Source: Epithemia pelagica (lineage: Eukaryota; Protista; Bacillariophyta). From it: a stretch of 64,000 nucleotides of DNA. Below are positions 1-64,000 of the stretch, piece after piece. How positions within the stretch are numbered: position 1 is the first letter of the stretch; each line of letters begins with the position of its first letter. The notes beneath the pieces were generated by a model that worked only from the letters and a program-made list of their open reading frames with translations, was not told the DNA's origin and did no database searches. The stretch lies in assembly GCA_946965045.2 (NCBI GenBank), contig OX337241.1, positions 2,108,001 to 2,172,000 on the forward strand, in the 5' to 3' direction. A program made the position numbers and the translations under genes.

Positions 1-1494
1 GTGAGTCTGTTCTTGACCCAAAGATTATACTTGGCACCTGCTCAGTGAGTCGACGAAAACACCACGTATTCTTGTCAACCAAGGAGAGTGTCGCACAAGG
101 AGCATTGTCACTTCCACCAGTCACAGCAATTCCCCTCGAGTGAACCACATCACTGGAGATATAATACGGCCCTGTTGATCGGGTAAAGGTCCACACAGTG
201 TTTCGGCGAGTACCGAAGACTTCAACAATGTCCGCGGCTAAGGAACCTCCCATAACAATAAGACATGATCCAACAGCTACAACTGCATGATCACTCCGTC
301 GGATGGAAGGATTGATTTGGTCATGACATGTCCAACGGCATGAGGATGGAAACACTGCACTTGTTTTGTCCGTTGTCTCATTGCCGGATAGATAATGAAA
401 CTCCAAATTCTCCATGGAGTTGAGATCTGTCCCATTACTTTAGCCTCCAACAACAAAAATGCGATTGCCAATGACAGCACTAGCACAACAGTACCGAGGA
501 ACTGTCATGGATGGTCCCACAATCATGGTGTGGTTGCTTGCGATAGCTGTATCGATTATATCAACCGACGACAAAGTCTTTCCTTTGGATCCACCAATCA
601 CAACAATATAGCGATTGTGCACGGCAACAGCCGAACATCCATTTCTTCTCGTAGACAATCGACAAGTCAGGGTAGTCCATTGGTTGCTGGTAGAGCTTTC
701 CATTGATTCTGAACACAGCTTTGCAACATCAATCCGTTCAATTTTTCCAATCGTGAACTTCCATTGTTTCCTCCGATCACGTGAACTCCTCCGCGACAAA
801 CCACCGCAGCATGAAACTCTCTCTTGTCGTTCAACGAAGGGCCTTCCCTCCATTGCTTAGTTTCTTCTGCCAAATTCATCAGCAGAACTGATTCATCAGC
901 AGAACTGAGTTGGTGTAGCCTTGACCTTGTTTGTCTCCTCCCCAAACAACAACCGTCTGTGCATTGTTATGCTGTTCGGGATGGTCGAGCACAACCGATG
1001 CATGCGAACGACGCCATCCTCCCAAAAGGGGAGGCCAGTCATTAGTATTCCATTGCGGCACCTCACTATTATTGTCAATTTCCAGAAAGCAAAGCCCGGA
1101 TTGTTGTGCTTGCTGTTGCAGTGTAGTCGTCATGGTACTTGCAGATTTTATGACAGCACCAAGGAATGGACCTCAGAGCTTATCTTTCTCCTCAAAAAAT
1201 ACAAAAATGGACTCCGAACGAGATGGACTGAATATTCTGGACATTTCACAGGTCAATGACAGTTTGTGCCGGTCTTCCATCTGTTTGGGTTGTTGTAGCT
1301 TGTCGTTTGCGAGATGACGACACGGTACTTGATGACCCATGACGAGGGAGATTCCTTGTTGTTTCGTCCTCGTCGTCGTCTTTGTTGTCACTGTTGTTGC
1401 TATTCGTATGAGACAATGCGGCCAATCGCAATCGTCGAAGTTCTTGTACGGTAGGCGGGTTTGTCATGGTTCCCACCGTGTCGTCTCGTTCCAT
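1..1494 (-). pseudogene. Kelch-repeat protein, disrupted; runs off the left edge of the window
   Basis: Kelch blades in consecutive frames (HASVV..VVVWGG, FHAAVVCRGGVHVIGG, CSAVAVHNRYIVVIGG, CASAVIGNRIFVVGG, DHAVVAVGSCLIVMGG). Lesions: 17-bp duplication 875-908, 1-bp loss in T5 run 742-746, in-frame TAA at 440-442. The 5' exon structure is uncertain. Confidence 0.8.
875..908. repeat. 17-bp tandem duplication (ttcatcagcagaactga x2) frameshifting the Kelch gene
   Basis: Exact copies at 875-891 and 892-908; explains the frame change between ORFs 879..1133 and 667..945. Confidence 0.95.
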
Positions 1495-1626
1495 TCGACA
1501 ATCCGACAACCACGACAATGAGAAAGAAGAACAAGAAGTGACCCAGAATGAAAGTGGCGCACAGATATAGGGGATCGAAAAATCCACCACGGCCTCAACA
1601 ACAAGGAGGGTCTTGGACACTGCGTC

Positions 1627-1714
1627 CGAGCCACGGTCCAGCTGGAATGACTCTGGAACGCCGCCGCGACCGAGCCACGGTCCAGCTGGAATGACTCTGG
1701 AACGCCGCCGCGAC
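1627..1714. repeat. 44-bp perfect tandem duplication
   Basis: cgagccacggtccagctggaatgactctggaacgccgccgcgac at 1627-1670 and 1671-1714. Confidence 0.95.
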
Positions 1715-1800
1715 AGTCACCCTACTGTTCGCCAAAACCGTGGCGACCCAAAGAATACGGGACACTCTCGAAATAGTCAAAGCTGTGATGGTTGTTGCTG

Positions 1801-1825
1801 CACAATAGGAGCACTTCGGTACCAA
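1801..1825 (+). repeat. Left TIR CACAATAGGAGCACTTCGGTACCAA
   Basis: Pairs with 10919-10943; the CAC start resembles Transib TIRs and the RSS heptamer. Confidence 0.6.
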
Positions 1826-2065
1826 TTTCCCTCACCTACACGTGCCAAAACGTACCCCCAACCATACCGGCGCACCTTTTCTACGTGCCCGCGCGCAAAT
1901 TTCTTCTTAAACAACCAACTCTAGACACCGAAACTGTGACTTAAACCACGTACAACATTTAACCTTTTTTTTATCAACGGTACGAACTTCTTCTCACTTT
2001 TTCTTTACCGGTACTGCCTCCATCCAACCTACCTCCAATGCACAGACGATCTCGGACCTTGATCC

Positions 2066-2293
2066 ATGAACGGAACCAATGTACCAGAACGTAAAGACGA
2101 TCAACAATCAACCCACCCACTCTCTTCTTCACAACAATCCTTTGAAGACAACAAGACAAGCACGATGCCGACTACCTCTGATTCTGATTTCAACCGTCCG
2201 CTTTATGTGCCGCACATGGAAGACTCCTTCAGATTGGAAACCTTTGCTCACCTTCTTCTCCCCAAGCAAGACCATTTCACCACAATATATAAC
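2066..2293 (+). CDS. Probable 5' part of the transposon partner gene, cut off by the YR cassette (ATG at 2066 or 2165)
   Basis: Protein-like frame (MPTTSDSDFNRPLYVPHMEDSFRLETFAHLLLPKQDHFTTIYN) that runs into the palindrome; joining 2293 to 4906 gives an open frame. Confidence 0.45.
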
Positions 2294-2425
2294 GAGGGTA
2301 GGCTGCTTAGGGCACGAGTGCCGTTACAGCTGTTGGCGCACGAGTGCGTGCAGCTTCAGCTGCCGCACGAGTGCGCCAACAGCTGTAACGGCACGAGTGC
2401 CCTAAGCGTAGCCTAGCCTCAGTTA
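2290..2425. repeat. ~135-bp near-perfect palindrome with four same-strand GCACGAGTGC motifs
   Basis: gcttagggcac..gttacagctgttggcgcac pairs with gtgcgccaacagctgtaac..gtgccctaagc; centre gcagct-tc-agctgc; two tandem GA/AG mismatches in the stem. Confidence 0.95.
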
Positions 2426-2429
2426 AAAA

Positions 2430-2493
2430 TGTAATTATACAGTGTCGATACTTTATTCCAAAGTAGACCGAGTGCTATTATTCTAGTAGTCGC
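2430..2493 (+). repeat. Left subterminal inverted repeat of the YR element
   Basis: Reverse complement aligns to 4841-4902 at about 54/64 positions, first 22 identical. Confidence 0.9.
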
Positions 2494-2737
2494 TATTTGC
2501 TATCCCCAGTAGAAATCCTCTAATGTTCCTCTAGTATTCCTTGGCATCAAGTTTTTCTTGGCATCAAATTCTATGCGTGACGCGTGACACAATTCAAATT
2601 TCCACACTATGGTGTATAGTCCAACATTATTTTCTATAGTAGGGCTTGCGCTCACGCCAGCTTGGAATTTGCCTCCGGACCACATTTGCACCCTCATTCT
2701 TCTGCCAAAACAATCAAACAGCAGGGAAACACTCACC

Positions 2738-4709
2738 ATGGCACCCAAGAACCATTCCAGGCGCTCCAAGCGCATTTCAGAGCGACAGAATCCTTTGACT
2801 GATTCCACCAACAAAGTGGGGAAGCCCCTTGGTGCCAAAAAGGCATCCAAAGGGAGCAACAGGGCCAAAAAGGTGCCCAAGAAGGCCCCTCCTATGGCTG
2901 GGCCCCAAGGACAGCTCCCATCTGCTTCCTTGATGGTGCCAGTGCCCAAACAGGCACCCAAAGCACCTCCTATTGGTAAGTTCTTATATGGTTGATTGTT
3001 TTGTCAGTGCTGGATGCATGGTTTGCATTGGAACTAACCTTTCTTGGCTTTTTTGTGTTGCGCAGCCACTATGACTCTTCCCACAAGTGTCGCAACTGCT
3101 GCTGAAGCGTTGTCAACCACAACCACCACTGTGACTACCACTACTCATCTGGACCAAGAGTTCCAGATTGCCCGTGCAACTCATGGGGACATGCGGGGCT
3201 TTTTTATGGTGAACGAAGCTGCGGAACGCAATGCAGCTGCCCTAAGTGAAGCTTTCGACGTGGCAATGCATGCTGATGTGGGAGCATCCGAGGCCCAGAA
3301 CGCCATCTCTAACAGTGCTACTGGAAACTCTCGGGGTTACGTTCGTGCGCAAGGTTGTCGTGTTGAGGAGTTCTTGCAAGCTGGTCGGGACAACCCCTCT
3401 TTGGCGAAGTTTATGGAGATTGTGGACGACAACCTTAACAAATCTGTCGTTGCATCACCGACAGACCAACCTCTTTTTGTTAAGTTGATCAATAAGGGTG
3501 GAAACCCTTTTGATACTAAAGCAATTGGGTTTATGAACCGTCTCCTTCTGAACTGGTTCTGGCATGGACTGATCAAGAATGAAGAAAAGCCCCCTCAGCC
3601 TGGGACCATCGCTACCTATTACAGGTCTCTACTTTCAGCGATGAAACGACACTTTGGACTGCCCTACTACCCCTCCAACTTCAAGGGCTTCGATGGATCA
3701 TTTGAGTCCGTAACCAAAGAAGCCATGAATAATTGGGCTAGACGTGATCCTACCTATGGCACATGCCCTACACGCACGGAGTTTACGGACGAGCACTGTG
3801 AGATTGTCAAAAACTACATCAAATCGGATCGCTTCAACATTCACAACCCAGTGGACCTCCGTCAGCTTCTGTACTTTGTTCTTGGTTTCACTTGTGCTCT
3901 TCGTGCTCGGGAGGAGCACTATTCTCTTGAATTTAGCCACTTTCGGTTTGGTACTTATGAATCTGGACACGAATTGGCAGGTATGGAGTATGTTCAATGT
4001 GAACTCCCTTCGCTACTTAGCAAGGGGCACAATATTACTCTCGGTAAGTAATTTGTAATCCTCCAGCGTGATCACTACAGTTGTAACATTGTACTAACAT
4101 TTCTACACTCTTTATTCTCTATCTACAGGAAATGCCTATGCACGTTCTAGATTCCACAACGATGGCTACCGTTTCCCTGTGATTGATGGTGAGCTCTTTA
4201 ATCTGGGCTATATCATCAAGCTAGTGCGATCTAAAACTCCTCCCAACCAAAACTACCTCTACTGCCATGAATTGGGTCGACGAGAGAAAGCTGCTTGGGC
4301 TAGTATGGGGTTCCCAGATTTTGTCTTCTCTGAAACGAAGCGAATGGGGATTAATATGGTTGGGAAACTATTCCCTAGCTTGTTGGCGCGATGTGGACTA
4401 CCTAATACCCTACGCGGACAGCTACGACACTATGCATTGACTACGCTTGCCAACACTCCGGGGATGAATCCGTCTGAAATTGCCCGCACGGCACGCCATA
4501 AGTCCCTTACATCTCAAGCAGCTTACATCCGTGTGAATCGTACAAGTGAGGTGAATCGTGCTTCTGCTCTCACTGGGGTCTTGGCTACGAATGCTCCCAA
4601 GACTGGAGATGCCATCCCACAACCCAGTGGACACGGTCCTCAGCCGCCGGTGCGAAACCCCTACATTCGTCCTTCGCAGAGCGCTTCTGGTCCAGTCTAT
4701 CCTCTTTGA
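2738..4709 (+). CDS. Tyrosine recombinase, Crypton-like, 3 exons (2738-2975, 3066-4043, 4129-4709), ~598 aa
   Basis: GT-AG introns 2976-3065 and 4044-4128 with CTAAC branch sites join three ORFs in frame; catalytic R (LRAREEH, 3902), K (KGHN), GQLRH (R at 4425), RHKS (H at 4497), Y (AAYIR, 4524); basic N-terminus. Confidence 0.88.
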
Positions 4710-4840
4710 GAATTTCGACGTTAAGCGTGCCTAGATAGTAGATCTAGCCTTGACCATATTCTTCCAGTGCCATTACACGTGATCAAGACTAAAAATTACT
4801 AGAATAATGACACTGGACGATTTTTACTTAGAGACCAGTG

Positions 4841-4902
4841 GCGACTACTAGAATAATAGCACGAGTCTACTTAGAAGAAAGTATCGTCATAGTGTAATTA
4901 CA
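4841..4902 (-). repeat. Right subterminal inverted repeat of the YR element
   Basis: Partner of 2430-2493; TACTAGAATAAT also repeated at 4797-4808; contains GCACGAGT like the palindrome. Confidence 0.9.
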
Positions 4903-4905
4903 ACC

Positions 4906-6572
4906 GTGTCTCGCATCAAACGCAACGATGAAACAGGAGCACCTGCCCTTTCCTTGTTTTTCCCCTTATTTCCCAAGAAAAAACTCGAATGCCACCCCGA
5001 AATCCCCGATCATGACTTTACTCCCATCGAACACGGCCCCGGTTCTCAATGCATTGAACTCTACAAAGCATCTGTCTTTATCGACGGCAGCCACCCAATC
5101 ACCTACAAGACTGAAATCATGTACCCTGCTTTCGTCTTCAACATCCATGACTTGCAAGATCCCAAGAACTCCTGGGCCGAAGGAATGCGGAATGTATACG
5201 TTGTTCGATACAAGCAAAAGAAAATCGGCGGAGTGGTTCGTTTAGTTCCTATCAAGGATGAAGAAGTCCGTTGTTTCCCTACGGACTATGTAAAGCGAGA
5301 CCCCGAAGATCTAATCGTCTGTCCTCGATGCCTACATAAGAACATTTGGACTGGCCTGTTTCAGCTTCGGAAAGCAATCATGAAGATTATGAATCGTCGA
5401 AGTGGAGCTCTCGAAGAGCGTCACACCCAATCCATTTCAATCGGTGCCATTCCTTTGGAAGTATTCAACTACATCCACGTTCTGGCAAACTCTACAGCAC
5501 AGACTCTCACTTGTCACTCTATTTCTAATACAGAGGCTTATTTGGTATTGGACGAAAAATTGACCCGCCGTAAATTGAAATTCAAGTACGAAAGTGGGTT
5601 CCTCCGTTTCATTTCGTGTGACGACCTTCATCTTCTCCGTTCCTTTCTTGGTATTAGTGCCATCTATGGCTCAACCGAAGCCCGTCCAACTTTATCTGAC
5701 GGAGACCGTGGAATGTCTCTCAAACGCGGGCATACATTGACCGTTGTCCGAGGCCAGGAAGAAGCAGAGTCTCCTCAAGAATTCAAACGTCGCTCGAAAC
5801 AACAGCGAGTAGACTTCATGTTTTCTCCCAACCAGGTTCGTGTTACCGTTGCTTTTGAAAAGTACACCTATGATACCATTGGCACTAGCGACCAACTCAA
5901 ACGTGACGCCCCTACACGTCATCTACAGGCAATCCTTACTGGTTCGGATTCCGGAGAACACCCCGAGACAGTTTACTATGTTACAAGGGCTGGAGAAACT
6001 ATTGCGGATCCCAAGAATGGAAGCAGCGAATCGAATGCATCATCCAACCTTTCCGACGACAACACCACCCCGTGCAAGCTCCCCCCCCCGTGGCAATGAG
6101 TCCGAGCCCAGCGAACAAAACCAATTCAAGCCGTGACGAAGAATGGCTCAATGACAATACTGTCGAACCCCGAAGAGAAGACCGTCTGGAATTGGTTTCG
6201 CTAGACTCCCGGGCAAAAGCAACAGTGAAGGGTAAGAGCATTTACGTCGGTGATCAGTACATGAAAGACGAGTCTGTGATTGAGGTTGTCCAAATCATCA
6301 GTGGATACCCCAGTCTTCGTTTCTTGCTTCAACACCGCGTGTCGGGCGAATTGTATACCACCACATTGTGTCCCAGAGAACACCTCAGAGAGGAAGATAG
6401 GACTCATTATATCGACATGGAAATTTACCTCCCTCCAAACAGACTACCATTTTATGTTTGTCGTCCAATCGCAGGTCCTTTATACAAGGAAGGTGCTGAC
6501 GACGCTCACCAAATCACCATGGTTCGTCCCCATTCCGACCGTATCTTGGATGACATCGAGAAGTACAACTAA
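4906..6572 (+). CDS. Hypothetical transposon partner protein (~555 aa, no start codon of its own; 1-bp frameshift in C9 run 6081-6089)
   Basis: ORFs 4906..6099 and 6072..6572 join if one C is added to the run; the frame opens at the right edge of the YR cassette; stop lies 46 bp from the transposase stop. Confidence 0.7.
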
Positions 6573-6618
6573 TAAGTACTCGTACATAGTATCATTACAA
6601 TACGATCATCTTTCTAGA

Positions 6619-9600
6619 TTACTCATCATCACTATCATCAGAATCTTCGTCCATTTGTCGTAGAAGTTCCGCAGTCTGTTTGATATTGTTCTCCACTTGG
6701 TCGACAGTTTGGCCATACAGATCCTCTTTACCAAGATGCCAATCGAATACCAGGTCTGTTCGTTCTTCCCCCTCGCCTTGTGCAACGTCTGATACCATAT
6801 CAGAGATTAATTGGCCGAATACGATGGTCCCCCCCAAGTTCCGAACCCAATTCTTGTTGTATTCCTGTTCGGTCTCTGTCAAGTTCAGTAGGTAATCTCG
6901 CATGAACTGTTCCGTATACTCCCCAAGAAACAGAGTCCGTCGTTGGATCCATCTTGCCATAGGTAATAAGCGTGTCTGTTGTCCTTTCCCCTTGTTCACT
7001 GCCCCTCCCCTTTGCGTCCTACTGAAGTAGAAGGACTTGAAAAGACTGTTGAAAGCTGTATTGTTTTGAGAAACCGGTTCGTAAAGATCACAAAGCTCTC
7101 ACATAAACTTACCCTCCCATCCTTGTTGCGAATGTCTTGCCAGGTTCTTCCAATGAAGTAAATACTCGGCAATATGACCCGCTCCAAGCATATGCCCATA
7201 ATTGGTCACTCCTTCCGAGTTATGTAGCTCGACCCACTCCTTAAAAAAAAGATCCACGTGTTTTTGGAACTCCCACACCTGTGTTTCCGTGAAATCTTCC
7301 TTGGATCTGAGACGCCTGATCGCCTCCGAGTAGTGACTCACACTGCGGACCCACTTTTCTTGGAGTTCGCCATCCACGATAGAGACCACTACAAGCTTGA
7401 CGATGCATTGAAGCATGTCCCGAACTTGGCCATTATCGAGAACCACCTTCCCCACCTGTAGCTTCTCCTTATCATATGGGAACAACCACTGCTGTGCGTT
7501 TTTTCCGTTCCGAGAATCTCCCGATTTGCCAAATCTTGGACCTTGTCTCTGTAGGCCTCAGCAGCCGTCTTGTCCGAATACTTATCGTGAGTCGTCATCC
7601 ATGGTAGGATACCTTGTTTGGAGTTTGTCATTCCAATCTTAAACAACATCGATAGGATTTTAATCCCCATTCGTATCTCGAGATGCAAGATACAAGGGAC
7701 CATGTCCATCATGACGACCAATGCTGACTTGGCATTGTTTTTCCCAAACTTCTTCAGAGCGTCGGACGATTCGCGATAAACCCACTCTGACGTCAATTGA
7801 ACCTTCAACCTTTCTTGGCGCTCAATCATCAATCCATCTAAAGGCAGTCCCCGTAATTTTAGGTCATTTGTCAGATGCTGGGTGTACGTTGAACGGCTCT
7901 TGCGAGTGGCCTTCGAAACATCGAAATGAATCGACGTAATCTCTTTTCTTTGCATCGGAGTGGATTGGAGTCTCGGGTCGAGATGTGGCGTTATCTTGGA
8001 TTTGGACCAGATGGTCTCCAATTGTTTCGTATGTTTAGGTAGTCCAGCTTCGAACGATTTCACTTCTCGTTGCAACGCGGCGCGATGCTCCTTGGTCAGC
8101 ATTTTATGATGCCGACACTCCCAGTTAGGATCATCGTCCAAGTGACCCATTTTCTCACACCACTCGCACTTTGAAGGTTTGTCAGTGGCACGTAGATGGA
8201 GGTCTTTGCTATGAATGGGGCATTTCGTGCACGGGTAGTTGGCATTCTTGGCAGCCCCCCCCACAACCACAAAGCTTCCACTCGCAGGACATGTCACAGT
8301 TTGTGACGATCCATAACGCGAGGATGCCAAGTAATCGTGGGAGGATGGTGTTCGCTGCCTCAGCGATTTCAGCAAACAAGACGGAAAAGATTCCTCGGAC
8401 GTTTGCCTTGGTTTCACTGCCCATTACGCAGACCAAAGGTGTGACGTCGTTCCGAGATGACGTCAGCGGGTTGGATTTGTCGTTGAATTTAATCCCCGCA
8501 AGAGTATGATTTGTGTAGTTGGTCAATGTGGCACCATCTAGTGTCTGTGCCATCATCAGATTCCTCAGCATGCCTTCTGCAACTGCCTTTCTTGCAAGAA
8601 TCACTTCCCGAACCATGTCTGCTACTCGGAAATAGAACCCCTCTGTTCCGTCTTTGGAGTTTCGGATCATTCGAAAGGGGATCTTTTCGGCGCCGAATCT
8701 CTCCATCATTGCTGCAATCTTCTTGACAGAGCCAGAACTCGGGATAAGCGTCCGCTTATGTCTCTCTCCATTGTTCTCGCATCGTCGAAGGATCTCGAGT
8801 CCCTCGTAGTTGAGGACTCCTCCCGCGAGATCCATTTCCTTCAATATTCGGAAAGGAGAATACACATACCGACGCATGTGGAGTCGGTACGTATCCATCA
8901 TCTTGTCTCTCAACTGAAGCCCATGAATATCGTCGTATAGCATCATTTCCACAAGCAGTTTGAAGAACAGTTCTGTTCTGTGGCTGTCAGTGGCATGATT
9001 TTGCACGCTTCTAAGAATCACCATCTTTATGTGCGCTACAATCTGTGCCGACTTGACGTAATCGGTGCACGATCTTGGTACATTGCAGAAAGCTTGTTGT
9101 AAAGCTTCCATTGATTTCAATTTCTCACTCATTTTTCTCATTTTGTCGTCATTTTTCTTGAGTTGAATCTGTTGAGCTTTTTTTTGTCGAAGTAATTCGC
9201 GGCGTTCTTCTTTCAGTAAGTCAATCCTTGCTTGAAGAAGTGAGATCTGGTTTTGTGGCGAAAGCGGGGGATCTATAGATGTTGCACTGTCGCAATTTGG
9301 ACTTTGGAGAGAGAGTGGGCTCCTTTCTCGAAGAGTACCAGGTGGGGAAGCGATGTGCTGAGTGTCAGTGTTCGGAGATTGTGTGTCTCTGGATGGAGAA
9401 AGTTGTTGTGTATTGGAAACGGTAGTGGTATTGACTGGTGAGGGTACAGGATTACTTCGTCGTTGGGATGGTGGAGATCTTGGTGGATGTGACTGGGAGT
9501 TGTCAACGACGATAGTCCTGTCGTCTCCAGTGTTAGACGACGGGTAGTCAGATGGTTCTCGTGACGATGACGAAGAGACGATCGTTGCCCTATCTGTTGT

Positions 9601-10338
9601 GGAGAGGTCTTGTTGTGAGGTTTGGAAAGACTCGTTGTCACTTGAGTCATCGAAAACGGCATCATAATCTTGTGGAGAATCATGATGTTTTGATTCATCT
9701 GTTGCATCGACAGTTTCTTGAGTAGGAAAGCAGTAGAGTGCGAGTGTCGGTAATGGAGTGGGGGAAATGTCAGATGGAGATGAGAGTAAATTATTGGGCT
9801 TCGATTGCTTCACAGTCTGCTTCTTGCGATATACTTTGGGTGGTGGTGGTCTTTTGGTTGTGGGAAATCCGACGCCTTTGTGTTTGGCCCGGCATGTATA
9901 ACGTCCGTTTTCCGCCTTTCGGTTCAATTTGTGTTGGGGTCTGGTTGTCTCCATCTCGTCGGCATCGAAACAGTTTCTGCAAAACTTGAAGCCCTTGAAT
10001 ATTTCTTCTCGATGTCGGCCGAAAATAGAGCAAGGTTGAAAATCATGATCTTCAAAATCTTCGATCAGGTCGGCGATGCGTTTCCTTTCTTGGTAGCTAA
10101 TTTGTAACGGCAGACTTGCCCCATTTCCTTTCCTTTTCGATCGCGTTTGAAGGTTAGGAGAAGGAGGCAAGGCTTTGATTTTCTGTGCTTGTAGACGAGT
10201 TACACCTTGCGATGCTGATGGGGGGAGAGGTGCAGAAGGAGTGGCACGGATACCTGCCTCATTATCGTTGGATGTCAGTGTTCTGGATCGCTTGGGAGAC
10301 CGTCTTCTGTTTGAAGACTTGCGACGACGCTTTGGCAT
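6619..10338 (-). CDS. RAG1/Transib-family DDE transposase, ~1220 aa after repair (intron 7056-7112; 1-bp shifts in C8 run 8255-8262 and T6 run 7499-7504)
   Basis: QTLDGA (D, 8536-8538), NCDMS (D, 8293-8295), CGGAAKNANYPCTKC, PCILHLEIR, VTNYGHMLGAGHIAEY..SQQGWE (E, 7114-7116) then AFNSLFK after splicing; order and spacing follow the RAG1 core (DG..YDE..CTLC..LH..ITNYFHKTLAH..SEGNE). Confidence 0.85.
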
Positions 10339-10349
10339 GGTTGGGATTA

Positions 10350-10391
10350 CGTTCCGAGTGTTGATGTGAACGTTCCGAGTGTTGATGTGAA
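10350..10391. repeat. 21-bp tandem duplication just upstream of the transposase ATG
   Basis: cgttccgagtgttgatgtgaa at 10350-10370 and 10371-10391. Confidence 0.9.
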
Positions 10392-10546
10392 GTACAATGG
10401 CAAGTCTACTTCGTTTCCATTGTCAACGGAAAAAGGGAACCTGATAATGTGAGACAAGAATTTCCATCAGTCGGTCATAAAAATGCGAGTCAACAACGAT
10501 AAAAAAGCGACTTGGCTGTTATGTTCATGTTCATGTCCGTATATTT

Positions 10547-10607
10547 CTTTTGGTTGAGTCACGACGGTTAAATGAAATTTTGGTTGAGTCCCGATGGTTG
10601 GCATGAA
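10547..10607. repeat. ~30-bp imperfect tandem repeat x2 in the subterminal region
   Basis: ttttggttgagtc(a/c)cga(c/t)ggtt..atgaa at 10547 and 10577. Confidence 0.8.
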
Positions 10608-10918
10608 TTTTTGGGGGCCTATTTTCGGTCGGCAAATTCGTTGTTATGGACATGAGATGGCTGTTATATGCCATTGGAATAAGGTTCTCCATATATTAAA
10701 ATGTCTAAATCCAACGGATCATAACAGTGGTCTATGTTCCGTTGCGATGGAAATCGTCGTTGAATGAGGCGTTGTGGCTTTGGCATGAAATTTTCTCTAA
10801 GATTCGCCTTATATTTAACAAAAAACGCTACTACTCTTTTTCGTATAGTGAAATAAGAGGAATTCGGTGTGTGACATCGGGGCGAGTACGGCATGTCGGA
10901 ATCCACGCCGGGTCAGCT

Positions 10919-10943
10919 TTGGTAGGGAAGTGCTGCTATTGAA
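10919..10943 (-). repeat. Right TIR (reverse complement TTCAATAGCAGCACTTCCCTACCAA)
   Basis: 20/25 match to 1801-1825; the two terminal bases differ from CA. Confidence 0.55.
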
Positions 10944-11045
10944 CAATTAATTCCCAGCCGCTGAAACCGCGGTTTGCCATTGGTTGTTCTTTTGTTTTTT
11001 CGTTGTCTGTTGCTGTCGCTATAATAGGTTATGGGGGTGACTATA

Positions 11046-11886
11046 CTAGAGTTGGGGTGGGGTGGTCATGTGAGGAGTACGCGACATGGGGGTTATATGG
11101 GTGGGGGAATATCGTGTGGCCGGACAGACGGTGAAAACAGAAGATTTTTGGAGGCGGCAGAGTTTGCGTTGTTGGGCGAGATGAGTGTCGGTTGTGGAAA
11201 GGGCGTCGAGTACGTGTTGGGCCAACGCGGTAGTGATAGCATGGCCGAGGGTGAGCTTGGCATGGTGGGCAAGGGTCATCTGACGCGAAGAAGGGCCGGG
11301 AGGGGTGTGGGTCTGTGCTGTGTGGATGAGGTTGGAAGGAGCAAAGCGAAGATTTTGAAAAGCCAAAAAACCATCGGGGTGGGGAAGGCAGCGGTCAGAG
11401 CGTCCGAGTTGGGGGGTGGTCCAGGTGGGAGGGTGGGAGGGAGAGAGAGAATAGAAAGGTGGCTGTCCAAAGAAGAGGGTGTGGGCGAAGTTACCCAATC
11501 CTCCCAGGTGGTCGATGGAAAAAGGCAGAAGGAGGAGGTCGTTTGAGTTGATGAGGGCGGTGGTGGTGGTGTCAGTTTTGTCTTGTGGTGCTTTGGACAA
11601 GAAAAAAAATGGTCGCCATACGGATCGAGGCGGGGATGGGAGGGGCAGAAACAATTGGAGGGGAAGTGGGAAGGAAGGAAAGGGATGCGGAGTTTCCGAC
11701 TGATGGCGATTTCAAACAGGGGATTGGAAATGCGAAAGTGGTTGAGGAAACGAGGTTGATGCAGTGGAGCGCCAGTGAGTGGAGACAGGGCAGAGGGGAG
11801 GGAACGACGGAGTTGGGGTGGAGTAGATGCAACAATCAAAGGGAGAAGATGAGTCTCCTGGTTATCGAGGGCGAGCTGGTGCTGGG
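11046..11886 (-). pseudogene. 3' part of the CRE-like ORF (CCHC-like knuckle and end of endonuclease region, internal deletion near 11575)
   Basis: CFCPSHPRLDPYGDHFFSCPKHHKTKL followed by a frame change to INSNDLLLLPFSIDHLGGLG; the intervening PD..D endonuclease core is not visible. Confidence 0.7.
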
Positions 11887-12669
11887 TGTTAGAATTCTCA
11901 CCGTCTATGGTGGTAAGATTCTACATCTCATCGATTCCCCATGTCACATAGCCTCGTGCTATCGCATCATGCCATCTAGCTTCGAGCTATGTTCCCTAGC
12001 TTCGCGCTATATCGACCTATATTTCTTCGCAAATCATGAAAAGTGAGAATAGATTGACGAACTCACTCTCAAGACTAAACTGGGTCGTGCGGTATTACAA
12101 CGGACATAAATTTGGCCGTTGCTCGGACATTATACTAACACCCTAAGCGTACGCGCCCGAAATCATCGAGCGCGCCCAAGCGACATCCGAGCGCTGTCGG
12201 CATCTATCCGACCCAACGGTCTAAGTATCCCAAGCACGACACACGATCACGCGAGACCATATTTCCATTCCCACAATCTCCAAATTGTCAACAAGTTGCG
12301 CGCCATGAAAACAACTATGCCAACCCAAAGCAAGAGCTGTTGACCCTGTATATGTTATCCGTCCACATATACATGTCATATACATCACATGAATTGACTC
12401 CAACTATTCCAAACCTGTTGCCGCCAAGAACCTATGATACATGACCCTTGGCAGGACCGAACATTTCACGTAGACCTATCGTAGTAATCAACACACAATC
12501 TAACAATATCACCATTTATCACATCTTCTTTTGTGTCCCGACTATCCTTCTGATAGACTTCGACTTGCTTGCTTCTCTGACCCTGAGAAGCTTGTATCGG
12601 TTGGTGACCTACCTGATTGTCTGCTCTACCGAGCATCAATGTCCCTACGATTCAGAAAGAATTGTAACA
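11887..12669 (+). repeat. 5' LTR, family A copy 1 (783 bp)
   Basis: TGTTAGAATTC..GAATTGTAACA; only a handful of differences from the 3' LTR. Confidence 0.97.
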
Positions 12670-12683
12670 GATTAACAGTCTCA
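12670..12683 (+). promoter_or_regulatory. Putative primer-binding site GATTAACAGTCTCA (complement of a tRNA-Asn GTT anticodon arm)
   Basis: Abuts the 5' LTR; identical 14-mer at 51956-51969 and, inverted, at 39696-39709. Confidence 0.7.
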
Positions 12684-12705
12684 AAGCTTATTTCCTTGTG
12701 GTTTC

Positions 12706-13485
12706 ATGGATACTAACAAGCTTATCACTCCTGTACGACAGATCTATCGAGCCAACCTGCATCCGGGGCAGCCCAATACCCTGGTGTAGCAGGAACTGGT
12801 GCCGACGCCGAAGGCAGCCAACACATCGGTCAACATCTCCGTCGACAGTTCCAACAGCAACCCATTCGAGACTCCAACCCAGCCTCACGCTCCGATCCCT
12901 GCGCCGTTGCTTCGGCCCCCGAGTCCGCCTCGTCGGCTTGTCCCTTCTCGATCCCGTCGTACCACCCGGTTGATTGCTGATCATATCAAGTACTTCCGCC
13001 AACCAACTTGTTCGACCTTCGATCCCGAGATCATCCGTGGGGAGACCCAGATCGAACGCCAGTTCCAATCGGTGACCCACATCGTCGACCAAGAAGACAT
13101 TGACCGTCTGAACGACCAACTTCACCGTTCTCCGAGGCGTCGCCTCATCTTGGCCGCCCTCTCGGGCAACCCCATCCGTACTGTCCACCTCCGCTTCCTA
13201 ACCTTCGAGCGCCCAACTGGATACTACAATACCATCCACGTCGTGAACGCGACGACTTGCCCTCTGCCTCCTAACGTTGTACGCCTAGATAACTACGTTG
13301 CCTACATCCACGAGGTCCATACCATCGAGGACCATCGTGCAACTATCTACCCTTTGCGTACCGAGGTCGAGAACCACCTGGCTGAAGGTGATACCCCTTC
13401 TTCTGTTGCTTGTGCTGCCCCATCTGAGCCTGGAAACGACTCTGATTATTCGGAAGAGAGTGGGGATTCGGAGACCGAAGCTTAA
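12706..13485 (+). pseudogene. Accessory ORF upstream of gag, with TAG at codon 28 (12787-12789)
   Basis: The intact 259-aa copy at 51992-52771 has CAG at this position. Confidence 0.85.
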
Positions 13486-13521
13486 TTACTCATAGTTAAC
13501 TCCCGTCCTCTCAAAACCTTT

Positions 13522-13810
13522 CCAAGACTTAAACTCAACGCACATCCGGGTACCCGTGGTCGCACAACACGCCACACATTCCCGTCAAATCGCGAAAATT
13601 CGGCGAAAATTTGTTGAAACTCGGCGAAAATTTGTCGGAATCAACGGAAATTTCCAGGAGTCGCACATCACAACACACATCCGGGTATCACATACGTGGT
13701 ACATACGTGGCACACGTGGTACATCCGGGTTCACATCACATCACACATTAAATAAACCACATCACACCGCACATTAAATAAACATCGAACCAACCAAATA
13801 ACACCATGGA
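13522..13810 (+). promoter_or_regulatory. 289-bp repeat-rich spacer before gag (putative internal promoter, IRES or packaging element)
   Basis: Repeats ACATCCGGG x3, CGGCGAAAATTT x2, ACGTGG x3, CACATTAAATAAAC x2; near-identical in families A and B. Function is inferred. Confidence 0.55.
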
Positions 13811-16800
13811 TCCTCAATCACCCAAGACACCTACGACTCCTAAAGAAGAAGATAACCAAGACAATGTCTCAAACACAGACCTATTCGACCACATCATATT
13901 TACTGTCTGCCAATTCTTTACCAAAGAAAGGGCCGACTACTTAATGAAGTGGATGAAATACCATGGTTTTGAGAACATTACCCATGTTATCTCGTATATG
14001 CAAACTAATACCGAGGAATCCATGAAGGAACTGACACAATATAAGGTCAACAAACAGACACATGATCTACAAGGCCCCACAAGACAGCAGATCAAGCTCT
14101 TGGCTTATTGGGCCATATACAAGACCAATGAAATTCAAGACGAGCTATCCAATAGCGACTGGATGAACCTAACGAGGAAAGAGTTCAACACTTGGAGGAT
14201 CAACACAGATTTCTCTAAGGGACCACCTAGCCAAGTCCCAGTCTCGCCAATGAAGTCACCGTCATCTGTGAAATCTGTCAGCACAGTTACTGCCGCATCC
14301 CAATCTGAACAAGACCTTACAGCATTCAGAAAGGGAACTAAGCGCGACGCAACTGCATATGAGGTATTCAAGGATGAACGATACTACGATTCATTCTGGC
14401 GTGTATTCAGGACTACAGCTAAGGCTCAAGGCCTATCCAACGTTCTGACTTTCAAATACACACCACCCCATGATGATGAGTATGCCGAGGAACTTTTTCA
14501 AGAGCAACAAGTATTTCTTTACTCCGTTCTTGTCCGTATCATTCAGACTGACCAAGGTCGAGCCTATGTACGTGAACATGAACATGATGAAGATGCGCGT
14601 GCTGTATTGCAGAAGTTACACTCTTTGCATACCGAATCCGACCTAGCAAAGCGAGAAGTCCTCCGTTTAACCAACTACATTTCCAATCTACGTCTTGACG
14701 ACACATGGCGCGGAACAACACGTCAATTTCTTCTACACTTTCAAGAGCAGCTACGTTTGCTAGACAATCTAGTGACATTGTCTGATCGCATCCCTGATCA
14801 TACCAGGATGACCTTCCTCATGCAAGCTGTAGAAAAGGTACCTGATCTCCGCCGAGTCAAGATCTTGGATAATGTGGTGAACACCAAATCCGGTGCAAAA
14901 TCCCTTTGCTATCAATCATACTTCCGTCTCCTTCTAGACGCAGCTTATGACCATGATCAAGCAACCCAGTCATCTGTTCATAGTCGCCGTCGACATGTCA
15001 AACAACATGAATCACTATATGGCCAAGATACAGATGCTGACATAACCTCACAAGATGATATGGAGTATCATGTCCACAACACCAAAGCGACATCTGAATC
15101 TCCATCCTCTCCGTCCAAGGTTAGTCTACCGCGTGACCTATGGTTCAAACTTTCTGAAGAAGATCGCAAGTTGATCATTGAGTATAACAAGATGATTCAA
15201 GCACCTTCATCAACAACACCGAGGAAAGTGCAAACACATGCCCTCGACATTGATCCGGAACCTGATCCTGACCCCAACCAAGTTGCATCTGATGACGACT
15301 CACCTGGCGTAGCCCCTGAGCATCCAGATGATTCAGATCCGGTTACACAATTTATCAACCAAGCCATGACGACTGATATCAATCACCCGGCAACTGACCT
15401 GACTAGTGTTCTTTCTAACGCCAAGTCCAAGACGAGCAAGAAGGTTACTTTCAAAGCCAACATGCATAAACAAGCAGGACATGTTCCACGCTATTTGTTT
15501 TCCAGGAAATCTACTTTACCAGGAAATCAATTGATTGACCGTGGTGCTAATGGAGGACTTGCTGGTTCTGACATGCGCATCCTTTCTAAGACTGGCCGCC
15601 ATATCACTATTGTGGGTATTGATAACCATGAACTTACTGGACTTCCTGTCGTCACATGTGCCGCAAAGTTTGAGACCAATGATGGACCTATTGTCGGCAT
15701 CTTCAATGAATATGCTTATTATGGAAAGGGCTTATCTATCCATGCTCCTGGTCAATTCGAGCATTTCGGACTTGCTGTTGATGAACGATCTGTTAAAGTT
15801 GATGGTAAACAACGCATCACTACACTTGATGGTCGTGCTATACCCCTTCACATCAAGGATGGGTTAGCCTACATCCACTCCTTGGGTATCCCCAGCGACG
15901 ATGACATGGATACCTTACCTCAGATCATCTTCACGTCACCCGACACATGGGATCCTGGTGTTCTGGACCATTCGTATTCTCCCACACCCTCTGACAATGA
16001 TTCTGATTGGAAACACGTCAAGACTGATGGTAGTATGTCGAACCATCCATATGACAACTATGGGGAGTACACTGATCGTGTTGTTTGTAACCTCAATCTC
16101 CTTTTGGATCTCCCATACGATCATGGACCTGACGACGCACCCTTCTTTTCTATCTATGCTGACGCAGAAGGTAATGATCCTACACTTCATGCCTCTGTCC
16201 ACCGTCGTTACCAGGAAGCGTATGACTGGAAGAAGTTCCGTCCATTCTTTGGTTGGCAATCTGAAGATGTTATTGCCGATACGTTCAAGCACACTACACG
16301 TAATGGTAGCATTACTTTTGACCACGACACCCTCAAGAAACATTTCAAGGCTTGCAATCCGATCCTTAATATACCTCGACGCCATGAACCCGTTGCTACT
16401 GACTCGGTTTTCTCCGACACCCCTGCTGTTGACCATGGCGGTAAAGTTGCACAAATCTTTGTTGGTCGAGATACTCTGGTTACTGATATCTATGGGATCA
16501 AGTCAACCAAACAGTTTGTCAATACTCTTCAGGACAACATCCGGTTTCGCGGTGCCATGGAGACTCTTATCAGTGATGGTGGTTCATCTCTCATCTCTCA
16601 AAAGGTCAAAGACATTCTTCGCACTTTGCTTATTGGGGAGTATCGATCCGAACCTTATCATCAACACCAGAATAAGGCTGAAAACCGTTACCAGACCGTT
16701 AAACGTATGACCAACGCTCTCATGAATGCCACTGGTTGCCCTGCCAACACCTGGCTTCTTTGCCTTGAGTATGTCTGTGACTTATTGAACCATACATCAT

Positions 16801-19800
16801 CACCCACCCATTCCGGTCGCACTCCTCTTGAGGCTCTCTCCGGACGCCCACCCGACATTACTCATCTCTTGTTCTTTCCTTTCTGGGATGAGGTTTACTA
16901 CCGTGTCGACCCCGCTGAACCCAATTCCGGTTCATATCCATCTTCTTCTGATGAGAAACTTGGCCACTGGGTTGGTTTTGCTCACAACGTTGGTGATTCT
17001 TTTACTTGGAAGATTCTCACCCAGGATAACCAGATAATCTACCGTTCTGCCGTTCGCCGTGTTGCATCCACTACACCTAACCTACGTGTGGATCGACCTT
17101 CAGGGGAGGATTCGTCTGAGAAGGATGACAATGATAAGCAAGCTGACACTGTCTTCATTCGCAGTGATAGTGAAGATCCATCCAAACCAATGCCCACGAT
17201 CGATTTTGACGACATGATAGGACGCACATTCCTATGCGACACAGAAGAAAATGGGGAGCGACACCGTGCACGTGTCATCAAACGAGTCATTGATCTTAAT
17301 GAAGAAGCAACGAAACAGGAAGAACGTGTCAAGTACATCTACCGAAAGACAAATTCTGATGTTGATGAGATGATATCCTATAATCAACTCATGGAGTATA
17401 TCGAACAAGATAACCAAGCTCAAACCTCTGGAGATAATCTTTTCAGGTTCAGGGACGTCATTGCCCATCAAGGCCCACTGAACACAACTGATCCAGATTA
17501 CAAGGGGAGCAAATATAATTTGCTTGTTGATTGGGAAACTGGGGAGACTACCTATGAACCTTTATCACTCATCGCCAATGATGATCCGATCACTGTAGCA
17601 ATTTATGGAAAGAAACATGGTTTACTCAACGAACCTGGATGGAAGCATTTGAAACGTTATGTCAAAACAAGCAAACGTCTCATTCGAGCAGCCAAACAGT
17701 CAAGGATTAAACAAGTTCACCATTCCGTCAAGTATAAGTTTGGATTCCAAGTACCGCGCAATTATGAGGAAGCTGTCGCTCTTGATAAACAACATGGCAA
17801 CACAAGGTGGCAGGATGCAACAGAATTAGAATTGTCACAGATCCAGTCCTACAAGACATTCAAGGATTTTGGGAAAGCCATCTTCATTAAAGGGAAAGTA
17901 TCCAATGCACCTGAAGGATATCATAAGATACGTGTACATCTTGTCTTTGACGTAAAACATGATGGACGACATAAAGCAAGACTTGTCGCAGATGGACATT
18001 TCACAAAAGAACCTGTTGAGACAATCTATTTAGGTGTTGTTTCCATTCGCAACCTCCGCATTGCCTTATTCCTGGGTACTTTGAATGACTTGGAAATATG
18101 GGGAGCAGATATTGGAAACGCATATCTGGAAGCCTTGACAGGGGAGAAAATTTTCATTGTCGCAGGACCTGAATTCAAGGAATTAGAAGGTCACATCCTG
18201 ATTATATACAAGGCACTTTATGGATTGAAGTCATCAGGCGCACGCTGGCATGATGTCTTATTCGATGTTTTGACAGACATGGGATTTTCACCAAGCAAAG
18301 CAGATCCGGATATCTGGATGAGGAAAGCACCTGGAGAAGACTGTTACGAATACATTGCCGTATACGTTGATGACTTAGCCATTATTTCTACTGATCCTGG
18401 GAATATCTGCAAGATCCTGAAGGAGAAATACAACTTCAAACTCAAAGGAGATGGACCTATTGATTTCCACTTGGGATGTTGTTACACCAAGGATTCTGAT
18501 GGAACATTAGTAGCAGATCCAAGACGCTACATTGGTAAGATGATGGACACTTTCGAACGAATCTTCAAGGAGAAACCCAAGAAAGCCAAAACACCTCTTA
18601 TTGGTGGAGACCATCCTGAATTGGATGATTCTGAGCTCCTTGATGAAGAAGGTACTAGCCATTTCCAAACTCTGATTGGACAACTCCAATGGGTGATCAC
18701 TATTGGTCGTTTCGATGTCTTCACCGCTACAATGACGCTATCACGCTTTCGTGCTGCTCCGAGGAAAGGACATCTTGATAGAGCCAAGCGTATCTATGGA
18801 TACCTTGCACATCTCCCAGAAGGCGCAATCAGATTTAGGATTGGAGAGCCTGATTATTCAAGTCTTCCTACCCAAGAATTTGATTGGACTCGCACTGTCT
18901 ATTCGAATGCAAGTGAACGTATTCCTGAAGACTGCCCAACACCTCTTGGCCGCTATGTTACCACAACTCATTATGTTGATGCCAATCTCATGCATGACAT
19001 AGTCACTGGTAAATCCGTCACTGCTGTTCTACATTTGTTGAACGGAACACCTATTGACTGGTACAGCAAGAGACAGAGCACGGTGGAAACTGCTACCTAT
19101 GGATCCGAGTTTGTGGCTGCAAGGACAGCAATAGATCAGATTACAGAATTACGACATTCTCTCCGCTACCTTGGAGTACCTATCCGAGAGCGAAGTTACA
19201 TGTACGGAGATAACAGATCTGTTGTGCTCAATGCAACCGTTCCTCATTCCATACTATCCAAGAGACACCATCTTCTGTCATACCACCGAGTTCGTGAAGC
19301 CATCGCAGCAAAGTATGTTGCATTCTACCGTTGGTCCTCGGAGGGGATGTAGGATCCCAGCACGTGCCTAGTTACAATAGCCCAAAATATTACTGTAGCT
19401 CGTTTTTATAGTTAGCGTATATAAGTAATATTAGATGAAAATTAAGCGGGCCAAAATGTGAGCGCACGAACGAGACACAACAGAGAGAGCAAAGTAACAC
19501 GACAACAATCCAACAGCACAAGAGGTAAAAACAACACAACAATGGAACCAACAGCACAACAAAGCAAGCACAGGGACAATCAGTGCAAGGCAAGGCAACA
19601 CAACAACCAACCACAATGAGCACAGGGACAACCAAAGCAACACAACAACCAACCACCGCGAGCACAGGGACAACCAAAGCGACACAACAACCAACCAAAG
19701 CAAGCACCGGGACAACCAAAGCAACACAACACCAAACACAGCAATCAAAGAGACAGGAAACAGGGCAGGGCAACCACATCAACAAAGGCAAGGCAACCAA

Positions 19801-19911
19801 CAAGCAACATAGGAAGACAACAAGCAACAACACAATCAGCCAACCGAAGACACAGAGAAACACAACAACCAACCAAAGTCACAGTCAAAGGTCCAACAGT
19901 TCAAGAACAAC

Positions 19912-19951
<40 letters not shown>

Positions 19952-21095
19952 AACAACCAAGCAGTGGAACAGGAAGAACATGAACCATCCACAGATACCA
20001 CAAGAGCCAACAAACCCCAACCAGCCGAAGCAAGGACACAGCATCAGACCATTCACCAGAAACAAAACAAAGAACAAGACATGGTTAGAGATGCCATGGA
20101 TTAAGATGCAGCAATCAAACAAAAACAGGAGGTGGAACATACCTATTGGAAGCAGGAAGATTTTGTTGGAAGAAAAAAGGGAGATTCTGCTCGTCCATGT
20201 GCTGTAACAAAGTAGAAAGCACATCTGTTAGTAACAAGAGCATTAAGAATGGTAAGAGAAGGATCAGACTGCACTTACTTTGATTGCTGGATGCCTGCCA
20301 TGGATGTTTGTGTCCATGGTCATCCACCGAATGCAAATTTTGATCGAACGAGGAAAAATGAGACGAGAGATGGAATGAGAAACCTGCCACAGTGACAGTG
20401 TGGCCCGTAATCCGCACGTAGAAGCAGTACAAAGAAAATGCGACCGGAGAATGCTGGCGCGCACAAATTCAGACGTGCGTGACACATGACCCGGTCACAA
20501 GTCATAAGCAATGATTGACGGTCGGTTGGGGTAGACACGATCAATCTAATTAGCAACCATCTTCTTAAGTAGCTCTGCCTAAGTGATTAGGAAAGTGCCT
20601 AAGTATCAGAATCTTACATCTAAGTAGGTCTATTATATCGGATTGTTGTCGGCATGTGGAATGTCTAAGAACTAAGATTACTTAGTCCCCTCCTCGGACG
20701 CAACGGAAGCGCACGACATCTGCTCCTCGTTGTGAGTCTCGTCGGGGGCACTTCTCGGGGCCTAGCTCCTCGGCGGGCAATAGGTCCTCGTCGTGTACTG
20801 CCCCAAATCCACTTAACGTGGATTTGATAGGGCAGTACACTCCTCGGACCTATTGCCCTTCTCGGAGTTAGGCACCCTCGTCGTGCCTCCCTCCTCGTCT
20901 CACTCCTCGGAGCAGATGTAGAACTACTACTGGAAAGATGGAAAGACCAACCCTGCCGATATCCTTAGCAAACATTGGGATTTCGTATCTATTTGGCCCA
21001 TGCTCAAGCCATTGTTGTTTTGGAAAGGAGAAGTTCAAGACCTCAACAAATCCAATGATGACAAGGCTGAAACGACGAGTTGTGGGGAGTGTTAG
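13806..21095 (+). CDS. Copia gag-pol polyprotein interrupted at 19328 by a 1.6-kb insertion
   Basis: PR (IDRGANGG), IN (DSVFSD..SDGG..AENRY), RT (YVDDL), RH (YVDANL..GSEF..GDN); frame resumes at 20931 (WKDGKTNPAD) and ends in the LTR. Confidence 0.95.
19568..19745 (+). repeat. 42-bp minisatellite (3 units plus 1 degenerate)
   Basis: gcac(a/c)gggacaaccaaagc(a/g)acacaac.. at 19620, 19662 and 19704; degenerate unit at 19568. Confidence 0.9.
19915..19948. repeat. (AG)n microsatellite
   Basis: About 17 AG units. Confidence 0.97.
20716..20919. repeat. 204-nt imperfect hairpin with periodic pyrimidine internal loops
   Basis: Stems acatctgctcc/ggagcagatgt, gtgag/ctcac, gcctagctcc/ggagttaggc, gggcaataggtcc/ggacctattgccc, gtgtactgccc/gggcagtacac, caaatccac/gtggatttg; terminal loop ttaac. 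Confidence 0.95.
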
Positions 21096-21872
21096 AATTC
21101 TCACCGTCTATGGTGGTTAGATTCTACATCTCATCGATTCCCCATGTCACATAGCCTCGTGCTATCGCATCATGCCATCTAGCTTCGAGCTATGTTCCCT
21201 AGCTTCGCGCTATATCGACCCATTTTTCTTCGCAAATCATGAAAAGTGAGAATAGATTGACAAACTCACTCTCAAGACTAAACTGGGTCGTGCGGTATTA
21301 CAACGGACATAAATTTGGCCGTTGCTCGGACATTATACTAACACCCTAAGCGTACGCGCCCGAAATCATCGAGCGCGCCCAAGCGACATCCGAGCGCTGT
21401 CGGCATCTATCCGACCCAACGGTCTAAGTATCCCAAGCACGACACACGATCACGCGAGACCATATTTCCATTCCCACAATCTCCAAATTGTCAACAAGTT
21501 GCGCGCCATGAAAACAACTATGCCAACCCAAAGCAAGAGCTGTTGACCCTGTATATGTTATCCGTCCACATATACATGTCATATACATCACATGAATTGA
21601 CTCCAACTATTCCAAACCTGTTGCCGCCAAGAACCTATGATACATGACCCTTGGCAGGACCGAACATTTCACGTAGACCTATCGTAGTAATCAACATACA
21701 ATCTAACAATATCACCATTTATCACATCTTCTTTTGTGTCCCGACTATCCTTCTGATAGACTTCGACTTGCTTGCTTCTCTGACCCTGAGAAGCTTGTAT
21801 CGGTTGGTGACCTACCTGATTGTCTGCTCTACCGAGCATCAATGTCCCTACGATTCAGAAAGAATTGTAACA
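21090..21872 (+). repeat. 3' LTR, family A copy 1
   Basis: 783 bp, preceded by GGGGAG and followed by TSD CTGGG. Confidence 0.97.
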
Positions 21873-24800
21873 CTGGGCGTCTGGTGGGTAGGCGTGGAAG
21901 TCGGTGACTCGAAAAGGGAAAGTGTTGGTGAAGAGGGAAGCAAAGTGTGAGTGGATGTCGAGGAAAGGGCGATGGTTGGATGGGGTTGGAGATGTCAGAC
22001 CTGTCGTGGGGGGGAAGAAAGCGGTGGTGTGGGCTTTGGGGTAGTGTTCGGAGGTGGCGAGGCGAAGGGAGCGTCCTAGGGAATTAAGGAGGGCAGGGAC
22101 GGCGGTGGTGCGGTGGCAGGGGTAGCCGAGGCCACCGAGGGCGCAGGAAAGGTGGGCAAGATAAAGCGAGTGGTCGGGGATGTGTTTCGTGTGGGTCAGG
22201 TGGCACAGGAAGGTTTTGGTGATTTGGTCGAGGCGTGGAGACAGGAAGTTTTGCCAAATGGTAGAGTTGGGTGGCGTGTTGGAACGGTGGCGGAGGAAGA
22301 GAAGGATGTCATCGGCCAAGAGATGTGTAATTTTTGGCAGAACACAAGAGCGGAAGAGGATGGATTTGGTTTGGGAGTTCTGCAAAGCTCGGATGGCGGT
22401 GGCAGACTTTTCGATGTGGTCGAGGCGGGCGGAGAGGAAGTTTTGGATGAAAGAGTCGCTTCCAATTGGGTGCCCGAGGAAGCGTGTTCCGTCGGTAATT
22501 TCCGCGGCGGACGGGTCGTCGGGGTTGAGGAAGGCTAAGGCGTTTTGCAGGTGGGTGCGGTTGACGCTGGAGAGGGTGGGTTGGGGACTGGTGCCGGTGG
22601 TGGAGGTCAAGATTTTTGTTTTGGTTTTGTTGAGGTGAATGCCGTAAGGTTTGCCGAGAGAATCGAATTCGTTGAGAAAGGGCAGCAAATCTTCGTGCAA
22701 GAGACAAACGGACGTGTCGTCCATGACACTGGCGGTGTGACTCACTCCGCCCAGGTTATCGTCTGCTGTGATGTGTTGGCGGATTCGTTCGAGGGCGCGG
22801 GTTGATAATGTTTTGTTGACGGTAGCGGTGAGGGCGGACAGGACGAGACATGCGAATAATGGGCTTAAGGGGCAGCCCTGACTGAAACCCTCTGGCTGGT
22901 TGAGTGTGTGGTTGTTGCCTTCATGGTCTTGATACCAGTTGTTTGTATCAGCGGCATAGAGGAGGTCGAAGAGGGCGAGTAGGGGTTTTGTGGCGTCGTT
23001 GCGTTGGAGTATTTCTCGGCATCGCGACCGAGAACATGCGTTGAACATGTTTGTCAGATCGAGGAGGATGAGTGCTCTGGAGGGAGGTGTGGAGTTGTCC
23101 TTGGTGATGTATCGGTCGATGTGTTGTTGTGTGAGGTGGGCGGTAAAATCGACTCCTCCGCTAGTGTTTATTCCGTATTGACCTTGTTGTGTGAGTAGAG
23201 GTTCGATGTCGTTGGAGGTGAGGGAGAGGGCGATGGTGGCAGCGGCGCGACGAAGTGCAGTGCCGATACCGATGGGCCGGAGTTTGTTGAGGTTGTTCAT
23301 ATCCTTGTGGAGAGCGAAAAAGTGGATTGAAGAGAAGTATGGCCGGATGGATGATGGAATCTGGTTGTTGAGGAGAAAGGTAAAGAGTTTTTTCAAGTTG
23401 TGGAAATAAGGTCGGTCTGAGGCTGGATGTGTGGTGGAGCGTTGGAGGCCAAGAGCTCTCAGGCTGTCGATGGAGGCGGAGAAGGGGCCCGGGGCGGTTC
23501 CTTGGCTGAGGCGATGGAGTCCTTGTTCGAAGACACTGTCGGGGAGGGTTGTGTGGTGGTTTGGTGTGTATTGGTGGTTGCGTAGGTTGTGGGGTGGATC
23601 AATGCGGGGTGGATAGAGGGTGGTTGCGACGATGTTGATTCGTTCTGGGGTGAGTGTTGCTATGGGCATGGTGGCGGTGAGACGGTTGTGGGCGGCCCGT
23701 ATGTTGCCGAGGTCTGCTGCTTGCTGTGCGAAGGAGGCCATGGATGTGGGGGTGGGTGTTGTTGGTGTGGTGTTGTGGGGTTGTTGTTGGTGTTTGTGTT
23801 TGTTTGTGCGTTTGTGGCGGTGGAGGTGGGGAGGTGGTGGGTGCCAGATTGTGTTGTAGAGGAGGATGAGGTCTCCTTGTTTCAATTGGGCTACTCGGTG
23901 TTTGAGGGCGTTGTGGTGTGTTCGATGGGGAGTTTGTTGGATTGGGGCGAGGAGGAGTGCTTCGAGGAGAAATAAGAGTTTCCAGAACGGGACACTATCT
24001 GTGTTGTGCTTGTGATGGGTTGTTCTGGTAGTGGTGGCGAAGGGGAGGGAGGCTTGGTTGGTCCAATCTACGACCATGTTCATGGTCTGGAGAAAGAGGC
24101 GCTTGGCTTGTGGTTTGAGCTTGGTGAAGGATGAGCGGCGGAATGGCGGCGGTGTGAGGTCGAGATTGTACAGGAAAGCTAGTTGATCGAGCCATTGTTG
24201 AGTTTGGGAGGCGGACAAGTGGCGCAGTGTATGTTGAACAATGTTGATGTTGGTGTCCTGGCGACAGTGGCTTTTGTTGACGTGGGCTTGGAGGTGTCTT
24301 GGGGTGAGGTAGATGGCGTTGGGCTCGTTGCAGAGTCGACACGGGTGAAGTTGGTGTTGATGACAAAAGCGGTCACTAAGGTGGGTGGTTGGTTGGTCTG
24401 GGTGTGCTTGTTGGAGGTGGAGTCGTAGTTGGTCTGTTGTTTGGCGTGGAGTGGCTGAGGGGGTGGAGTGCCAGGAGCAGGAGGGGTAGGGGCAGGGGGT
24501 GGAATTGGATGTTTGGGGGCGACTGGTCATTTTTGGGCTGTGTTCCCCGAGGGGTGGTGTTGGTTTGTGGGGTGAGAGTCGATGTCCATCGCGTTGGTGG
24601 GGGGGGTCGTTCTGGAAGGTGGTGGTTGGGTCATTGAGGAGATCATGGGCGAATTGCCAAATGGTTTTGGCATCTGTGGTGTTGAAGGAGGTAAGTTTAT
24701 TTGTGACTTGGTCGGCGAAGGTGGTCAGGAGCGTCGGGTTGTTACTGCGAATGTAGTCATCTAACAGCTCCAATTCGTGTGTTGTGTCTTGTGAAAATGA

Positions 24801-27800
24801 GAAGTGGCCAGTGGGGATGAGGTGTAGGAGGTGGTCGGAAGGGCGTGTGTGTTCGTCTGGGGAGTTGTTGGCATCGGGGTTGTTTTTCGTGTTGTGTGTG
24901 AGGAGGTTTGAGTCGGGGGGAGGAGTGGTGGGAGCATCCGTGGGGTTGTCGTCTTCATCTTCTTCGGCGAGGGCGGCGAAGTGGTTGGAGCGGAGCGGGG
25001 TGGGTGGTTTGCTGTCGACGGATGGGAGTGGGGCGTCGTGTGGGGATGCGGGGCGTTTGCGAGTTTGTAGTGTTTCGTCCGTGTTGTCTGGTTCATGGAA
25101 GGGTTCGGTGTCGGGTGTCGGGGAAGATGGAGGGGTGGTGAGGTCGACGAAATTGTGGATTGGGTTAAACCTGTTGGCTAAGGCCGCGAGGCGTTTGGTG
25201 CGTTGGATGGAGGAGGGTCGGTGTGGAGAAGGGGTCGGTGGTGTTGTGGAGGCGATGGTCGCGGTGGTGGTGAGGAGGAGGTTGGTGGGGAATGCGGCTA
25301 GTTTTTGTGGGATGTTGGCGGGGGTGACATGGATGGTTCCCAAGTTGCAATGGAGATAGAGGTGGTGGCTCTCCGGGGAGGGGTTGTGGGCGGTGAACTG
25401 TGGGAAGATGCCTCGGTAGTCCTTGAGGTGGTATAAGGCGTCCCAGTCGTCTGGGGTAGCTTGGGGGTTTATGTTGTGGAGGCGTACGACGGTGCATGTC
25501 GAGTAGTTTTGTTCGATGGTCTTGAGGCTGTTGACGTATTCGGTGCGTTCAAGGGGATTTTCTGGGAAGGGGAGTAGGTGAAACGGGGTGTTGTGGTAGG
25601 TGAGGTCATGTTTATTGGCGGCGGTGTATGTTTCCGTGGCTTCGAGGAGGGTGTCGAATTTCTCGGTTGAAGATGCGGAGATGATGAGGGTTGGTAGGGT
25701 GAGGTGTGGGCCCTTGGGAGATTGGCTGCCCGTGATTGTACCGTCACGGAGGCCAATGTGGGTGTTGAAATCCTCGGTCAGGTGGAGGTCGTCGGGTAGG
25801 AAGGGGAGGAGTTGTTTGCGGATGGCGGCGAGGACGTCTAGAAAAGCGCGTTTGTGGAAAAGGGTTTTCGGAGGGAGGCCTGCTAGGATGCCGAGACCAC
25901 GACAGTCGGTGTGGTTGCACGCGGGTGCATACAAGCGGAGTTGGGAGTCGTGTTCGTTGGTGGTGGGGTGGGATTCTTGGGTACCTGGAGGGAGGATGTC
26001 TCGGATCCCGGTGGTGGGGTCCAGCGTGAAACCGGAGTGGTGGTGGTGGTTCCACTTTTGTAAAATGAATTTGCGGGCTTGTTCGTGAAAAAGCTCGGGA
26101 TCGAATTGGTCGTCTGTGGCTGTTGGGCGGAGTTTGACTTGGAATGTGGACACGTGGCCTCGTGGCGTGGAGTTTGTGATGCCGCGTCGGGGTGGGGAGG
26201 GGATCTTGGTGTTTTGGTACGTAACTTCGTGGACTTGGAGGAGGATGATGTTTTCTCGGGTCTTGTGGTGCTCTAACGTGGCTTCGATTATGTTTTTGAT
26301 GGTGGTGCCGCTGAGGGGAGGGAGGCGTTGTTCGCGTTGTGGGTCGGGGTCGTGGTGGACGTAGGCGTTCCAGACGATCATGCCGGTGGGGGTGTCGGTG
26401 GGGTTGTCCTCGTTGTGGTAGGAGTACGGGCTGGGCGGGGTGGCTTGTTTCGTGGAGTGTTTGGGTGTCTTGTAGGGGTTGGTGATGGACGGGGGGTTGG
26501 GGTTGGAGGGTTTGGTGGTGGGTGTGTTGGTAGGGGCGGACGGGGTCTTGGGTGTCGCGGTTGGCGTGGTGGTGGGAGACGGCGTGGTGGTGGTGGGAGA
26601 CGGTGTCGTGTTGGCGGTGGAGGAGGCGGTCGTGGGGGTGGGGGTGCGTTGAAGGTGGGGAGGGGACGTGGGCTTGGACATAGAGCGAAGGGTCTTGTTG
26701 AAATGGTCGAATGCAGTGGGTGACGGGGAGGGCTTGTGCTTGTTTTTCTTGTTTTTGTTTTTGTTGGGCAGGGGGGTGAGGGTGGAGATGGGGACGTGGT
26801 CGGTTCCTTGGTGGGAAAGGCGGTTTTGGCGAGCAAGAGGCGGTGCCATGGTGGAGGTGAGTAGAATCAGGAGCGCTTTTGGTAGTTGAGTAATGATAAG
26901 GACGTTTTTGGGACAAAACTGATTTTGTGAGCTAGGTTGCGTGTGGGAGGGTTGAGGGGTTGGTTGGGTCGGTTGGGGATGGGGGCTTGGGGGGTAGTGT
27001 GCGGTGGAGTGTACCGGTTGGGGGGAGGTGTCAGGTTGCGTCTGTTTGGGGCGTACGTTGGATGATTGGTTTGTTCTTGGGTGTCGAGGGGTGTCACGCG
27101 GGCGGGTGGCGGAAGTCTTGTGGCATCTGTTGGGAGTCGGTTGGGTTGGATGTGGTGTGAGATGGTGTCGGATAGTGGTGTCAAGTCTTCTGGTTGGGGT
27201 CAGGGGAAGGAAACGTGGTGCGGTTGTTGTTCTGTATGGGTTGTCCGGGCATCTGGTTGCGGTCAGAATTGGGGGTTCGTGGTGGTAGAAGGTGTTCCGG
27301 TAGCTGGTAGGGGTGTGGCATGGGCGTACGTTGGATGATTGGTTTGTTCTTGGGTGTCGAGGGGTGTCACGCGGGCGGGTGGCAGAAGTCTGGTGGCATC
27401 TGTTGGGAGTCGGTTGGGTTGGATGTGGTGTGAGATGGTGCCGGAGAGTGGTGTCGAGCCTTCTGGTTGGGGTCAGGGGAAGAAAACGTGGTGCGGTTGT
27501 TGTTCTGTATGGGTTGCCCGGGCATCTGGTTGGGGTCAGAATTGGGGGTTCGTGGTGGTAGAAGGTGTTCCGGGAGCTGGTAGGGGTGTGGCATGTGTGA
27601 GTGGTGTCAAGGTTGCGGGATTGGTTGGAGTGTCCGTTGTGAGTAGTTGGGGAAGTGGAAGTGGAAGTGGTGTGTGTGTTTGTGTGTGTGGTGCGCGTCG
27701 GTTGGTGTCTGGGGGATGGTGGTTGGTTGGGTGTTTGGGTGGTGGGGGCTGGGGACCATGGTGAGCAAGGAGGTGTTTGGGGCGGCAAGGGGAGAGGAAA

Positions 27801-27974
27801 TGACGCGAAGTACTTGCGCTGTGAGGTTAGGTGACTGGGACCGGCTGTGGGGGTTGGGGAGTCGGTAAGGTGTGATGCTGGTGGTCGGGAGAAGGTGGGT
27901 CGTGCCGTGCGGGGGCCATGGGGCGGAAAAGCCGTTTCGTGGAACGGCGGTTTCCGCGGCCGGTGCACCATCAT
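21873..27974 (-). CDS. CRE-like retrotransposon ORF, main part (~2030 codons): Pro/Thr/His-rich N-terminus, Zn fingers, RT
   Basis: CPYPSC..HLQQAH and CRLC..HLQAHVNKSH fingers; LRPIGIG, QYGI, LLDLTNMFN, GFSQGCPLSP, VMDD, FLGHPIG RT motifs. True start uncertain. Confidence 0.88.
27050..27595. repeat. 273-bp tandem duplication (91 codons) in the 5' part of the CRE-like ORF
   Basis: Copies at 27050-27322 and 27323-27595 with few substitutions; frame preserved. Confidence 0.92.
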
Positions 27975-28360
27975 AATGGCTACCAGGTTACCGACGGGAG
28001 GGCGGCTACTTGTGGTTGGTCTCTATTGGGGATGGTCGTCTTCGTCGTCGATTTGTTCTTGTTTTCGGGTTGTTTTTGTCATTGTCCGTGTCATGGGACA
28101 GACTGGACTGGAGAATCGCGACCGATGGATGTGGCCTGCGCCCGAGCGTGCGCCAGCAAGCACGGCTCGTGTGAGCGCTCTATTAAATAGGGCGCATGTG
28201 TCCATGTTCTATTAAACAGGTGGAAGCGTGCGAGATGTGTTAAATTCCATTAATTTCAACGGACGTAAATAAGAAATTATTAATAAAGGTAACGGGGTGC
28301 ACGCTGCACGTGCTTTAAGTATCTTATAGGCTTCGGATCAACTCGTGAAGCTATAAGATC

Positions 28361-29869
28361 GTGCCAAAGCGTAAAAGCCGCTGTTGTCCGTGGTATCTTC
28401 ATCAACACACATACAACCCGGACTACGGGTACTTCGTTTCATCCAGGATGCAGACAACCACAGCAACCCTGCAACACCCCTCGATGGTTGCAGAAGAGGA
28501 GGGGATGCAAGGTGATGATGTAGAGACCGACGACGAGGAAGATTCCATTCTTTCCTATCCAGATGACCGAAGTGAATGGGACGACAGCGATGACGAATCG
28601 GATGATGACTCCAGCTCTTCTTCTTCGTCGTCATCATCTTCTTCGTCGTCTTCTTCTTCCGAGAGCGTTCTCCACGACGACCCGAAAAACGTTTGTATTT
28701 CGTTTCAAAAAGAATGGGATCGACAAGAACGTGCCTATCATAATCGCACCAAGGCTTGGTGGCGTCTTTGTTCAAAACTAGATACCACAAAACAGTCTCA
28801 ACTGTCCTCGTGTTTGTGGGAACGTGAATTGCAGGTTCGGAGTTTGGAACGTCAACAATTGTTGTTACAGGTACTGGAGAAAGACAACAACAGCAAGGAG
28901 GAGAAAGGAACAGATTTGGTGCAACGCAAACCATCTCGTTTGCCTCCCACCGTGGTTCCTCCGGCCGTTCATGTTGTGGCACCGGTTGGATTGGATCCCG
29001 TCGAAACTAGCAAGCAGCAAAACCACGACGATGCGAAAGAGGAGGAAGAGAAGAAAGAAGAAAAAGACACGAACTTGGATTCATCGCAAAAACAAAATAA
29101 TGCCATGACACTCGACAAGTCCATCGTCTCGATAGTGTCGCCCCGGTCTTCCACCTCTTTTTCCGAATGTCTGGACGAGGACGATATCCAAGACACGTCG
29201 TTTCTGGACGCCGTCATGGATGATGACATGATGGACAACAAGAAGTGTGACTATTTTGCACTAGAATCCTTTTCGAGAAATATTATTCCGGCTGTCGTAT
29301 TTGAAAGCTACATGACCTTGTCGACCTTGACCAATCTCATGCTCTATGCTTGGGCCAATATTTCCGTCTATGAGGCCTACAAGGAATGTTTGAAATTTCT
29401 TCCGCTACCAGAGGAGACACAGCAAGCCAATGCAACACAACTTGTCTGGCTTGCCGTCCTATCGATCGTCAAGCTAGCTGTAGCATATGGTATATTGCGT
29501 TGGACTGTGGCACCCTTGTGGTTTGTCCCCTCGTTGGTTCGGGAATGCATTGAATTTGATGAACACAATGCCCGTCGATTGCACAAACAACAAGAACAAT
29601 CACAGTCACAACAACAGAATTTCAAGTTTTGGGAATTCTACAAGAGGTTCAGCCCGAGTACCTTTCGTTCCCAGGCTAGATCGAACGCCATGACATGTAC
29701 GTTCTTGTACATGTTGGGGGCGGCCATGGCAACAAATGCCGTTGCATTTTTCAATGACGTTCTGGCTCTATGGATTTTGGGTCGGGGTACCACTGTCCAA
29801 TTCATGATATGGGAAATTCTCGTCATTGTCCTGACCTCTCAAAGCATGATGAGGCAAGGCGTCTTGTAA
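28361..29869 (+). CDS. Hypothetical protein: acidic/Ser-rich N-terminus, coiled-coil-like middle, several C-terminal hydrophobic segments (first ATG 28448)
   Basis: Long ORF; hydrophobic stretches LVWLAVLSIVKLAVAYGILRW, FLYMLGAAMA, FMIWEILVIVL. Confidence 0.7.
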   Translation: MPKRKSRCCPWYLHQHTYNPDYGYFVSSRMQTTTATLQHPSMVAEEEGMQGDDVETDDEEDSILSYPDDRSEWDDSDDESDDDSSSSSSSSSSSSSSSSSESVLHDDPKNVCISFQKEWDRQERAYHNRTKAWWRLCSKLDTTKQSQLSSCLWERELQVRSLERQQLLLQVLEKDNNSKEEKGTDLVQRKPSRLPPTVVPPAVHVVAPVGLDPVETSKQQNHDDAKEEEEKKEEKDTNLDSSQKQNNAMTLDKSIVSIVSPRSSTSFSECLDEDDIQDTSFLDAVMDDDMMDNKKCDYFALESFSRNIIPAVVFESYMTLSTLTNLMLYAWANISVYEAYKECLKFLPLPEETQQANATQLVWLAVLSIVKLAVAYGILRWTVAPLWFVPSLVRECIEFDEHNARRLHKQQEQSQSQQQNFKFWEFYKRFSPSTFRSQARSNAMTCTFLYMLGAAMATNAVAFFNDVLALWILGRGTTVQFMIWEILVIVLTSQSMMRQGVL

Positions 29870-29988
29870 TAGGACGGACATGGCAACCATGGCCTGTCTT
29901 TTGCACCGTTGTATGAGAGCTATACGGTTGTACCAATAGTTATATACATCATTCTCTACATCCAAATGTCAGCCGCACATTACCCTTC

Positions 29989-32166
29989 TTACTTGGAACG
30001 TCGCAGCATCCAATAGGCCGCTACTCGAAACACAACCTGAAGAATGATTACCATGCCAATATTGAACCAAAAGTCTTCGGTGGCACCTTTAATCCCCAAG
30101 GACGATATAATTTCTTCTCCCGGCAAGGGGCATTCGGAACTCGTTGAGGTACCACTTCGCACACCAACGTCATTTTCATCATCTTCACAGGGATTATCAC
30201 GACCGCTGTACTCATTAATGATCAGAGCCGAATATCCATAGCGACAAAAGGACAAGTACGAAGCCCATTCCACGCCTGGATGCATATTTTCAAAGGGAAT
30301 GTAAAAACCTCCCATGATCATAAAGAAAAGAGTTAGAGGGGGTGCCAAAACCAAGGCCATTTGAACTTGACGAATGGCCACACTCAGCGCCAGACCCATT
30401 GATTGTGCGGTGGAAATGATGAGGTAGTAGCATAAGATAAACTTGAAATATGCCTCCGAGGATAATCGATAGTTTGCTGTCCAATACACCACCATTGTGT
30501 ACAGCAACGGCAACAAGATGTTGTTTGTCATATCTAAAGCAAAGCGTGTCAAATATGACTTGTCAAAAATGAAGCTCTAAATCAGACGACGAGCCCACAA
30601 TCCACAATTGATACACATACCAGAAACGGTCTTTGCCAGGAAATAACTTGCCACGCCATACATCTTTTTGGCACGTTCTCGTCTCAACAAGGTTCGCTCC
30701 GTGGCAAACACCGTTACAGCCGACACGACGACGCCATTTGATTGGGCAATCAACATGAAGAAGAAGAGTGAGTTACGTTCAAAGACATATCTTGTTGTAT
30801 CGGGTAATCTCCACCAGAACAGTGCTGTAAAAAAGAGATAAACCAGCTGTAGAAGAGCTGCCGTTGTCGTCAAACGTTCTCCTCGTTGTTGTTTCAAGGT
30901 TCGTTGGGTAAGTAGTTTGAATTGCATCCATGGCGAAATGTCGTATTTGGGCATGGACTTGAGTTCCTCCAAGGTACTAAGAGTTCGCGCCATGGAAGGT
31001 CGGTAAGATTTCCTTCTGTCATCGGAAAACATGGATAAAGCCTTTGATTCTTCCTCTTCTTCTTCGGAATGCTCTGAATCTGTTAATTGATGTTTCGATC
31101 TCTCCGAATATTGGTCCCAGTAGTCGGCCAAGCTACGCGGTTCGTTGTTTTCAGATTCCTTTGGATGGTTCTGCTCATCTTCTTTGATGACATCCATAAT
31201 CCAATCAGCAATCCCTGTTTCGGGGGGCAGCGGCGTTACACTTCCAGCGCAACATGTCTCCAGATAGGACCGAACCTGTTTCGGATAACCATTGTATACG
31301 ACTCGTCCTCGAGACAAGAGCAAAAGAGAATCAATGTATTGATTGAAGATTGTGGTGCGTGGTTGATGAATGACAGTGACAATTGAAAGACCTTGATCTC
31401 GTGCCAAGGACTGTAACGTTTGCATCAGCTCCAACGCCGTTGTAGCGTCTAGCCCACTTGTTGGTTCATCCAGGAATAAAAGAGACGGACGGACAACAAC
31501 TGAATAGTTCGGTTAGGATTATCCATGTGAACAACGACAGCGTAAGTCATTCCCAATAGTTTACGTACGTTCGCAAGCCACTGCCACACGCTTTCGTTCT
31601 CCTCCACTAATTCCACGACGCAAATGATTGCCCACGACGGAATTTCCAACTTTCGATAGACTCAAATTATCGAGCGTAGTTTCCACCAATTCATCGACTT
31701 GCGCATTCGAGACTGACATGGGTGTCTTGAGGCGAGCGGCGTACCACACGTTTTCTCGAACAGTCAAGTTCGACAGCAATAAATCATCCTGCCAAACAAC
31801 ACCCACCAATCGTTTTGGGATCTGCCCTTCTTGTCCGTTGACGAGAATTGTACTGTCCGAAGACAAGGCCTCTGTGTCGTTGTCAATCAGATTTGCAGCG
31901 ACGCTTAAAAGGCTCGTTTTGCCACTTCCTGACGGACCCATCCATGCGGCAACTTGATAAGGAAGAACTCTGGTACTGATATTATGAAGGACCGTCTTTC
32001 GAGTTCGATTTTGTCCCCCAGTGCTCCACAGCGAAGATGTCGATTTCGTGAGAGGAGAGTAGGTGACATTCTGTAAATCGAGTTCTATCAGGGGCACTTC
32101 TCGCTGTGGTTGCTGCTCCTGTTCACCCCCAGTTTTCAAAGACTTGTCTGTCTTCGTATCGTTCAT
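29989..32166 (-). CDS. ABCG (White-type) half transporter, 3 exons (32166-31569, 31499-30621, 30533-29989), ~673 aa
   Basis: Walker A GPSGSGKT, signature ISGGERKRV, LFLDEPTSGLD after splicing, ERAKKMY..SYFLAKTVSD, ABC2 membrane domain; canonical introns 31500-31568 and 30534-30620. Confidence 0.95.
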
Positions 32167-32571
32167 GTTCACAACAATTGATGGTATGAAGAACGAAACT
32201 TTGTTGTGTATGACTTGATCTGAATCTTATGTCGACTGCAAGTAACCGAATGAGGTGTTTCGAATCCAGTGTGATCAATGCTTGGGCAGCAAATGTTCGC
32301 AACAAAGCTTGAATCAGGCGAATAATGATGAGTGGGTGTGAAATGGAACATCATCGAAGAAAACGCGAAAACTCTGTCTCGATGACGTCCTGCCTGGGCC
32401 TGGGGCAAAATTTTCAATTTTCCATCGAGATTTTCTCTACATATTATCAAAACGACAGATATTTTTCCATCAATGCATGTCTGTCGTACGTATTCTGGCC
32501 GGTGTCGCGTGCCGATGCAATAATTATAGGAAAGCTGCCATACCCATGTAAAATAACACGGTATAAAAAAT

Positions 32572-32752
32572 TGTGATCTTTAGGAATTACGAGGAATTAG
32601 GGGAAATGAGGAATCCACAGTGCCACATGCGACGAGAAATGACTGGAGGAGGAACAGCCAGATGGCGGAAGATTCATGTCGCAGTGTCAAGAACGCGAAC
32701 CGGGAATGGAACGTGGTGACACGTATGGCGGGATCCATATAGGGGTACCGCA
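32572..32752 (-). repeat. Putative gypsy 3' LTR (~181 bp)
   Basis: Begins TGCGG after a polypurine tract and ends ATCACA; no second copy to confirm. Confidence 0.6.
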
Positions 32753-32832
32753 CTCTACCTCTCCCTGGTCGGACCTAGGGAGTTCGAGCCGGACAAGAAT
32801 GGGAAAGCTTGGCGGCCAGCATTAAAACCCAT

Positions 32833-35800
32833 TTATTCACGAAATGGAACAAGGCGACGAATGTTGATTCGTTCAGTGACGTGGGGACCACGTTGGATAG
32901 TCACAGTGCCATTGGAATGGACTTGTGTAATCCGAAAGGGATTAGGGCTTGTGCGGAGCTCAAGCTTGTCCGGATTCGTGGCGCGGAGCAACACACGATC
33001 GTTGACAGCGTAGTCATGAAAGACACGAGAACGATTTGCGAGACGAGCGCGTTCATCGACAATCTGTTGTCGTTTCAGACGGACTGTTTCCATGTCCGCG
33101 ATAATAGGGATGTCGAACAGCATGTCGCGATGGAACGCAAGGCTGCCGGGAGAATATTTCAAGGCGCCATGAATGGCAGTGCGAGTGGAATACGCAGCAG
33201 TCTGCAGAGCAGTATCCACGGCAAGTGCAGCATTTTGTGCATCTTGTGGTGGTTCATAGTTGGTGATCACACGAAGAGTGTTGCCAACAGTCAAATGTAG
33301 TCGCTCGCAAAGAGCATTTGATTGAGGATTCTTGGCCGTCAACGGCACTGGCTTAATGCCATGGTTTCGAAGCACTTGCGTGAACGCATGTCCAATAAAT
33401 TCACCGCCTTGATCAAAAAGGCAACGAACGGGACGTGGATAGCGTGAGAGCCACGCGTTTTCCAATTGCAGACCCACGTGACGTGCCGTCTTATCATGGA
33501 TGCGAATGAGTTCGCAGAAGTTAGTGACATTATCGATAATAGTCAAGGCTTGAAATGTTAATTTCTGCCCATGAACGGTAACGTTCCATGGTCCAATGAG
33601 GTCGACAGAGATGTCAGCCCATGGATTGCCTCGGACCTCGCGAGGAGGGAGTTCACCGTAATGGCGATGTATGACTTTAGAGCGTTGGCATGTAGCACAA
33701 CTAGCCACGGCTTGTTCACAATACAAACCCAAATTAGGATGACTCATGTGCATAGAGATCGTCTCGCGAAGACGTGTAGACCCCAAGTGATTGAGGGACA
33801 GGTGATACCAATTGACGGTATGGGCCAAGAGGCTGTCTGGGATACGAATACGCCATGCGGCATTAGGATTCTGACGATAACAAATCAAGTTGTATTGTGG
33901 GTTTTCCGTAGGGAAGGGTTGGAGATGGAATCTCTGTGGTTGTTCGGTCAACTTGGCCACAAGAGCGGCATCGTTCTGTTGGTGTTGATGGATCGTCGCG
34001 TAATCGACGGGCAATGGTTGATTTGCGTTGATGGGAGGATGATTGAGGTAGACATCGATCAAATCCTCATCCATGAAGATGGGAGATTCGAAAGCGTCAG
34101 GATCACGCGAGTGATGAGAGCGGGGGTCATCATTAGGGCCATGAGGCACTTGCAACACTGAGTGTTGTCCGCTATGATCATAGAGCGATCGTGGATGCGG
34201 CGAGGCATCCGTAGAGGAGGTCGACGACGGAGAGACACTCTTCTCCTCCTCTTCAGAGAGAGGGAGACGCGACAATGCGTCGGCGATGACATTGTCCTGG
34301 CCAGGGACATAGTGAAAAATAGGGTTATACTCCTCGAGGAACAACCGCCAACGGAGGACCCGTTGCGAGTTGAGAGTAGCGTAAGTAAGATTTTTATGGT
34401 CCGTATGGACGTGCAGTTCGGCACAGCCGAGAAGCATGGAGCGGAACTCCTTAAGAGTTTCGACAATGGAGAGTAATTCCTTTTCCATAGTAGTGTAGTT
34501 GCGTTGAGCAGGGTTTAACTTGCGAGAGTAATAAGCGACGGGAACGTCTTGTTGCATGATTACAGCACCAAGCTGGTAATCAGAGGCGTCCACATAGACA
34601 TGGAAGGGAAGGTTATGGTCGGGATACCGAAGGAAGGCATCATGTGCGAGCATGGACTTGGCTTTTTCGAAAGCACGTTGACATTGCGGGGACCAAACGA
34701 GGGTCTTGTTACCCGTAATGGATGTGAGGGGAGCAAGAATATGTGATCGTTGCGGATACATGTGGCGATAGAAATTGATCATGCCAATGAAGGAACGAAG
34801 TTCTTTCATGGTTTTTGGCGGAGCCAATGCCAAGATGGCAGAAATCTTCTTTTTCCAGGGTTTGATCCCAGTGGGCGTGAGCCAATGGCCGAGCCATTCC
34901 GTTTCTTTAACGGCCCATTCACATTTGGAAGGGTTGATGGAGAAGTTCTTGTCTTGAAGACGTTGGAGAACTTTGGACAAGATGTCCACGTGTTCTTCCC
35001 AAGAATTGGAGAAGATGCCAATGTCGTCAATATAGACTTCGACATGGTCGCTGAAGTCCTTGAGGACGTCTTCCATAATCTCTTGACAGAAGTCAGGAGA
35101 CTGTTTAACACCCATCGGTAAGCGACGGTAACGGAATTTGCCAAAAGGCGTAGTAATGACGCAAAGATTGCTGGATTCCTCATCGAGGCGGAATGTGTAA
35201 AAACACATGGAGATGTCTAACTTTGTAAAATACGTGTAGCCTTTCCGTTTACGGAGCATGTCCTCGATACGAGGAAAGGGGTAGACTTGACGGTAGAGTT
35301 GGGCGTTCAAAGAACGAAAGTCCGAAATCATTCGGATACGACCATCCTTTTTGGGAATGGCAAAGTGAGGAGCAGCCCATTCGGTAGAACCGACGCGCTC
35401 AAGGATACCAACGTCGACGAAGCGCCACAGCTCCTTCGTGAAAGTATCATGTATATTGCGGGGCACTGAAAAGTGACGATGATGGACAGGCTGGGCATCA
35501 GGCTTGAGATGAAGATGGAGCGTTCGGTCCGGATATTCACGGAGCTCGCCATCGAAGATCTTGCCACAGTCTTGCCAAATAGCAAGAAGATCTTGCTTTT
35601 GGGCATCGGTAAGATGATGTTGTTTGTCAATCAGATCTTGTAGATCCGTAGGAACGTAGTTCGAATCCAAGAGGAATTGATCACCAATAATGGGATCGTC
35701 GGCAAAGATGTCGATGAAATGAGACATGAATGTCTGGTCAGTGGCGAATGAATCGCGATGGCGCATAGCGACATCAACGGAGTCCCAAGTTGTGAGACCA

Positions 35801-35983
35801 GTGTGAAAGTTGAGCACAATGCCCAAACGACGCAAAAGATCGCGACCAATAATGATGTCATAACGACAAGTGGGGGCATCAAAGATATCGGCCCAAAGGG
35901 GGTATGAAATGTGTTTGGTCCGAGAAAACTCGGGGAGAACCAAATCTTCGAGAAGAATCTCGGAGACGTGGTCGCGTGTACCA
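32833..35983 (-). CDS. Gypsy pol, 5'-truncated (~1050 aa)
   Basis: Uninterrupted PR(part)-RT-RH-IN frame. Confidence 0.92.
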
Positions 35984-38581
35984 GTCAGTGGCAACGGGTT
36001 CATGCCGTCGTGGTAGGTTAAGGATAGGATTCCGGGCTTTAAAATGTTTCTTCAAGGTATCCTGGTCAAAGGAAATGTGTCCATGACGAGTTGTATGCTT
36101 GAACGTATCTGCGATTACATCTTCCGATTGCCACCCAAAGAAAGGGCGAAATTTCTTCCAGTCGTATTGTTCCTTGTAGAGCTTGTGGACAGACGCATGA
36201 AGTGTGGGGTCGTTGCCATCTTGATCAGCATAGATGGAAAAGAAGGAAGGTGTATCGGGGCCATGATCATATGGGAGATCAAGGAGGAGATTCAAAGTGC
36301 ATACAACGCGATCGGTATACTCCCCATATTGGTCATAGGGGTACGTTTCCATACTACCATCAGTCTCCACAGATGTCCAGTTTGGTGCAGGGTCTTGATG
36401 GGGGTCTGGATGGGTATGGTCAAGTACAGAAGGATCCCAGATATGGGGTGAAGTGAACACAATATGCGGATATTTATCCATATCGTCATCAGAAGGGATT
36501 CCCAGAGATTGAATGTATGCAAGGCCATCCTTGATTCGTAAGGGCAATGCGCGTCCATCAAGGGTAGTAATGCGTTGTTTGCCATCAACCTTGACGGATC
36601 GTTCGTCGACAGATAGGCCGAAATGTTCAAATTGTGCTGGGGCATGGATAGATAAACCCTTTCCATAGTGGGCATACTCATTGAAGATACCAATAATGGG
36701 TCCATCACTTGTATCAAACTTGGCAGCACAGGTAACAACTGGAAGGCCAGTCAATTCATGATTGTCAATACCTACGATGGTAATATGACGTCCGGTTTTG
36801 GCAAGGATACGCATGTCAGATCCTGCAAGGCCTCCATTGGCACCTCGATCGATGAGTTGATTACCAGAAAAGGTGGATTTGCGGGAGAATAGATATCGTG
36901 ACATATGAACCTTTTGCTTGTGATCAGCAGAAGACTTGAACTTGACTTTAGGACTTGACTTTGTCGTAGAAGTTGACAAGATGTTGCTGAGGTCAGATGC
37001 TGGATGATTGATATCTGTCGATGCAATAGCCTGGTGTACGAACTGGGTAACCGGATCAGAGGATGTATCGAATGGATCTTGTTCTGGTGCATCTTGATGG
37101 GTATCACCAATGTTGTTGGCATCAGGATCAGGGTCCGGTTCAGGATCAATGTCAAGAGAATGTGTTTGGACCTTGCGTGGAGTTGTCGGGGAATCTTGGA
37201 CGGATTTATTGAAGTCGATAATGATTTGCCGATCCTCTTCAGAGAGTTTAAACCATACATCTCTTGGAAGGCTGATTTTCGACGAAGTTGGGGACTTTTC
37301 GGATTGGATATTCGTGTTGTTGATCTGGTAGTCAGGGGGCTCCACTGGTTCAAAAGGTTCATCCAACTGAAATTCATGTTGCTTTACATGACGACGGCGG
37401 TTAGACGCAGAAGTTCGGGTAGCTTGGTCATGGTCAAAAGCAGCATCAAGAAGCAGGCGGAAATATGATTGATAACAGAGAGACTTGGCTCCAGATTTCG
37501 TGTTGACAACGTTATCCAAGATCTTGACTCGTCTTAAATCAGGTACCTTTTCAACAGCTTGCATAAGGAAGGTCATCCTTGTATGGTCATGGATACGATC
37601 CGACAGTGGTACAAGGTTATCCAGAAGTCGTAGCTGTTCTTGAAAATGTAGGAGAAACTGACGAGTTGTACCACGCCAAGAGTCATCCAGTCGAAGATTC
37701 GAAATGTAGCTTGTTAGGCGTAACACTTCTCGCTTAGCTAGATCAGATTCAGTGTGTAGGACATGGAGTTTCTTCAAGACGGCTCTTGCATCTTCATCAT
37801 GTTCATGTTCTCGAACATATGCTCTTCCTTGGTCGGTTTGGATAATACGTACAAGTACAGAATAGACAAAGACTTGTTGTTCTCGGAAAAGTAACTCTGC
37901 GCATTCGTCATCCTTGGGTACCTTGTAATCGAAATCAAGAACATTCGACAATCCTTGTGCTTTCGCAGTTGATTTGAATACACGCCAAAACGAATCAAAG
38001 TATCGTTCATCTTTGAATGATTCAAATGCTGTTGCATCTCTTTTGGTTCCTTTCTTGAAAGCAGAGAGATCTAACATGGATTGAGACGTTGTAGAGGATG
38101 TAGTGGGAGATCGGGATGATACGGAGTGTGCAGGTGATTTCAGAGGAGAAACTGGGTCTTGGTTCATACCAGACTTGGTAAAGTCGGTGTTGATCCTCCA
38201 ATCGTCATATTGGTCCCTCGTGAGGTTCATCCATGTAGCACGGGGTAGTTTTCCATGTTGGAATTGCCGTTGTTGTAGTAACCAATATGCCATTAGTTTG
38301 AGTTGTAATCTTGTACTTGTCTGTAGGTCGTTGACTTGCTTTCCAACCTTGTATTGCATGAGATCCTTGAGTGTCTCCTCAGGATCAGTTGCAACATGGT
38401 CGAGGACATGAAGGATATGTTCAAAACCATGATGTCGCATCCACTTTTGAAGTGATTGGGCTCGTTCATCATTACAACCAAAGATGCCTTTAGTTATATG
38501 GTCGAAGAGATCTTGGTCGGTTATATGACTTGACTTGTCCTCAGGAGGAGTAAACGGTGTCTTGGGAGGTGTCGCTTCCAT
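35984..38581 (-). CDS. Family B gag-pol, truncated at the start of the integrase core
   Basis: Aligns to family A gag-PR (FRKGTKRDAT / FKKGTKRDAT, IDRGANGG); beyond 35984 the sequence is gypsy. Confidence 0.92.
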
Positions 38582-38865
38582 GATGTTATTTGGTTGGTTC
38601 GATGTTTATTTAATGTGCGGTGTGATGTGGTTTATTTAATGTGTGATGTGATGTGAACCCGGATGTACCACGTGTGCCACGTATGTACCACGTATATGAT
38701 ACCCGGATGTGTGTTGTGATGTGCGACTCCTGGAAATTTCCGTTGATTCCGACAAATTTTCGTCGAGTTTCAACAAATTTTCGCCGAATTTTCGCGATTT
38801 GACGGGAATGTGTGGCGTGTTGTGCGACCAAGGGTACCCGGATGTGCGTTGAGTTTAAGTCTTGG
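38577..38865 (-). promoter_or_regulatory. Family B copy of the 289-bp pre-gag spacer
   Basis: Only about 4 differences from 13522-13810 by eye. Confidence 0.6.
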
Positions 38866-38915
38866 ACGGAACTCGGTCTTGTGTCTGGTTTGGTGTAGAA
38901 ACTACGTAAAGTTAC

Positions 38916-39671
38916 TTATTCTTGGTCACTTTCGGCTCGGTACTGAAGACGAGATGCGGAATCGGTCACTGTAGTGGCTAGTTCTTCAACGTCGTCGTCT
39001 TCCAACAAGTGGTTCACGTGTTGAGTGAAGAGAGGGTAGATAGTCGCACGGAAATCCTGGCAGAGATGGATCTCGTGAACAAAGGAGACGTACTCGTCGA
39101 GACGAGTAGTCGGGGTAGGTAGCGGATTCGTCGTCGAGTTGACGATCCAGATGGTGTGGAAGTAGTTGGTTGGACGTTCAAAGGAGATGAATCGAATACG
39201 GATGGGTTCCACAGGGTTGCCCAACAGGGCTTGGACAATGAAACGGCGTCTCGAGCACTGGTTCAAGAGGTCGAGAAGTCGTTGGATGTCCTCAAGGTCA
39301 GTCACGGGTTGGACGGACTGGAAATCGATCTCGCGTTCGGTTGTGGAACGGATCACGTCGGGGTCGGTAGTCGACTCAGTCGGCTCGCGGAAGTGTCGGA
39401 TATGCGCAGTAAGAAGACGGCTCGTACGTCGGGTGCGAGTAGGGTTCAAACGGCGAGGCGGAGTCGAAGGTTGAGTCGGGATCGAAGGAGGCTGGACCAC
39501 TTGGTCCGGGGTCTGGAAGGGATTCGGAGCACTGGCCTGAGTCGGGGTCGGTTTCGGAGTTTCAATCAAGGGCTCGCCCGGATGGGCCACGGGTGGATGG
39601 AGTTCCTCCCCGCTTTGTTGGAAGGAATGAAAGATGTGTCGAATAGAGAGGTTGGAATCGTCGTGAGACAT
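38916..39671 (-). CDS. Family B accessory ORF upstream of gag (~251 aa), intact
   Basis: Homologous to the family A ORF (PPRRLNPTRTRRTSRLL vs PPRRLVPSRSRRTTRLI; RFISFERPTNYFHTI vs RFLTFERPTGYYNTI). Confidence 0.85.
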   Translation of the reverse strand: MSHDDSNLSIRHIFHSFQQSGEELHPPVAHPGEPLIETPKPTPTQASAPNPFQTPDQVVQPPSIPTQPSTPPRRLNPTRTRRTSRLLTAHIRHFREPTESTTDPDVIRSTTEREIDFQSVQPVTDLEDIQRLLDLLNQCSRRRFIVQALLGNPVEPIRIRFISFERPTNYFHTIWIVNSTTNPLPTPTTRLDEYVSFVHEIHLCQDFRATIYPLFTQHVNHLLEDDDVEELATTVTDSASRLQYRAESDQE

Positions 39672-39695
39672 CGAAAGCTTCTCGGAAATAAACGA

Positions 39696-39709
39696 TGAGA
39701 CTGTTAATC
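39696..39709 (-). promoter_or_regulatory. Family B primer-binding site GATTAACAGTCTCA
   Basis: Same 14-mer as family A, abutting the LTR. Confidence 0.7.
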
Positions 39710-40467
39710 TGATAAACTTCTCTCGATTCAACAGGGGTTAGACAGATAGTTAGGATAGGTAAAAGGCTCGCTGAGCCGACAATCGAATCACCAACCGATA
39801 CAACAATCCTCCACGGGTCAGAGAAGAGTTGCAAGTCGAAGTCCGCCGTGGGTGGGGGCAGTCGGTCCACTGATAAGAGGTTAGTCTTAAGATGAGTGTT
39901 AAAATGGTGATATTAATGATTGTGAGACGATTACTAACTAAGGTGGTTGACGGTGCCGAAGTCCTGGCTCTTGCATACGGCCATGGATCTGGTGTGATAG
40001 GTCCTCACTGGTTGGAGTGGACCGGCATTGGTGTATATTGAATGTATAGGGTGATGGATAACATGTATGGGATGCAACAGCTCTTGCTTTGTCGTGGTAT
40101 AAGTCTTGTCCTGGGCGCGTTGCTGTTTGCATTCTTGGATTTGTGGGAACAGAGATATGGTCTCGCGTGATCGTGATTCGTGCTTTGATTACATAGACCG
40201 TTAGGTCGAATCGTGGATGCGCGTACTCGGATAGTAGAGGCGCGCACTTGATAGTTTTGGGCGCGCACGTGTTGGGCCATAGTTAATATCCGAGCGGTCG
40301 CCGATAACGCGTGCACTGCGAGCATGCCGTGGCCAAATTTATAGTTTCGCGAGCATGCCGACATTCTTTTCTCACTTTTAGGAAAATGTCATCGGATGCC
40401 ATAAAATACTAGCATCATTCGATGAGTTGTAGGTTTCGCCACCTAGTTTTCGGTGAGAATCCTAACA
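39710..40467 (-). repeat. Family B 5' LTR (758 bp)
   Basis: TG..CA; first 17 nt nearly identical to the family A LTR, remainder diverged. Confidence 0.88.
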
Positions 40468-41602
40468 GGTCGGTACCTGCTGGGGACGCGACAAAAGGGG
40501 ATGACATTTAAGCCAGACCAGAACGCAGGCTTGGAAGTATTCGTAGACGCCGATTTTGCGGGCAATTGGGACCAGAACGAACCGCACAACGATCGCGATA
40601 CGGCGCGCTCGCGTCACGGGTACATCATCCGATACAAAGGATGCCCAGTCGTGTGGAAATCACAACTACAGACAGAGATCGCCCTTAGCTCGACCGAGAG
40701 CGAATACACTGGATTGTCATATGCACTACGAGAAGCCATCCCACTCATGGAAATCCTGAAAGAAATGAAGGCGCAAGGAATCGACATCGCGGACACAAGG
40801 GCAAAGTTACATTGTAAAGTATTCGAGGACAATAGCGGAGCACTCGAGATGGCTCGAGTCCATAAGTTCCGCCCACGAACGAAACACCTCAACGTAAAGC
40901 TACATCACTTCCGGAGTTATGTGGAGCGAGGGGACATCACTATCCACGCGATCCCTACAACGGAGCAATTGAGCGATTACTTGACGAAACCCCTGTCCAG
41001 AGCGATGCTCGAACCATTGAGGACACAAGTCATGGGATGGACGACCACAATTGTGCGCGAGAGGGAGTGTTAAAATAATAGCATTCTCGCCTCGCGTGCT
41101 CAACGGTCACAACGTATACGCGACACAATTTTGGGGACGTTTACACGATCCCTAAAAGATCCAAACATTCTAGATCTAAACCATAATCTCTTTTGCCACC
41201 TGAGTCCAACTCATCTACTTGGGCCGTAGGAGAGTTTTCACATTTGAGGCAGTGGAAAGGATTGATAGCGACATTGTCGTAGAGCCTGACGAAGAAGAGG
41301 AGGGCTATTCTCACTGCTTGTTCTAGTTGTACTGCGCTTGGACCCCTCAGATCCAAGATGGGACTCAACTTGAGAAAGAAGACCCAGAAATCTGAGGATC
41401 AGAACCTGGGCCGCGACAACCACCAGTACGACCCAGGCGAAACTTTCCTTCCGTCTTCCTATTATCGAGCACCTCATTCTCTCTGTTGTTGTTTGGCTGA
41501 CAATGGACGAATACGGATATATTGGCCCTCCTCAATGTTGTTGTGAATCAAGAGAGAGGGTTAGGTGTCAAAACTGCTTTTTGTTCCGGATAATACCGTC
41601 TC
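40468..41602 (+). mobile_element. Third copia family: end of RT, RNase H, PPT and 3' LTR (from 41068; right end uncertain)
   Basis: FVDADFAG, IALSSTESEY, FEDN, RTKH, SDYLTKPL; PPT GAGAGGGAG then TGTTAAAA. Confidence 0.85.
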
Positions 41603-41983
41603 ATTCTCATCACGGCGATGAATGGACCATCATGCGCGTATCTTGTCTACCTTACATCTAAAATTATGTGGTCCAGTCGTACCCCCAGTCGGAGTCCCCC
41701 AAGCCCAAGCGTCGTGTGTGACACGATACAAACACGTGCAAGCGCCGGGCGTCTGTCTCATTGTCGCCACAAAAATCAGGTGGTGCGGATGCCTGCATGA
41801 ACGATGTGGTCTGAATGCAGATATACAAAGAGGACATAGGAGTTCCGTGTTCCTGTTCTCGATGCTAAACGTGACCACCTGCCTGTCTTCGATGACAGCT
41901 TCCTATCTTCACGTTTGGCAATCTCTAGTTTGGTTCAAGTAGGAGGCACACAAAGGCCGCAGCCCAGAGTCTATATACTCGTT

Positions 41984-44900
41984 CTACTTGTGATGTCGTC
42001 GCTTCTTGGATCCCGTCAATCCATTTTGTTTGCCCTTTTTCCGTTTCTTGTCAATCCGGTCCGTGGCTCGTTTGTCCGATTTCATGCGCTTGTCCACTAA
42101 TTGGACACCCTTGCCACCATTACTCTTGTTCCCGACGGTGGCGCCCCGACCTCCCTTTTTGGCCACGACATAGGTTTTTCCCGGCTTCGATTTGGATTCT
42201 TGTCCTCTCAAGGCCTTGCTAATGGCTTTGAGTTTCATGGCATCGCTCATATCATTGTTCTTGGCCACCGCCTCAGCCTTTTTCTTGGCCGTTTCCAATT
42301 TAGCCTTGGCGCGCTTGTGTTTGCGCGCTCGTGCTTCGGCCACCTTTTGAATCGGTTTGGTCGCCAGTGCCATCATTTGCTCCTTCATTTTGGCCATGAG
42401 TGCGGGAGGAATGGGCAATTGGGGACGATAGTGTTTCTTTTCATCGTCCACAAACCAATCCGGCAAATCTGATGGATCGTTCCAGGCAAACCGATTGTAC
42501 GAGGCATCCAGAAAGGACTTTTCCTTGCTTTTTCGAAGCAACATGGTACCAATGGCCAAGGTTTCCGCATAATCATCACTGTCGTAATCCTCATGTTCAC
42601 TGTCATATTTGCGATCGTCCCGGACCGGTAGTACTCCTCCCGTCGAGACATTTGTGCCGACCACCTCAAATGAAGAATTCTGCTTGTTGCTCTTCTTGTC
42701 GTCATTGGGACTTGCTTCGGTCAAGGCTTTTCCCATGCCAGCCTTTATTTGTTCTCGTGCTTCCAACACTTTTCGTCTCTTCGATTCGCTCATGTGTTTT
42801 AACTGTTCGTCATTGTCATTCAAATCTGCTTCGTCGTCGTCGCCTTGCTTTGCCCCGGGTGCCACTTCAAAGTCCTGTGCTTCTTCCCCCATTTTCTTGG
42901 CGCGACGGGCCTGTTTTCGTTCATCCAATGCCATTTGTTTTAATCGCTTGACATGGCGTTTCTGTTTGTCTGTCATGGGCATGAGTGCCATAACGTCATG
43001 GGCAGTCATTTGACCTGTCCCTGGCTTGTCGTCATCATTCTTTGCTTTTGATTTGACGGCTTGTTTCTTTGGCGAGTCCTCCTTCTCTTCCTCGTGTTGG
43101 GATGAGCTGTCGTCATCAATGTCGCCTTCATTGTCCGAGTCCTCGTCGTCCTCGTTCCCGTCATTATTCGATTCGGTCGTGGCCGCATGTGCTGCCTTTT
43201 GAATACTTTCAAACAGGGGATTGCTAAACCAACGAGCGGTTTTGGCTGAAGATGGTTCATCCAATTCAAACTTTTGGATCAAGGGATTGCTGGCAGAAGC
43301 TTCTTTTCGTTGTCGCTTCAGTTCAGCGTGGACCTCGGCCGTGACGGGTTCGGCATGAAAGCCGTCATCGTCACTTTCGTCGTCATCGTCGTCACTGTCA
43401 CCATCCTCTTTATCGTCCGAATCGTCGTCATCTTTAGGTCCTTGCAACAATTTGGCGTAGGCCATGGTGTCTTGCATGATTCCCGATTTGTTGGAGAGCA
43501 TCATTTCTTGGTCTTCAATCGCTTCTTCGATTACTTTTTGCCGTTGAATCTTTTTGGATCGTTTTTGCAGTTTGGTCCCACTCTTGGCGACGGCGTTCTT
43601 GGTACTCTGCAAATACATTTCGTAGGCTTCATCCAAATCTCGTTCCCGTCGTCGATGTCGTTCTCGCTCATCGTCGGGTACACCTTCTTCCTCCGCTTGG
43701 CCCACCACGACATCTTCATCCGAATCTCCAAACACTTGGTCGTCCGTCACCTTGTCCAGATTGACTTCTGCGGCGGCGGCCAAATCTCCCTTACTAGTAA
43801 TCGAGGTTAGGGAAAAGAGTTTGCCATTGTCCGGTATATCAATCGCATTCAAATCCATACCCAAGGCAGCCTGGCGTCTTCGTTTGGCCGCCTGGGCTCG
43901 TTCCTTCTTTTTCAATTTCTTTTTCTCTCGTAACCGGCGTTGTCGCATTTCGGAAATTTCATTCTGGATCTCTTCTTCTTCCGCGTCGGAATCCAATTCC
44001 TTGTCCGAATCGGGAGACGATGCTTCGTCGTCATCACCATCCTCGTCGTCATCCTCCTTTTCTTCCATTTCCTTGCGCGCCGCCCAGGCTTCTTGCATCT
44101 TGACTCTCCATTGCAGCAGGGCCCGAAAGTCGGCCTTGTTTAATACTTTAAGGTCGCTGACATTGGTTTGAATTTCCGATGTGGTGAGTGGATGATGCCG
44201 CAAAAAGTTGGAATGGGGACAGTTGGCATCAAACTCCATGCCCGTGGATTGACCCAAGATTTGCACCGCTTCCTTGAATCCAGCCTCGACAAAGTCCTTG
44301 ACCGATGTAATGTGTCGCATGGTTCCATCCAGAAATTCCATATCGTATCCACTCCGTTGTCGTTTGCGTTTGTCAAAATTCTTGTGAAAAATGGAAACTC
44401 CGGTGTGCGTCGCATCGGCATTGCCTCCACCCGTCGTATTGCCTTCCACGGCTTCAAAAATGTGTTTGGGATCCAACAAGCGGGCATCAATTTTGGCCGG
44501 AGCCTTGTACTGCCGGGCGACGAGAAAGATTTCGGCCGATTGTTGTCGACTGGCCTTGGGTTTAAAGACATCGACCTGATCAAACAATTGTTGCAAGAGC
44601 CAATGATACGAGGCATAATCACGCGAACGATAAATCTTGGTCACAAAGGTTCCACCCAATCTCAAGTGTTGCGTCGCACATTTCAGTGCATGCAAGGCAA
44701 TTTCGTTTTGTTCGTAGGCATCCTTTCCAAATTCGGCACCGACATTGGGAGCTCCATCGTGCAAGACCAAATCCACCAGCGATGCTTTGCCAGTACTACT
44801 ATTTCCTCGTTCTCGTTGTCCCTGCGCAATGGCTTGTCGAATTTCCGCCTTGCACTTGTCCGTTGTGATATCGCCAATCAAGGTGGTAATGTTGGGAAAT

Positions 44901-45276
44901 CCCTTGAAGGATCGAATGGGTAAAATGTCCACGGCCACAATGTGCGTCGATTTGGGACAGGTACGGGCCGCCACTTGCGTCCATCCACCGGGAGCAGCAC
45001 ACAAATCCAAGACGGCCGTTTCACTGGATTCCAAACATGGGAATTTGCGATTGATTTGAGTCAATTTAAAGGCGGCACGAGAACGCAACCCCTGTTCCTT
45101 GGCCACTGTAAAACACAAGAAAAGCAAACAGACGAAAGAGAAAGACGAACATGGGAAATGGGATGAATCAGTCAAACCAGAGACTTTGACGTAAACATGA
45201 TTTCTCTCTTTGATGACTTACAATGATAGTATTTGTCCTTATCATGGAACTTCTTGCGCTTGCCGTTGACAACCAT
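41984..45276 (-). CDS. SPB1: AdoMet-dependent rRNA 2'-O-methyltransferase Spb1/FTSJ3, 2 exons (45276-45222, 45105-41984), ~1058 aa
   Basis: DKYYHLAKEQGLRSRAAFKL after splicing intron 45106-45221; DLCAAPGGW, VLHDGAPNVG, FVTKIYRS, SAEIF; C-terminal LPDWFVDDE and KVAEARARK. Confidence 0.96.
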
Positions 45277-46041
45277 GGTCTAGCGCTGTTTTCTTTGCCC
45301 TCGACCCCTTGGAGGCAAAAAGTCGTCATGATGGGTGGTCGTCCAGTAGACCAACCCTTCGACCGACAGACCGGACGACCAGTGACGCAGAATACGTGAA
45401 TGAGCAGTCGGGTATTTGGGGGAATCATGGTTTGGTTCACGGATCGTCTCCCCGGAAAATCTTGCTCTCTGTTTCGCCACACGCCGGCCGAAGTTGGGTT
45501 CCTTGCAAGAATCAAAGCTGGCGGGCAAGGCCAACGAATACATACAAGTAGGCCAAGTATTCCTCAAATTTCTTGCCTCCCTGCAAAAAACATTCGACAA
45601 GACGTGATCCGAACCCACACCGCGCATGGGGAGCGTGTTCCCAATGGTGGTTTGCGTCCGGCCCACACAAATTCGTCCACCAAGCCAAAGTTTCGCGTTC
45701 TCGTAAATTTCTGAGAGATACACAATTGGCACATTAGTAGACGGCAAACAACTCGAGACGACGATAATAAGCCCAATGCGCCATATATATCATGAGGACA
45801 AAAATGGTGCTCGTTCGCATACGCATACCCTTCCCAAATTCGTTCATACCCAAAAATTCAGTTTTCGACCTCTCTTCTCAAGTCGGGACATGGCTATTGG
45901 CCTCTCTTCCTCGTCACCAACTCCATCATCTCACAAATCCAAACGAGGCAAAAAGTCAAACGGTTCAAAGCAGCAACAAGAAGAAGAAAAGACAGAAGAA
46001 CGACAACAAGAACCAACAAGAGATCATCAACTACCTCCACC

Positions 46042-47415
46042 ATGTTATCCAAGGCACTTTATTTCCTTTCTACCCTCGCGGTAGCATCTTTGGTTCAGGG
46101 CCAGAACTCCCTCCTTTCTCAAGAAGTCGCAACCGATCCAGATTTGACCGTCTTTAACCAGGCTCTTGTCTTGACAGGAAACACTGGTCTCTTGGCGGAC
46201 AGGACCGCCAGTTTGACAGTCTTTGGACCCACGGACGACGCCTTTGCCATGCTCGACGCTGCCGCTCCCCAACTCACATCGGCACTTTTTACCACCCCGT
46301 GGTTGCTTCATTTGAAAGATCTCATTGACTTTCACATTTTGAATGGTCAGTCACGACAAGCCAGTTCCTTTCAAGCGGGAGAAGAACTTCTCATGTCCAA
46401 TGACGAAGACGTCACCGTCGTAAACGGTCCAGCCTTTGAGCCATCCGTGATTTTGGGTACAGCCAATGTGGTGGGAGGTGAAACAGTGGCTTTGAATGGC
46501 GTCTTGCACAAGCTTGACGATGTTCTTGAAGCACAATTCTTGAGCGTTTCCGTCTACGAAGCCTTGGTTGGCGTCAACTCTACCTTTGCCACACTTGTGG
46601 AAGCTGCGGGTCTCGTTGACTTTTACAATTCCCAATTCGGAATCACTGTGTTTGTCCCCACCGAGGAAGCTTTTGCGAGCCTTGACCCTGCTACGGTTTC
46701 CTTTCTGCTTTCTCCGGCCGGAAGACAGAGTTTGCGGGATCTTCTTCTTTACCATACCGTCAATAGTGTGATTCCCTCCTTCAGCATTCCGATTGGACGA
46801 AGTGCCAAGCGATCCGTGCAGAAACAAAAGCTGATTCTTGAACGAGCTCCATCGCTGGTGACTGTGAATGGACAAGCCGTTGTGGTTTCCGCCGACAATT
46901 TGGCAAACAATGGTATCTTTCATTTTATTGATCAAGTTCTAACCATCCCATCTGGCCCCATCGCCAAGGGCAAAGGAAAAGGAAAGGGTTACGGCAAGGG
47001 CAAGGGCTACGGCAAGGGATATGGAAAGGGCTACGGCAAGGGACATGGAAAGAAGGACAGCAGCAGTCGAGGAAAAGGATACTACTCCAAGGGAAAAGGC
47101 TACTACCCATCCAAAGGAAAAGGCTACCCCAGTAAGGGATATGCTGGAAAAGGAAAGGGCACCATCTTTACCATGGGCAAGGGATACCCATCAAAAGGAA
47201 AGGGATACGCCTATCCATCCAAGGGCAAGGGATACCCATCAAAAGGAAAGGGATATGGTTATCCTACCAAGGGATACCCATCGAAAGGAAAAGGATATCC
47301 ATCGAAAGGAAAGGGATACCCGTCCAAGGGCAAGGGATACCCGTCCAAGGGTAAGGGATACATTGGCAAGGGATACCCATCCAAGGGCAAGGGATACATT
47401 GGCAAAGGATTTTAG
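46042..47415 (+). CDS. Secreted fasciclin (two FAS1 domains) with a C-terminal Lys/Gly/Tyr repeat tail
   Basis: Signal peptide MLSKALYFLSTLAVASLVQG; TVFGPTDDAF..HIL..NGVLHKLDDVL and TVFVPTEEAF..YHTV..NGIFHFIDQVL; tail of GKGY and YPSKGKG repeats. Confidence 0.92.
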   Translation: MLSKALYFLSTLAVASLVQGQNSLLSQEVATDPDLTVFNQALVLTGNTGLLADRTASLTVFGPTDDAFAMLDAAAPQLTSALFTTPWLLHLKDLIDFHILNGQSRQASSFQAGEELLMSNDEDVTVVNGPAFEPSVILGTANVVGGETVALNGVLHKLDDVLEAQFLSVSVYEALVGVNSTFATLVEAAGLVDFYNSQFGITVFVPTEEAFASLDPATVSFLLSPAGRQSLRDLLLYHTVNSVIPSFSIPIGRSAKRSVQKQKLILERAPSLVTVNGQAVVVSADNLANNGIFHFIDQVLTIPSGPIAKGKGKGKGYGKGKGYGKGYGKGYGKGHGKKDSSSRGKGYYSKGKGYYPSKGKGYPSKGYAGKGKGTIFTMGKGYPSKGKGYAYPSKGKGYPSKGKGYGYPTKGYPSKGKGYPSKGKGYPSKGKGYPSKGKGYIGKGYPSKGKGYIGKGF

Positions 47416-48005
47416 AGGTCTGCATGTGTGATTTAATGAAAAGATGAAAATGAAAATCAAGACCCATGCTTGTAAGCAAGTATTACGCGTTGTGTCACAA
47501 CCATTGTACAATACAACTAACTATAACCGAAGTATAACAAAAAGCTTTTACGATACTATGGTTCATCGTTCTTACCTGCGCTCTCCGTACACACAAACTG
47601 GCACCCTCACCTACATGGGACGTCAATGGGCCCATTTCCACATAACCAACGAGTGAATCTATGATGGGCATGGTCGGCAAACCATCAGCTGTCTTCGTCA
47701 TCGAATTGCGAAAACTCGCCATCGTCTAGAAAGCCTCGAAATATAGTTACCCATGCTACCGGAGGTTCTTTGAAAACGATTGCGGCACAACAGTCGCATT
47801 TGTAATCTCTACTTGATGAGGTTCCACCTGGAATTTCTTTTGCTGCCGTACAACTGCCAACACACGAAGGACGCCATGTGAGCGTGATGCCATCTCGTTC
47901 GTGCGACAGGCTGGCAAGAGATCTCTACAACAGAGGCGACAAGGAATCGGATCGACCAAGACAAGGACTCATTAAACAACAACAACAGCAACAAGAAGAT
48001 TGGCC

Positions 48006-49202
48006 ATGAGTGAACAAAACGCCGATGTGGGAAGCGACGACTTTTCCGGTTTGGCTGGATTCTTTTTCTACGCCTTTATTGTTCATCCCATTACGGCGTG
48101 GATCCTTCGACCGGGTCGATTTGAACGAAAAAAGTCGATTCTCTATGCGATTGCGTTTCTTACCGCTCTTGCCGCCATCAAGACAGGTACGTCACTATGC
48201 CGAATGGCTGGATAGATGTTTGTTTTCCATTTGTGGATCTTAACATGTCGTTGGACCTCACGTCATTTTGATACACCCTTTTGTATTACAATGTGTCAAT
48301 CAGGTTTGGAAATGCAACAACGGGGCCCCAACTATTATTCACTCCTCGGTGTAACGAGATCATCGAGTCCGCTCGAAATCAAGCGGGCCTACAAAAAGCT
48401 CAGTTTGCAACTGCATCCCGATAAAAATCCCAGCCCGGATGCGTCGGATCAATTTGATGCGGTGAAACAGGCTTATGATGTTCTCATGGATTTGCAATAT
48501 CGAGATGTCTACAACAAATTTGGAGCGGAAGGAGTTCGAAGCAATAAAAATTACGATGAAATGAGCTTTTTGGTGGAGGTGGCCATTTACTACATTTCGT
48601 ATGGAATGATGGCTTTTATGTTAACCTTGGGAAAGGGCAGCGGGGAAGCCCGAAATTGGATATTTACTGGTCTCATTGCCATGCTTGTGGTCGAAGTAGT
48701 GCTCATGACGTCGAGAACCAACCCCTTTCCTTCATGGTTCATGCCTCAAACCACAGAATACGACTTTGTTTGGTTATTGAAATCACTCTTTCCGGCCTTT
48801 TTAAATGGATGTCGATCACTGGGGGCGTTTCTCTACGTGGACATGGATGCGCAAACGCGACAACTTCTCTTGGCCTTGCAAGAACAAAACAAGGATATTT
48901 TGCTCGTTTTGCGAGACATTCAAATTGGAGTCCAAACCATTCAAACGCATGGAGGTGGTGGCGGTGGCGGAGGGTCCGCTCCTCGGTTGGCCACGGATGG
49001 TACCAGTTCGGCACCAACTGGTGCTGCCGGTGCCACCCCCACGGGGAAAATCAAGGAGCTGCAGGAGAGATTGAAAACATCCAATAGCACCGTCGCTCAG
49101 GCAGTGCAACAACTTCAATCGGATGGATCTGGAAAATCGTCCAACATGGGTTTTTATTTGATGATTCTTGGATACATTGTCATCTCCTACATTTTCAATT
49201 AA
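48006..49202 (+). CDS. Membrane-anchored DnaJ-domain protein, 2 exons (48006-48186, 48304-49202), ~359 aa
   Basis: NYYSLLGV..IKRAYKKLSLQLHPDKN..AYDVL J-domain with HPD; hydrophobic segments on both sides; intron 48187-48303. Confidence 0.9.
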
Positions 49203-49229
49203 TATACGACTATCCGAGGTGGAAGAATC

Positions 49230-50829
49230 CCTTGCTGAGTTAATTTGAGCAATAAATCATCGTCTGATCTTACTAGGAAGGTGATGTGGACTTTTAGGTT
49301 GGAAATCTATCCATGCTCTGCAAGAGGTAGCTGGCTTCCGGGTCCGGGGGATTTCGAGTCGTTAGTTCTCGGAGCTACCTCTGGGACTAGCTATACTAGA
49401 GGAGTAGCAGTAGGTAGCAGCACTCTAGAGGTAGCAGTAGCAGGTTCCGGGTTCCGGGAGATAAGTCCCAACCATCACCTGTTACCTGTCCCTGGGTTGG
49501 ACCAATAATTGTAACTACATCAAACAATACTATCAGTGAGGGGTATTGTGTATTGTGGATTGTGGTTTGTGGTGCTAGATGATTGTATATTGTACTCCTA
49601 AGATCGTCATTATTTTCGGACGCTCGGTAAAAGGATCTAGGTAGTCAGTCTAGCTAGAGGTAGTTCCCTCTCTACAAGCTCTAGCTAGCTCTAGAGAGAG
49701 AGTATTCGTAGAGTAGTAGAGAGGTTGTAGATTGTAGAGGATGCTAGAGAGCCGAACCGTGGTCTCATGATAGACTGTGAAGAGCTCCCAGGCTTTCGAG
49801 ATTTCTGATAAAGACTACTCCTATCGATTTGAAGAGACTGAGAGAAAAGTAGTGTTACAAGAGCATTTCAGTCTACTTGTAAAATGGACTACTCCTAGAG
49901 AGCCACTCTACTCGTACTCGTAGAGAGAAGCATCCTAAATCTGAACTGTTACCTAGATTTAAGATACTCCGCTGGCTCAATAGATGAGAAGGCGTAGCTA
50001 TATTCTGTATTCCGCTCTCACGTTTATTGTCATGGAGGAAAGAATAAGTCTCACGGCTATGGATCAATTCGAATTACTGTCTGATATTGGTACCGATATC
50101 CGATATGCTCGCCCCTTTTACTCCTAGGTTCCTTTAGAAAAACCTGATGAATAAGACCCCTAAGGAGACTCGTTGAGGTGACTCATAGCTCATAGCCCCC
50201 ATTTGTAGCAATCCGGAAGCTGAAAGCTGCATGCTAAGGTGCATGCAACCAAGTACGAGCTCGTACATAGACGCTGGAGAAGAAACGATCAATAACATTC
50301 ATATTGTCCAACCACTCTGGCAAAAATAATGGTAATGCCTAATGCCAACTTGTTCCAGAATAAAACTCAGATTAATCCGAAAATTCCGGAACAAGAAACA
50401 AGAAGCTTAGACTTAGACGATAGACGACGAACGACGATCGACGATACACGAGCTCGTACCTTACTCTTACAACACTTACAATAGAAATGGGGATTGGGTT
50501 TGGGGTATAGAAGTTAGAAGTAGAGAGAATAGAGAATAGACATTTTTGTAGACATAAAGGTGAGATACTCCTAAGAGATAAGGGATTGGGAGTTGTTATA
50601 CTGTTGTACAATAGCATTGGAATAGTTGGTAGCTTCTGCCCCTATCACATTTACCTTTTTATTGGTAGACCAACTCACTCCGAGTTGAAGACTGCCATTG
50701 AAGAATCCTTTTGACAGCACTGAAGAAGACATCAACGGAGTGCACTTCTTTTTCTTAAGTGCAGTCTTCATGGATAGAAGGATGTCCATCTGTTTTGGAT
50801 CTCTGAGAAGAGCGTCGAGAAGAGTTCAT
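49230..50829 (-). pseudogene. Unidentified decayed coding relic rich in CTAG and TA
   Basis: Protein-like minus-strand frames broken by many TAA/TAG stops; dense CTAG at 49370-49960. No family recognised. Confidence 0.35.
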
Positions 50830-50852
50830 AATATCAAACAATATAGTAAAGA

Positions 50853-51368
50853 ATGAACATGACATCAACGACAACGGTCGACTGCAACGTACTTTGGCAA
50901 TCGCTCCAAACCAAAGGAGGCACTATGCCAGTGATGATTGAGTCGGTGGTCGACAACGCCTTGACTCATTTTCATCATACGAAACAACCAAATGATCGGA
51001 CGGTTGACACCCCTCCACGAAGGCCAAGAAGAAAGACGCTTCCCACTGTTCTCAACGAGAAAAAGAAAAATAAGGGAACGACATCTGTCTGTCCATCGCG
51101 GCTTCTCAATCGTTCGCGATGGGAATGTTCGTCTCCTCCTTCTTCGAGCACCAAGAAGAGAGTCTTGAAAGGAGACTCCATTCCTGTCTTGAAACATCGA
51201 CTACGAGGATATGGAACTATCGATGATAGTCCCTCATTAGTTGGGTTTTCTCTTCAAGACAGTCAGCAACACATGGACGAGACAAGGCCCGAACTCAAGT
51301 CGAATACATCTTTCCCGCCCCCAGAATGGTCTCTCTCGTTCCTTGTCCAGCCATGCTGCAATCGATGA
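50853..51368 (+). CDS. Hypothetical 171-aa protein
   Basis: ATG-started ORF with a PPRRPRRK motif; no domain recognised. Confidence 0.5.
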   Translation: MNMTSTTTVDCNVLWQSLQTKGGTMPVMIESVVDNALTHFHHTKQPNDRTVDTPPRRPRRKTLPTVLNEKKKNKGTTSVCPSRLLNRSRWECSSPPSSSTKKRVLKGDSIPVLKHRLRGYGTIDDSPSLVGFSLQDSQQHMDETRPELKSNTSFPPPEWSLSFLVQPCCNR

Positions 51369-51484
51369 AAAGTGACAGTGAACCCAATCTCATGTTGAGA
51401 GACTATGAGGGTGTGGAAGAATTACTGGACAGCGCTCTGGACGCATCATGCAAGACTTCGTTTCGAAGGAAGGTTTGATGTCTT

Positions 51485-51955
51485 TGTTAGAATTCTCACC
51501 GTCTATGGTGGTTAGATTCTACATCTCATCGATTCCCCATGTCACATAGCCTCGTGCTATCGCATCATGCCATCTAGCTTCGAGCTATGTTCCCTAGCTT
51601 CGCGCTATATCGACCTATATTTCTTCGCAAATCATGAAAAGTGAGAATAGATTGACGAACTCACTCTCAAGACTAAACTGGGTCGTGCGGTATTACAACG
51701 GACATAAATTTGGCCGTTGCTCGGACATTATACTAACGCCCTAAGCGTACGCGCCCGAAATCATCGAGCGCGCCCAAGCGACAATCTAACAATATCACCA
51801 TTTATCACATCTTCTTTTGTGTCCCGACTATCCTTCTGATAGACTTCGACTTGCTTGCTTCTCTGACCCTGAGAAGCTTGTATCGGTTGGTGACCTACCT
51901 GATTGTCTGCTCTACCGAGCATCAATGTCCCTACGATTCAGAAAGAATTGTAACA
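51485..51955 (+). repeat. 5' LTR of copy 2 with a 312-bp internal deletion (471 bp)
   Basis: CCAAGCGACA joins directly to ATCTAACAAT at ~51783 with ACA microhomology. Confidence 0.95.
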
Positions 51956-51991
51956 GATTAACAGTCTCAAAGCTTATTTCCTTGTGGTTTC

Positions 51992-52771
51992 ATGGATACT
52001 AACGAGCTTATCACTCCTGTACGACAGATCTATCGAGCCAACCTGCATCCCGGGCAGCCCGATACCCTGGTGCAGCAGGAACTGGTGCCGACGCCGAAGG
52101 CAGCCAACACATCGGTCAACATCTCCGTCGACAGTTCCAACAGCAACCCATTCGAGACTCCAACCCAGCCTCACGCTCCGATCCCTGCGCCGTTGCTTCG
52201 GCCCCCGAGTCCGCCTCGTCGGCTCGTCCCTTCTCGATCCCGTCGTACCACCCGGTTGATTGCTGATCATATCAAGTACTTCCGTCAACCAACTTGTTCG
52301 ACCTTCGATCCCGAGATCATCCGTGGGGAGACCCAGATCGAACGCCAGTTCCAATCGGTGACCCACATCGTCGACCAAGAAGACATTGACCGTCTGAACG
52401 ACCAACTTCATCGTTCTCCGAGGCGTCGCCTCATCTTGGCCGCCCTCTCGGGCAACCCCATCCGTACTGTCCACCTCCGCTTCCTAACCTTCGAGCGCCC
52501 AACTGGATACTACAATACCATCCACTTCGTGAACGCGACGACTTGCCCTCTGCCTCCTAACGTTGTACGCCTAGATAACTACGTTGCCTACATCCACGAG
52601 GTCCATACCATCGAGGACCATCGTGCAACTATCTTCCCTTTGCGTACCGAGGTCGAGAACCACCTGGCTGAAGGTGATACCCCTTCTCCTGTTGCTTGTG
52701 CTGCCCCATCTGAGCCTGGAAACGACTCTGATCATTCGGAAGAGAGTGGGGATTCGGAGACCGAAGCTTAA
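51992..52771 (+). CDS. Family A accessory ORF upstream of gag (259 aa), intact
   Basis: ATG 36 nt after the LTR end; homologous to 38916-39671. Confidence 0.88.
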   Translation: MDTNELITPVRQIYRANLHPGQPDTLVQQELVPTPKAANTSVNISVDSSNSNPFETPTQPHAPIPAPLLRPPSPPRRLVPSRSRRTTRLIADHIKYFRQPTCSTFDPEIIRGETQIERQFQSVTHIVDQEDIDRLNDQLHRSPRRRLILAALSGNPIRTVHLRFLTFERPTGYYNTIHFVNATTCPLPPNVVRLDNYVAYIHEVHTIEDHRATIFPLRTEVENHLAEGDTPSPVACAAPSEPGNDSDHSEESGDSETEA

Positions 52772-53091
52772 TTACTCATAGTTAACTCCCGTCCTCTCAA
52801 AACCTTTCCAAGACTTAAACTCAACGCACATCCGGGTACCCTTGGTCGCACAACACGCCACACATTCCCGTCAAATCGCGAAAATTCGGCAAAAATTTGT
52901 TGAAACTCGGCGAAAATTTGTCGGAATCAACGGAAATTTCCAGGAGTCGCACATCACAACACACATCCGGGTATCACATACGTGGTACATACGTGGCACA
53001 CGTGGTACATCCGGGTTCACAGCACATCACACATTAAATAAACCACATCACACCGCACATTAAATAAACATCGAACCAACCAAATAACACC

Positions 53092-56000
53092 ATGGATCCT
53101 CAATCACCCAAGACACCTACGACTCCTAAGGGAGAAGATAACCAAGACAATGTCTCGAACACAGACCTATTCGACCACATCATATTTACTGTCTGCCAAT
53201 TCTTTACCAAAGAAAGGGCCGACTACTTAATGAAGTGGATGAAATACCATGGTTTTGAGAACATTACCCATGTTATCTCGTATATGCAAACTAATACCGA
53301 GGAATCCATGAAGGAACTGACACAATACAAGGTCAACAAATAGACACATGATCTACAAGGCCCCACAAGACAGCAGATCAAGCTCTTGGCTTATTGGGCC
53401 ATATACAAGACCAATGAAATTCAAGACGAGCTATCCAATAGCGACTGGATGAACCTAACGAGGAAAGAGTTCAACACTTGGAGGATCAACACAGATTTCT
53501 CTAAGGGACCACCTAGCCAAGTCCCAGTCTTGCCAATGAAGTCACCGTCATCTGTGAAATCTGTCAGCACAGTTACTGTCGCATCCCAATCTCAACAAGA
53601 CCTTACAGCATTCAGGAAGGGAACTAAGCGCGACGCAACTGCATATGAGGTATTCAAGGATGAACGATACTACGATTCATTCTGGCGTGTATTCAAGACT
53701 ACAGCTAAGGCTCAAGGCCTATCCAACGTTCTGAATTTCAAATACACACCACCCCATGATGATGAGTATGCCGAAGAACTTTTTCAAGAGCAACAAGTAT
53801 TTCTTTACTCCGTTCTTGTCCGTATCATTCAGACTGACCAAGGTCGAGCCTATGTACGTGAACATGAACATGATGAAGATGCGCGTGCCGTATTGCAGAA
53901 GTTACACTCTTTGCATACCGAATCCGACCTAGCAAAGCGAGAAGTCCTCCGCTTAACCAACTACATTTCCAATCTACGTCTTGACGACACATGGCGCGGA
54001 ACAACACGTCAATTTCTTCTACACTTTCAAGAGCAGCTACGTTTGCTAGACAATCTAGTGACATTGTCTGATCGCATCCCTGATCATACCAGGATGACCT
54101 TCCTCATGCAAGCTGTAGAAAAGGTACCTGATCTCCGCCGAGTCAAGATCTTGGATAATGTGGTGAACACCAAATCCGGTGCAAAATCCCTTTGCTATCA
54201 ATCATACTTCCGTCTCCTTCTAGACGCAGCTTATGACCATGATCAAGCAACCCAGTCATCTGTTCATAGTCGCCGTCGACATGTCAAACAACATGAATCA
54301 CTATATGGCCAAGATACAGATGCTGACATAACCTCACAAGATGATATGGAGTATCATGTCCACAACACCAAAGCGACATCTGAATCTCCATCCTCTTCGT
54401 CCAAGGTTAGTCTACCGCGTGACCTATGGTTCAAACTTTCTGAAGAAGATCGCAAGTTGATCATTGAGTATAACAAGATGATTCAAGCACCTTCATCAAC
54501 AACACCGAGGAAAGTGCAAACACATGCCCTCGACATTGATCCGGAACCTGATCCTGACCCCAACCAAGTTGCATCTGATGACGACTCACCTGGCGTAGTC
54601 CCTGAGCATCCAGATGATTCAGATCCGGTTACACAATTTATCAACCAAGCCATGACGACTGATATCAATCACCCGGCAACTGACCTGACTAGTGTTCTTT
54701 CTAACGCCAAGTCCAAGACGAGCAAGAAGGTTACTTTCAAAGCCAACATGCATAAACAAGCAGGACATGTTCCACGCTATTTGTTTTCCAGGAAATCTAC
54801 TTTACCAGGAAATCAATTGATTGACCGTGGTGCTAATGGAGGACTTGCTGGTTCTGACATGCGCATCCTTTCTAAGACTGGCCGCCATATCACTATTGTG
54901 GGTATTGATAACCATGAACTTACTGGACTTCCTGTCGTCACATGTGCCGCAAAGTTTGAGACCAATGATGGACCTATTGTCGGCATCTTCAATGAATATG
55001 CTTTTTATGGAAAGGGCTTATCTATCCATGCTCCTGGTCAATTCGAGCATTTCGGACTTGCTGTTGATGAACGATCTGTTAAAGTTGATGGTAAACAACG
55101 CATCACTACACTTGATGGTCGTGCTATACCCCTTCACATCAAGGATGGGTTAGCCTACATCCACTCCTTGGGTATCCCCAGCGACGATGACATGGATACC
55201 TTACCTCAGATCATCTTCACGTCACCCGACACATGGGATCCTGGTGTTCTGGACCATTCGTATTCTCCCACACCCTCTGACAATGATCCTGATTGGAAAC
55301 ACGTCAAGACTGATGGTAGTATGTCGAACCATCCATATGACAACTATGGGGAGTACACTGATCGTGTTGTTTGTAACCTCAATCTCCTTTTGGATCTCCC
55401 ATACGATCATGGACCTGACGACGCACCCTTCTTTTCTATCTATGCTGACGCAGAAGGTAATGATCCTACGCTTCATGCCTCTGTCCACCGTCGTTACCAG
55501 GAAGCGTATGACTGGAAGAAGTTCCGTCCATTCTTTGGTTGGCAATCTGAAGATGTTATTGCCAATACGTTCAAGCACACTACACGTAATGGTAGCATTA
55601 CTTTTGACCACGACACCCTCAAGAAACATTTCAAGGCTCGCAATCCGGTCCTTAATATACCTCGACGCCATGAACCCGTTGCTACTGACTCGGTTTTCTC
55701 CGACACCCCTGCTGTTGACCATGGCGGTAAAGTTGCACAAATCTTTGTTGGTCGAGATACTCTGGTTACTGATATCTATGGGATCAAGTCAACCAAACAG
55801 TTTGTCAATACTCTTCAGGACAACATCCGGTTTCGTGGTGCCATGGAGACTCTTATCAGTGATGGTGGTTCATCTCTCATCTCTCAAAAGGTCAAAGACA
55901 TTCTTCGCACTTTGCTTATTGGGGAGTATCGATCCGAACCTTATCATCAACACCAGAATAAGGCTGAAAACCGCTACCAGACCGTCAAACGTATGACCAA

Positions 56001-58779
56001 CGCTCTCATGAACGCCACTGGTTGCCCTGCCAACACCTGGCTTCTTTGCCTTGAGTATGTCTGTGACTTATTGAACCATACATCATCACCCACCCATTCC
56101 GGTCGCACTCCTCTTGAGGCTCTCTCCGGACGCCCACCCGACATTACTCATCTCTTGTTCTTTCCTTTCTGGGATGAGGTTTACTACCGTGTCGACCCCG
56201 CTGAACCCAATTCCGGTTCATATCCATCTTCTTCTGATGAGAAACTTGGCCACTGGGTTGGTTTTGCTCACAACGTTGGTGATTCTTTTACTTGGAAGAT
56301 TCTCACCCAGGATAACCAGATCATCTACCGTTCTGCCGTTCGCCGTGTTGAATCCACTACACCTAACCTACATGTGGATCGACCTTCAGGGGAGGATTCG
56401 TCTGAGAAGGATGACAATGATAAGCAAGCTGACACTGTCTTCATTTGCAGTGATAGTGAAGATCCATCCAAACCAATGCCCACGATCGATTTTGACGACA
56501 TGATAGGACGCACATTCCTATGCGACACAGAAGAAAATGGGGAGCGACACCGTGCACGTGTCATCAAACGAGTCATTGATCTTAATGAAGAAGCAACGAA
56601 ACAGGAAGAACGTGTCAAGTACATCTACCGAAAGACAAATTCTGATGTTGATGAGATGATATCCTATAATCAACTCATGGAGTATATCGAACGAGATAAC
56701 CAAGCTCAAACCTCTGGAGATAATCTTTTCAGGTTCAGGGACGTCATTGCCCATCAAGGCCCACTGAACACAACTGATCCAGATTACAAGGGGAGCAAAT
56801 ATAATTTGCTTGTTGATTGGGAAACTGGGGAGACTACCTATGAACCTTTATCACTCATCGCCAATGATGATCCGATCACTGTAGCAATTTACGGAAAGAA
56901 ACATGGTTTACTCAACGAACCTGGATGGAAGCATTTGAAACGTTATGTCAAAACAAGCAAACGTCTCATTCGAGCAGCCAAACAGTCAAGGATTAAACAA
57001 GTTCACCATTCCGTCAAGTATAAGTTTGGATTCCAAGTACCACGCAATTATGAGGAAGCTGTCGCTCTTGATAAACAACATGGCAACACAAGGTGGCAGG
57101 ATGCAACAGAATTAGAATTGTCACAGATCCAGTCCTACAAGACATTCAAGGATTTTGGGAAAGCCATCTTCATTAAAGGGAAAGTATCCAATGCACCTGA
57201 AGGATATCATAAGATACATGTACATCTTGTCTTTGACGTAAAACATGATGGACGACATAAAGCAAGACTTGTCGCAGATGGACATCTCACAAAAGAACCT
57301 GTTGAGACAATCTATTCAGGTGTTGTTTCCATTCGCAACCTCCGCATTGCCTTATTCCTGGGTGCTTTGAATGACTTGGAAATATGGGGAGCAGATATTG
57401 GAAACGCATATCTGGAAGCCTTGACAGGGGAGAAAATCTTCATTGTCGCAGGACCTGAATTCAAGGAATTAGAAGGTCACATCCTGATTATATACAAGGC
57501 ACTTTATGGATTGAAGTCATCAGGCGCACGCTGGCATGATGTCTTATTCGATGTTTTGACCGACATGGGATTTTCACCAAGCAAAGCAGATCCGGATATC
57601 TGGATGAGGAAAGCACCTGGAGAAGACTGTTACGAATACATTGCCGTATACGTTGATGACTTAGCCATTATTTCTACTGATCCTGGGAATATCTGCAAGA
57701 TCCTGAAGGAGAAATACAACTTCAAGCTCAAAGGAGATGGACCTATTGATTTCCACTTAGGATGTTGTTACACCAAGGATTCTGATGGAACACTAGTAGC
57801 AGATCCAAGACGTTACATTGCTAAGATGATGGACACTTTCGAACGCATCTTCAAGGAGAAACCCAAGAAAGCCAAAACACCTCTTATTGGTGGAGACCAT
57901 CCTGAATTGGATGATTCTGAGCTCCTTGATGAAGAAGATACTAGCCATTTCCAAACTCTGATTGGACAACTCCAATGGGTGATCACTATTGGTCGTTTTG
58001 ACGTCTTCACCGCTACAATGACGCTATCACGCTTTCGTGCTGCTCGGAGGAAAGGACATCTTGATAGAGCCAAGCGTATCTATGGATACCTTGCACATCT
58101 CCCAGAAGGCGCAATCAGATTTAGGATTGGAGAGCCTGATTATTCAAGTCTTCCTACCCAAGAATTTGATTGGACTCGCACTGTCTATTCGAATGCAAGT
58201 GAACGTATTCCTGAAGACTGCCCAACACCTCTTGGCCGCTATGTTACCACAACTCATTATGTTGATGCCAATCTCATGCATGACATAGTCACTGGTAAAT
58301 CTGTCACTGCTGTTCTACATTTGTTGAACGGAACACCTATTGACTGGTACAGCAAGAGACAGAGCACGGTGGAAACTGCTACCTATGGATCCGAGTTTGT
58401 GGCTGCAAGGACAGCAATAGATCAGATTACAGAATTACGACATTTTCTCCGCTACCTTGGAGTACCTATCCGAGAGCGAAGTTACATGTACGGAGATAAC
58501 AGATCTGTTGTGCTCAATGCAACCGTTCCTCATTCCATACTATCCAAGAGACACCATCTTCTGTCATACCACCGAGTTTGTGAAGCCATCGCAGCAAAGT
58601 ATGTTGCATTCTACTGGAAAGATGGAAAGACCAACCCTGCCGATATCCTTAGCAAACATTGGGATTTTGTATCTATTTGGCCCATGCTCAAGCCATTGTT
58701 GTTTTGGAAAGGAGAAGTTCAAGACCTCAACAAATCCAATGATGACAAGGCTGAAACGACGAGTTGTGGGGAGTGTTAG
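53092..58779 (+). pseudogene. Family A gag-pol with a single nonsense codon (TAG 53341-53343)
   Basis: Copy 1 has CAG here; the rest of the frame is open through RH to the LTR. Confidence 0.93.
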
Positions 58780-59556
58780 AATTCTCACCGTCTATGGTGG
58801 TTAGATTCTACATCTCATCGATTCCCCATGTCACATAGCCTCGTGCTATCGCATCATGCCATCTAGCTTCGAGCTATGTTCCCTAGCTTCGCGCTATATC
58901 GACCTATATTTCTTCGCAAATCATGAAAAGTGAGAATAGATTGACGAACTCACTCTCAAGACTAAACTGGGTCGTGCGGTATTACAACGGACATAAATTT
59001 GGCCGTTGCTTGGACATTATACTAACGCCCTAAGCGTACGCGCCCGAAATCATCGAGCGCGCCCAAGCGACATCCGAGCGCTGTCGGCATCTATCCGACC
59101 CAACGGTCTAAGTATCCCAAGCACGACACACGATCACGCGAGACCATATTTCCATTCCCACAATCTCCAAATTGTCAACAAGCTGCGCGCCATGAAAACA
59201 ACTATGCCAACCCAAAGCAAGAGCTGTTGACCCTGTATATGTTATCCATCCACATATACATGTCATATACATCACATGAATCGACTCCAACTATTCCAAA
59301 CCTGTTGCCGCCAAGAACCTATGACACATGACCCTTGGCAGGACCGAACATTTCACGTAGACCTATCGTAGTAATCAACACACAATCTAACAATATCACC
59401 ATTTATCACATCCTCTTTTGTGTCACGACTATCCTTCTGATAGACTTCGACTTGCTTGCTTCTCTGACCCTGAGAAGCTTGTATCGGTTGGTGACCTACC
59501 TGATTGTCTGCTCTACCAAGCATCAATGTCCCTACGATTCAGAAAGAATTGTAACA
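58774..59556 (+). repeat. 3' LTR of copy 2 (783 bp)
   Basis: Full-length TG..CA LTR. Confidence 0.97.
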
Positions 59557-60037
59557 GTCTTTCTCTCATGGTCTTGGATAAAACAAACCTTTGCTTATCA
59601 AGATCTCTTGTTCAATTTTGTACCTATTCATCATCATTCATATCCAAGCTCCGTGCTACTTTTCATTTTCAGGTTTGACAAAGCGCTATCGTGTTGATCC
59701 TCTCTCCCTATTTTTCTGTAGCTATAACAAAACACTAATTGCTTGATTTCTCTATCACTGCATCATAACTGCCGCTTTAATGAGTGTGAATCTTGAGTTG
59801 TAAGAGAATACTATATGCTCCTAGTCCTAGTGTTTTTGTTCTATTAGATTTTCATGATGGTTTTCATTGTGCACAAAGATCTGTTTACTATCGGCATCCA
59901 ACTTTCATCCTACAGCATCCTAGTAGAAGGGTGCATCACACGTGCAGCTACTCGTAGTTCGAGTTTGGAGGTCACGATGAAAAGAATCAAAGCCATGTGT
60001 TTTCTGGATTGTTTCCAAAACATACCACTGGTGCCAA

Positions 60038-63000
60038 TCAAAACGACCCGACACCTCTCATGGCAGCCAGCCGTTCTTCCATCGAAATCAAGGCCGATTG
60101 AACCGTCAGGCGATTCCCGGTCGTATTCGATTTCTGTTCCTGATGCAACTGTCGGATCCGTTCTTGAAGGGAGGGTAAATCCATGGCAATGACTTGACTC
60201 ACATGGTCCAAGAGGGGATGAGGATGACCCGTCACTCCCAAGGCCACCAAGACATTTTGCAAATAATCCAAATCCGCCTTGAGGTGCTCGCATCCCTTGA
60301 CGGTGAGCTGGGGAATGTTGAGAATACGCTCCACGAGCCGACCCGTGACAGCCAGTCCGACCACATCCAACCAAGCGTTGCAAAAGGCCGTCACCTTTTG
60401 ATCCCCTTCGTGTCCCTCTTCCTCGTCTTCGTCTTTTTCCTCGTCGTCCTCTTGGTGCACGTCACTGCCAGCCGCAATGGCAAATTCCTTGATTTCCTTG
60501 CCCGACATGAGTTGTTGCACCAACGTCGTCGTCGTGGAAGATGAGGATTCCTGAGGAGACAAGCCCGTGGCCGTGACAAAATCTCTCCAAGGTTGTTCTG
60601 CCACTTGACGAATGTTGGACATGACTTGATTGGCAATTTCCAAAGCTTGTGTATCCAAGGCAAAGGGTTCCAATGCTTGCACCAATGCCAATATGTGTTC
60701 TCCCACTTGTGTAATGTAGGATTGGGGAAGGGTCCCATAGGAATCCTGGACGGCATTCTCATCATCGGGGCTGGACGTCTTTTTCTTCCAAGTGGACAAG
60801 GATGCCATGGTTTGCAATTGCCGTTGAGGGACGGCAAAGCAAACGGCAAAGACAAATTGGTGACAGGCCGTCGCCAATTGTTGGACGGCAGCTTGTGTTT
60901 GTTCCAGAAGGACCACCGGAGCTGCCGTCGAGGAAGGAGCAGTATCCGCATTGGTTCCACTCAATCGTTGCATGACCGACACGGCCGCTTCCGCAGCTTG
61001 CATCGTGGTGGCAGTCTTGTTGTTGTTGTTGTTTGTGCCTCCTTGTTTGGTGGGTGGTGCAAACAAGTGGAGACACAAGTACGCATTGAGTTCGACGGGG
61101 GACAAGGAATCGGGCAATACAAAGGGGGAGGACGACGAGGCCATATTGCTGCTACTGCTATAGGGGGCCGACTCTTGGTCAGCAGCGGCCGCGGCTTGCT
61201 CCTGTCGTTCCCGTTCGGCCGCAACTTCGGTTTCGCGGGCCACGACGGTCGTATTCGTTTGGGCCATGGTTTGGAATCGTTGACGGACATGATCTTGCAA
61301 TTGCGTCACGACCGTTTGGGCTGTCGCGGCCACGTGCAAGACATGGAGGGCCGCCACCACGTGAGCATCGTCCAAACTCTGAGACGCCTCGCGGGCCCAC
61401 GACGGGAGTGAGGCATTGGAAGTTGTCGTTGTCGTCGAAAGGTGGTGACTCATGCGATGCAACTGCGCCACGACACTGTTCAATCGTTGTTCGACAGCTT
61501 GATCCATGACAGTCAAAATGTCCAATGCTTGATATCCTCCCTGCAACAATTCAAATCGTTCCAACACGGTTTGTCCACAGGGTTGAACCACGTGTTCTTG
61601 GACCACGACACGGAGCCCCGTGGTCACGGCCATTAAATCGTCGTCGTCGTCGTTCGTGTTGTTGGCATTGGGCTCCTCCATGCCGGTCCCTCCCACCAGG
61701 GTCGAGCAATTTTGAACGAGGGGGACAAACTGCTGGGTATGGGTCGTTTGCGCATGCGCGCGTTCCAAGTGTGCCAACTTGGTGCGATAGGTGGCAAAGG
61801 GAGCCGTAATTTGAACCAGGATGGAGGTCATGCGTTGATACATGTCCACCCCCGTGGGAATTTGGGTCGTGGAAGAAGAGGTGGTGGGACGACGGGCCGT
61901 CATGGGGGGTGCGGCCGACGATGACGACGATGTCGTTTCCGACCAATCCAACCAACAGGCGGCCATGGTATCATGGGCCATGGCCAAGAATTGCAAGGTG
62001 GATTGATAACTCTGGGCCAACCGGACCAAATGGGTTCCATTCTGCGTCGCGGTCGCCAAGCGACTGGTCCAACTGGGCACAAGGGGACGAAAGGTTTCTT
62101 GCAAGACGAGGGCCAACACGGTGGGAACGACATGGGCATGACTTGTTCCAAAGACGGCGGTCGCTTGGCGACGTTCTTCTTGCAACAATTGCAAGACGGA
62201 TTCAAACCAGGTGGGCAACCATTCGGTAAAGACACGACCCGCAGCATGCTCCTCGTGTGGTGCTTGGTGTGGTGGTAGGGCAACGTTGTTGTTGTTGTCG
62301 TGGTCGTTGGTGGGAGGTGCCGTATAATCAAACCAGGCCTTGTGCACGGCCTTGGGTCGACTGGCCACATATTGTTGCACCAGGGTATCCAACAAGTGCA
62401 ATTGCGCATAGAGACTGACACATTGTTGCAAGGGTCCCAACCGCGACGAGGACGACGACTGGAGGGCATGATGCAATTGCGGGGTCAAGAGATTGGAAAT
62501 TTGGACCCGTACCTTGGTCAAGGCCACGGTCCGATCTTGCACATGGGGCATGCCCCGCAAGGCATGTTCGCCCTGTTCCAACAAAGCCAATTTTTGAACC
62601 GCCAAGGGCAAGTTGCTGGCCAAAGGAGCCGCCGGTGTTGTTGTGGTTGTGGTCGTTGTGGCAGGGTCCTTGGCGGCAGGTGCCAAGAGGGGCGGAATTT
62701 CGGCCAAGGTGGTATCCCACGTGGCGGCGGCAGTCAAGATTTCATGAGTCCGTTTCAAATTGGCTTGCAAGGCATGCAAAGTGGACAAGGTTTCCAAGGA
62801 CGACGATGACGACGATGAAGTGGACTCCATGGGTTCTCCACTGGACGACGACGACAATGTCGCGTCCCCATGACCACGATGACTCGATCCACTCGTGGTG
62901 GCGGCTTGCAAGAGAGCCGAGGCATCGTGTTGCAAGGCTTGCAATCCCACACCGATGCGTCCCACATCGGCATGACAGCGTGGTAAAATGGCTTGCAATT

Positions 63001-63340
63001 CGGCTCCAATGCGACCAATTTCTTCGTGACAAAATTGAGTTTGCAATTGCAATTGCAAGGCCAATTCTGCCATGCGTTGTTGTTGCCAATCGTCGTCGGC
63101 AGCATGATTGGAGGAATGCTTGGTACTGGAGGCAGTAGTAGGTTTGGTGTTGGTGGCTTGCAAGGCCAAATTCAAATAGGCCGCCGTCGAAAAGCCATTC
63201 TTGTTCTCATCATCGTCGTTCGTGTTGGAAGCGGGCAATGCCAAGAGGGCCAACAATTGTTCTTCCACCGTGGCCGTACTACTGGACACGGACGACGACA
63301 CACTGGTCGAGGAGACTCTGGTGGTCGCAGGAGTGGTCAT
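60038..63340 (-). CDS. COG7: Conserved oligomeric Golgi complex subunit 7 (1100 aa with low-complexity insertions)
   Basis: N-terminal coiled coil (LQLQLQ..ILPR); LPQSYITQVGEHILALVQALEPF and LTVKGCEHLKADLDYLQNVLVALG match COG7 C-terminal motifs as recalled. Confidence 0.85.
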   Translation of the reverse strand: MTTPATTRVSSTSVSSSVSSSTATVEEQLLALLALPASNTNDDDENKNGFSTAAYLNLALQATNTKPTTASSTKHSSNHAADDDWQQQRMAELALQLQLQTQFCHEEIGRIGAELQAILPRCHADVGRIGVGLQALQHDASALLQAATTSGSSHRGHGDATLSSSSSGEPMESTSSSSSSSLETLSTLHALQANLKRTHEILTAAATWDTTLAEIPPLLAPAAKDPATTTTTTTTPAAPLASNLPLAVQKLALLEQGEHALRGMPHVQDRTVALTKVRVQISNLLTPQLHHALQSSSSSRLGPLQQCVSLYAQLHLLDTLVQQYVASRPKAVHKAWFDYTAPPTNDHDNNNNVALPPHQAPHEEHAAGRVFTEWLPTWFESVLQLLQEERRQATAVFGTSHAHVVPTVLALVLQETFRPLVPSWTSRLATATQNGTHLVRLAQSYQSTLQFLAMAHDTMAACWLDWSETTSSSSSAAPPMTARRPTTSSSTTQIPTGVDMYQRMTSILVQITAPFATYRTKLAHLERAHAQTTHTQQFVPLVQNCSTLVGGTGMEEPNANNTNDDDDDLMAVTTGLRVVVQEHVVQPCGQTVLERFELLQGGYQALDILTVMDQAVEQRLNSVVAQLHRMSHHLSTTTTTSNASLPSWAREASQSLDDAHVVAALHVLHVAATAQTVVTQLQDHVRQRFQTMAQTNTTVVARETEVAAERERQEQAAAAADQESAPYSSSSNMASSSSPFVLPDSLSPVELNAYLCLHLFAPPTKQGGTNNNNNKTATTMQAAEAAVSVMQRLSGTNADTAPSSTAAPVVLLEQTQAAVQQLATACHQFVFAVCFAVPQRQLQTMASLSTWKKKTSSPDDENAVQDSYGTLPQSYITQVGEHILALVQALEPFALDTQALEIANQVMSNIRQVAEQPWRDFVTATGLSPQESSSSTTTTLVQQLMSGKEIKEFAIAAGSDVHQEDDEEKDEDEEEGHEGDQKVTAFCNAWLDVVGLAVTGRLVERILNIPQLTVKGCEHLKADLDYLQNVLVALGVTGHPHPLLDHVSQVIAMDLPSLQERIRQLHQEQKSNTTGNRLTVQSALISMEERLAAMRGVGSF

Positions 63341-64000
63341 GATCCGTAGGTTTTGTGGTGCACCTTTTTTTGTGGTCGTTCTTCTCCTTCCTCTGTTCTC
63401 CCCGACAGCCCCAGAATCTCAACAATCTGCGGCACGAAACAGCAATCGACAAGAACCTTGCACCACGAGGACAGACACAGAAAGAAGATCCTCTTCCCTT
63501 GTTGACGTCCTGGTCAAGCTTGGATGTTGGAAGTTGGAATTGTGACAGACCAGAAGAATCTGGGGGTCGGGGGGTCATTTGGAACGACACGCCCCCTTTT
63601 TAGGTGGGGGTTCTTTTCCATGACGTCATAAAAAAAACGACCTTGAAGCGACCACTGATTCCCACCATATTAATATTATGGTTTTCGTGGGAACAGCGCA
63701 GAAAAAGAAGGAATCTGGATGTCCTTCTGTCGGACCGAATTCTGCCAACACACGAAACGAACGAACGTCGTCGTCGCCGCCGCCGCCATGTTTTGGGGTT
63801 CCAGAAATCACATTACGCAACAACAACAAACTCACAGAGCAACAACAGAACTGCAACCTGCAACATCTTCTTCTTCTTTGGCGTTTCCCCCACCAAACCA
63901 AACTATCCAACCAACCAACCCTCTCGATTACCACAATGACAGTATCGATTCGCACCTTTGTGTTCTTGTTATGGGTCTGGCGTTGCGTCACCACCAGCCA

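Follow-up and report, generated by a model that had tools for sequence, protein, structure and literature searches.

Crypton DNA transposons, reportedly described by Goodwin et al. in 2003, are to our knowledge less well understood than any other class of eukaryotic DNA transposons. Their requirements in cis have, as far as we know and according to the literature that was searched, not been defined, and published descriptions present their ends as featureless. Structurally, a Crypton is defined by a tyrosine recombinase (YR) as its only enzyme, by the absence of LTRs and by short terminal direct repeats that equal the target (PMC3212892). The terminal direct repeats are 4-6 bp long and were taken as the recombination substrate, and a circular intermediate was proposed (PMC3212892). 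The group CryptonS was reported by Kojima and Jurka in 2011 from oomycetes and the diatom Phaeodactylum tricornutum, and has terminal repeats of 5 or 6 bp, mostly TATGG (PMC3212892). Cryptons were described as lacking structured ends, and the words hairpin and palindrome do not occur in that paper (PMC3212892). In the literature that was searched, hairpin or palindromic ends were not described for any Crypton.

The window analysed here is a whole stretch of 64 kb of DNA from Epithemia pelagica. In a first-pass annotation, positions 2290-20926 had been proposed to contain a new class of hairpin-ended YR transposons with autonomous and non-autonomous members. We report that this span comprises two separate elements, as the DNA between them is unrelated, and that their limits are 2282-4903 and 19325-20930. 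The evidence supports the conclusion that both inserts belong to one kind of recently mobile element and are moved by tyrosine recombinases that are Crypton-like and related to each other.

Results

The autonomous element of the ACAA family lies on the + strand at 2282-4903 and is 2622 bp long including the ACAA at each terminus (2282-2285, the crossover or duplicated target, and 4900-4903), which corresponds to a net insertion of 2618 bp. It harbours one three-exon YR gene. The empty site was found in a paralogue on contig 7, where both flanks overlap by exactly 4 bp, and excision of the 2618 bp in silico restored the host reading frame at the insertion. Nine ACAA copies had identical termini and unrelated flanks, and at least eight shorter copies, of 374-986 bp, carried both ends of the element. 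Only one autonomous copy of this family appears to be present in the E. pelagica genome. The family has a 64-bp inverted repeat, whose left copy (IR-L, 2430-2493, + strand) is internal and not terminal, and which pairs with the right terminal repeat (IR-R, 4841-4902, + strand); LTRs are absent.

The second insert, a non-autonomous element of the CTAC family at 19325-20930 on the + strand, spans 1606 bp including the CTAC at both ends (19325-19328 and 20927-20930), with a net insertion of 1602 bp. It is non-coding and was inserted into the 3' end of a Copia pol gene, the empty site being seen in nine other Copia copies. Three further full copies were found, and the CTAC termini were identical in the four copies of the 1.6-kb element and in six copies of a 385-bp element. 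The YR-coding element that had been predicted to share the ends of the 1.6-kb insert was recovered from the same genome, as elements of approximately 5 kb which have the first 103 bp and the last 251 bp in common with it. Two of these, L031 and L032, are 99.2% identical to each other over about 5 kb and have the same ends as the 1.6-kb element. The YR exons are the sole long conserved open reading frames of the 5-kb elements, and in the full-length CTAC relatives that were scanned (among L031, L032 and their kin), Pfam detected nothing but the YR, with no DDE, HUH or RT enzyme. An RT was likewise not found by Pfam in either family, on the window exons or the full-length relatives scanned.

In both families, empty targets contain a single copy of the constant 4-bp word (ACAA or CTAC), and occupied ones contain two. 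Each insertion duplicated exactly 4 bp, which refines the junction duplication of 3-4 bp suggested earlier. The presence of autonomous and non-autonomous members in both families is supported, the non-autonomous ones retaining the ends only (374-986 bp for ACAA; 385 bp and 1.6 kb for CTAC). As the hairpins of the two families do not align and their recombinases are only about 22% identical, ACAA and CTAC represent different families, in agreement with the initial view.

The YR gene of the window is intact, comprises 598 codons on the + strand and reads away from the foldback end. Exon 1 (2738-2975), delimited by GT/AG splice sites and reading phase, encodes a basic N-terminal region. Exon 2 (3066-4043) encodes the N-terminal domain, with matches to Pfam DUF3504 (E 0.0097) and, by phmmer, to P0065 (E 2e-40); it includes the first catalytic Arg in the motif ALRAREEH (3896-3919) and a Lys candidate (4022-4042). 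Exon 3 (4129-4709, stop codon 4707-4709) matches Phage_integrase (E 0.016) and includes the second Arg (4410-4454), and the His and the Tyr nucleophile (4491-4532). The three exons were searched separately; the DUF3504 and Phage_integrase matches are collinear, and both are below the Pfam curated cut-offs.

A profile search found 188 relatives. Of 119 aligned family members, 23 matched Phage_integrase, with a best E of 2e-6, and no protein of the family attained a Pfam gathering score. In the alignment (A4), the R, R-H and Y positions were almost invariant (Arg I, Arg II, His III and Tyr present), and the position of the second catalytic His was occupied by Gly in the window protein, by Arg in the CTAC family, and by the canonical HxxR motif in other members. 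The best PDB sequence match was the Tn1549 integrase, aligned on the HxxR...H...Y motifs; single-sequence PDB searches with the catalytic exons gave no matches. Word-index protein searches with exon 2 of the window gene and with the L036 reading frame found solely open reading frames of the same species. A structure was modelled for an unspliced relative, P0148 (888 residues, mean pLDDT 52, poor between residues 430 and 540). Its best structural match was the XerA recombinase (Z 5.6), with Cre, XerH, IntI and the Crypton-derived QRICH1 (Z 4.9) among the further matches listed, all at Z <8, so that structural support for the YR fold is weak. In a Foldseek search with this 888-residue model no match was significant; XerA was 9th in rank and had the highest probability (0.77). 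The nearest named Atlas clusters were Phage_integrase/DUF3504/QRICH1. Diatom proteins of this YR family are currently labelled hypothetical.

Each element carries a foldback of 136-204 nt at one end, with its onset 4-7 nt from the crossover word. The foldback of the ACAA element (2290-2425, + strand) had a predicted energy of -72.5 kcal/mol (z -15.8; none of 200 shuffles was equally good), and that of the CTAC element (20716-20919, + strand) a predicted energy of -66.4 kcal/mol (z -9.3). In a sliding 200-nt scan of the 64-kb window, these were the two strongest folds (-77 and -57; next best -44; median -19.8). The initial observation of a foldback at one terminus only was thus upheld, as was that of same-strand boxes interrupting the stems. 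The + strand of the ACAA foldback contains four copies of GCACGAGTGC (at 2312, 2338, 2365 and 2391), which give tandem G.A mismatches; in that orientation the box is present nowhere else in the window. In the CTAC foldback, the stems are parted by CTCG-box loops with the same reading on both arms (CGAG on the - strand), and the + strand of 20690-20910 has 11 CTCG and 0 CGAG, where about 0.75 would be expected from the window-wide frequency. A copy of the box near the opposite end was also borne out, as a CGAG at 4862, within IR-R, and as a 17-nt motif with a CTCG box (19336-19352, + strand), which is a direct repeat of that at 20905-20921 with two central positions differing.

The stems covary between families and genomes, and the CGAG boxes are fixed in one orientation on both arms. 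Compared with a copy from Epithemia clementina, 10 of 52 pairs of the ACAA foldback were compensatory and the boxes were invariant; across 10 members of the CTAC family, compensatory pairs numbered 21 of 53. The strand carrying CGAG, which is the sense strand of the gene, out-folded its complement by 2.6-12.5 kcal/mol in all nine foldbacks. Gene-less derivatives of 374-385 bp retain the foldback, with compensatory changes. The foldback of the 385-bp CTAC derivative has only 78% identity with its counterpart in the autonomous elements and still folds at -68 kcal/mol, which suggests that the foldback is needed in cis.

The ends of each element were also joined in silico. Counts of pairs across the junction were noisy, so fold energy in comparison with shuffles was used instead. 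For the ACAA element, the foldback and the 64-bp inverted repeat formed one palindrome of about 285 nt, with IR-L extending it upon joining; the joined ends folded at -128 kcal/mol, and shuffling of the other end gave -93 +/- 2. The corresponding values for the E. clementina copy were -103 and -80. For the joined CTAC ends, the gain in fold energy was marginal (z about -1.4 to -2.1). By this measure, the case for a split palindrome is strong in the ACAA family but no more than marginal in the CTAC family. A tail-ACAA-head tandem junction, in which one ACAA is shared, was present on contig 1. This junction, together with the completion of the palindrome on joining, favours a circular intermediate over a hairpin-capped one.

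The motif CTAAGTA(G) had been put forward as a further feature of both elements. It occurred nine times in the window (2.5 expected), six of these within the two elements, and was conserved among the copies of each family. In the CTAC family, a cluster of CTAAGTA-like motifs lies just inside the foldback (20564-20630, + strand), between the foldback and the gene where there is one, and is conserved in the copies of the family; in the ACAA element, the motifs are located on the - strand of IR-R. The enrichment stood, but the motif was rejected as a shared hallmark, because its placement relative to the foldback is at opposite ends in the two families and it is absent from the 385-bp derivative.

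The association of foldback and YR gene was assessed in seven loci fetched by protein look-up alone, including loci from another diatom genome and from metagenomes. In six, a strong foldback preceded the YR gene by 0.4-1.3 kb and had CGAG on the strand of the gene; in five of these, no other fold of the whole locus was as strong. The YR relative L065 had no foldback within 3.1 kb upstream. Within E. pelagica, YR genes at >=78% and at 63-65% identity were considered, with the subfamilies at 39-48% identity left out. All seven genes at >=78% identity were preceded by the terminus of the family. The distance was 1.3-1.4 kb for six of them and 3.6 kb for the seventh, in which an insertion interrupts the foldback. 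A similar foldback was found 1.3-1.6 kb upstream of the three genes at 63-65% identity.

Discussion

Both inserts are most likely Crypton-type DNA transposons of a diatom lineage, excised as circles, with the palindrome serving as a cis-acting recombination site. As read from the sequences, the recombinase would recombine the two 4-bp repeats, releasing the element as a circle, and would then insert this circle at a matching 4-bp target. Within the circle, the foldback and the sequences of the opposite end would meet around the crossover point, in the ACAA family as the palindrome of about 285 nt. This palindrome with its oriented boxes is the putative cis-acting recombination site; it may load several recombinase molecules, or one strand may be marked through its extrusion as a hairpin or cruciform. 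The assignment to Cryptons follows the structural definition; a grouping of the recombinase with published Crypton clades is suggested indirectly, by the weak DUF3504 matches, the Atlas neighbours with DUF3504/QRICH1 and the presence of QRICH1 among the structural matches.

The mechanism proposed at first, in which Crypton-like YRs act through a hairpin-capped or circular intermediate, holds as to the shared Crypton-like YR and the circle; the hairpin-capped form found no support in the tandem junction or the joined palindrome. A separate new class with a hairpin-capped linear intermediate and protelomerase-like resolution is accordingly very improbable. A long palindrome does adjoin an end, and protelomerases are established to share the YR fold, but the foldback is at one end only, the crossover is outside the dyad, the palindrome is intact in every copy, the head-to-tail junction shares one ACAA, and joining of the ends completes the palindrome. 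The designation as a new class is also overstated, because both elements have the structure that defines Cryptons and diatom Cryptons were already known (PMC3212892). Mobilisation of the short elements by an unrelated DDE, HUH or RT enzyme encoded elsewhere, with the YR genes as passengers, is still harder to credit. Helitrons, Replitrons, IS200/IS605 and other HUH elements typically have subterminal hairpins (PMC10288648), and the ACAA family has its 64-bp inverted repeats; against this, the left repeat is internal, Pfam showed no enzyme but the YR in the full-length relatives scanned, and the architecture accompanies the YR gene across genomes.

The foldback is always on the 5' side of the YR gene, and with the CTAAGTA clusters between foldback and gene in the CTAC family this might point to a regulatory role, as promoter or insulator of the YR gene or as a source of small RNA, instead of a recombination site. 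Such a role is unlikely, since the foldback is kept with its compensatory changes in derivatives that have no gene, abuts the crossover word and, in the ACAA family, runs on into the terminal repeats when the two ends are brought together. Somewhat less doubtful is a site recognised as structured DNA. Here the recombinase would read the long palindrome, its strands marked by the tandem G.A boxes, in hairpin or cruciform shape, perhaps on one folded strand as at integron attC sites. The folded single-strand form of this idea, in which the recombinase would act on the CGAG strand as a hairpin, as integron integrases do on attC sites and XerCD does on CTX phage DNA, and the G.A boxes would mark the reactive strand, is similarly tentative. 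It is consistent with structure being conserved without sequence, with strictly strand-specific mismatched boxes, with the better folding of the CGAG strand in nine of nine foldbacks and with a crossover word 4-7 nt from the stem base. However, the elements encode nothing that would supply single-stranded DNA, such as a Rep or a conjugation function, the energy gap between the strands is partly due to the purine-rich boxes, and the features are also compatible with cruciform extrusion at an array of binding sites for a double-strand recombinase.

With its exact ends, verified empty sites, intact 598-codon gene and structured site at the crossover, the diatom lineage makes the mechanism of a Crypton-type element testable. 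Exact ends, an intact gene and near-identical mini-elements of 374-385 bp render a donor/helper/target assay simple to design, and the covariation pattern offers ready mutants (stem-breaking, stem-restoring and box-flipping). The oriented-box foldback is in addition a usable signature for Cryptons and their non-autonomous relatives in diatom genomes. If the foldback were read as structure, the principle of integrons and CTX phage would extend to eukaryotes; no structured recombination site of this kind would have preceded it in a eukaryote, and no cis-element would have been defined before for a Crypton.

Several known systems share part of this architecture. DIRS and Ngaro elements have a tyrosine recombinase and inverted or split repeats that are continuous in the circular form, but they also encode, as do PAT retrotransposons, a reverse transcriptase and RNase H, neither of which was found in the present elements. 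The hairpin-telomere resolvases TelK, TelN and ResT have the YR-type catalytic fold and a palindrome; these enzymes cut at the dyad to give closed hairpin ends, whereas the diatom copies are integrated in the ordinary way and none has its junction at the dyad. Helitrons, Replitrons and IS200-IS605 elements resemble the present ones in a hairpin near one end, the lack of classical TIRs and short fixed target words, but use Rep/HUH enzymes and far shorter hairpins, compared with a YR and a foldback of 136-204 nt. Integron attC/IntI and CTX attP/XerCD likewise combine a tyrosine recombinase with an imperfect palindrome whose structure is conserved without sequence and in which unpaired or mismatched positions are specific to one strand. 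Both operate in prokaryotes, where conjugation or phage replication provides the single-stranded DNA; in the diatom elements, the crossover is just outside the stem. With Cryptons, the elements share the YR as sole enzyme, the absence of LTRs, 4-bp terminal direct repeats that equal the target, a diatom host and a weak sequence kinship to DUF3504, the Crypton-derived domain. They differ from CryptonS in termini of 4 bp (ACAA and CTAC) instead of TATGG, and from Cryptons generally in proteins that reach no Pfam gathering score, in abundant MITE-like non-autonomous derivatives and, relative to Cryptons as described, in a conserved foldback with oriented boxes that abuts the crossover.

Two separate insertions in the window

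The window corresponds to positions 2,108,001-2,172,000 of contig 17 of the 60.5-Mb genome, which is in 23 contigs. The DNA under study contained spliceosomal introns as well as elements of the Copia and gypsy types, and the proteins examined had their closest named relatives in diatoms (Epithemia clementina, Entomoneis paludosa and Cylindrotheca fusiformis). The span 2290-20926, given as one finding in the first-pass annotation, comprises two separate insertions, and the DNA between them is unrelated. Elsewhere in the window, a 2039-codon ORF at 21855-27974 (- strand) was characterised by high G+C (0.55-0.59) and an extreme GC skew (approximately +0.5 on the + strand), and the G+C-rich region at 60000-64000 (0.53-0.55) harboured many of the next-strongest local folds.

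The first insertion, the ACAA element (2282-4903), consists from left to right of ACAA, 4 nt, a 136-nt foldback (2290-2425; a long imperfect terminal palindrome), the left copy of a 64-bp repeat (2430-2493), a tyrosine recombinase (YR) gene with exons at 2738-2975, 3066-4043 and 4129-4709 (598 codons plus stop), an inverted copy of the 64-bp repeat (4841-4902) and, at the right end, ACAA. In these inverted repeats (at 2469 and 4862) the orientation of the CGAG core was kept and the flanking bases were inverted, a pattern that also governs the foldback. Removal of 2618 bp restored the host reading frame, and on contig 7, in a paralogue with 98-99% identity to the interrupted ORF, the left and right flank matches overlapped by exactly 4 bp, ACAA. 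The interrupted ORF itself (2066-6099, element removed) is part of a repeated unit, as indicated by this paralogue (contig 7, 252554-253141). A DNA search of the genome recovered the ends of the element in at least eight other copies. These were without exception internal-deletion derivatives of 374-986 bp, and their identity to the window copy was 99% for three and 79-88% for the others. When the junctions were aligned, ACAA was found at the start and finish of every copy and the flanks were unrelated. The YR gene of this element appears to be the sole copy of that gene in the genome.

The CTAC element and its YR-coding relatives

The non-coding CTAC element (19325-20930) interrupts a Copia element (13806-19352). 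Nine other copies of this Copia had an uninterrupted site with a single CTAC, and by comparison with these empty sites the insertion duplicated exactly 4 bp. The insertion is very recent, as the flanks were identical in all nine copies in the sequence shown. The 3' end of the Copia pol (18900-19324) was present in at least 40 genome copies at 100% identity, which points to a very recent Copia burst and a CTAC insertion younger still.

Three other full-length copies of the CTAC element were approximately 74% identical overall, with conserved ends. The last 251 bp, including the foldback, were 92% identical to the ends of elements of approximately 5 kb, and the first 103 bp were 81-83% identical to their opposite ends. 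The only conserved long ORFs of these larger elements were on the strand reading away from the foldback, and shared the motifs of the window recombinase (R-x-x-R or H-x-x-R, followed by R-H-K/S and Y). As a check, the first-pass annotation had proposed looking for a YR-coding element with ends matching the 1.6-kb insert, and these elements, including the pair L031/L032 (99.2% identity across 4,994 bp), are of that kind; a DDE, HUH or RT enzyme, which it had named as grounds for refutation, was encoded by none of the full-length relatives scanned. These results favour a YR-driven family. A MITE-like derivative of 385 bp had the same plan as the CTAC element, and its copies were approximately 98% identical. 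A single terminus pattern for the CTAC family retrieved 29 genome copies, compared with 0 for the reversed-pattern control.

On contig 9, at approximately 2.94-3.06 Mb, a segment of approximately 42 kb was present as three tandem copies (loci L034, L035 and L026), and each of them contained one CTAC-type YR element together with one Copia copy. Between L034 and L035, identity was 99.5% across most of 9.9 kb, and an insertion of approximately 2.1 kb split the foldback of the third segment. On contig 1 (approximately 436-500 kb; L039 and L040), the 385-bp mini-element was located within a gypsy-like retroelement; this host was present in at least two copies (97% identical), so the mini-element has been copied along with it.

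The recombinase family

The window YR gene was searched exon by exon. Exon 2 matched DUF3504, a Crypton-derived domain (E 0.0097), and exon 3 matched Phage_integrase (E 0.016), in the correct domain order. The recombinases of the ACAA and CTAC families shared 22% identity over 177 residues (E 6e-5). Word-index protein searches detected no relatives outside the species itself; an exhaustive profile search detected 188 relatives at E <=0.001, all unannotated. The nearest relative of the window recombinase was an E. clementina hypothetical protein, P0065 (E 2e-40 and 4e-43 for two exons). Phage_integrase was matched by 23 of 119 aligned family members (best E 2e-6), and in the family alignment the second Arg, the Arg-His pair and the Tyr were nearly invariant. 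The top PDB sequence match of the profile, the Tn1549 integrase, extended across the catalytic motifs at an E of only 0.58. The AlphaFold model of a canonical member, P0148, was poor overall (mean pLDDT 52); its best structural match was the XerA recombinase (Z 5.6, 132 residues), and Cre, XerH, an integron integrase and QRICH1 were also among the matches, which is weakly consistent with a YR fold in this predicted structure. In the protein atlas, Phage_integrase, DUF3504 and QRICH1 were found in the nearest named clusters. The assignment of the family enzyme as a tyrosine recombinase is based on numerous lines of evidence, which are individually weak and agree with one another. A 1027-residue relative derives from an Entomoneis transcriptome, which shows expression of the family in at least one diatom. 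Long Pro/His/Tyr/Asn-rich low-complexity tails, often ending in H-Y, were observed at the C-termini of the L031 ORF (4809-5861, - strand), P0025, P0044 and P0148; such tails occur across diatom genera and their sequences were not alignable.

Association of foldbacks with YR genes

Seven loci were fetched by protein look-up alone. Six of them had a strong foldback that preceded the YR gene by 0.4-1.3 kb and contained, on the strand of the gene, 4-8 CGAG against 0-2 CTCG; in five of these six, no fold in the 5-22-kb locus was stronger. No foldback was detected within 3.1 kb upstream of the HxxR-type relative P0069 in L065 (ENA ERZ28668863, NODE_13313), which may represent a subfamily lacking the foldback or a domesticated copy. 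In E. pelagica itself, the family terminus was found upstream of all seven YR genes at >=78% identity, at 1.3-1.4 kb for six and at 3.6 kb for the seventh, where the distance is due to an insertion splitting the foldback. Three YR genes at 63-65% identity had a similar foldback 1.3-1.6 kb upstream. L063 (ENA ERZ21939226, ctg1290l) had a second foldback with CGAG boxes at 11441-11630, located 3.7 kb downstream of a YR gene and with GTAG as its terminus; the adjoining ORFs matched no family member, and this might be a non-autonomous copy.

The two foldbacks of the window were its top two folds (z relative to shuffled sequences of -15.8 for the ACAA element and -9.3 for the CTAC element). Both are palindromes with a short box oriented alike on both arms: GCACGAGTGC, present four times at a spacing of 26-27 bp, in the ACAA element, and (C)CTCG(G/T), present eleven times at 12-18 bp within each arm, in the CTAC element. 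In the direction from the foldback end to the gene, the boxes of both families read CGAG, and CGAG facing CGAG in the folded strand gives tandem G.A mismatches. In 9 of 9 foldbacks the CGAG strand (the sense strand of the gene) formed a better fold than its complement, by 2.6-12.5 kcal/mol. Upstream of the E. clementina P0065 gene, a foldback (z -12.3) retained the same four boxes invariant with differing stems; 10 of 52 pairs had changed on both sides relative to the foldback of the window's ACAA element and still paired. That copy also had an inner-and-terminal inverted repeat and ACA-type ends. Among ten CTAC-type foldbacks, three of them from another assembly, compensatory changes were found in 21 of 53 pairs. 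In gene-less derivatives the foldback was retained and still paired, including where its sequence had drifted to 78% identity, and selection therefore probably acts on a cis function in transposition and not on gene expression.

Circular or hairpin-capped intermediate

Both a circular and a hairpin-capped intermediate had been envisaged in the first-pass annotation. On contig 1, two ACAA copies were arranged head to tail with one ACAA in common, which is the junction expected of a circle. When the ends of the ACAA element were joined, a single continuous fold of approximately 285 nt formed, from 4841 to 2493, at -128 kcal/mol, compared with -93 +/- 2 for a shuffled other end and -92 when the genomic flank was kept; the joined ends of the E. 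clementina copy gave -103 against -80. In the CTAC family, joining the ends resulted in a marginal gain (z about -1.4 to -2.1), and a 17-nt box-bearing motif was directly repeated, one copy on each side of the crossover. The box motif reported near the opposite end of each element was confirmed, and can be accounted for as the outer part of the same site, because the ACAA palindrome is completed on joining and the CTAC motif flanks the crossover. A hairpin-capped linear intermediate received no support, as the dyad was never a junction and the foldback was at one end only. Transposition, a circular intermediate and a choice of strand are all inferred.

Comparison with Cryptons

By the definition of Kojima and Jurka (PMC3212892), Cryptons are YR-only DNA transposons that lack terminal inverted repeats and long direct repeats; direct repeats of 4-6 bp mark their boundaries and act as substrates for recombination. 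The same authors report them from oomycetes and one diatom. The words hairpin and palindrome are absent from that paper, and no description of Cryptons with hairpin or palindromic ends was found in the literature searched. The ACAA and CTAC elements fit the structural definition of Cryptons. The proposal of a new class was consequently not upheld, and by this definition the elements are a variant of Cryptons and not a separate class. They differ from the described Cryptons in their conserved structured site and in their many non-autonomous derivatives, and from CryptonS, with its mostly TATGG termini, in the 4-bp termini ACAA and CTAC.

Follow-up and report, generated by a model that had tools for sequence, protein, structure and literature searches.

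The window, a 64,000-nt stretch of diatom DNA, carries one mobile element inside another. Very probably, a single-copy autonomous Crypton recently inserted via the short sequence ACAA into the partner gene of a RAG1-fold transposon, on one haplotype only. The gene interruption is most likely an ordinary nested insertion, and a genetic switch is very improbable. In the mechanism that we propose, the ACAA core of the circularised element would have recombined site-specifically with an ACAA in the target, leaving ACAA at both junctions. The element's two ends, which form one palindrome when joined, would be the cis-acting sites. The window haplotype would then be filled, and the other haplotype would keep an intact partner gene. 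We infer a circular intermediate and an empty site that is the ancestral allele, not a revertant. The features on which these conclusions rest are collected in Table 1.

Table 1. Coordinates of the nested elements and their parts (positions in the window).
Feature	Position	Strand	Basis
Host element, ~6.5-kb DNA transposon	1803..10943	.	Paralogue L001, contig end, end alignment
Partner gene, 5' piece	2165..2285	+	Collinear with homologue N-termini; tblastn to L001 9983-10111
Left ACAA crossover core (direct repeat)	2282..2285	+	Edge comparison, empty-site joint, start of another copy
Crypton-type tyrosine-recombinase transposon, 2,618 bp with one ACAA	2286..4903	+	Length skipped in X1-X3, homologue collinearity
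Left-end hairpin palindrome	2290..2425	.	Inverted-repeat arms, DNA fold, boxes kept in L003
Left subterminal inverted repeat	2430..2493	.	Outer part of long palindrome when ends are joined
Recombinase exon 1	2738..2975	+	Read from sequence; donor GT at 2976
Recombinase exon 2, N-terminal domain and first catalytic Arg (ALRAREE at 3899)	3066..4043	+	Weak Pfam match, Atlas neighbours
Recombinase exon 3, catalytic C-terminal half, stop 4707-4709	4129..4709	+	Relatives, profile matches
Right subterminal inverted repeat	4841..4902	.	Ends inside right ACAA
Right ACAA core	4900..4903	+	Edge comparison, empty-site joint, stop of other copies
Partner gene, 3' part	4904..6572	+	Homologues cover both pieces
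RAG1/Transib-fold transposase gene of host	6622..10338	-	Full-length homologues, fold search

Boundaries of the insertion and the empty site

The tetranucleotide ACAA is the only stretch of at least 4 nt common to both edges of the insertion. Joining the edges at ACAA gives FTTTVSRIK, which is collinear with FTTTIARIE of P0002/L001, where L001 is a paralogous element of the same assembly that has no interruption. Five homologues that include the N-terminus (P0002, P0003, P0004, P0005 and P0007), one of them this assembly's uninterrupted paralogue, are collinear with 2066-2285 and continue directly with the piece that opens at 4906. In L001, one codon lies between the two partner pieces. Uninterrupted homologues, which the first-pass annotation had named as the means of fixing the junction, do fix it. 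By comparison with these sequences the two coding pieces are shown to be one gene, split in the window.

The same junction is found in public DNA runs of the source organism (X1, X2 and X3), from which joints and depth were read in Logan contigs; these pop bubbles and drop rare forms, and haplotype phase is not visible in them. Contigs of all three runs carry an empty-site joint from 2281 to 4900 that skips 2,618 letters, with four letters fitting both sides. ACAA-to-ACAA recombination would yield exactly the uninterrupted sequence, and this sequence is present in the same organism's DNA.

The first-pass annotation had described a tyrosine-recombinase cassette interrupting the partner gene, and both the homologues running through the site and the empty site in three runs bear this out. 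Its two open frames, one entering the cassette from ATG 2066 or 2165 and one open at the far edge (4906-6099), are likewise present. The proposed junction of 2293 with 4906 has to be given up: it is in frame, but its product FTTIYNVSRIK is two residues longer than the homologues, and the empty-site joint contradicts it. The true junction lies 8 nt and 2 nt away from these edges. Since the empty joint and the homologues both place the junction at ACAA, the codons for IYN at 2285-2293 belong to the end of the element. The idea that AAC was a duplicated target is contradicted by the same two lines of evidence, and ACAA takes its place.

Other copies of the family have different flanks and the same limits, their similarity beginning at 2282 and ending at 4903: it stops at 4903 in at least four other contigs and starts at 2282 in another copy. 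In the contig data the element's ends are high-copy. The full element is single-copy, and the assembly record lists no second copy of the recombinase. Shorter non-autonomous relatives with the same ends are far more abundant. A search of the window for more copies of the palindrome and the inverted-repeat core found none.

Architecture of the element ends

A palindrome and inverted repeats of about 63 bp, reported in the first-pass annotation, were both recovered. The palindrome (2305-2407) has 44-nt arms, 2305-2348 and 2364-2407, that are 91% complementary. The left hairpin around it contains four GCACGAGTGC boxes, at 2312, 2338, 2365 and 2391, and has a predicted DNA fold of -79.8 kcal/mol (z -15.9). 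The left subterminal repeat and the reverse complement of the right one are identical at 54 of 64 aligned positions. When the two ends are joined they make one palindrome of about 270 nt with the four GCACGAGTGC boxes, for which the predicted dG is -128.5, compared with -42.8 +/- 4.4 for shuffles. The stem would then contain the crossover core, at a distance of about 72 nt from the apex.

A relative in another genome, L003, has the same end architecture, with the same GCACGAGTGC boxes and spacing. In DNA its left end is about 67% identical to that of the element, against about 40% identity between the two recombinases, and this conservation of the ends points to the recombination substrate. 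The ends are candidate recombinase-binding sites.

The recombinase

Three exons, separated by introns of 85-90 nt, make up an open coding sequence of 1,797 nt (598 codons). No other long open reading frame was found in the element, and no reverse transcriptase or other transposase. Judged by the relatives and profile matches, the family of the product is clearly one of tyrosine recombinases. We found 148 relatives. The Pfam family Phage_integrase is matched by 18 of 41 relatives, and the family profile matches Tn1549 Int (E 9.4e-6), XerA and XerD in the PDB; a PDB search with exon 3 as a single sequence returned nothing, so that the profile was needed. The window protein's own Pfam matches are all below the curated cut-off, including that of exon 2 to DUF3504 (E 0.0096). 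The Atlas neighbours of exon 2 are DUF3435, DUF3504/QRICH1, NDC10_II and a diatom cluster, and it is 37% identical to P0026. A word search with exon 2 returned only itself, and an exact-protein look-up found it in one place only.

Of the R..HxxR..H/W..Y catalytic residues expected of a Crypton recombinase, the window protein keeps the Arg of ALRAREE in exon 2, and exon 3 supplies the predicted residues R99 (4425), H123 (4497) and Y132 (4524). At the His position of the HxxR motif, which is His in 38 of the 41 relatives, stands G96 (4416-4418). The His-to-Gly change may have impaired this copy of the enzyme, in which case earlier catalysis, or catalysis in trans, could account for the movement of the element itself.

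The interrupted partner gene

Judged by homology, the partner gene probably starts at ATG 2165, with a further in-frame ATG upstream at 2066, and the final letters of its 5' piece are those of the left ACAA. The insertion cuts the protein after about 40 native residues (from ATG 2165) or 73 (from ATG 2066). The 3' part is read in frame 1 until a run of nine C (C9, 6081-6089); beyond it, frame 0 (6072-6572) continues as far as the stop codon. In contigs of X2 and X3 this run is 2 nt shorter (C7), and in the X1 contig it is the same as in the window. The other haplotype has C7, and without the element its partner frame is open for 628 codons. Because the C9 frameshift remains, excision of the element alone would not fully restore the partner gene on the window haplotype. 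The earlier suggestion that precise excision restores the gene therefore holds in part: the scarless empty sequence exists, but the C9 run still breaks the frame of the window haplotype.

The partner protein has no Pfam family match. Its predicted model is poor (pLDDT 42), and the confident part is a small C-terminal beta-barrel with Z scores of 5.1 or lower. A RAG2-like propeller is unsupported by either Pfam or the predicted model.

The host transposon

The host transposon spans 9,141 bp here, the 2,618-bp insert included, and carries two convergent genes between imperfect terminal inverted repeats (CAATAGGAGCACTTC..ACCAA). The paralogous element of the same assembly (L001, 9632-16141) is collinear with window positions 1802-10943 once the insert is removed, and a contig that ends at 1802 goes on with sequence found after 10944. 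Alignment of all four ends gives the conserved end CAATAGGAGCAC, with one A per side and 'CAC' present only at the left end in the window. Among these four ends we found no 5-bp target repeat and no termini of the CACWATG type. The host transposon is a multi-copy family.

The transposase gene lies in three frame segments in the window copy, and its full-length homologues are 1,083-1,173 aa long. A Foldseek search of the PDB with the predicted model (mean pLDDT 53) returned RAG1, BbRAGL or HzTransib for all of the top 45 matches, the best with E 4.6e-7. VIA gave a Z of 12.4 for model residues 457-1075 against RAG1 474-1004, with 334 residues aligned at an rmsd of 14 Å. We conclude with moderate confidence that the large gene of the host is RAG1/Transib-like at the level of predicted fold, and the first-pass description of the host as RAG-like stands at that level for this gene. 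The likeness came only from the fold search: RAG1 was not found by Pfam or by a search of the PDB with the transposase profile, and single-sequence PDB searches with two transposase ORFs returned nothing.

The host resembles Transib and ProtoRAG elements in some respects and departs from them in others. The predicted core of its large protein is collinear with the core of RAG1, BbRAGL and HzTransib, and its second gene is convergent, tail-to-tail, like RAG2L of ProtoRAG. In contrast to Transib and ProtoRAG, its transposase has no sequence-level RAG1 match, and its ends (CAATAGG..., with a single A each side) differ from CACWATG ends with 5-bp duplications. Unlike ProtoRAG, its partner protein shows no Kelch or propeller signal.

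Hemizygosity of the insertion and alternative explanations

Depth was used only as a ratio within a single run. The interior of the recombinase has a depth of 65.1 in X1 and 50 in X2, the window haplotype at the heterozygous sites 5307-5370 has 66.7 and 48.8, and the shared flanks have about 110 and about 98, respectively. The depth in X1 and X2 is consistent with a fixed 1:1 hemizygous insertion; X3 fits less well (99 versus about 250). The empty-site contig of X2 has alternative alleles at 2043, 2056 (+CC), 2137 (+TTT), 2160, 5143, 5196 and 5256. The 916-nt empty-site contig of X1 instead shows the alleles of the window on both sides of the joint, differing from it at 0 and 1 positions. We attribute this contig to a mosaic, which the popping of bubbles in Logan contigs can produce; a revertant could also account for it.

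Such a revertant would have arisen by precise excision from the window haplotype in some cells or in a recent ancestor, the two forms interconverting. The match of the X1 contig to the window flanks fits this reading, as does the scarless sequence itself, which is just what excision by a tyrosine recombinase from one ACAA to the other would produce. We nevertheless consider it unlikely: in X1 and X2 the recombinase interior and the window haplotype are equally deep, so that any excised fraction would have to be small, the linked variants of the other haplotype are found in the X2 empty contig, no go-back (circle) joint occurs among the contig joints, and with Gly in place of His the enzyme may work less well. 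The first-pass annotation had also offered a recombinase-controlled switch acting on the RAG-like transposon, by excision or by inversion between the 63-bp repeats. If regulated, either event would toggle the partner gene and with it the transposon. The switch is a formal possibility in that the recombinase gene looks intact, excision would leave no scar and the element contains inverted repeats, but its probability is very low. The contigs of four runs, which drop rare forms, contain no strand-change joints, and in X1 and X2 the recombinase gene is covered as deeply as a single haplotype, as expected of a fixed hemizygous state. As in L003, joining the ends makes the inverted repeats the two arms of one palindrome, a feature of an attachment site and not of an invertible segment, and the occurrence of the same ends at many other loci is the behaviour of a mobile element. 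The C9 frameshift also means that excision would leave the partner gene broken on the window haplotype. Among the alternative forms that the annotation had proposed to look for, the empty joint is found in X1-X3, and circle and inversion joints are absent from the contigs. It is equally improbable that the element is a reversible interrupter whose conditional excision at ACAA, templated by the palindromic attachment site, re-opens the accessory gene of the RAG1-like transposon; if that were true, one mobile element would gate the activity of another.

The empty contigs might instead derive from a second host-transposon copy elsewhere, about 99% identical, with the insertion homozygous at its own locus. 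The host family is multi-copy, the empty contigs stay within the host apart from 30 nt of left flank, itself a repeat, and depth alone cannot separate a paralogue from an allele. Against this, the assembly record contains no partner protein above 71% identity besides the window's own in a search whose lengths included the 628-aa product, and the density of variants, about 1%, is what alleles typically show; we regard a paralogous origin as improbable. Least credible of all is that the element is tolerated as an intron and spliced from the partner transcript, as an introner would be. Crypton-derived introners are reported in the literature (PMC12130899), and when GT..AG pairs were enumerated seven formally gave an open frame (e.g., 2298/4936). 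However, none of the pairs restores the conserved residues, and 2.6 kb would have to be removed compared with the 85-90 nt of the element's own introns; a search for RNA runs that contain the stretch found none, and this candidate was rejected.

Comparison with known systems

The preferred reading, a recent hemizygous Crypton insertion, can be set against what is described for this class. Cryptons are DNA transposons, reportedly presented as such by Goodwin et al. in 2003. Their terminal direct repeats of 4-6 bp match the target (PMC3212892, PMC13465315), and they are described as without inverted repeats, a descriptive and not a defining trait (Kojima & Jurka 2011, PMC3212892). Like them, the element has a gene of the tyrosine-recombinase family as its only gene, has introns and lacks a reverse transcriptase, is low-copy in its autonomous form with non-autonomous derivatives, and is bordered by 4-bp direct repeats identical to the target sequence, its empty site being scarless in three runs. 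Its diatom host agrees with the stramenopile group CryptonS, whose termini are 5-6 bp repeats, mostly TATGG (PMC3212892); compared by terminus description, the 4-bp ACAA of the element differs. Also unlike known Cryptons are the Gly in place of the HxxR His and the terminal hairpin of about 136 nt which, with the 63-bp subterminal inverted repeats, forms the palindrome of about 270 nt. Because the subterminal inverted repeat and the hairpin form this palindrome, we call the element a Crypton variant.

Among the bacterial elements that interrupt genes and are removed by a recombinase is nifD's, which the tyrosine recombinase XisA cuts out in Anabaena heterocysts. As there, the recombinase gene lies inside the interrupting DNA, short direct repeats mark the borders, and excision would rejoin the frame. 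Unlike the nifD element, the present one is a multi-locus mobile family with no sign of regulated or ongoing excision in the contigs, and the gene that it interrupts belongs to another transposon and has a second lesion on the window haplotype.

Few groups of eukaryotic transposons are as poorly understood as the Cryptons, whose ends are hard to define and for whose movement direct evidence is scarce. This locus offers a base-exact pair of filled and empty sites with a 4-bp crossover core, together with a family of copies that have a common ACAA core. The interrupted gene is a conserved companion of the RAG1-fold transposase in diatoms. The split palindrome, with its four evenly spaced GCACGAGTGC boxes kept across genomes, points to the actual substrate of recombination, and the joined-end palindrome is a concrete construct for biochemical tests.

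Insertion site and empty site

We sought uninterrupted homologues of the partner gene to fix the junction with the element. Six homologues of the 397-aa ORF at 4906-6099 were found, five of which carry the N-terminus. In the closest of them (P0002, from the window's own assembly, ERZ21939226), the N-terminal stretch reads PLYIPNMEDSFRLDTFAHIVLPTQDKFTTTIARIERNDE and is related to the 5' piece in the window, running collinear with positions 2165-2285 and then directly with the piece that opens at 4906. The C-termini of the homologues are matched by the ORF at 6072-6572. The locus of P0002, L001, carries a paralogue of the host element (9632-16141) that corresponds to window positions 1802-10943 minus 2.6 kb, representing the whole element without the interruption, and the gap between its two partner-gene pieces is one codon. 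The five N-terminus-bearing homologues, P0002 included, all run across the site, showing that the flanking gene is split by the element, in agreement with the first-pass annotation. Pfam assigned no family to the partner protein, and its structural model is of low quality apart from a small, confidently predicted C-terminal beta-barrel; neither Pfam nor the model offers anything in support of a RAG2-like propeller.

The only stretch of at least 4 nt shared between the two edges is ACAA (2282-2285 and 4900-4903), a lone 4-mer match that is not significant given the ~3 expected by chance in the edge comparison. Joining at ACAA yields FTTTVSRIK, compared with FTTTIARIE in L001. The question is settled by the sequencing runs rather than by this match: when empty-site forms were sought, contigs of three public runs (X1, X2 and X3; same organism, two samples, one study) contained the exact joint from 2281 to 4900, with 2,618 nt skipped and four letters fitting both sides. 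At 916 and 921 nt, the empty-site contigs reach as far as 1773 and 5306. This joint replaces the one previously proposed between 2293 and 4906, which preserves the frame but gives a product two residues longer than the homologues.

In contigs from other loci, similarity starts exactly at 2282 and stops exactly at 4903 with several differing flanks. Family members thus share an invariant ACAA at either end, as predicted for a tyrosine-recombinase crossover core common to element and target. It also agrees with the 4-6 bp terminal direct repeats of Cryptons (PMC3212892, PMC13465315).

Features of the element (window positions)
Feature	Position	Strand	Description	Basis
Cassette	~2282-4903	+	one gene between inverted repeats	sequence
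Recombinase exons	2738-2975, 3066-4043, 4129-4709	+		by eye and arithmetic
Palindrome	2305-2407		44-nt arms, 91% complementary	sequence
Inverted repeat pair	2430-2493 and 4841-4902		54/64 aligned positions identical	

A probable hemizygous insertion rather than a switch

The empty site could be an allele, a revertant produced by excision, or a paralogous copy. All run evidence consists of contigs, and contig depth, indicative only, was 65.1 in X1 and 50 in X2 over the recombinase interior. At the heterozygous sites 5307-5370, the corresponding depths were 66.7 and 48.8 for the window haplotype and 60 and 65 for the other haplotype, with shared flanks at ~110 and ~98; X3 fits less well (99 versus about 250). 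In X1 and X2 the element therefore follows one haplotype with no visible excised fraction, which speaks against a revertant. Reversion is an unlikely but formal alternative, as the X1 empty-site contig carries the window's alleles; we attribute this to bubble popping, which in each run would favour whichever haplotype is slightly deeper. In X2, the empty-site contig has the alternative alleles to the left and right of the joint (2043, +CC at 2056, +TTT at 2137, 2160, 5143, 5196 and 5256). A paralogous copy is less favoured than an allelic empty site because the assembly contains no second near-identical partner protein and no second exact copy of the recombinase; a word search with recombinase exon 2 likewise returned no close relative.

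The recombinase-controlled switch offered as one option by the first-pass annotation is also disfavoured, since depth tracks a single haplotype and no strand-change or go-back joint is listed in the run contigs, which lose rare forms. Its related proposal that precise excision would restore the gene holds in part: FTTTVSRIK is joined in frame and the empty site exists. However, a polymorphic C run at 6081-6089 has nine C in the window and the X1 contig, shifting the frame, and seven in the X2 and X3 contigs. As constructed in a script, an open 628-codon frame (2066-6572) is obtained only with seven C and the element removed. On this chromosome, excision by itself would thus leave the partner gene broken. 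We favour a recent, hemizygous insertion of the element into a copy of the partner gene that would have been damaged before or afterwards; a regulatory device is unlikely.

The element encodes a tyrosine recombinase

The recombinase gene contains introns of 90 and 85 nt (first donor GT at 2976) and, translated in a script, its spliced product comprises 598 codons with no internal stops. The window is eukaryotic; the genes at this locus have short GT..AG introns and their relatives come from diatom assemblies, one of these relatives being named from Epithemia clementina. Bacillariophyta are the source of one Atlas neighbour cluster of the recombinase.

Searches with the recombinase were run exon by exon. 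Pfam matches to the window protein, both below the curated cut-off, comprise DUF3504 positions 14-68 against late exon 2 (E 0.0096) and Phage_integrase positions 94-169 against exon 3 (E 0.015), in the correct order along the protein. Atlas neighbours of exon 2 belong to DUF3435, DUF3504/QRICH1 and NDC10_II, which are eukaryotic recombinase and Crypton-derived families, and those of exon 3 to Phage_integrase. An exhaustive search identified 148 relatives of exon 3, and 18 of the 41 aligned match Phage_integrase at E ≤1e-3. Compared with solved structures, the family profile matches Tn1549 Int (E 9.4e-6), XerA (7e-5) and also XerD. Both the profile and the relatives bear out the original assignment of the cassette to the tyrosine recombinases.

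H-x-x-R, R-H and Y are near-invariant in the alignment of 41 exon 3 members. The window recombinase retains R99, H123 and Y132, and the first His of HxxR, found in 38/41 relatives, is Gly (GGA, 4416-4418), with no difference listed in independent contigs covering this codon. This replacement suggests that the window recombinase may be impaired or may use a non-canonical pocket.

Structured ends are conserved across genomes

The ends were joined in a script (4760-4903 followed by 2286-2560) and folded with DNA parameters. They are predicted to form one rod, in which the inverted repeats pair around an inner hairpin (2290-2425), at -128.5 kcal/mol versus -42.8 ± 4.4 for shuffles; for the left end by itself the value is -79.8 (z -15.9). 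Within the rod, the ACAA core is part of the stem, ~72 nt away from the apex (2356). Four GCACGAGTGC boxes occur in the palindrome, at 2312, 2338, 2365 and 2391, with none elsewhere in the window. A second, unrelated rod palindrome of ~200 nt lies at 20716-20919 and has repeated CTCCTCG-type interruptions.

The closest full-length relative of the recombinase, P0026, is found in another genome (NCBI GCA_051400955.1, locus L003) and is 44% identical in exon 3 and 37% identical in the N-terminal portion of exon 2 that could be aligned. The L003 palindrome (3267-3411) also has four GCACGAGTGC boxes, spaced by 27, 28 and 27 nt versus 26, 27 and 26 in the window, next to an inverted repeat pair (3436-3468 and 6739-6771); the element ends in ACA(T) and ACAA. 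The left ends of the two elements have 67% DNA identity. Because conservation of these cis sequences equals or exceeds that of the protein, we argue that boxes and core constitute a putative recombination substrate. The L003 element (3267-6794) is flanked by genes for ESCRT-II and DUF1681 proteins. Its annotated 593-aa product apparently misses the region containing the first catalytic Arg, which may reflect a gene-model problem.

Depth reaches about 1,000-2,700 over 2236-2603 and 4812-4995, versus 50-100 for the element interior, and contigs contain internal-deletion joints from 2598 to 4053 (6 filler letters, depth about 1,000 and 800) and from 2743 to 4381 (about 140-200). An autonomous copy therefore coexists with commoner non-autonomous relatives sharing its ends. 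A second contig population (2604-3155; 3053-3062) at depth about 80-105 shares the first-intron region of the recombinase with two differences, which points to one or more additional partial copies keeping part of the gene.

The host element

The host belongs to a family of diatom DNA transposons that are ~6.5 kb long and carry two genes. Its large gene lies on the minus strand (10338-6622) and has full-length homologues of 1,083-1,173 aa. Sequence methods did not find RAG1 for the large protein. Using the model of a homologue (P0011, mean pLDDT 53), all 45 top Foldseek matches were RAG1 core, BbRAGL and HzTransib (best E 4.6e-7). VIA-align superposed residues 457-1075 of the model on RAG1 474-1004 with Z 12.4, higher than unrelated matches, at an rmsd of 14 Å owing to the poor domain packing of the model. 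A RAG1/Transib-like core is moderately supported, by fold only. Relative to full-length homologues, the host transposase shows two apparent frame switches (-1, -2, -1), located at homopolymers 7496-7501 (T6) and 8262-8272 (C9).

The conserved host terminus is CAATAGGAGCAC; the element is bordered by one A on either side, and a 5-bp duplication is absent. The end previously read as CACAATAG was not upheld, its 'CAC' being found at one of four ends only, and the host ends are unlike those of Transib. Contigs that end at 1802 run on into the sequence after 10944, so the host element, too, has an empty site, lying in repeated flanking sequence. Just outside the left end of the host element, a 44-nt unit is tandemly duplicated (1622-1709, 98% identical), and the runs show multiple copies of positions 1500-1800.

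Relationship to Cryptons

With a tyrosine recombinase only, short target-matching direct repeats and a scarless empty site, the element qualifies operationally as a Crypton. Its structured palindromic ends and ACAA core set it apart from published descriptions, and no paper linking Cryptons with terminal palindromes turned up in the searchable library. What is new here is the family, its comparison across genomes and the filled/empty pair, rather than a new kind of element.

Follow-up and report, generated by a model that had tools for sequence, protein, structure and literature searches.

A 1.6-kb insertion in a diatom copia retrotransposon is probably a non-autonomous, Crypton-like tyrosine recombinase element with a structured end

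The window (the whole stretch of 64,000 nucleotides of Epithemia pelagica DNA that was analyzed) contains a copia copy that is interrupted at positions 19329-20926 (Table 1). Alignment with a sister copia copy (window approximately 58480-58690) delimited a clean insertion of 1.6 kb: the empty site in the sister copy reads GCATTCTAC|TGGAAAG, while the filled site reads GCATTCTAC-CGTTGG...GAACTA-CTAC-TGGAAAG. Contigs of public runs support both the element and the empty form of copia, which is multi-copy; in the latter, a joint from 19324 to 20927 skips 1602 bases, with an ambiguity of 4 bases. The sister alignment and the skipping joint thus bear out the preliminary description, in which the segment was taken to be a real, discrete mobile insertion. 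Misassembly does not account for the segment, since independent contigs contain both its interior and its left junction. No circle junction of the insert was seen in the contigs of the public runs.

Table 1. Features of the insertion, of its copia host and of the related families (positions are those of the window).
Feature	Position or length	Strand	Remarks
Host copia polyprotein ORF, 1848 aa	13806..19352	+	Truncated by the insertion; the sister copy reads through the site
Left junction 4-mer, CTAC	19325..19328	+	Element-borne, at least TAC, though resembling the target here
Left strand of the joint-spanning helices	19328..19346	+	CCGTTG 19328-19333, GTCC 19334-19337, TC loop, GGAGGGG 19340-19346
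Left terminal region common to autonomous elements	19329..19431	+	Sequence identity to families B and C
Left copy of the terminal direct repeat, TCCTCGGAGGGGATGTAG	19335..19352	+	Repeat family D6; left-end conservation in families A to D
A/C-rich, T-poor filler	19460..20130	+	Not common to the autonomous elements; ORFs without Pfam match
Subterminal segment	20687..20715	+	Part of the joined-end fold; compensatory differences among families A, C and D
Rod hairpin, 204 nt	20716..20919	+	69 pairs, co-varying stems
Right copy of the terminal direct repeat	20904..20921	+	3' strand of the basal helix of the hairpin
AGAACTA, last 7 nt, from hairpin foot to crossover (20926/20927)	20920..20926	+	AGAAYTA or AGATATA in 34 right ends
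Right junction 4-mer, CTAC	20927..20930	+	The target's own CNAC
Family A	1.6 kb		Includes the insert; four full-length copies
Family B	about 5.2 kb		Two-exon tyrosine recombinase gene
Family C	about 4.5 kb		Two-exon tyrosine recombinase gene
Family D	about 375 bp		MITE-like

The copia copies with and without the insert are ∼99% identical at the site, one being filled and the other empty, and the insertion is therefore younger than the split of the two copies; it is also younger than a young copia copy, as had been described. The further claim that the element moved recently is plausible, but the assembly contains no source copy, and the nearest relative within it is 74% identical overall and 88% identical over the right 700 bp. 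At 74-88% identity to this relative, the insert copy has no close sibling.

The interior of the insert is non-coding. None of its ORFs contains a Pfam domain, and no Rfam family was assigned to the insert, the sole match being a sub-threshold one to mir-299 (E = 0.067, far under the gathering score). Terminal inverted repeats (TIRs) and long direct repeats at the ends were likewise lacking. The initial classification as a non-coding element without TIRs therefore holds. The long plus-strand ORFs of the insert are attributable to the filler, a stretch with only 5% T, in which tandem repeats of 42 bp (19591-19737) and, at about 19916-19950, a (GA)n run were also observed. A MITE was rejected as a candidate, since the insert has neither TIRs nor a true target duplication.

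The right end folds into a rod-shaped hairpin, with a predicted folding energy of -66 kcal/mol compared to -32.7 ± 3.1 for shuffled sequences (z = -10.7; none of 200 shuffles was as good). Its stems, 5-13 bp in length, are parted by 5x5 loops, in which TCNTC faces TCNTC (GANGA on the minus strand), such that CGAG lies opposite CGAG. On the plus strand of 20690-20926 CTCG occurs 11 times and CGAG not at all, compared to a window mean of 0.74 per 237 nt. The shuffle test and this strand count corroborate the terminal hairpin of ∼204 nt, with some 11 copies of CTCG on one strand, that had been noticed earlier. The CTCG boxes are conserved in sequence and regularly spaced, at intervals of 12-18 nt. 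Comparison of the hairpin between families yielded 69 pairs, of which 98.4% are paired, including 12 double-changed pairs versus 1-2 in slid controls. The comparison shows that the fold is under selection; its use by a recombinase is a separate matter.

Right-end motifs of this kind number ∼39 in the genome, versus 4 for a control pattern, and are distributed among four families (A to D), which have their termini alone in common. The insert is not a single-copy sequence, given the four full-length 1.6-kb copies and the more than 50 hairpin matches across the genome, and its ends match neither an LTR nor a Helitron. Over positions 1-103 of the CTAC-prefixed element (window 19325-19427), identity amounts to 81% with family B and 80% with family C, and the right 241 bp of the insert are 92% identical to family B; no further significant similarity extends beyond the two ends. 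Both termini are thus common to family B, whereas the interior of the insert, unlike those of families B and C, is gene-less. Since the left 103 bp and the right ∼240 bp are held in common with ∼5.2-kb elements that encode a putative tyrosine recombinase (YR), the insert can be classified as a non-autonomous Crypton-like element and is not an orphan. Its earlier separation from MITEs, SINEs and solo LTRs holds, and it is not a Helitron either.

Additional loci were encountered that resemble these elements. A fourth family, L078, has the same layout: the YR gene lies downstream of the hairpin, whose purine GA loops are on the coding strand. A distinct YR element at window positions 2290-4905 also has this layout, and its recombinase is homologous (hhalign 96.5%). 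At another locus with a YR homologue (L079), no long hairpin was found within 6 kb.

The genes of families B and C consist of two collinear ORFs, which are contiguous in a transcript-derived protein of 1027 aa from the diatom Entomoneis paludosa. The two exons were searched separately. A profile of 56 sequences matched XerA (E = 0.015) and an archaeal Xer. The catalytic residues of Crypton recombinases are R...H-x-x-R...H/W...Y. In the profile alignment to XerA, R157xxR160 falls on HxxR, H183 on H and Y192 on the catalytic Y; in the clade of the family B and C recombinases, Arg stands where HxxR normally has its His, and the first catalytic Arg (FRCLEV, exon 1) was assigned by position alone. 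A first structural model, built from a six-sequence alignment, was useless (pLDDT 31.7), while the subsequent AF2 model, which covers half a catalytic domain, reached a pLDDT of 87.5. In an exhaustive VIA search with this model, 25 of 30 structural matches were tyrosine recombinases, type IB topoisomerases, protelomerases or YR-derived folds (QRICH1, Ndc10). The Z values were modest: 6.3 for both Cre and XerA, 5.7 for IntI and 5.4 for the Crypton-derived QRICH1 domain. Lambda Int and Flp were also returned by the fold search. Foldseek retrieved nothing from the PDB at E ≤ 0.001, even if YR proteins headed its list, and a sequence search of one YR exon against the PDB gave nothing meaningful.

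Weak Pfam matches were distributed among the 56 homologues (Phage_integrase in 10, DUF3504 in 2), whereas a Pfam scan of the family B ORFs returned no domain. Neither reverse transcriptase (RT), RNase H nor other domains were detected in ten long homologues (447-1027 aa), the other ORFs of the 5.2-kb element are of low complexity, and a word-index protein search recovered only 4 close relatives. The lack of RT and RNase H sets these elements apart from DIRS, Ngaro and PAT. By profile, fold and conserved residues, the predicted C-terminal half of the family B and C protein is a tyrosine recombinase, with weak scores and modest Z values. The DUF3504 matches and the QRICH1 structural match are indirect signs of an affinity with the Crypton clades (F, S, A, I).

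The junctions of 29 independent insertions were compared further. In 28 of them the left 4-mer reads CTAC, regardless of the right 4-mer, which is CNAC in all 29 (N being T in 16, G in 7, A in 5 and C in 1). In each of the 13 copies in which N is not T, the variant base is carried on the right side. Empty sites were found for several of these: at L004 the exact empty site is CAAC, and at L046 and L035 the empty-site paralogues are also CAAC, while the filled left junction is CTAC in all three cases. In L004 and L046 the right 4-mer equals the empty-site sequence. The variable base is thus contributed by the target, and the left T belongs to the element. For L003, no empty site was found by pattern search; for L035, none with both flanks was found, its right flank not being collinear with the left.

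These comparisons alter the view of the CTAC that was originally read as a target duplication. The duplication is only apparent, as the target happened to be CTAC here and the left CTAC travels with the element; with a constant left CTAC and a right CNAC equal to the empty site, no true target duplication is formed. In Cryptons, short direct repeats of 4-6 bp at the two termini serve as the crossover sequence; in the diatom copies a 4-mer occurs at both junctions, but it is asymmetric. The target logo derived from the 29 insertions is WGT-N6-^CNAC, and the junction sequences fit a single crossover at this site. A "guide" or half-site model was dropped, since the target GT-N6-CNAC is one base out of register with GT-N7-CTAC at the right end of the element.

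The two ends of the insert also appear to form a common structure. When they are joined and folded, the left strand of the predicted helices pairs with CCCCTCC (20687-20693), GGAC (20696-20699) and CAACGG (20701-20706) of the subterminal segment, and AAGCGCACG (20707-20715) forms one side of a bubble opposite the crossover. The calculated energy of this joint-spanning duplex is -21.6, versus -10.5 ± 2.4 for shuffles, none of 300 being as good. In families A, B and C, the predicted fold runs on across the joint, with the crossover inside the bubble; in family D, the most abundant family, the joint-spanning pairing is not significant (z = -0.4). This arrangement also places the terminal direct repeat in a different light. 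The repeat is present as described (18 nt, imperfect, 89% identical), but it is another period of the rod rather than a separate feature, its left copy pairing with the stretch immediately 5' of the hairpin once the ends are joined.

Taken as a whole, the insert is probably a non-autonomous member of a diatom superfamily of Crypton-like elements that have a YR but no RT, moved in trans by the recombinase of family B or C through one-sided, site-selective integration. The comparisons described above demonstrate its family membership and YR partner, the conservation of the structure, the target logo and the one-sidedness of the junctions. The insert would have kept just those ends that the recombinase needs, namely about 100 bp on the left and about 240 bp on the right, including the rod hairpin. 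There would be one fixed crossover point, at WGT-N6-^CNAC, to which the element brings its left CTAC while abutting the CNAC of the target on its right. The recombination site itself may be the structure that arises when the two ends meet, in which the rod hairpin would continue across the joint and the crossover would lie inside a bubble of ∼9x10 nt between two helices.

The form in which this DNA is recombined is less certain. By analogy, the hairpin and the one-sided junctions suggest movement as a folded single DNA strand. We tentatively propose that the substrate may be one such strand, with a single strand exchange resolved by replication; the folded strand would most likely be the minus strand, in which the CGAG/CGAG loops can form tandem G.A pairs. 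Somewhat more doubtful is the broader claim that these would be the first eukaryotic transposons shown to move via a folded single strand that a tyrosine recombinase cuts and rejoins, in a nuclear counterpart of integron attC and CTX-phage recombination; their recombination site would come into being only where the two ends meet, as a rod of ∼300 nt zipped by CGAG/CGAG tandem G.A pairs, with the crossover in a bubble.

Rather unlikely, though to be weighed seriously, is that the same YR element undergoes conventional double-stranded recombination, in which the 210-bp imperfect palindrome would serve as a cruciform or as an accessory protein-binding array whose CCTCGG boxes recur on one face at intervals of 15-18 bp, and the one-sided junctions would result from directional repair of a short heteroduplex. 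The sequence conservation and the 12-18 nt spacing of the CTCG boxes accord with such an array. Element and target have C, A and C of the 4-mer in common, which resembles an overlap region. In the classical model (PMC3212892), Cryptons form double-stranded circles and recombine at short direct repeats. A binding array, however, needs no complementary spacers, whereas complementarity is kept here through the 12 double changes and extends across the joint to the far end of the element. Unrepaired heteroduplex would be expected to yield the two junction types at 1:1, while all 13 informative junctions are of a single type and three empty sites agree; directional repair could give the same result.

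It is improbable, in our estimation, that the hairpin has no part in the recombination site and acts instead as RNA, either leading the YR mRNA as a structured 5' segment or giving rise to small RNAs by which the family is regulated or silenced. The position of the hairpin upstream of the YR gene would suit such a role, the GA-loop strand being the coding strand in families B and C, in L078 and in the element at 2290-4905. Tandem G.A pairs are stable in RNA too, and the weak mir-299 match is miRNA-like. The hairpin is retained, however, in the gene-less derivatives of 375 bp and 1.6 kb, which keep only what transposition needs, and it ends 7 nt from the crossover; its extension pairs with the opposite end of the element, which would be absent from an internally initiated transcript.

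The proposed folded single-strand substrate has counterparts among bacterial systems. Recombination of integron attC with attI by IntI, and of CTX phage by XerCD, employs folded single-stranded hairpins as substrates (PMC2727003). The resemblance to the diatom elements includes a tyrosine recombinase (IntI being among the structural matches of the family B and C protein), an imperfect hairpin conserved in structure over sequence, strand-specific unpaired or mismatched features, a crossover beside or inside the fold in a bubble, and junctions as for single strand exchange followed by replication. The bacterial systems are experimentally proven, whereas for the diatom element, a eukaryotic nuclear transposon, we infer the strand and the mechanism. 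The diatom hairpin is also longer than an attC site, by a factor of three to four, and recurrent CGAG/CGAG loops zip it.

A similar layout is found in IS200/IS605 elements (e.g., IS608) and Replitrons, which have subterminal hairpins, lack TIRs and target site duplications (TSDs), and insert beside a fixed tetranucleotide; IS608 inserts 3' of TTAC. The insert shares the subterminal hairpin, the absence of a TSD and the fixed tetranucleotide at the junction. We nevertheless regard an assignment of the insert to non-autonomous Helitrons, Helentrons or HUH-type (IS200/IS605-like, Replitron) elements as highly improbable. Its ends are CTACC.../...GAACTA rather than 5'-TC...CTRR-3', and its target is GT-N6-CNAC rather than A^T or T^T. 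Whereas IS200/IS605 elements and Replitrons use HUH (Y1) transposases or Rep, the full-length diatom partners appear to encode the integrase/Cre-like YR fold alone, Pfam analysis and ORF inspection having revealed no Rep, HUH or helicase.

Crypton DNA transposons are reportedly the subject of Goodwin et al. 2003. The likeness of the diatom elements to Cryptons comprises a YR as the only enzyme, without RT, TIRs or LTRs, a similar short sequence at both junctions, non-autonomous derivatives that keep the termini only and outnumber autonomous copies, and a stramenopile host. The Cryptons surveyed by Kojima & Jurka 2011 (PMC3212892) include CryptonS, which occurs in oomycetes and in a diatom, as well as the non-autonomous CryptonI-1N1_RPro and CryptonA-1N1/2_OL. 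The text of that survey contains neither "hairpin" nor "palindrom" and describes Cryptons without structured ends, and no paper linking Cryptons to end hairpins was found within the limited literature searched. In contrast, the diatom families have a conserved rod hairpin end of ∼200 nt with strand-specific mismatch loops and a fold that appears to span the joint. Their 4-mer is not a symmetrical crossover repeat, as the left one is constant and the right one comes from the target. Most CryptonS termini read TATGG (PMC3212892), versus CTAC/CNAC in the diatom families, in which, unlike in Cryptons, the His of HxxR is also replaced by Arg.

The diatom superfamily combines sharp ends, a structural site backed by covariation and a target logo with recombinase genes that look intact, and it includes small derivatives, 375 bp and 1.6 kb in length. 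Among eukaryotic DNA transposons, no class is, to our knowledge, less well understood than Cryptons. Their ends have been described as featureless and their mechanism deduced solely by analogy, and they are the ancestors of conserved DUF3504 host genes. With its sharp ends, site, logo, genes and small derivatives, the superfamily offers a concrete system in which a Crypton-like mechanism can be tested. For genome annotation, hairpin-ended diatom repeats that would otherwise be termed "unclassifiable" become assignable to YR elements. If the single-strand reading is true, a strategy hitherto known from bacteria and their phages alone would also be at work in a eukaryotic nucleus, and the elements would provide a compact, site-selective integration system that leaves no target duplication.

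When both junctions of the 1.6-kb element (reading of window 19100-21200) were aligned with the sister copia copy (window ~58480-58690), a clean insertion was evident, as the preliminary description had held: the empty site reads GCATTCTAC followed directly by TGGAAAG, and the filled site GCATTCTAC-CGTTGG...GTAGAACTA-CTAC-TGGAAAG. The long hairpin reported in the right ~210 nt was recovered as a rod of -66 kcal/mol (-32.7 +/- 3.1 in shuffles, z = -10.7), and the + strand of 20690-20926 carries CTCG 11 times and CGAG not once, against a mean of 0.74 CTCG per 237 nt across the window, in agreement with the ~11 same-strand boxes counted earlier in both arms. An imperfect 18-nt direct repeat is common to the two ends, which have no TIRs, again as first described. 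The non-coding character of the element was likewise borne out: no Pfam domain was detected in any internal ORF, these ORFs derive from a 5%-T stretch, and no Rfam family exceeded the threshold. Since the interior and the left junction are present in contigs from two runs of the organism, the misassembly considered earlier is unlikely.

The proposed genome-wide count of the ends was carried out in the window's own genome (60.5 Mb, 23 contigs) and revealed multiple copies, including three further full-length 1.6-kb copies (four in all) and over 50 hits for the hairpin by itself; the pattern of the last 19 nt identified 39 right ends, versus 4 for the reversed control. By all-against-all comparison, the loci were sorted into four families that share their ends (Table): A, which includes the window element; B and C, which encode a recombinase; and D, which is MITE-like. 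The window copy is the divergent member of family A, with 74% identity to the others and 88% across the 700 bp at its right. Its similarity to family B is found only in the left 103 bp (81%) and the right 241 bp (92%). Common termini enclosing an unrelated interior are the classic mark of a non-autonomous DNA transposon.

Strand asymmetry is extreme in the interior of the window element (19460-20130), whose + strand is composed of 48% A, 27% C and only 5% T; a (GA)17 run and tandem repeats of 42 bp also lie there. The equivalent part of family B contains similar low-complexity sequence (poly-ACA/GTT). At window 19385-19670, contigs of X1 and X2, both public runs, include a form in which 284 bases of the A/C-rich 42-bp repeat region are skipped, probably owing to tandem-repeat length variation or to reads of another copy. 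One family B copy (L011/L022, G000:C9:3052775-3054897) has its hairpin interrupted, in the region of the apical loop, by a foreign insert of ~2.1 kb.

Around the insertion site, identity between the host copia and its sister is ~99%, which indicates a recent insertion and renders the claim of recent movement plausible. The nearest relative of the window element within the assembly is only 74-88% identical, which would fit either a conservative cut-and-paste move or the loss of the source copy. Young copies exist in family A (the other three, L002-4, are 96-99% identical) and in family D (up to 99.5%), and several family B copies retain both exons of the tyrosine recombinase (YR) open. Metagenome contigs carry the copia with the empty site together with the window's own flank variants; the copia is multi-copy, and this is hence no proof of polymorphism at the locus.

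In every copy of families B and C, two long minus-strand ORFs (orientation as used here) overlap in different frames. Their counterparts in a 1027-aa transcript-derived protein of the diatom Entomoneis paludosa (residues 257-504 and 515-716) are collinear and contiguous, and the ORFs are therefore regarded as two exons, each of which was queried on its own. The family B ORFs themselves gave no Pfam match; exhaustive profile search yielded 143 relatives, including proteins of Entomoneis and Cylindrotheca. The exon 2 profile (56 sequences) matches XerA (E = 0.015) and an archaeal Xer, both of them tyrosine recombinases, and in the XerA alignment HxxR is matched by R157xxR160, the second His by H183 and the catalytic Tyr by Y192. 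The alignment gave an AlphaFold model with pLDDT 87.5. In a Foldseek comparison of the model with the PDB, YR proteins ranked highest but none reached E <= 0.001; 25 of the 30 matches of an exhaustive structural search were tyrosine recombinases, type IB topoisomerases, protelomerases or YR-derived folds (QRICH1, Ndc10), among them Cre (Z 6.3), XerA (Z 6.3), IntI (Z 5.7) and the Crypton-derived QRICH1 domain (Z 5.4). Weak matches to Pfam Phage_integrase occurred in 10 of the 56 homologues and DUF3504 in two, and none of the 10 long homologues carried an RT or other enzymatic domain. Together, the YR matches and the absence of RT identify a YR-only DNA element, which by the definition of such transposons (PMC3212892) is Crypton-like.

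Target preference, another check suggested at the outset, was reconstructed from 29 independent insertions with both ends as W-G(-8, 25/29)-T(-7, 28/29)-N6-C-N-A-C. On the left the 4-mer is CTAC in 28/29, and on the right it is CNAC (N being T in 16, G in 7, A in 5 and C in 1); where N is other than T, it lies on the right (13/13). Three empty sites settle its origin. At L004 (family A), the exact empty paralogue reads ...GCTGTG-CAAC-AGCAAC... and the filled site has CTAC on the left and CAAC on the right; an 80%-identical empty paralogue of locus L046 also has CAAC; and at L035 (family B) six copies of the host repeat read GTAGTTGA-CAAC..., the filled left junction being CTAC. The left CTAC thus moves with the element, and the duplication of CTAC formerly attributed to the target is fortuitous, CTAC being the most frequent target. 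The junctions place the crossover at one point, immediately 5' of the target CNAC or one base into it. Conventional staggered double-strand exchange over a mismatched overlap should produce equal numbers of both junction types; one type was observed.

In the 29 insertions, GT is near-invariant exactly 6 nt upstream of CNAC and is preceded by A or T. The GT...AC of the target forms a dyad 8 nt apart, and relative to GT-N7-CTAC in the element itself, GT-N6-CNAC is shifted by one base. The left flank of L035 (G000:C17:1092000-1101999) lies in the repeat with six near-identical copies, ...GTAGTTGA-CAAC-TCATGATT, which its right flank (CGACACATCC...) does not continue; the flanks of this copy were thus rearranged during or after insertion.

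Alignment of 17 right ends from all four families showed 69 pairs with 98.4% of cells paired, and changes on both sides at 12 pairs versus 1-2 in slid controls; the observed covariation was reached by 0 of 500 shuffles. The hairpin is a structure under selection. Its interruptions are conserved 5x5 loops, TCNTC facing TCNTC, whose central bases pair and co-vary (column 105/237: GC 9, CG 8). On the minus strand the loops read GANGA, with CGAG opposite CGAG, and C-G, G.A, A.G and G-C pairs can form; in these places the + strand would have T.C and C.T mismatches. Unusual stability is known for tandem sheared G.A pairs in a Y-GA-R context. Such minus-strand pairing accounts for the occurrence of CTCG on one strand in both arms, and predicts that the minus strand, on which the recombinase is encoded, is the one that folds.

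In the family A copy L003 (2863-3116; G000:C16), the left arm has lost its apical ~55 nt, the loop TCGTC among them, and carries in their place a sequence exactly complementary to the right arm (GAGGA...); the hairpin top thereby becomes a perfect palindrome. This single case would be the outcome expected if intrastrand template switching had taken place on an extruded DNA hairpin.

Features of the window and families of related elements
Feature	Window position	Strand	Paired with or exons	Length	Copies	Identity
Joint helix	20701-20706		19328-19333			
Joint helix	20696-20699		19334-19337			
Joint helix	20687-20693		19340-19346			
Second, different YR element	2290-4905	+	exons 3044-4051, 4179-4709			
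Family A				1.6 kb	4	
Family B				5.0-5.3 kb		
Family C				~4.5 kb		
Family D				~375 bp	~25	92-99%

A joint was built in silico from the right end, a single 4-mer and the left end, and in the minimum-energy folds of families A, B and C the rod extended through the joint. The crossover sits inside the remaining ~9x10-nt bubble (AGAACTA^CTA facing AAGCGCACG). Duplex energies in these three families were better than in shuffles (z = -3.2 to -5.1, 0-3/300 as good); the joint pairing of family D was not (z = -0.4). Double changes keep the pairing: CCCCTCC/GGAGGGG (A) versus CCCCCCC/GGGGGGG (C), and in family D GGAG/CTCC for GGAC/GTCC and TATAG/CTATA for CAACGG/CCGTTG. The terminal direct repeat of the preliminary description is thus a further period of the same rod. 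A double-stranded reaction, in which the CTCG boxes are accessory and directional repair generates the one-sided junctions, is rendered less probable by the preservation of complementarity within the spacers as well as with the element's far end. A role of the hairpin as RNA is likewise less probable, given its retention in 375-bp derivatives without the gene and its pairing with the opposite terminus.

The elements have a YR partner, structurally constrained ends and a site-selective, one-sided crossover without duplication, 7 nt from the hairpin foot. In the reaction proposed, the joined ends would fold into the rod, probably as the minus strand; the YR would cut its bubble, one strand would be swapped with the target, and replication would finish the integration. 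Such a reaction would follow the same logic as recombination at integron attC sites (PMC2727003) and the integration of CTX phage.

A fourth autonomous family is represented by locus L078 (5592-5713 and 8001-8750), whose exon-2 protein, P0004, has a 46% identical YR. A hairpin with 48-nt arms precedes the YR exon by ~2.3 kb, its loops reading GACGAG/GAGGAG on the coding strand, and the locus repeats the layout of the families studied: hairpin upstream of the YR, GA loops on the coding strand. No such hairpin was found within 6 kb at L079, the locus of the homologue P0007. The second YR element of the window has exons with homology to the family B recombinase (hhalign 96.5%) and, upstream of them at 2300-2410, a 110-nt palindrome whose GCACGAGTGC boxes have CGAG on the coding strand. 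The layout is that of the families studied, and the palindrome is different.

Non-autonomous Cryptons are on record from a bug and medaka (PMC3212892), and in the literature searched no link between Cryptons and end hairpins was found. Cryptons have been described without structured ends and flanked by 4-6-bp crossover repeats (PMC3212892). In contrast to these, we rate the present finding as a Crypton-like element whose recombination site is structured and spans the joint.
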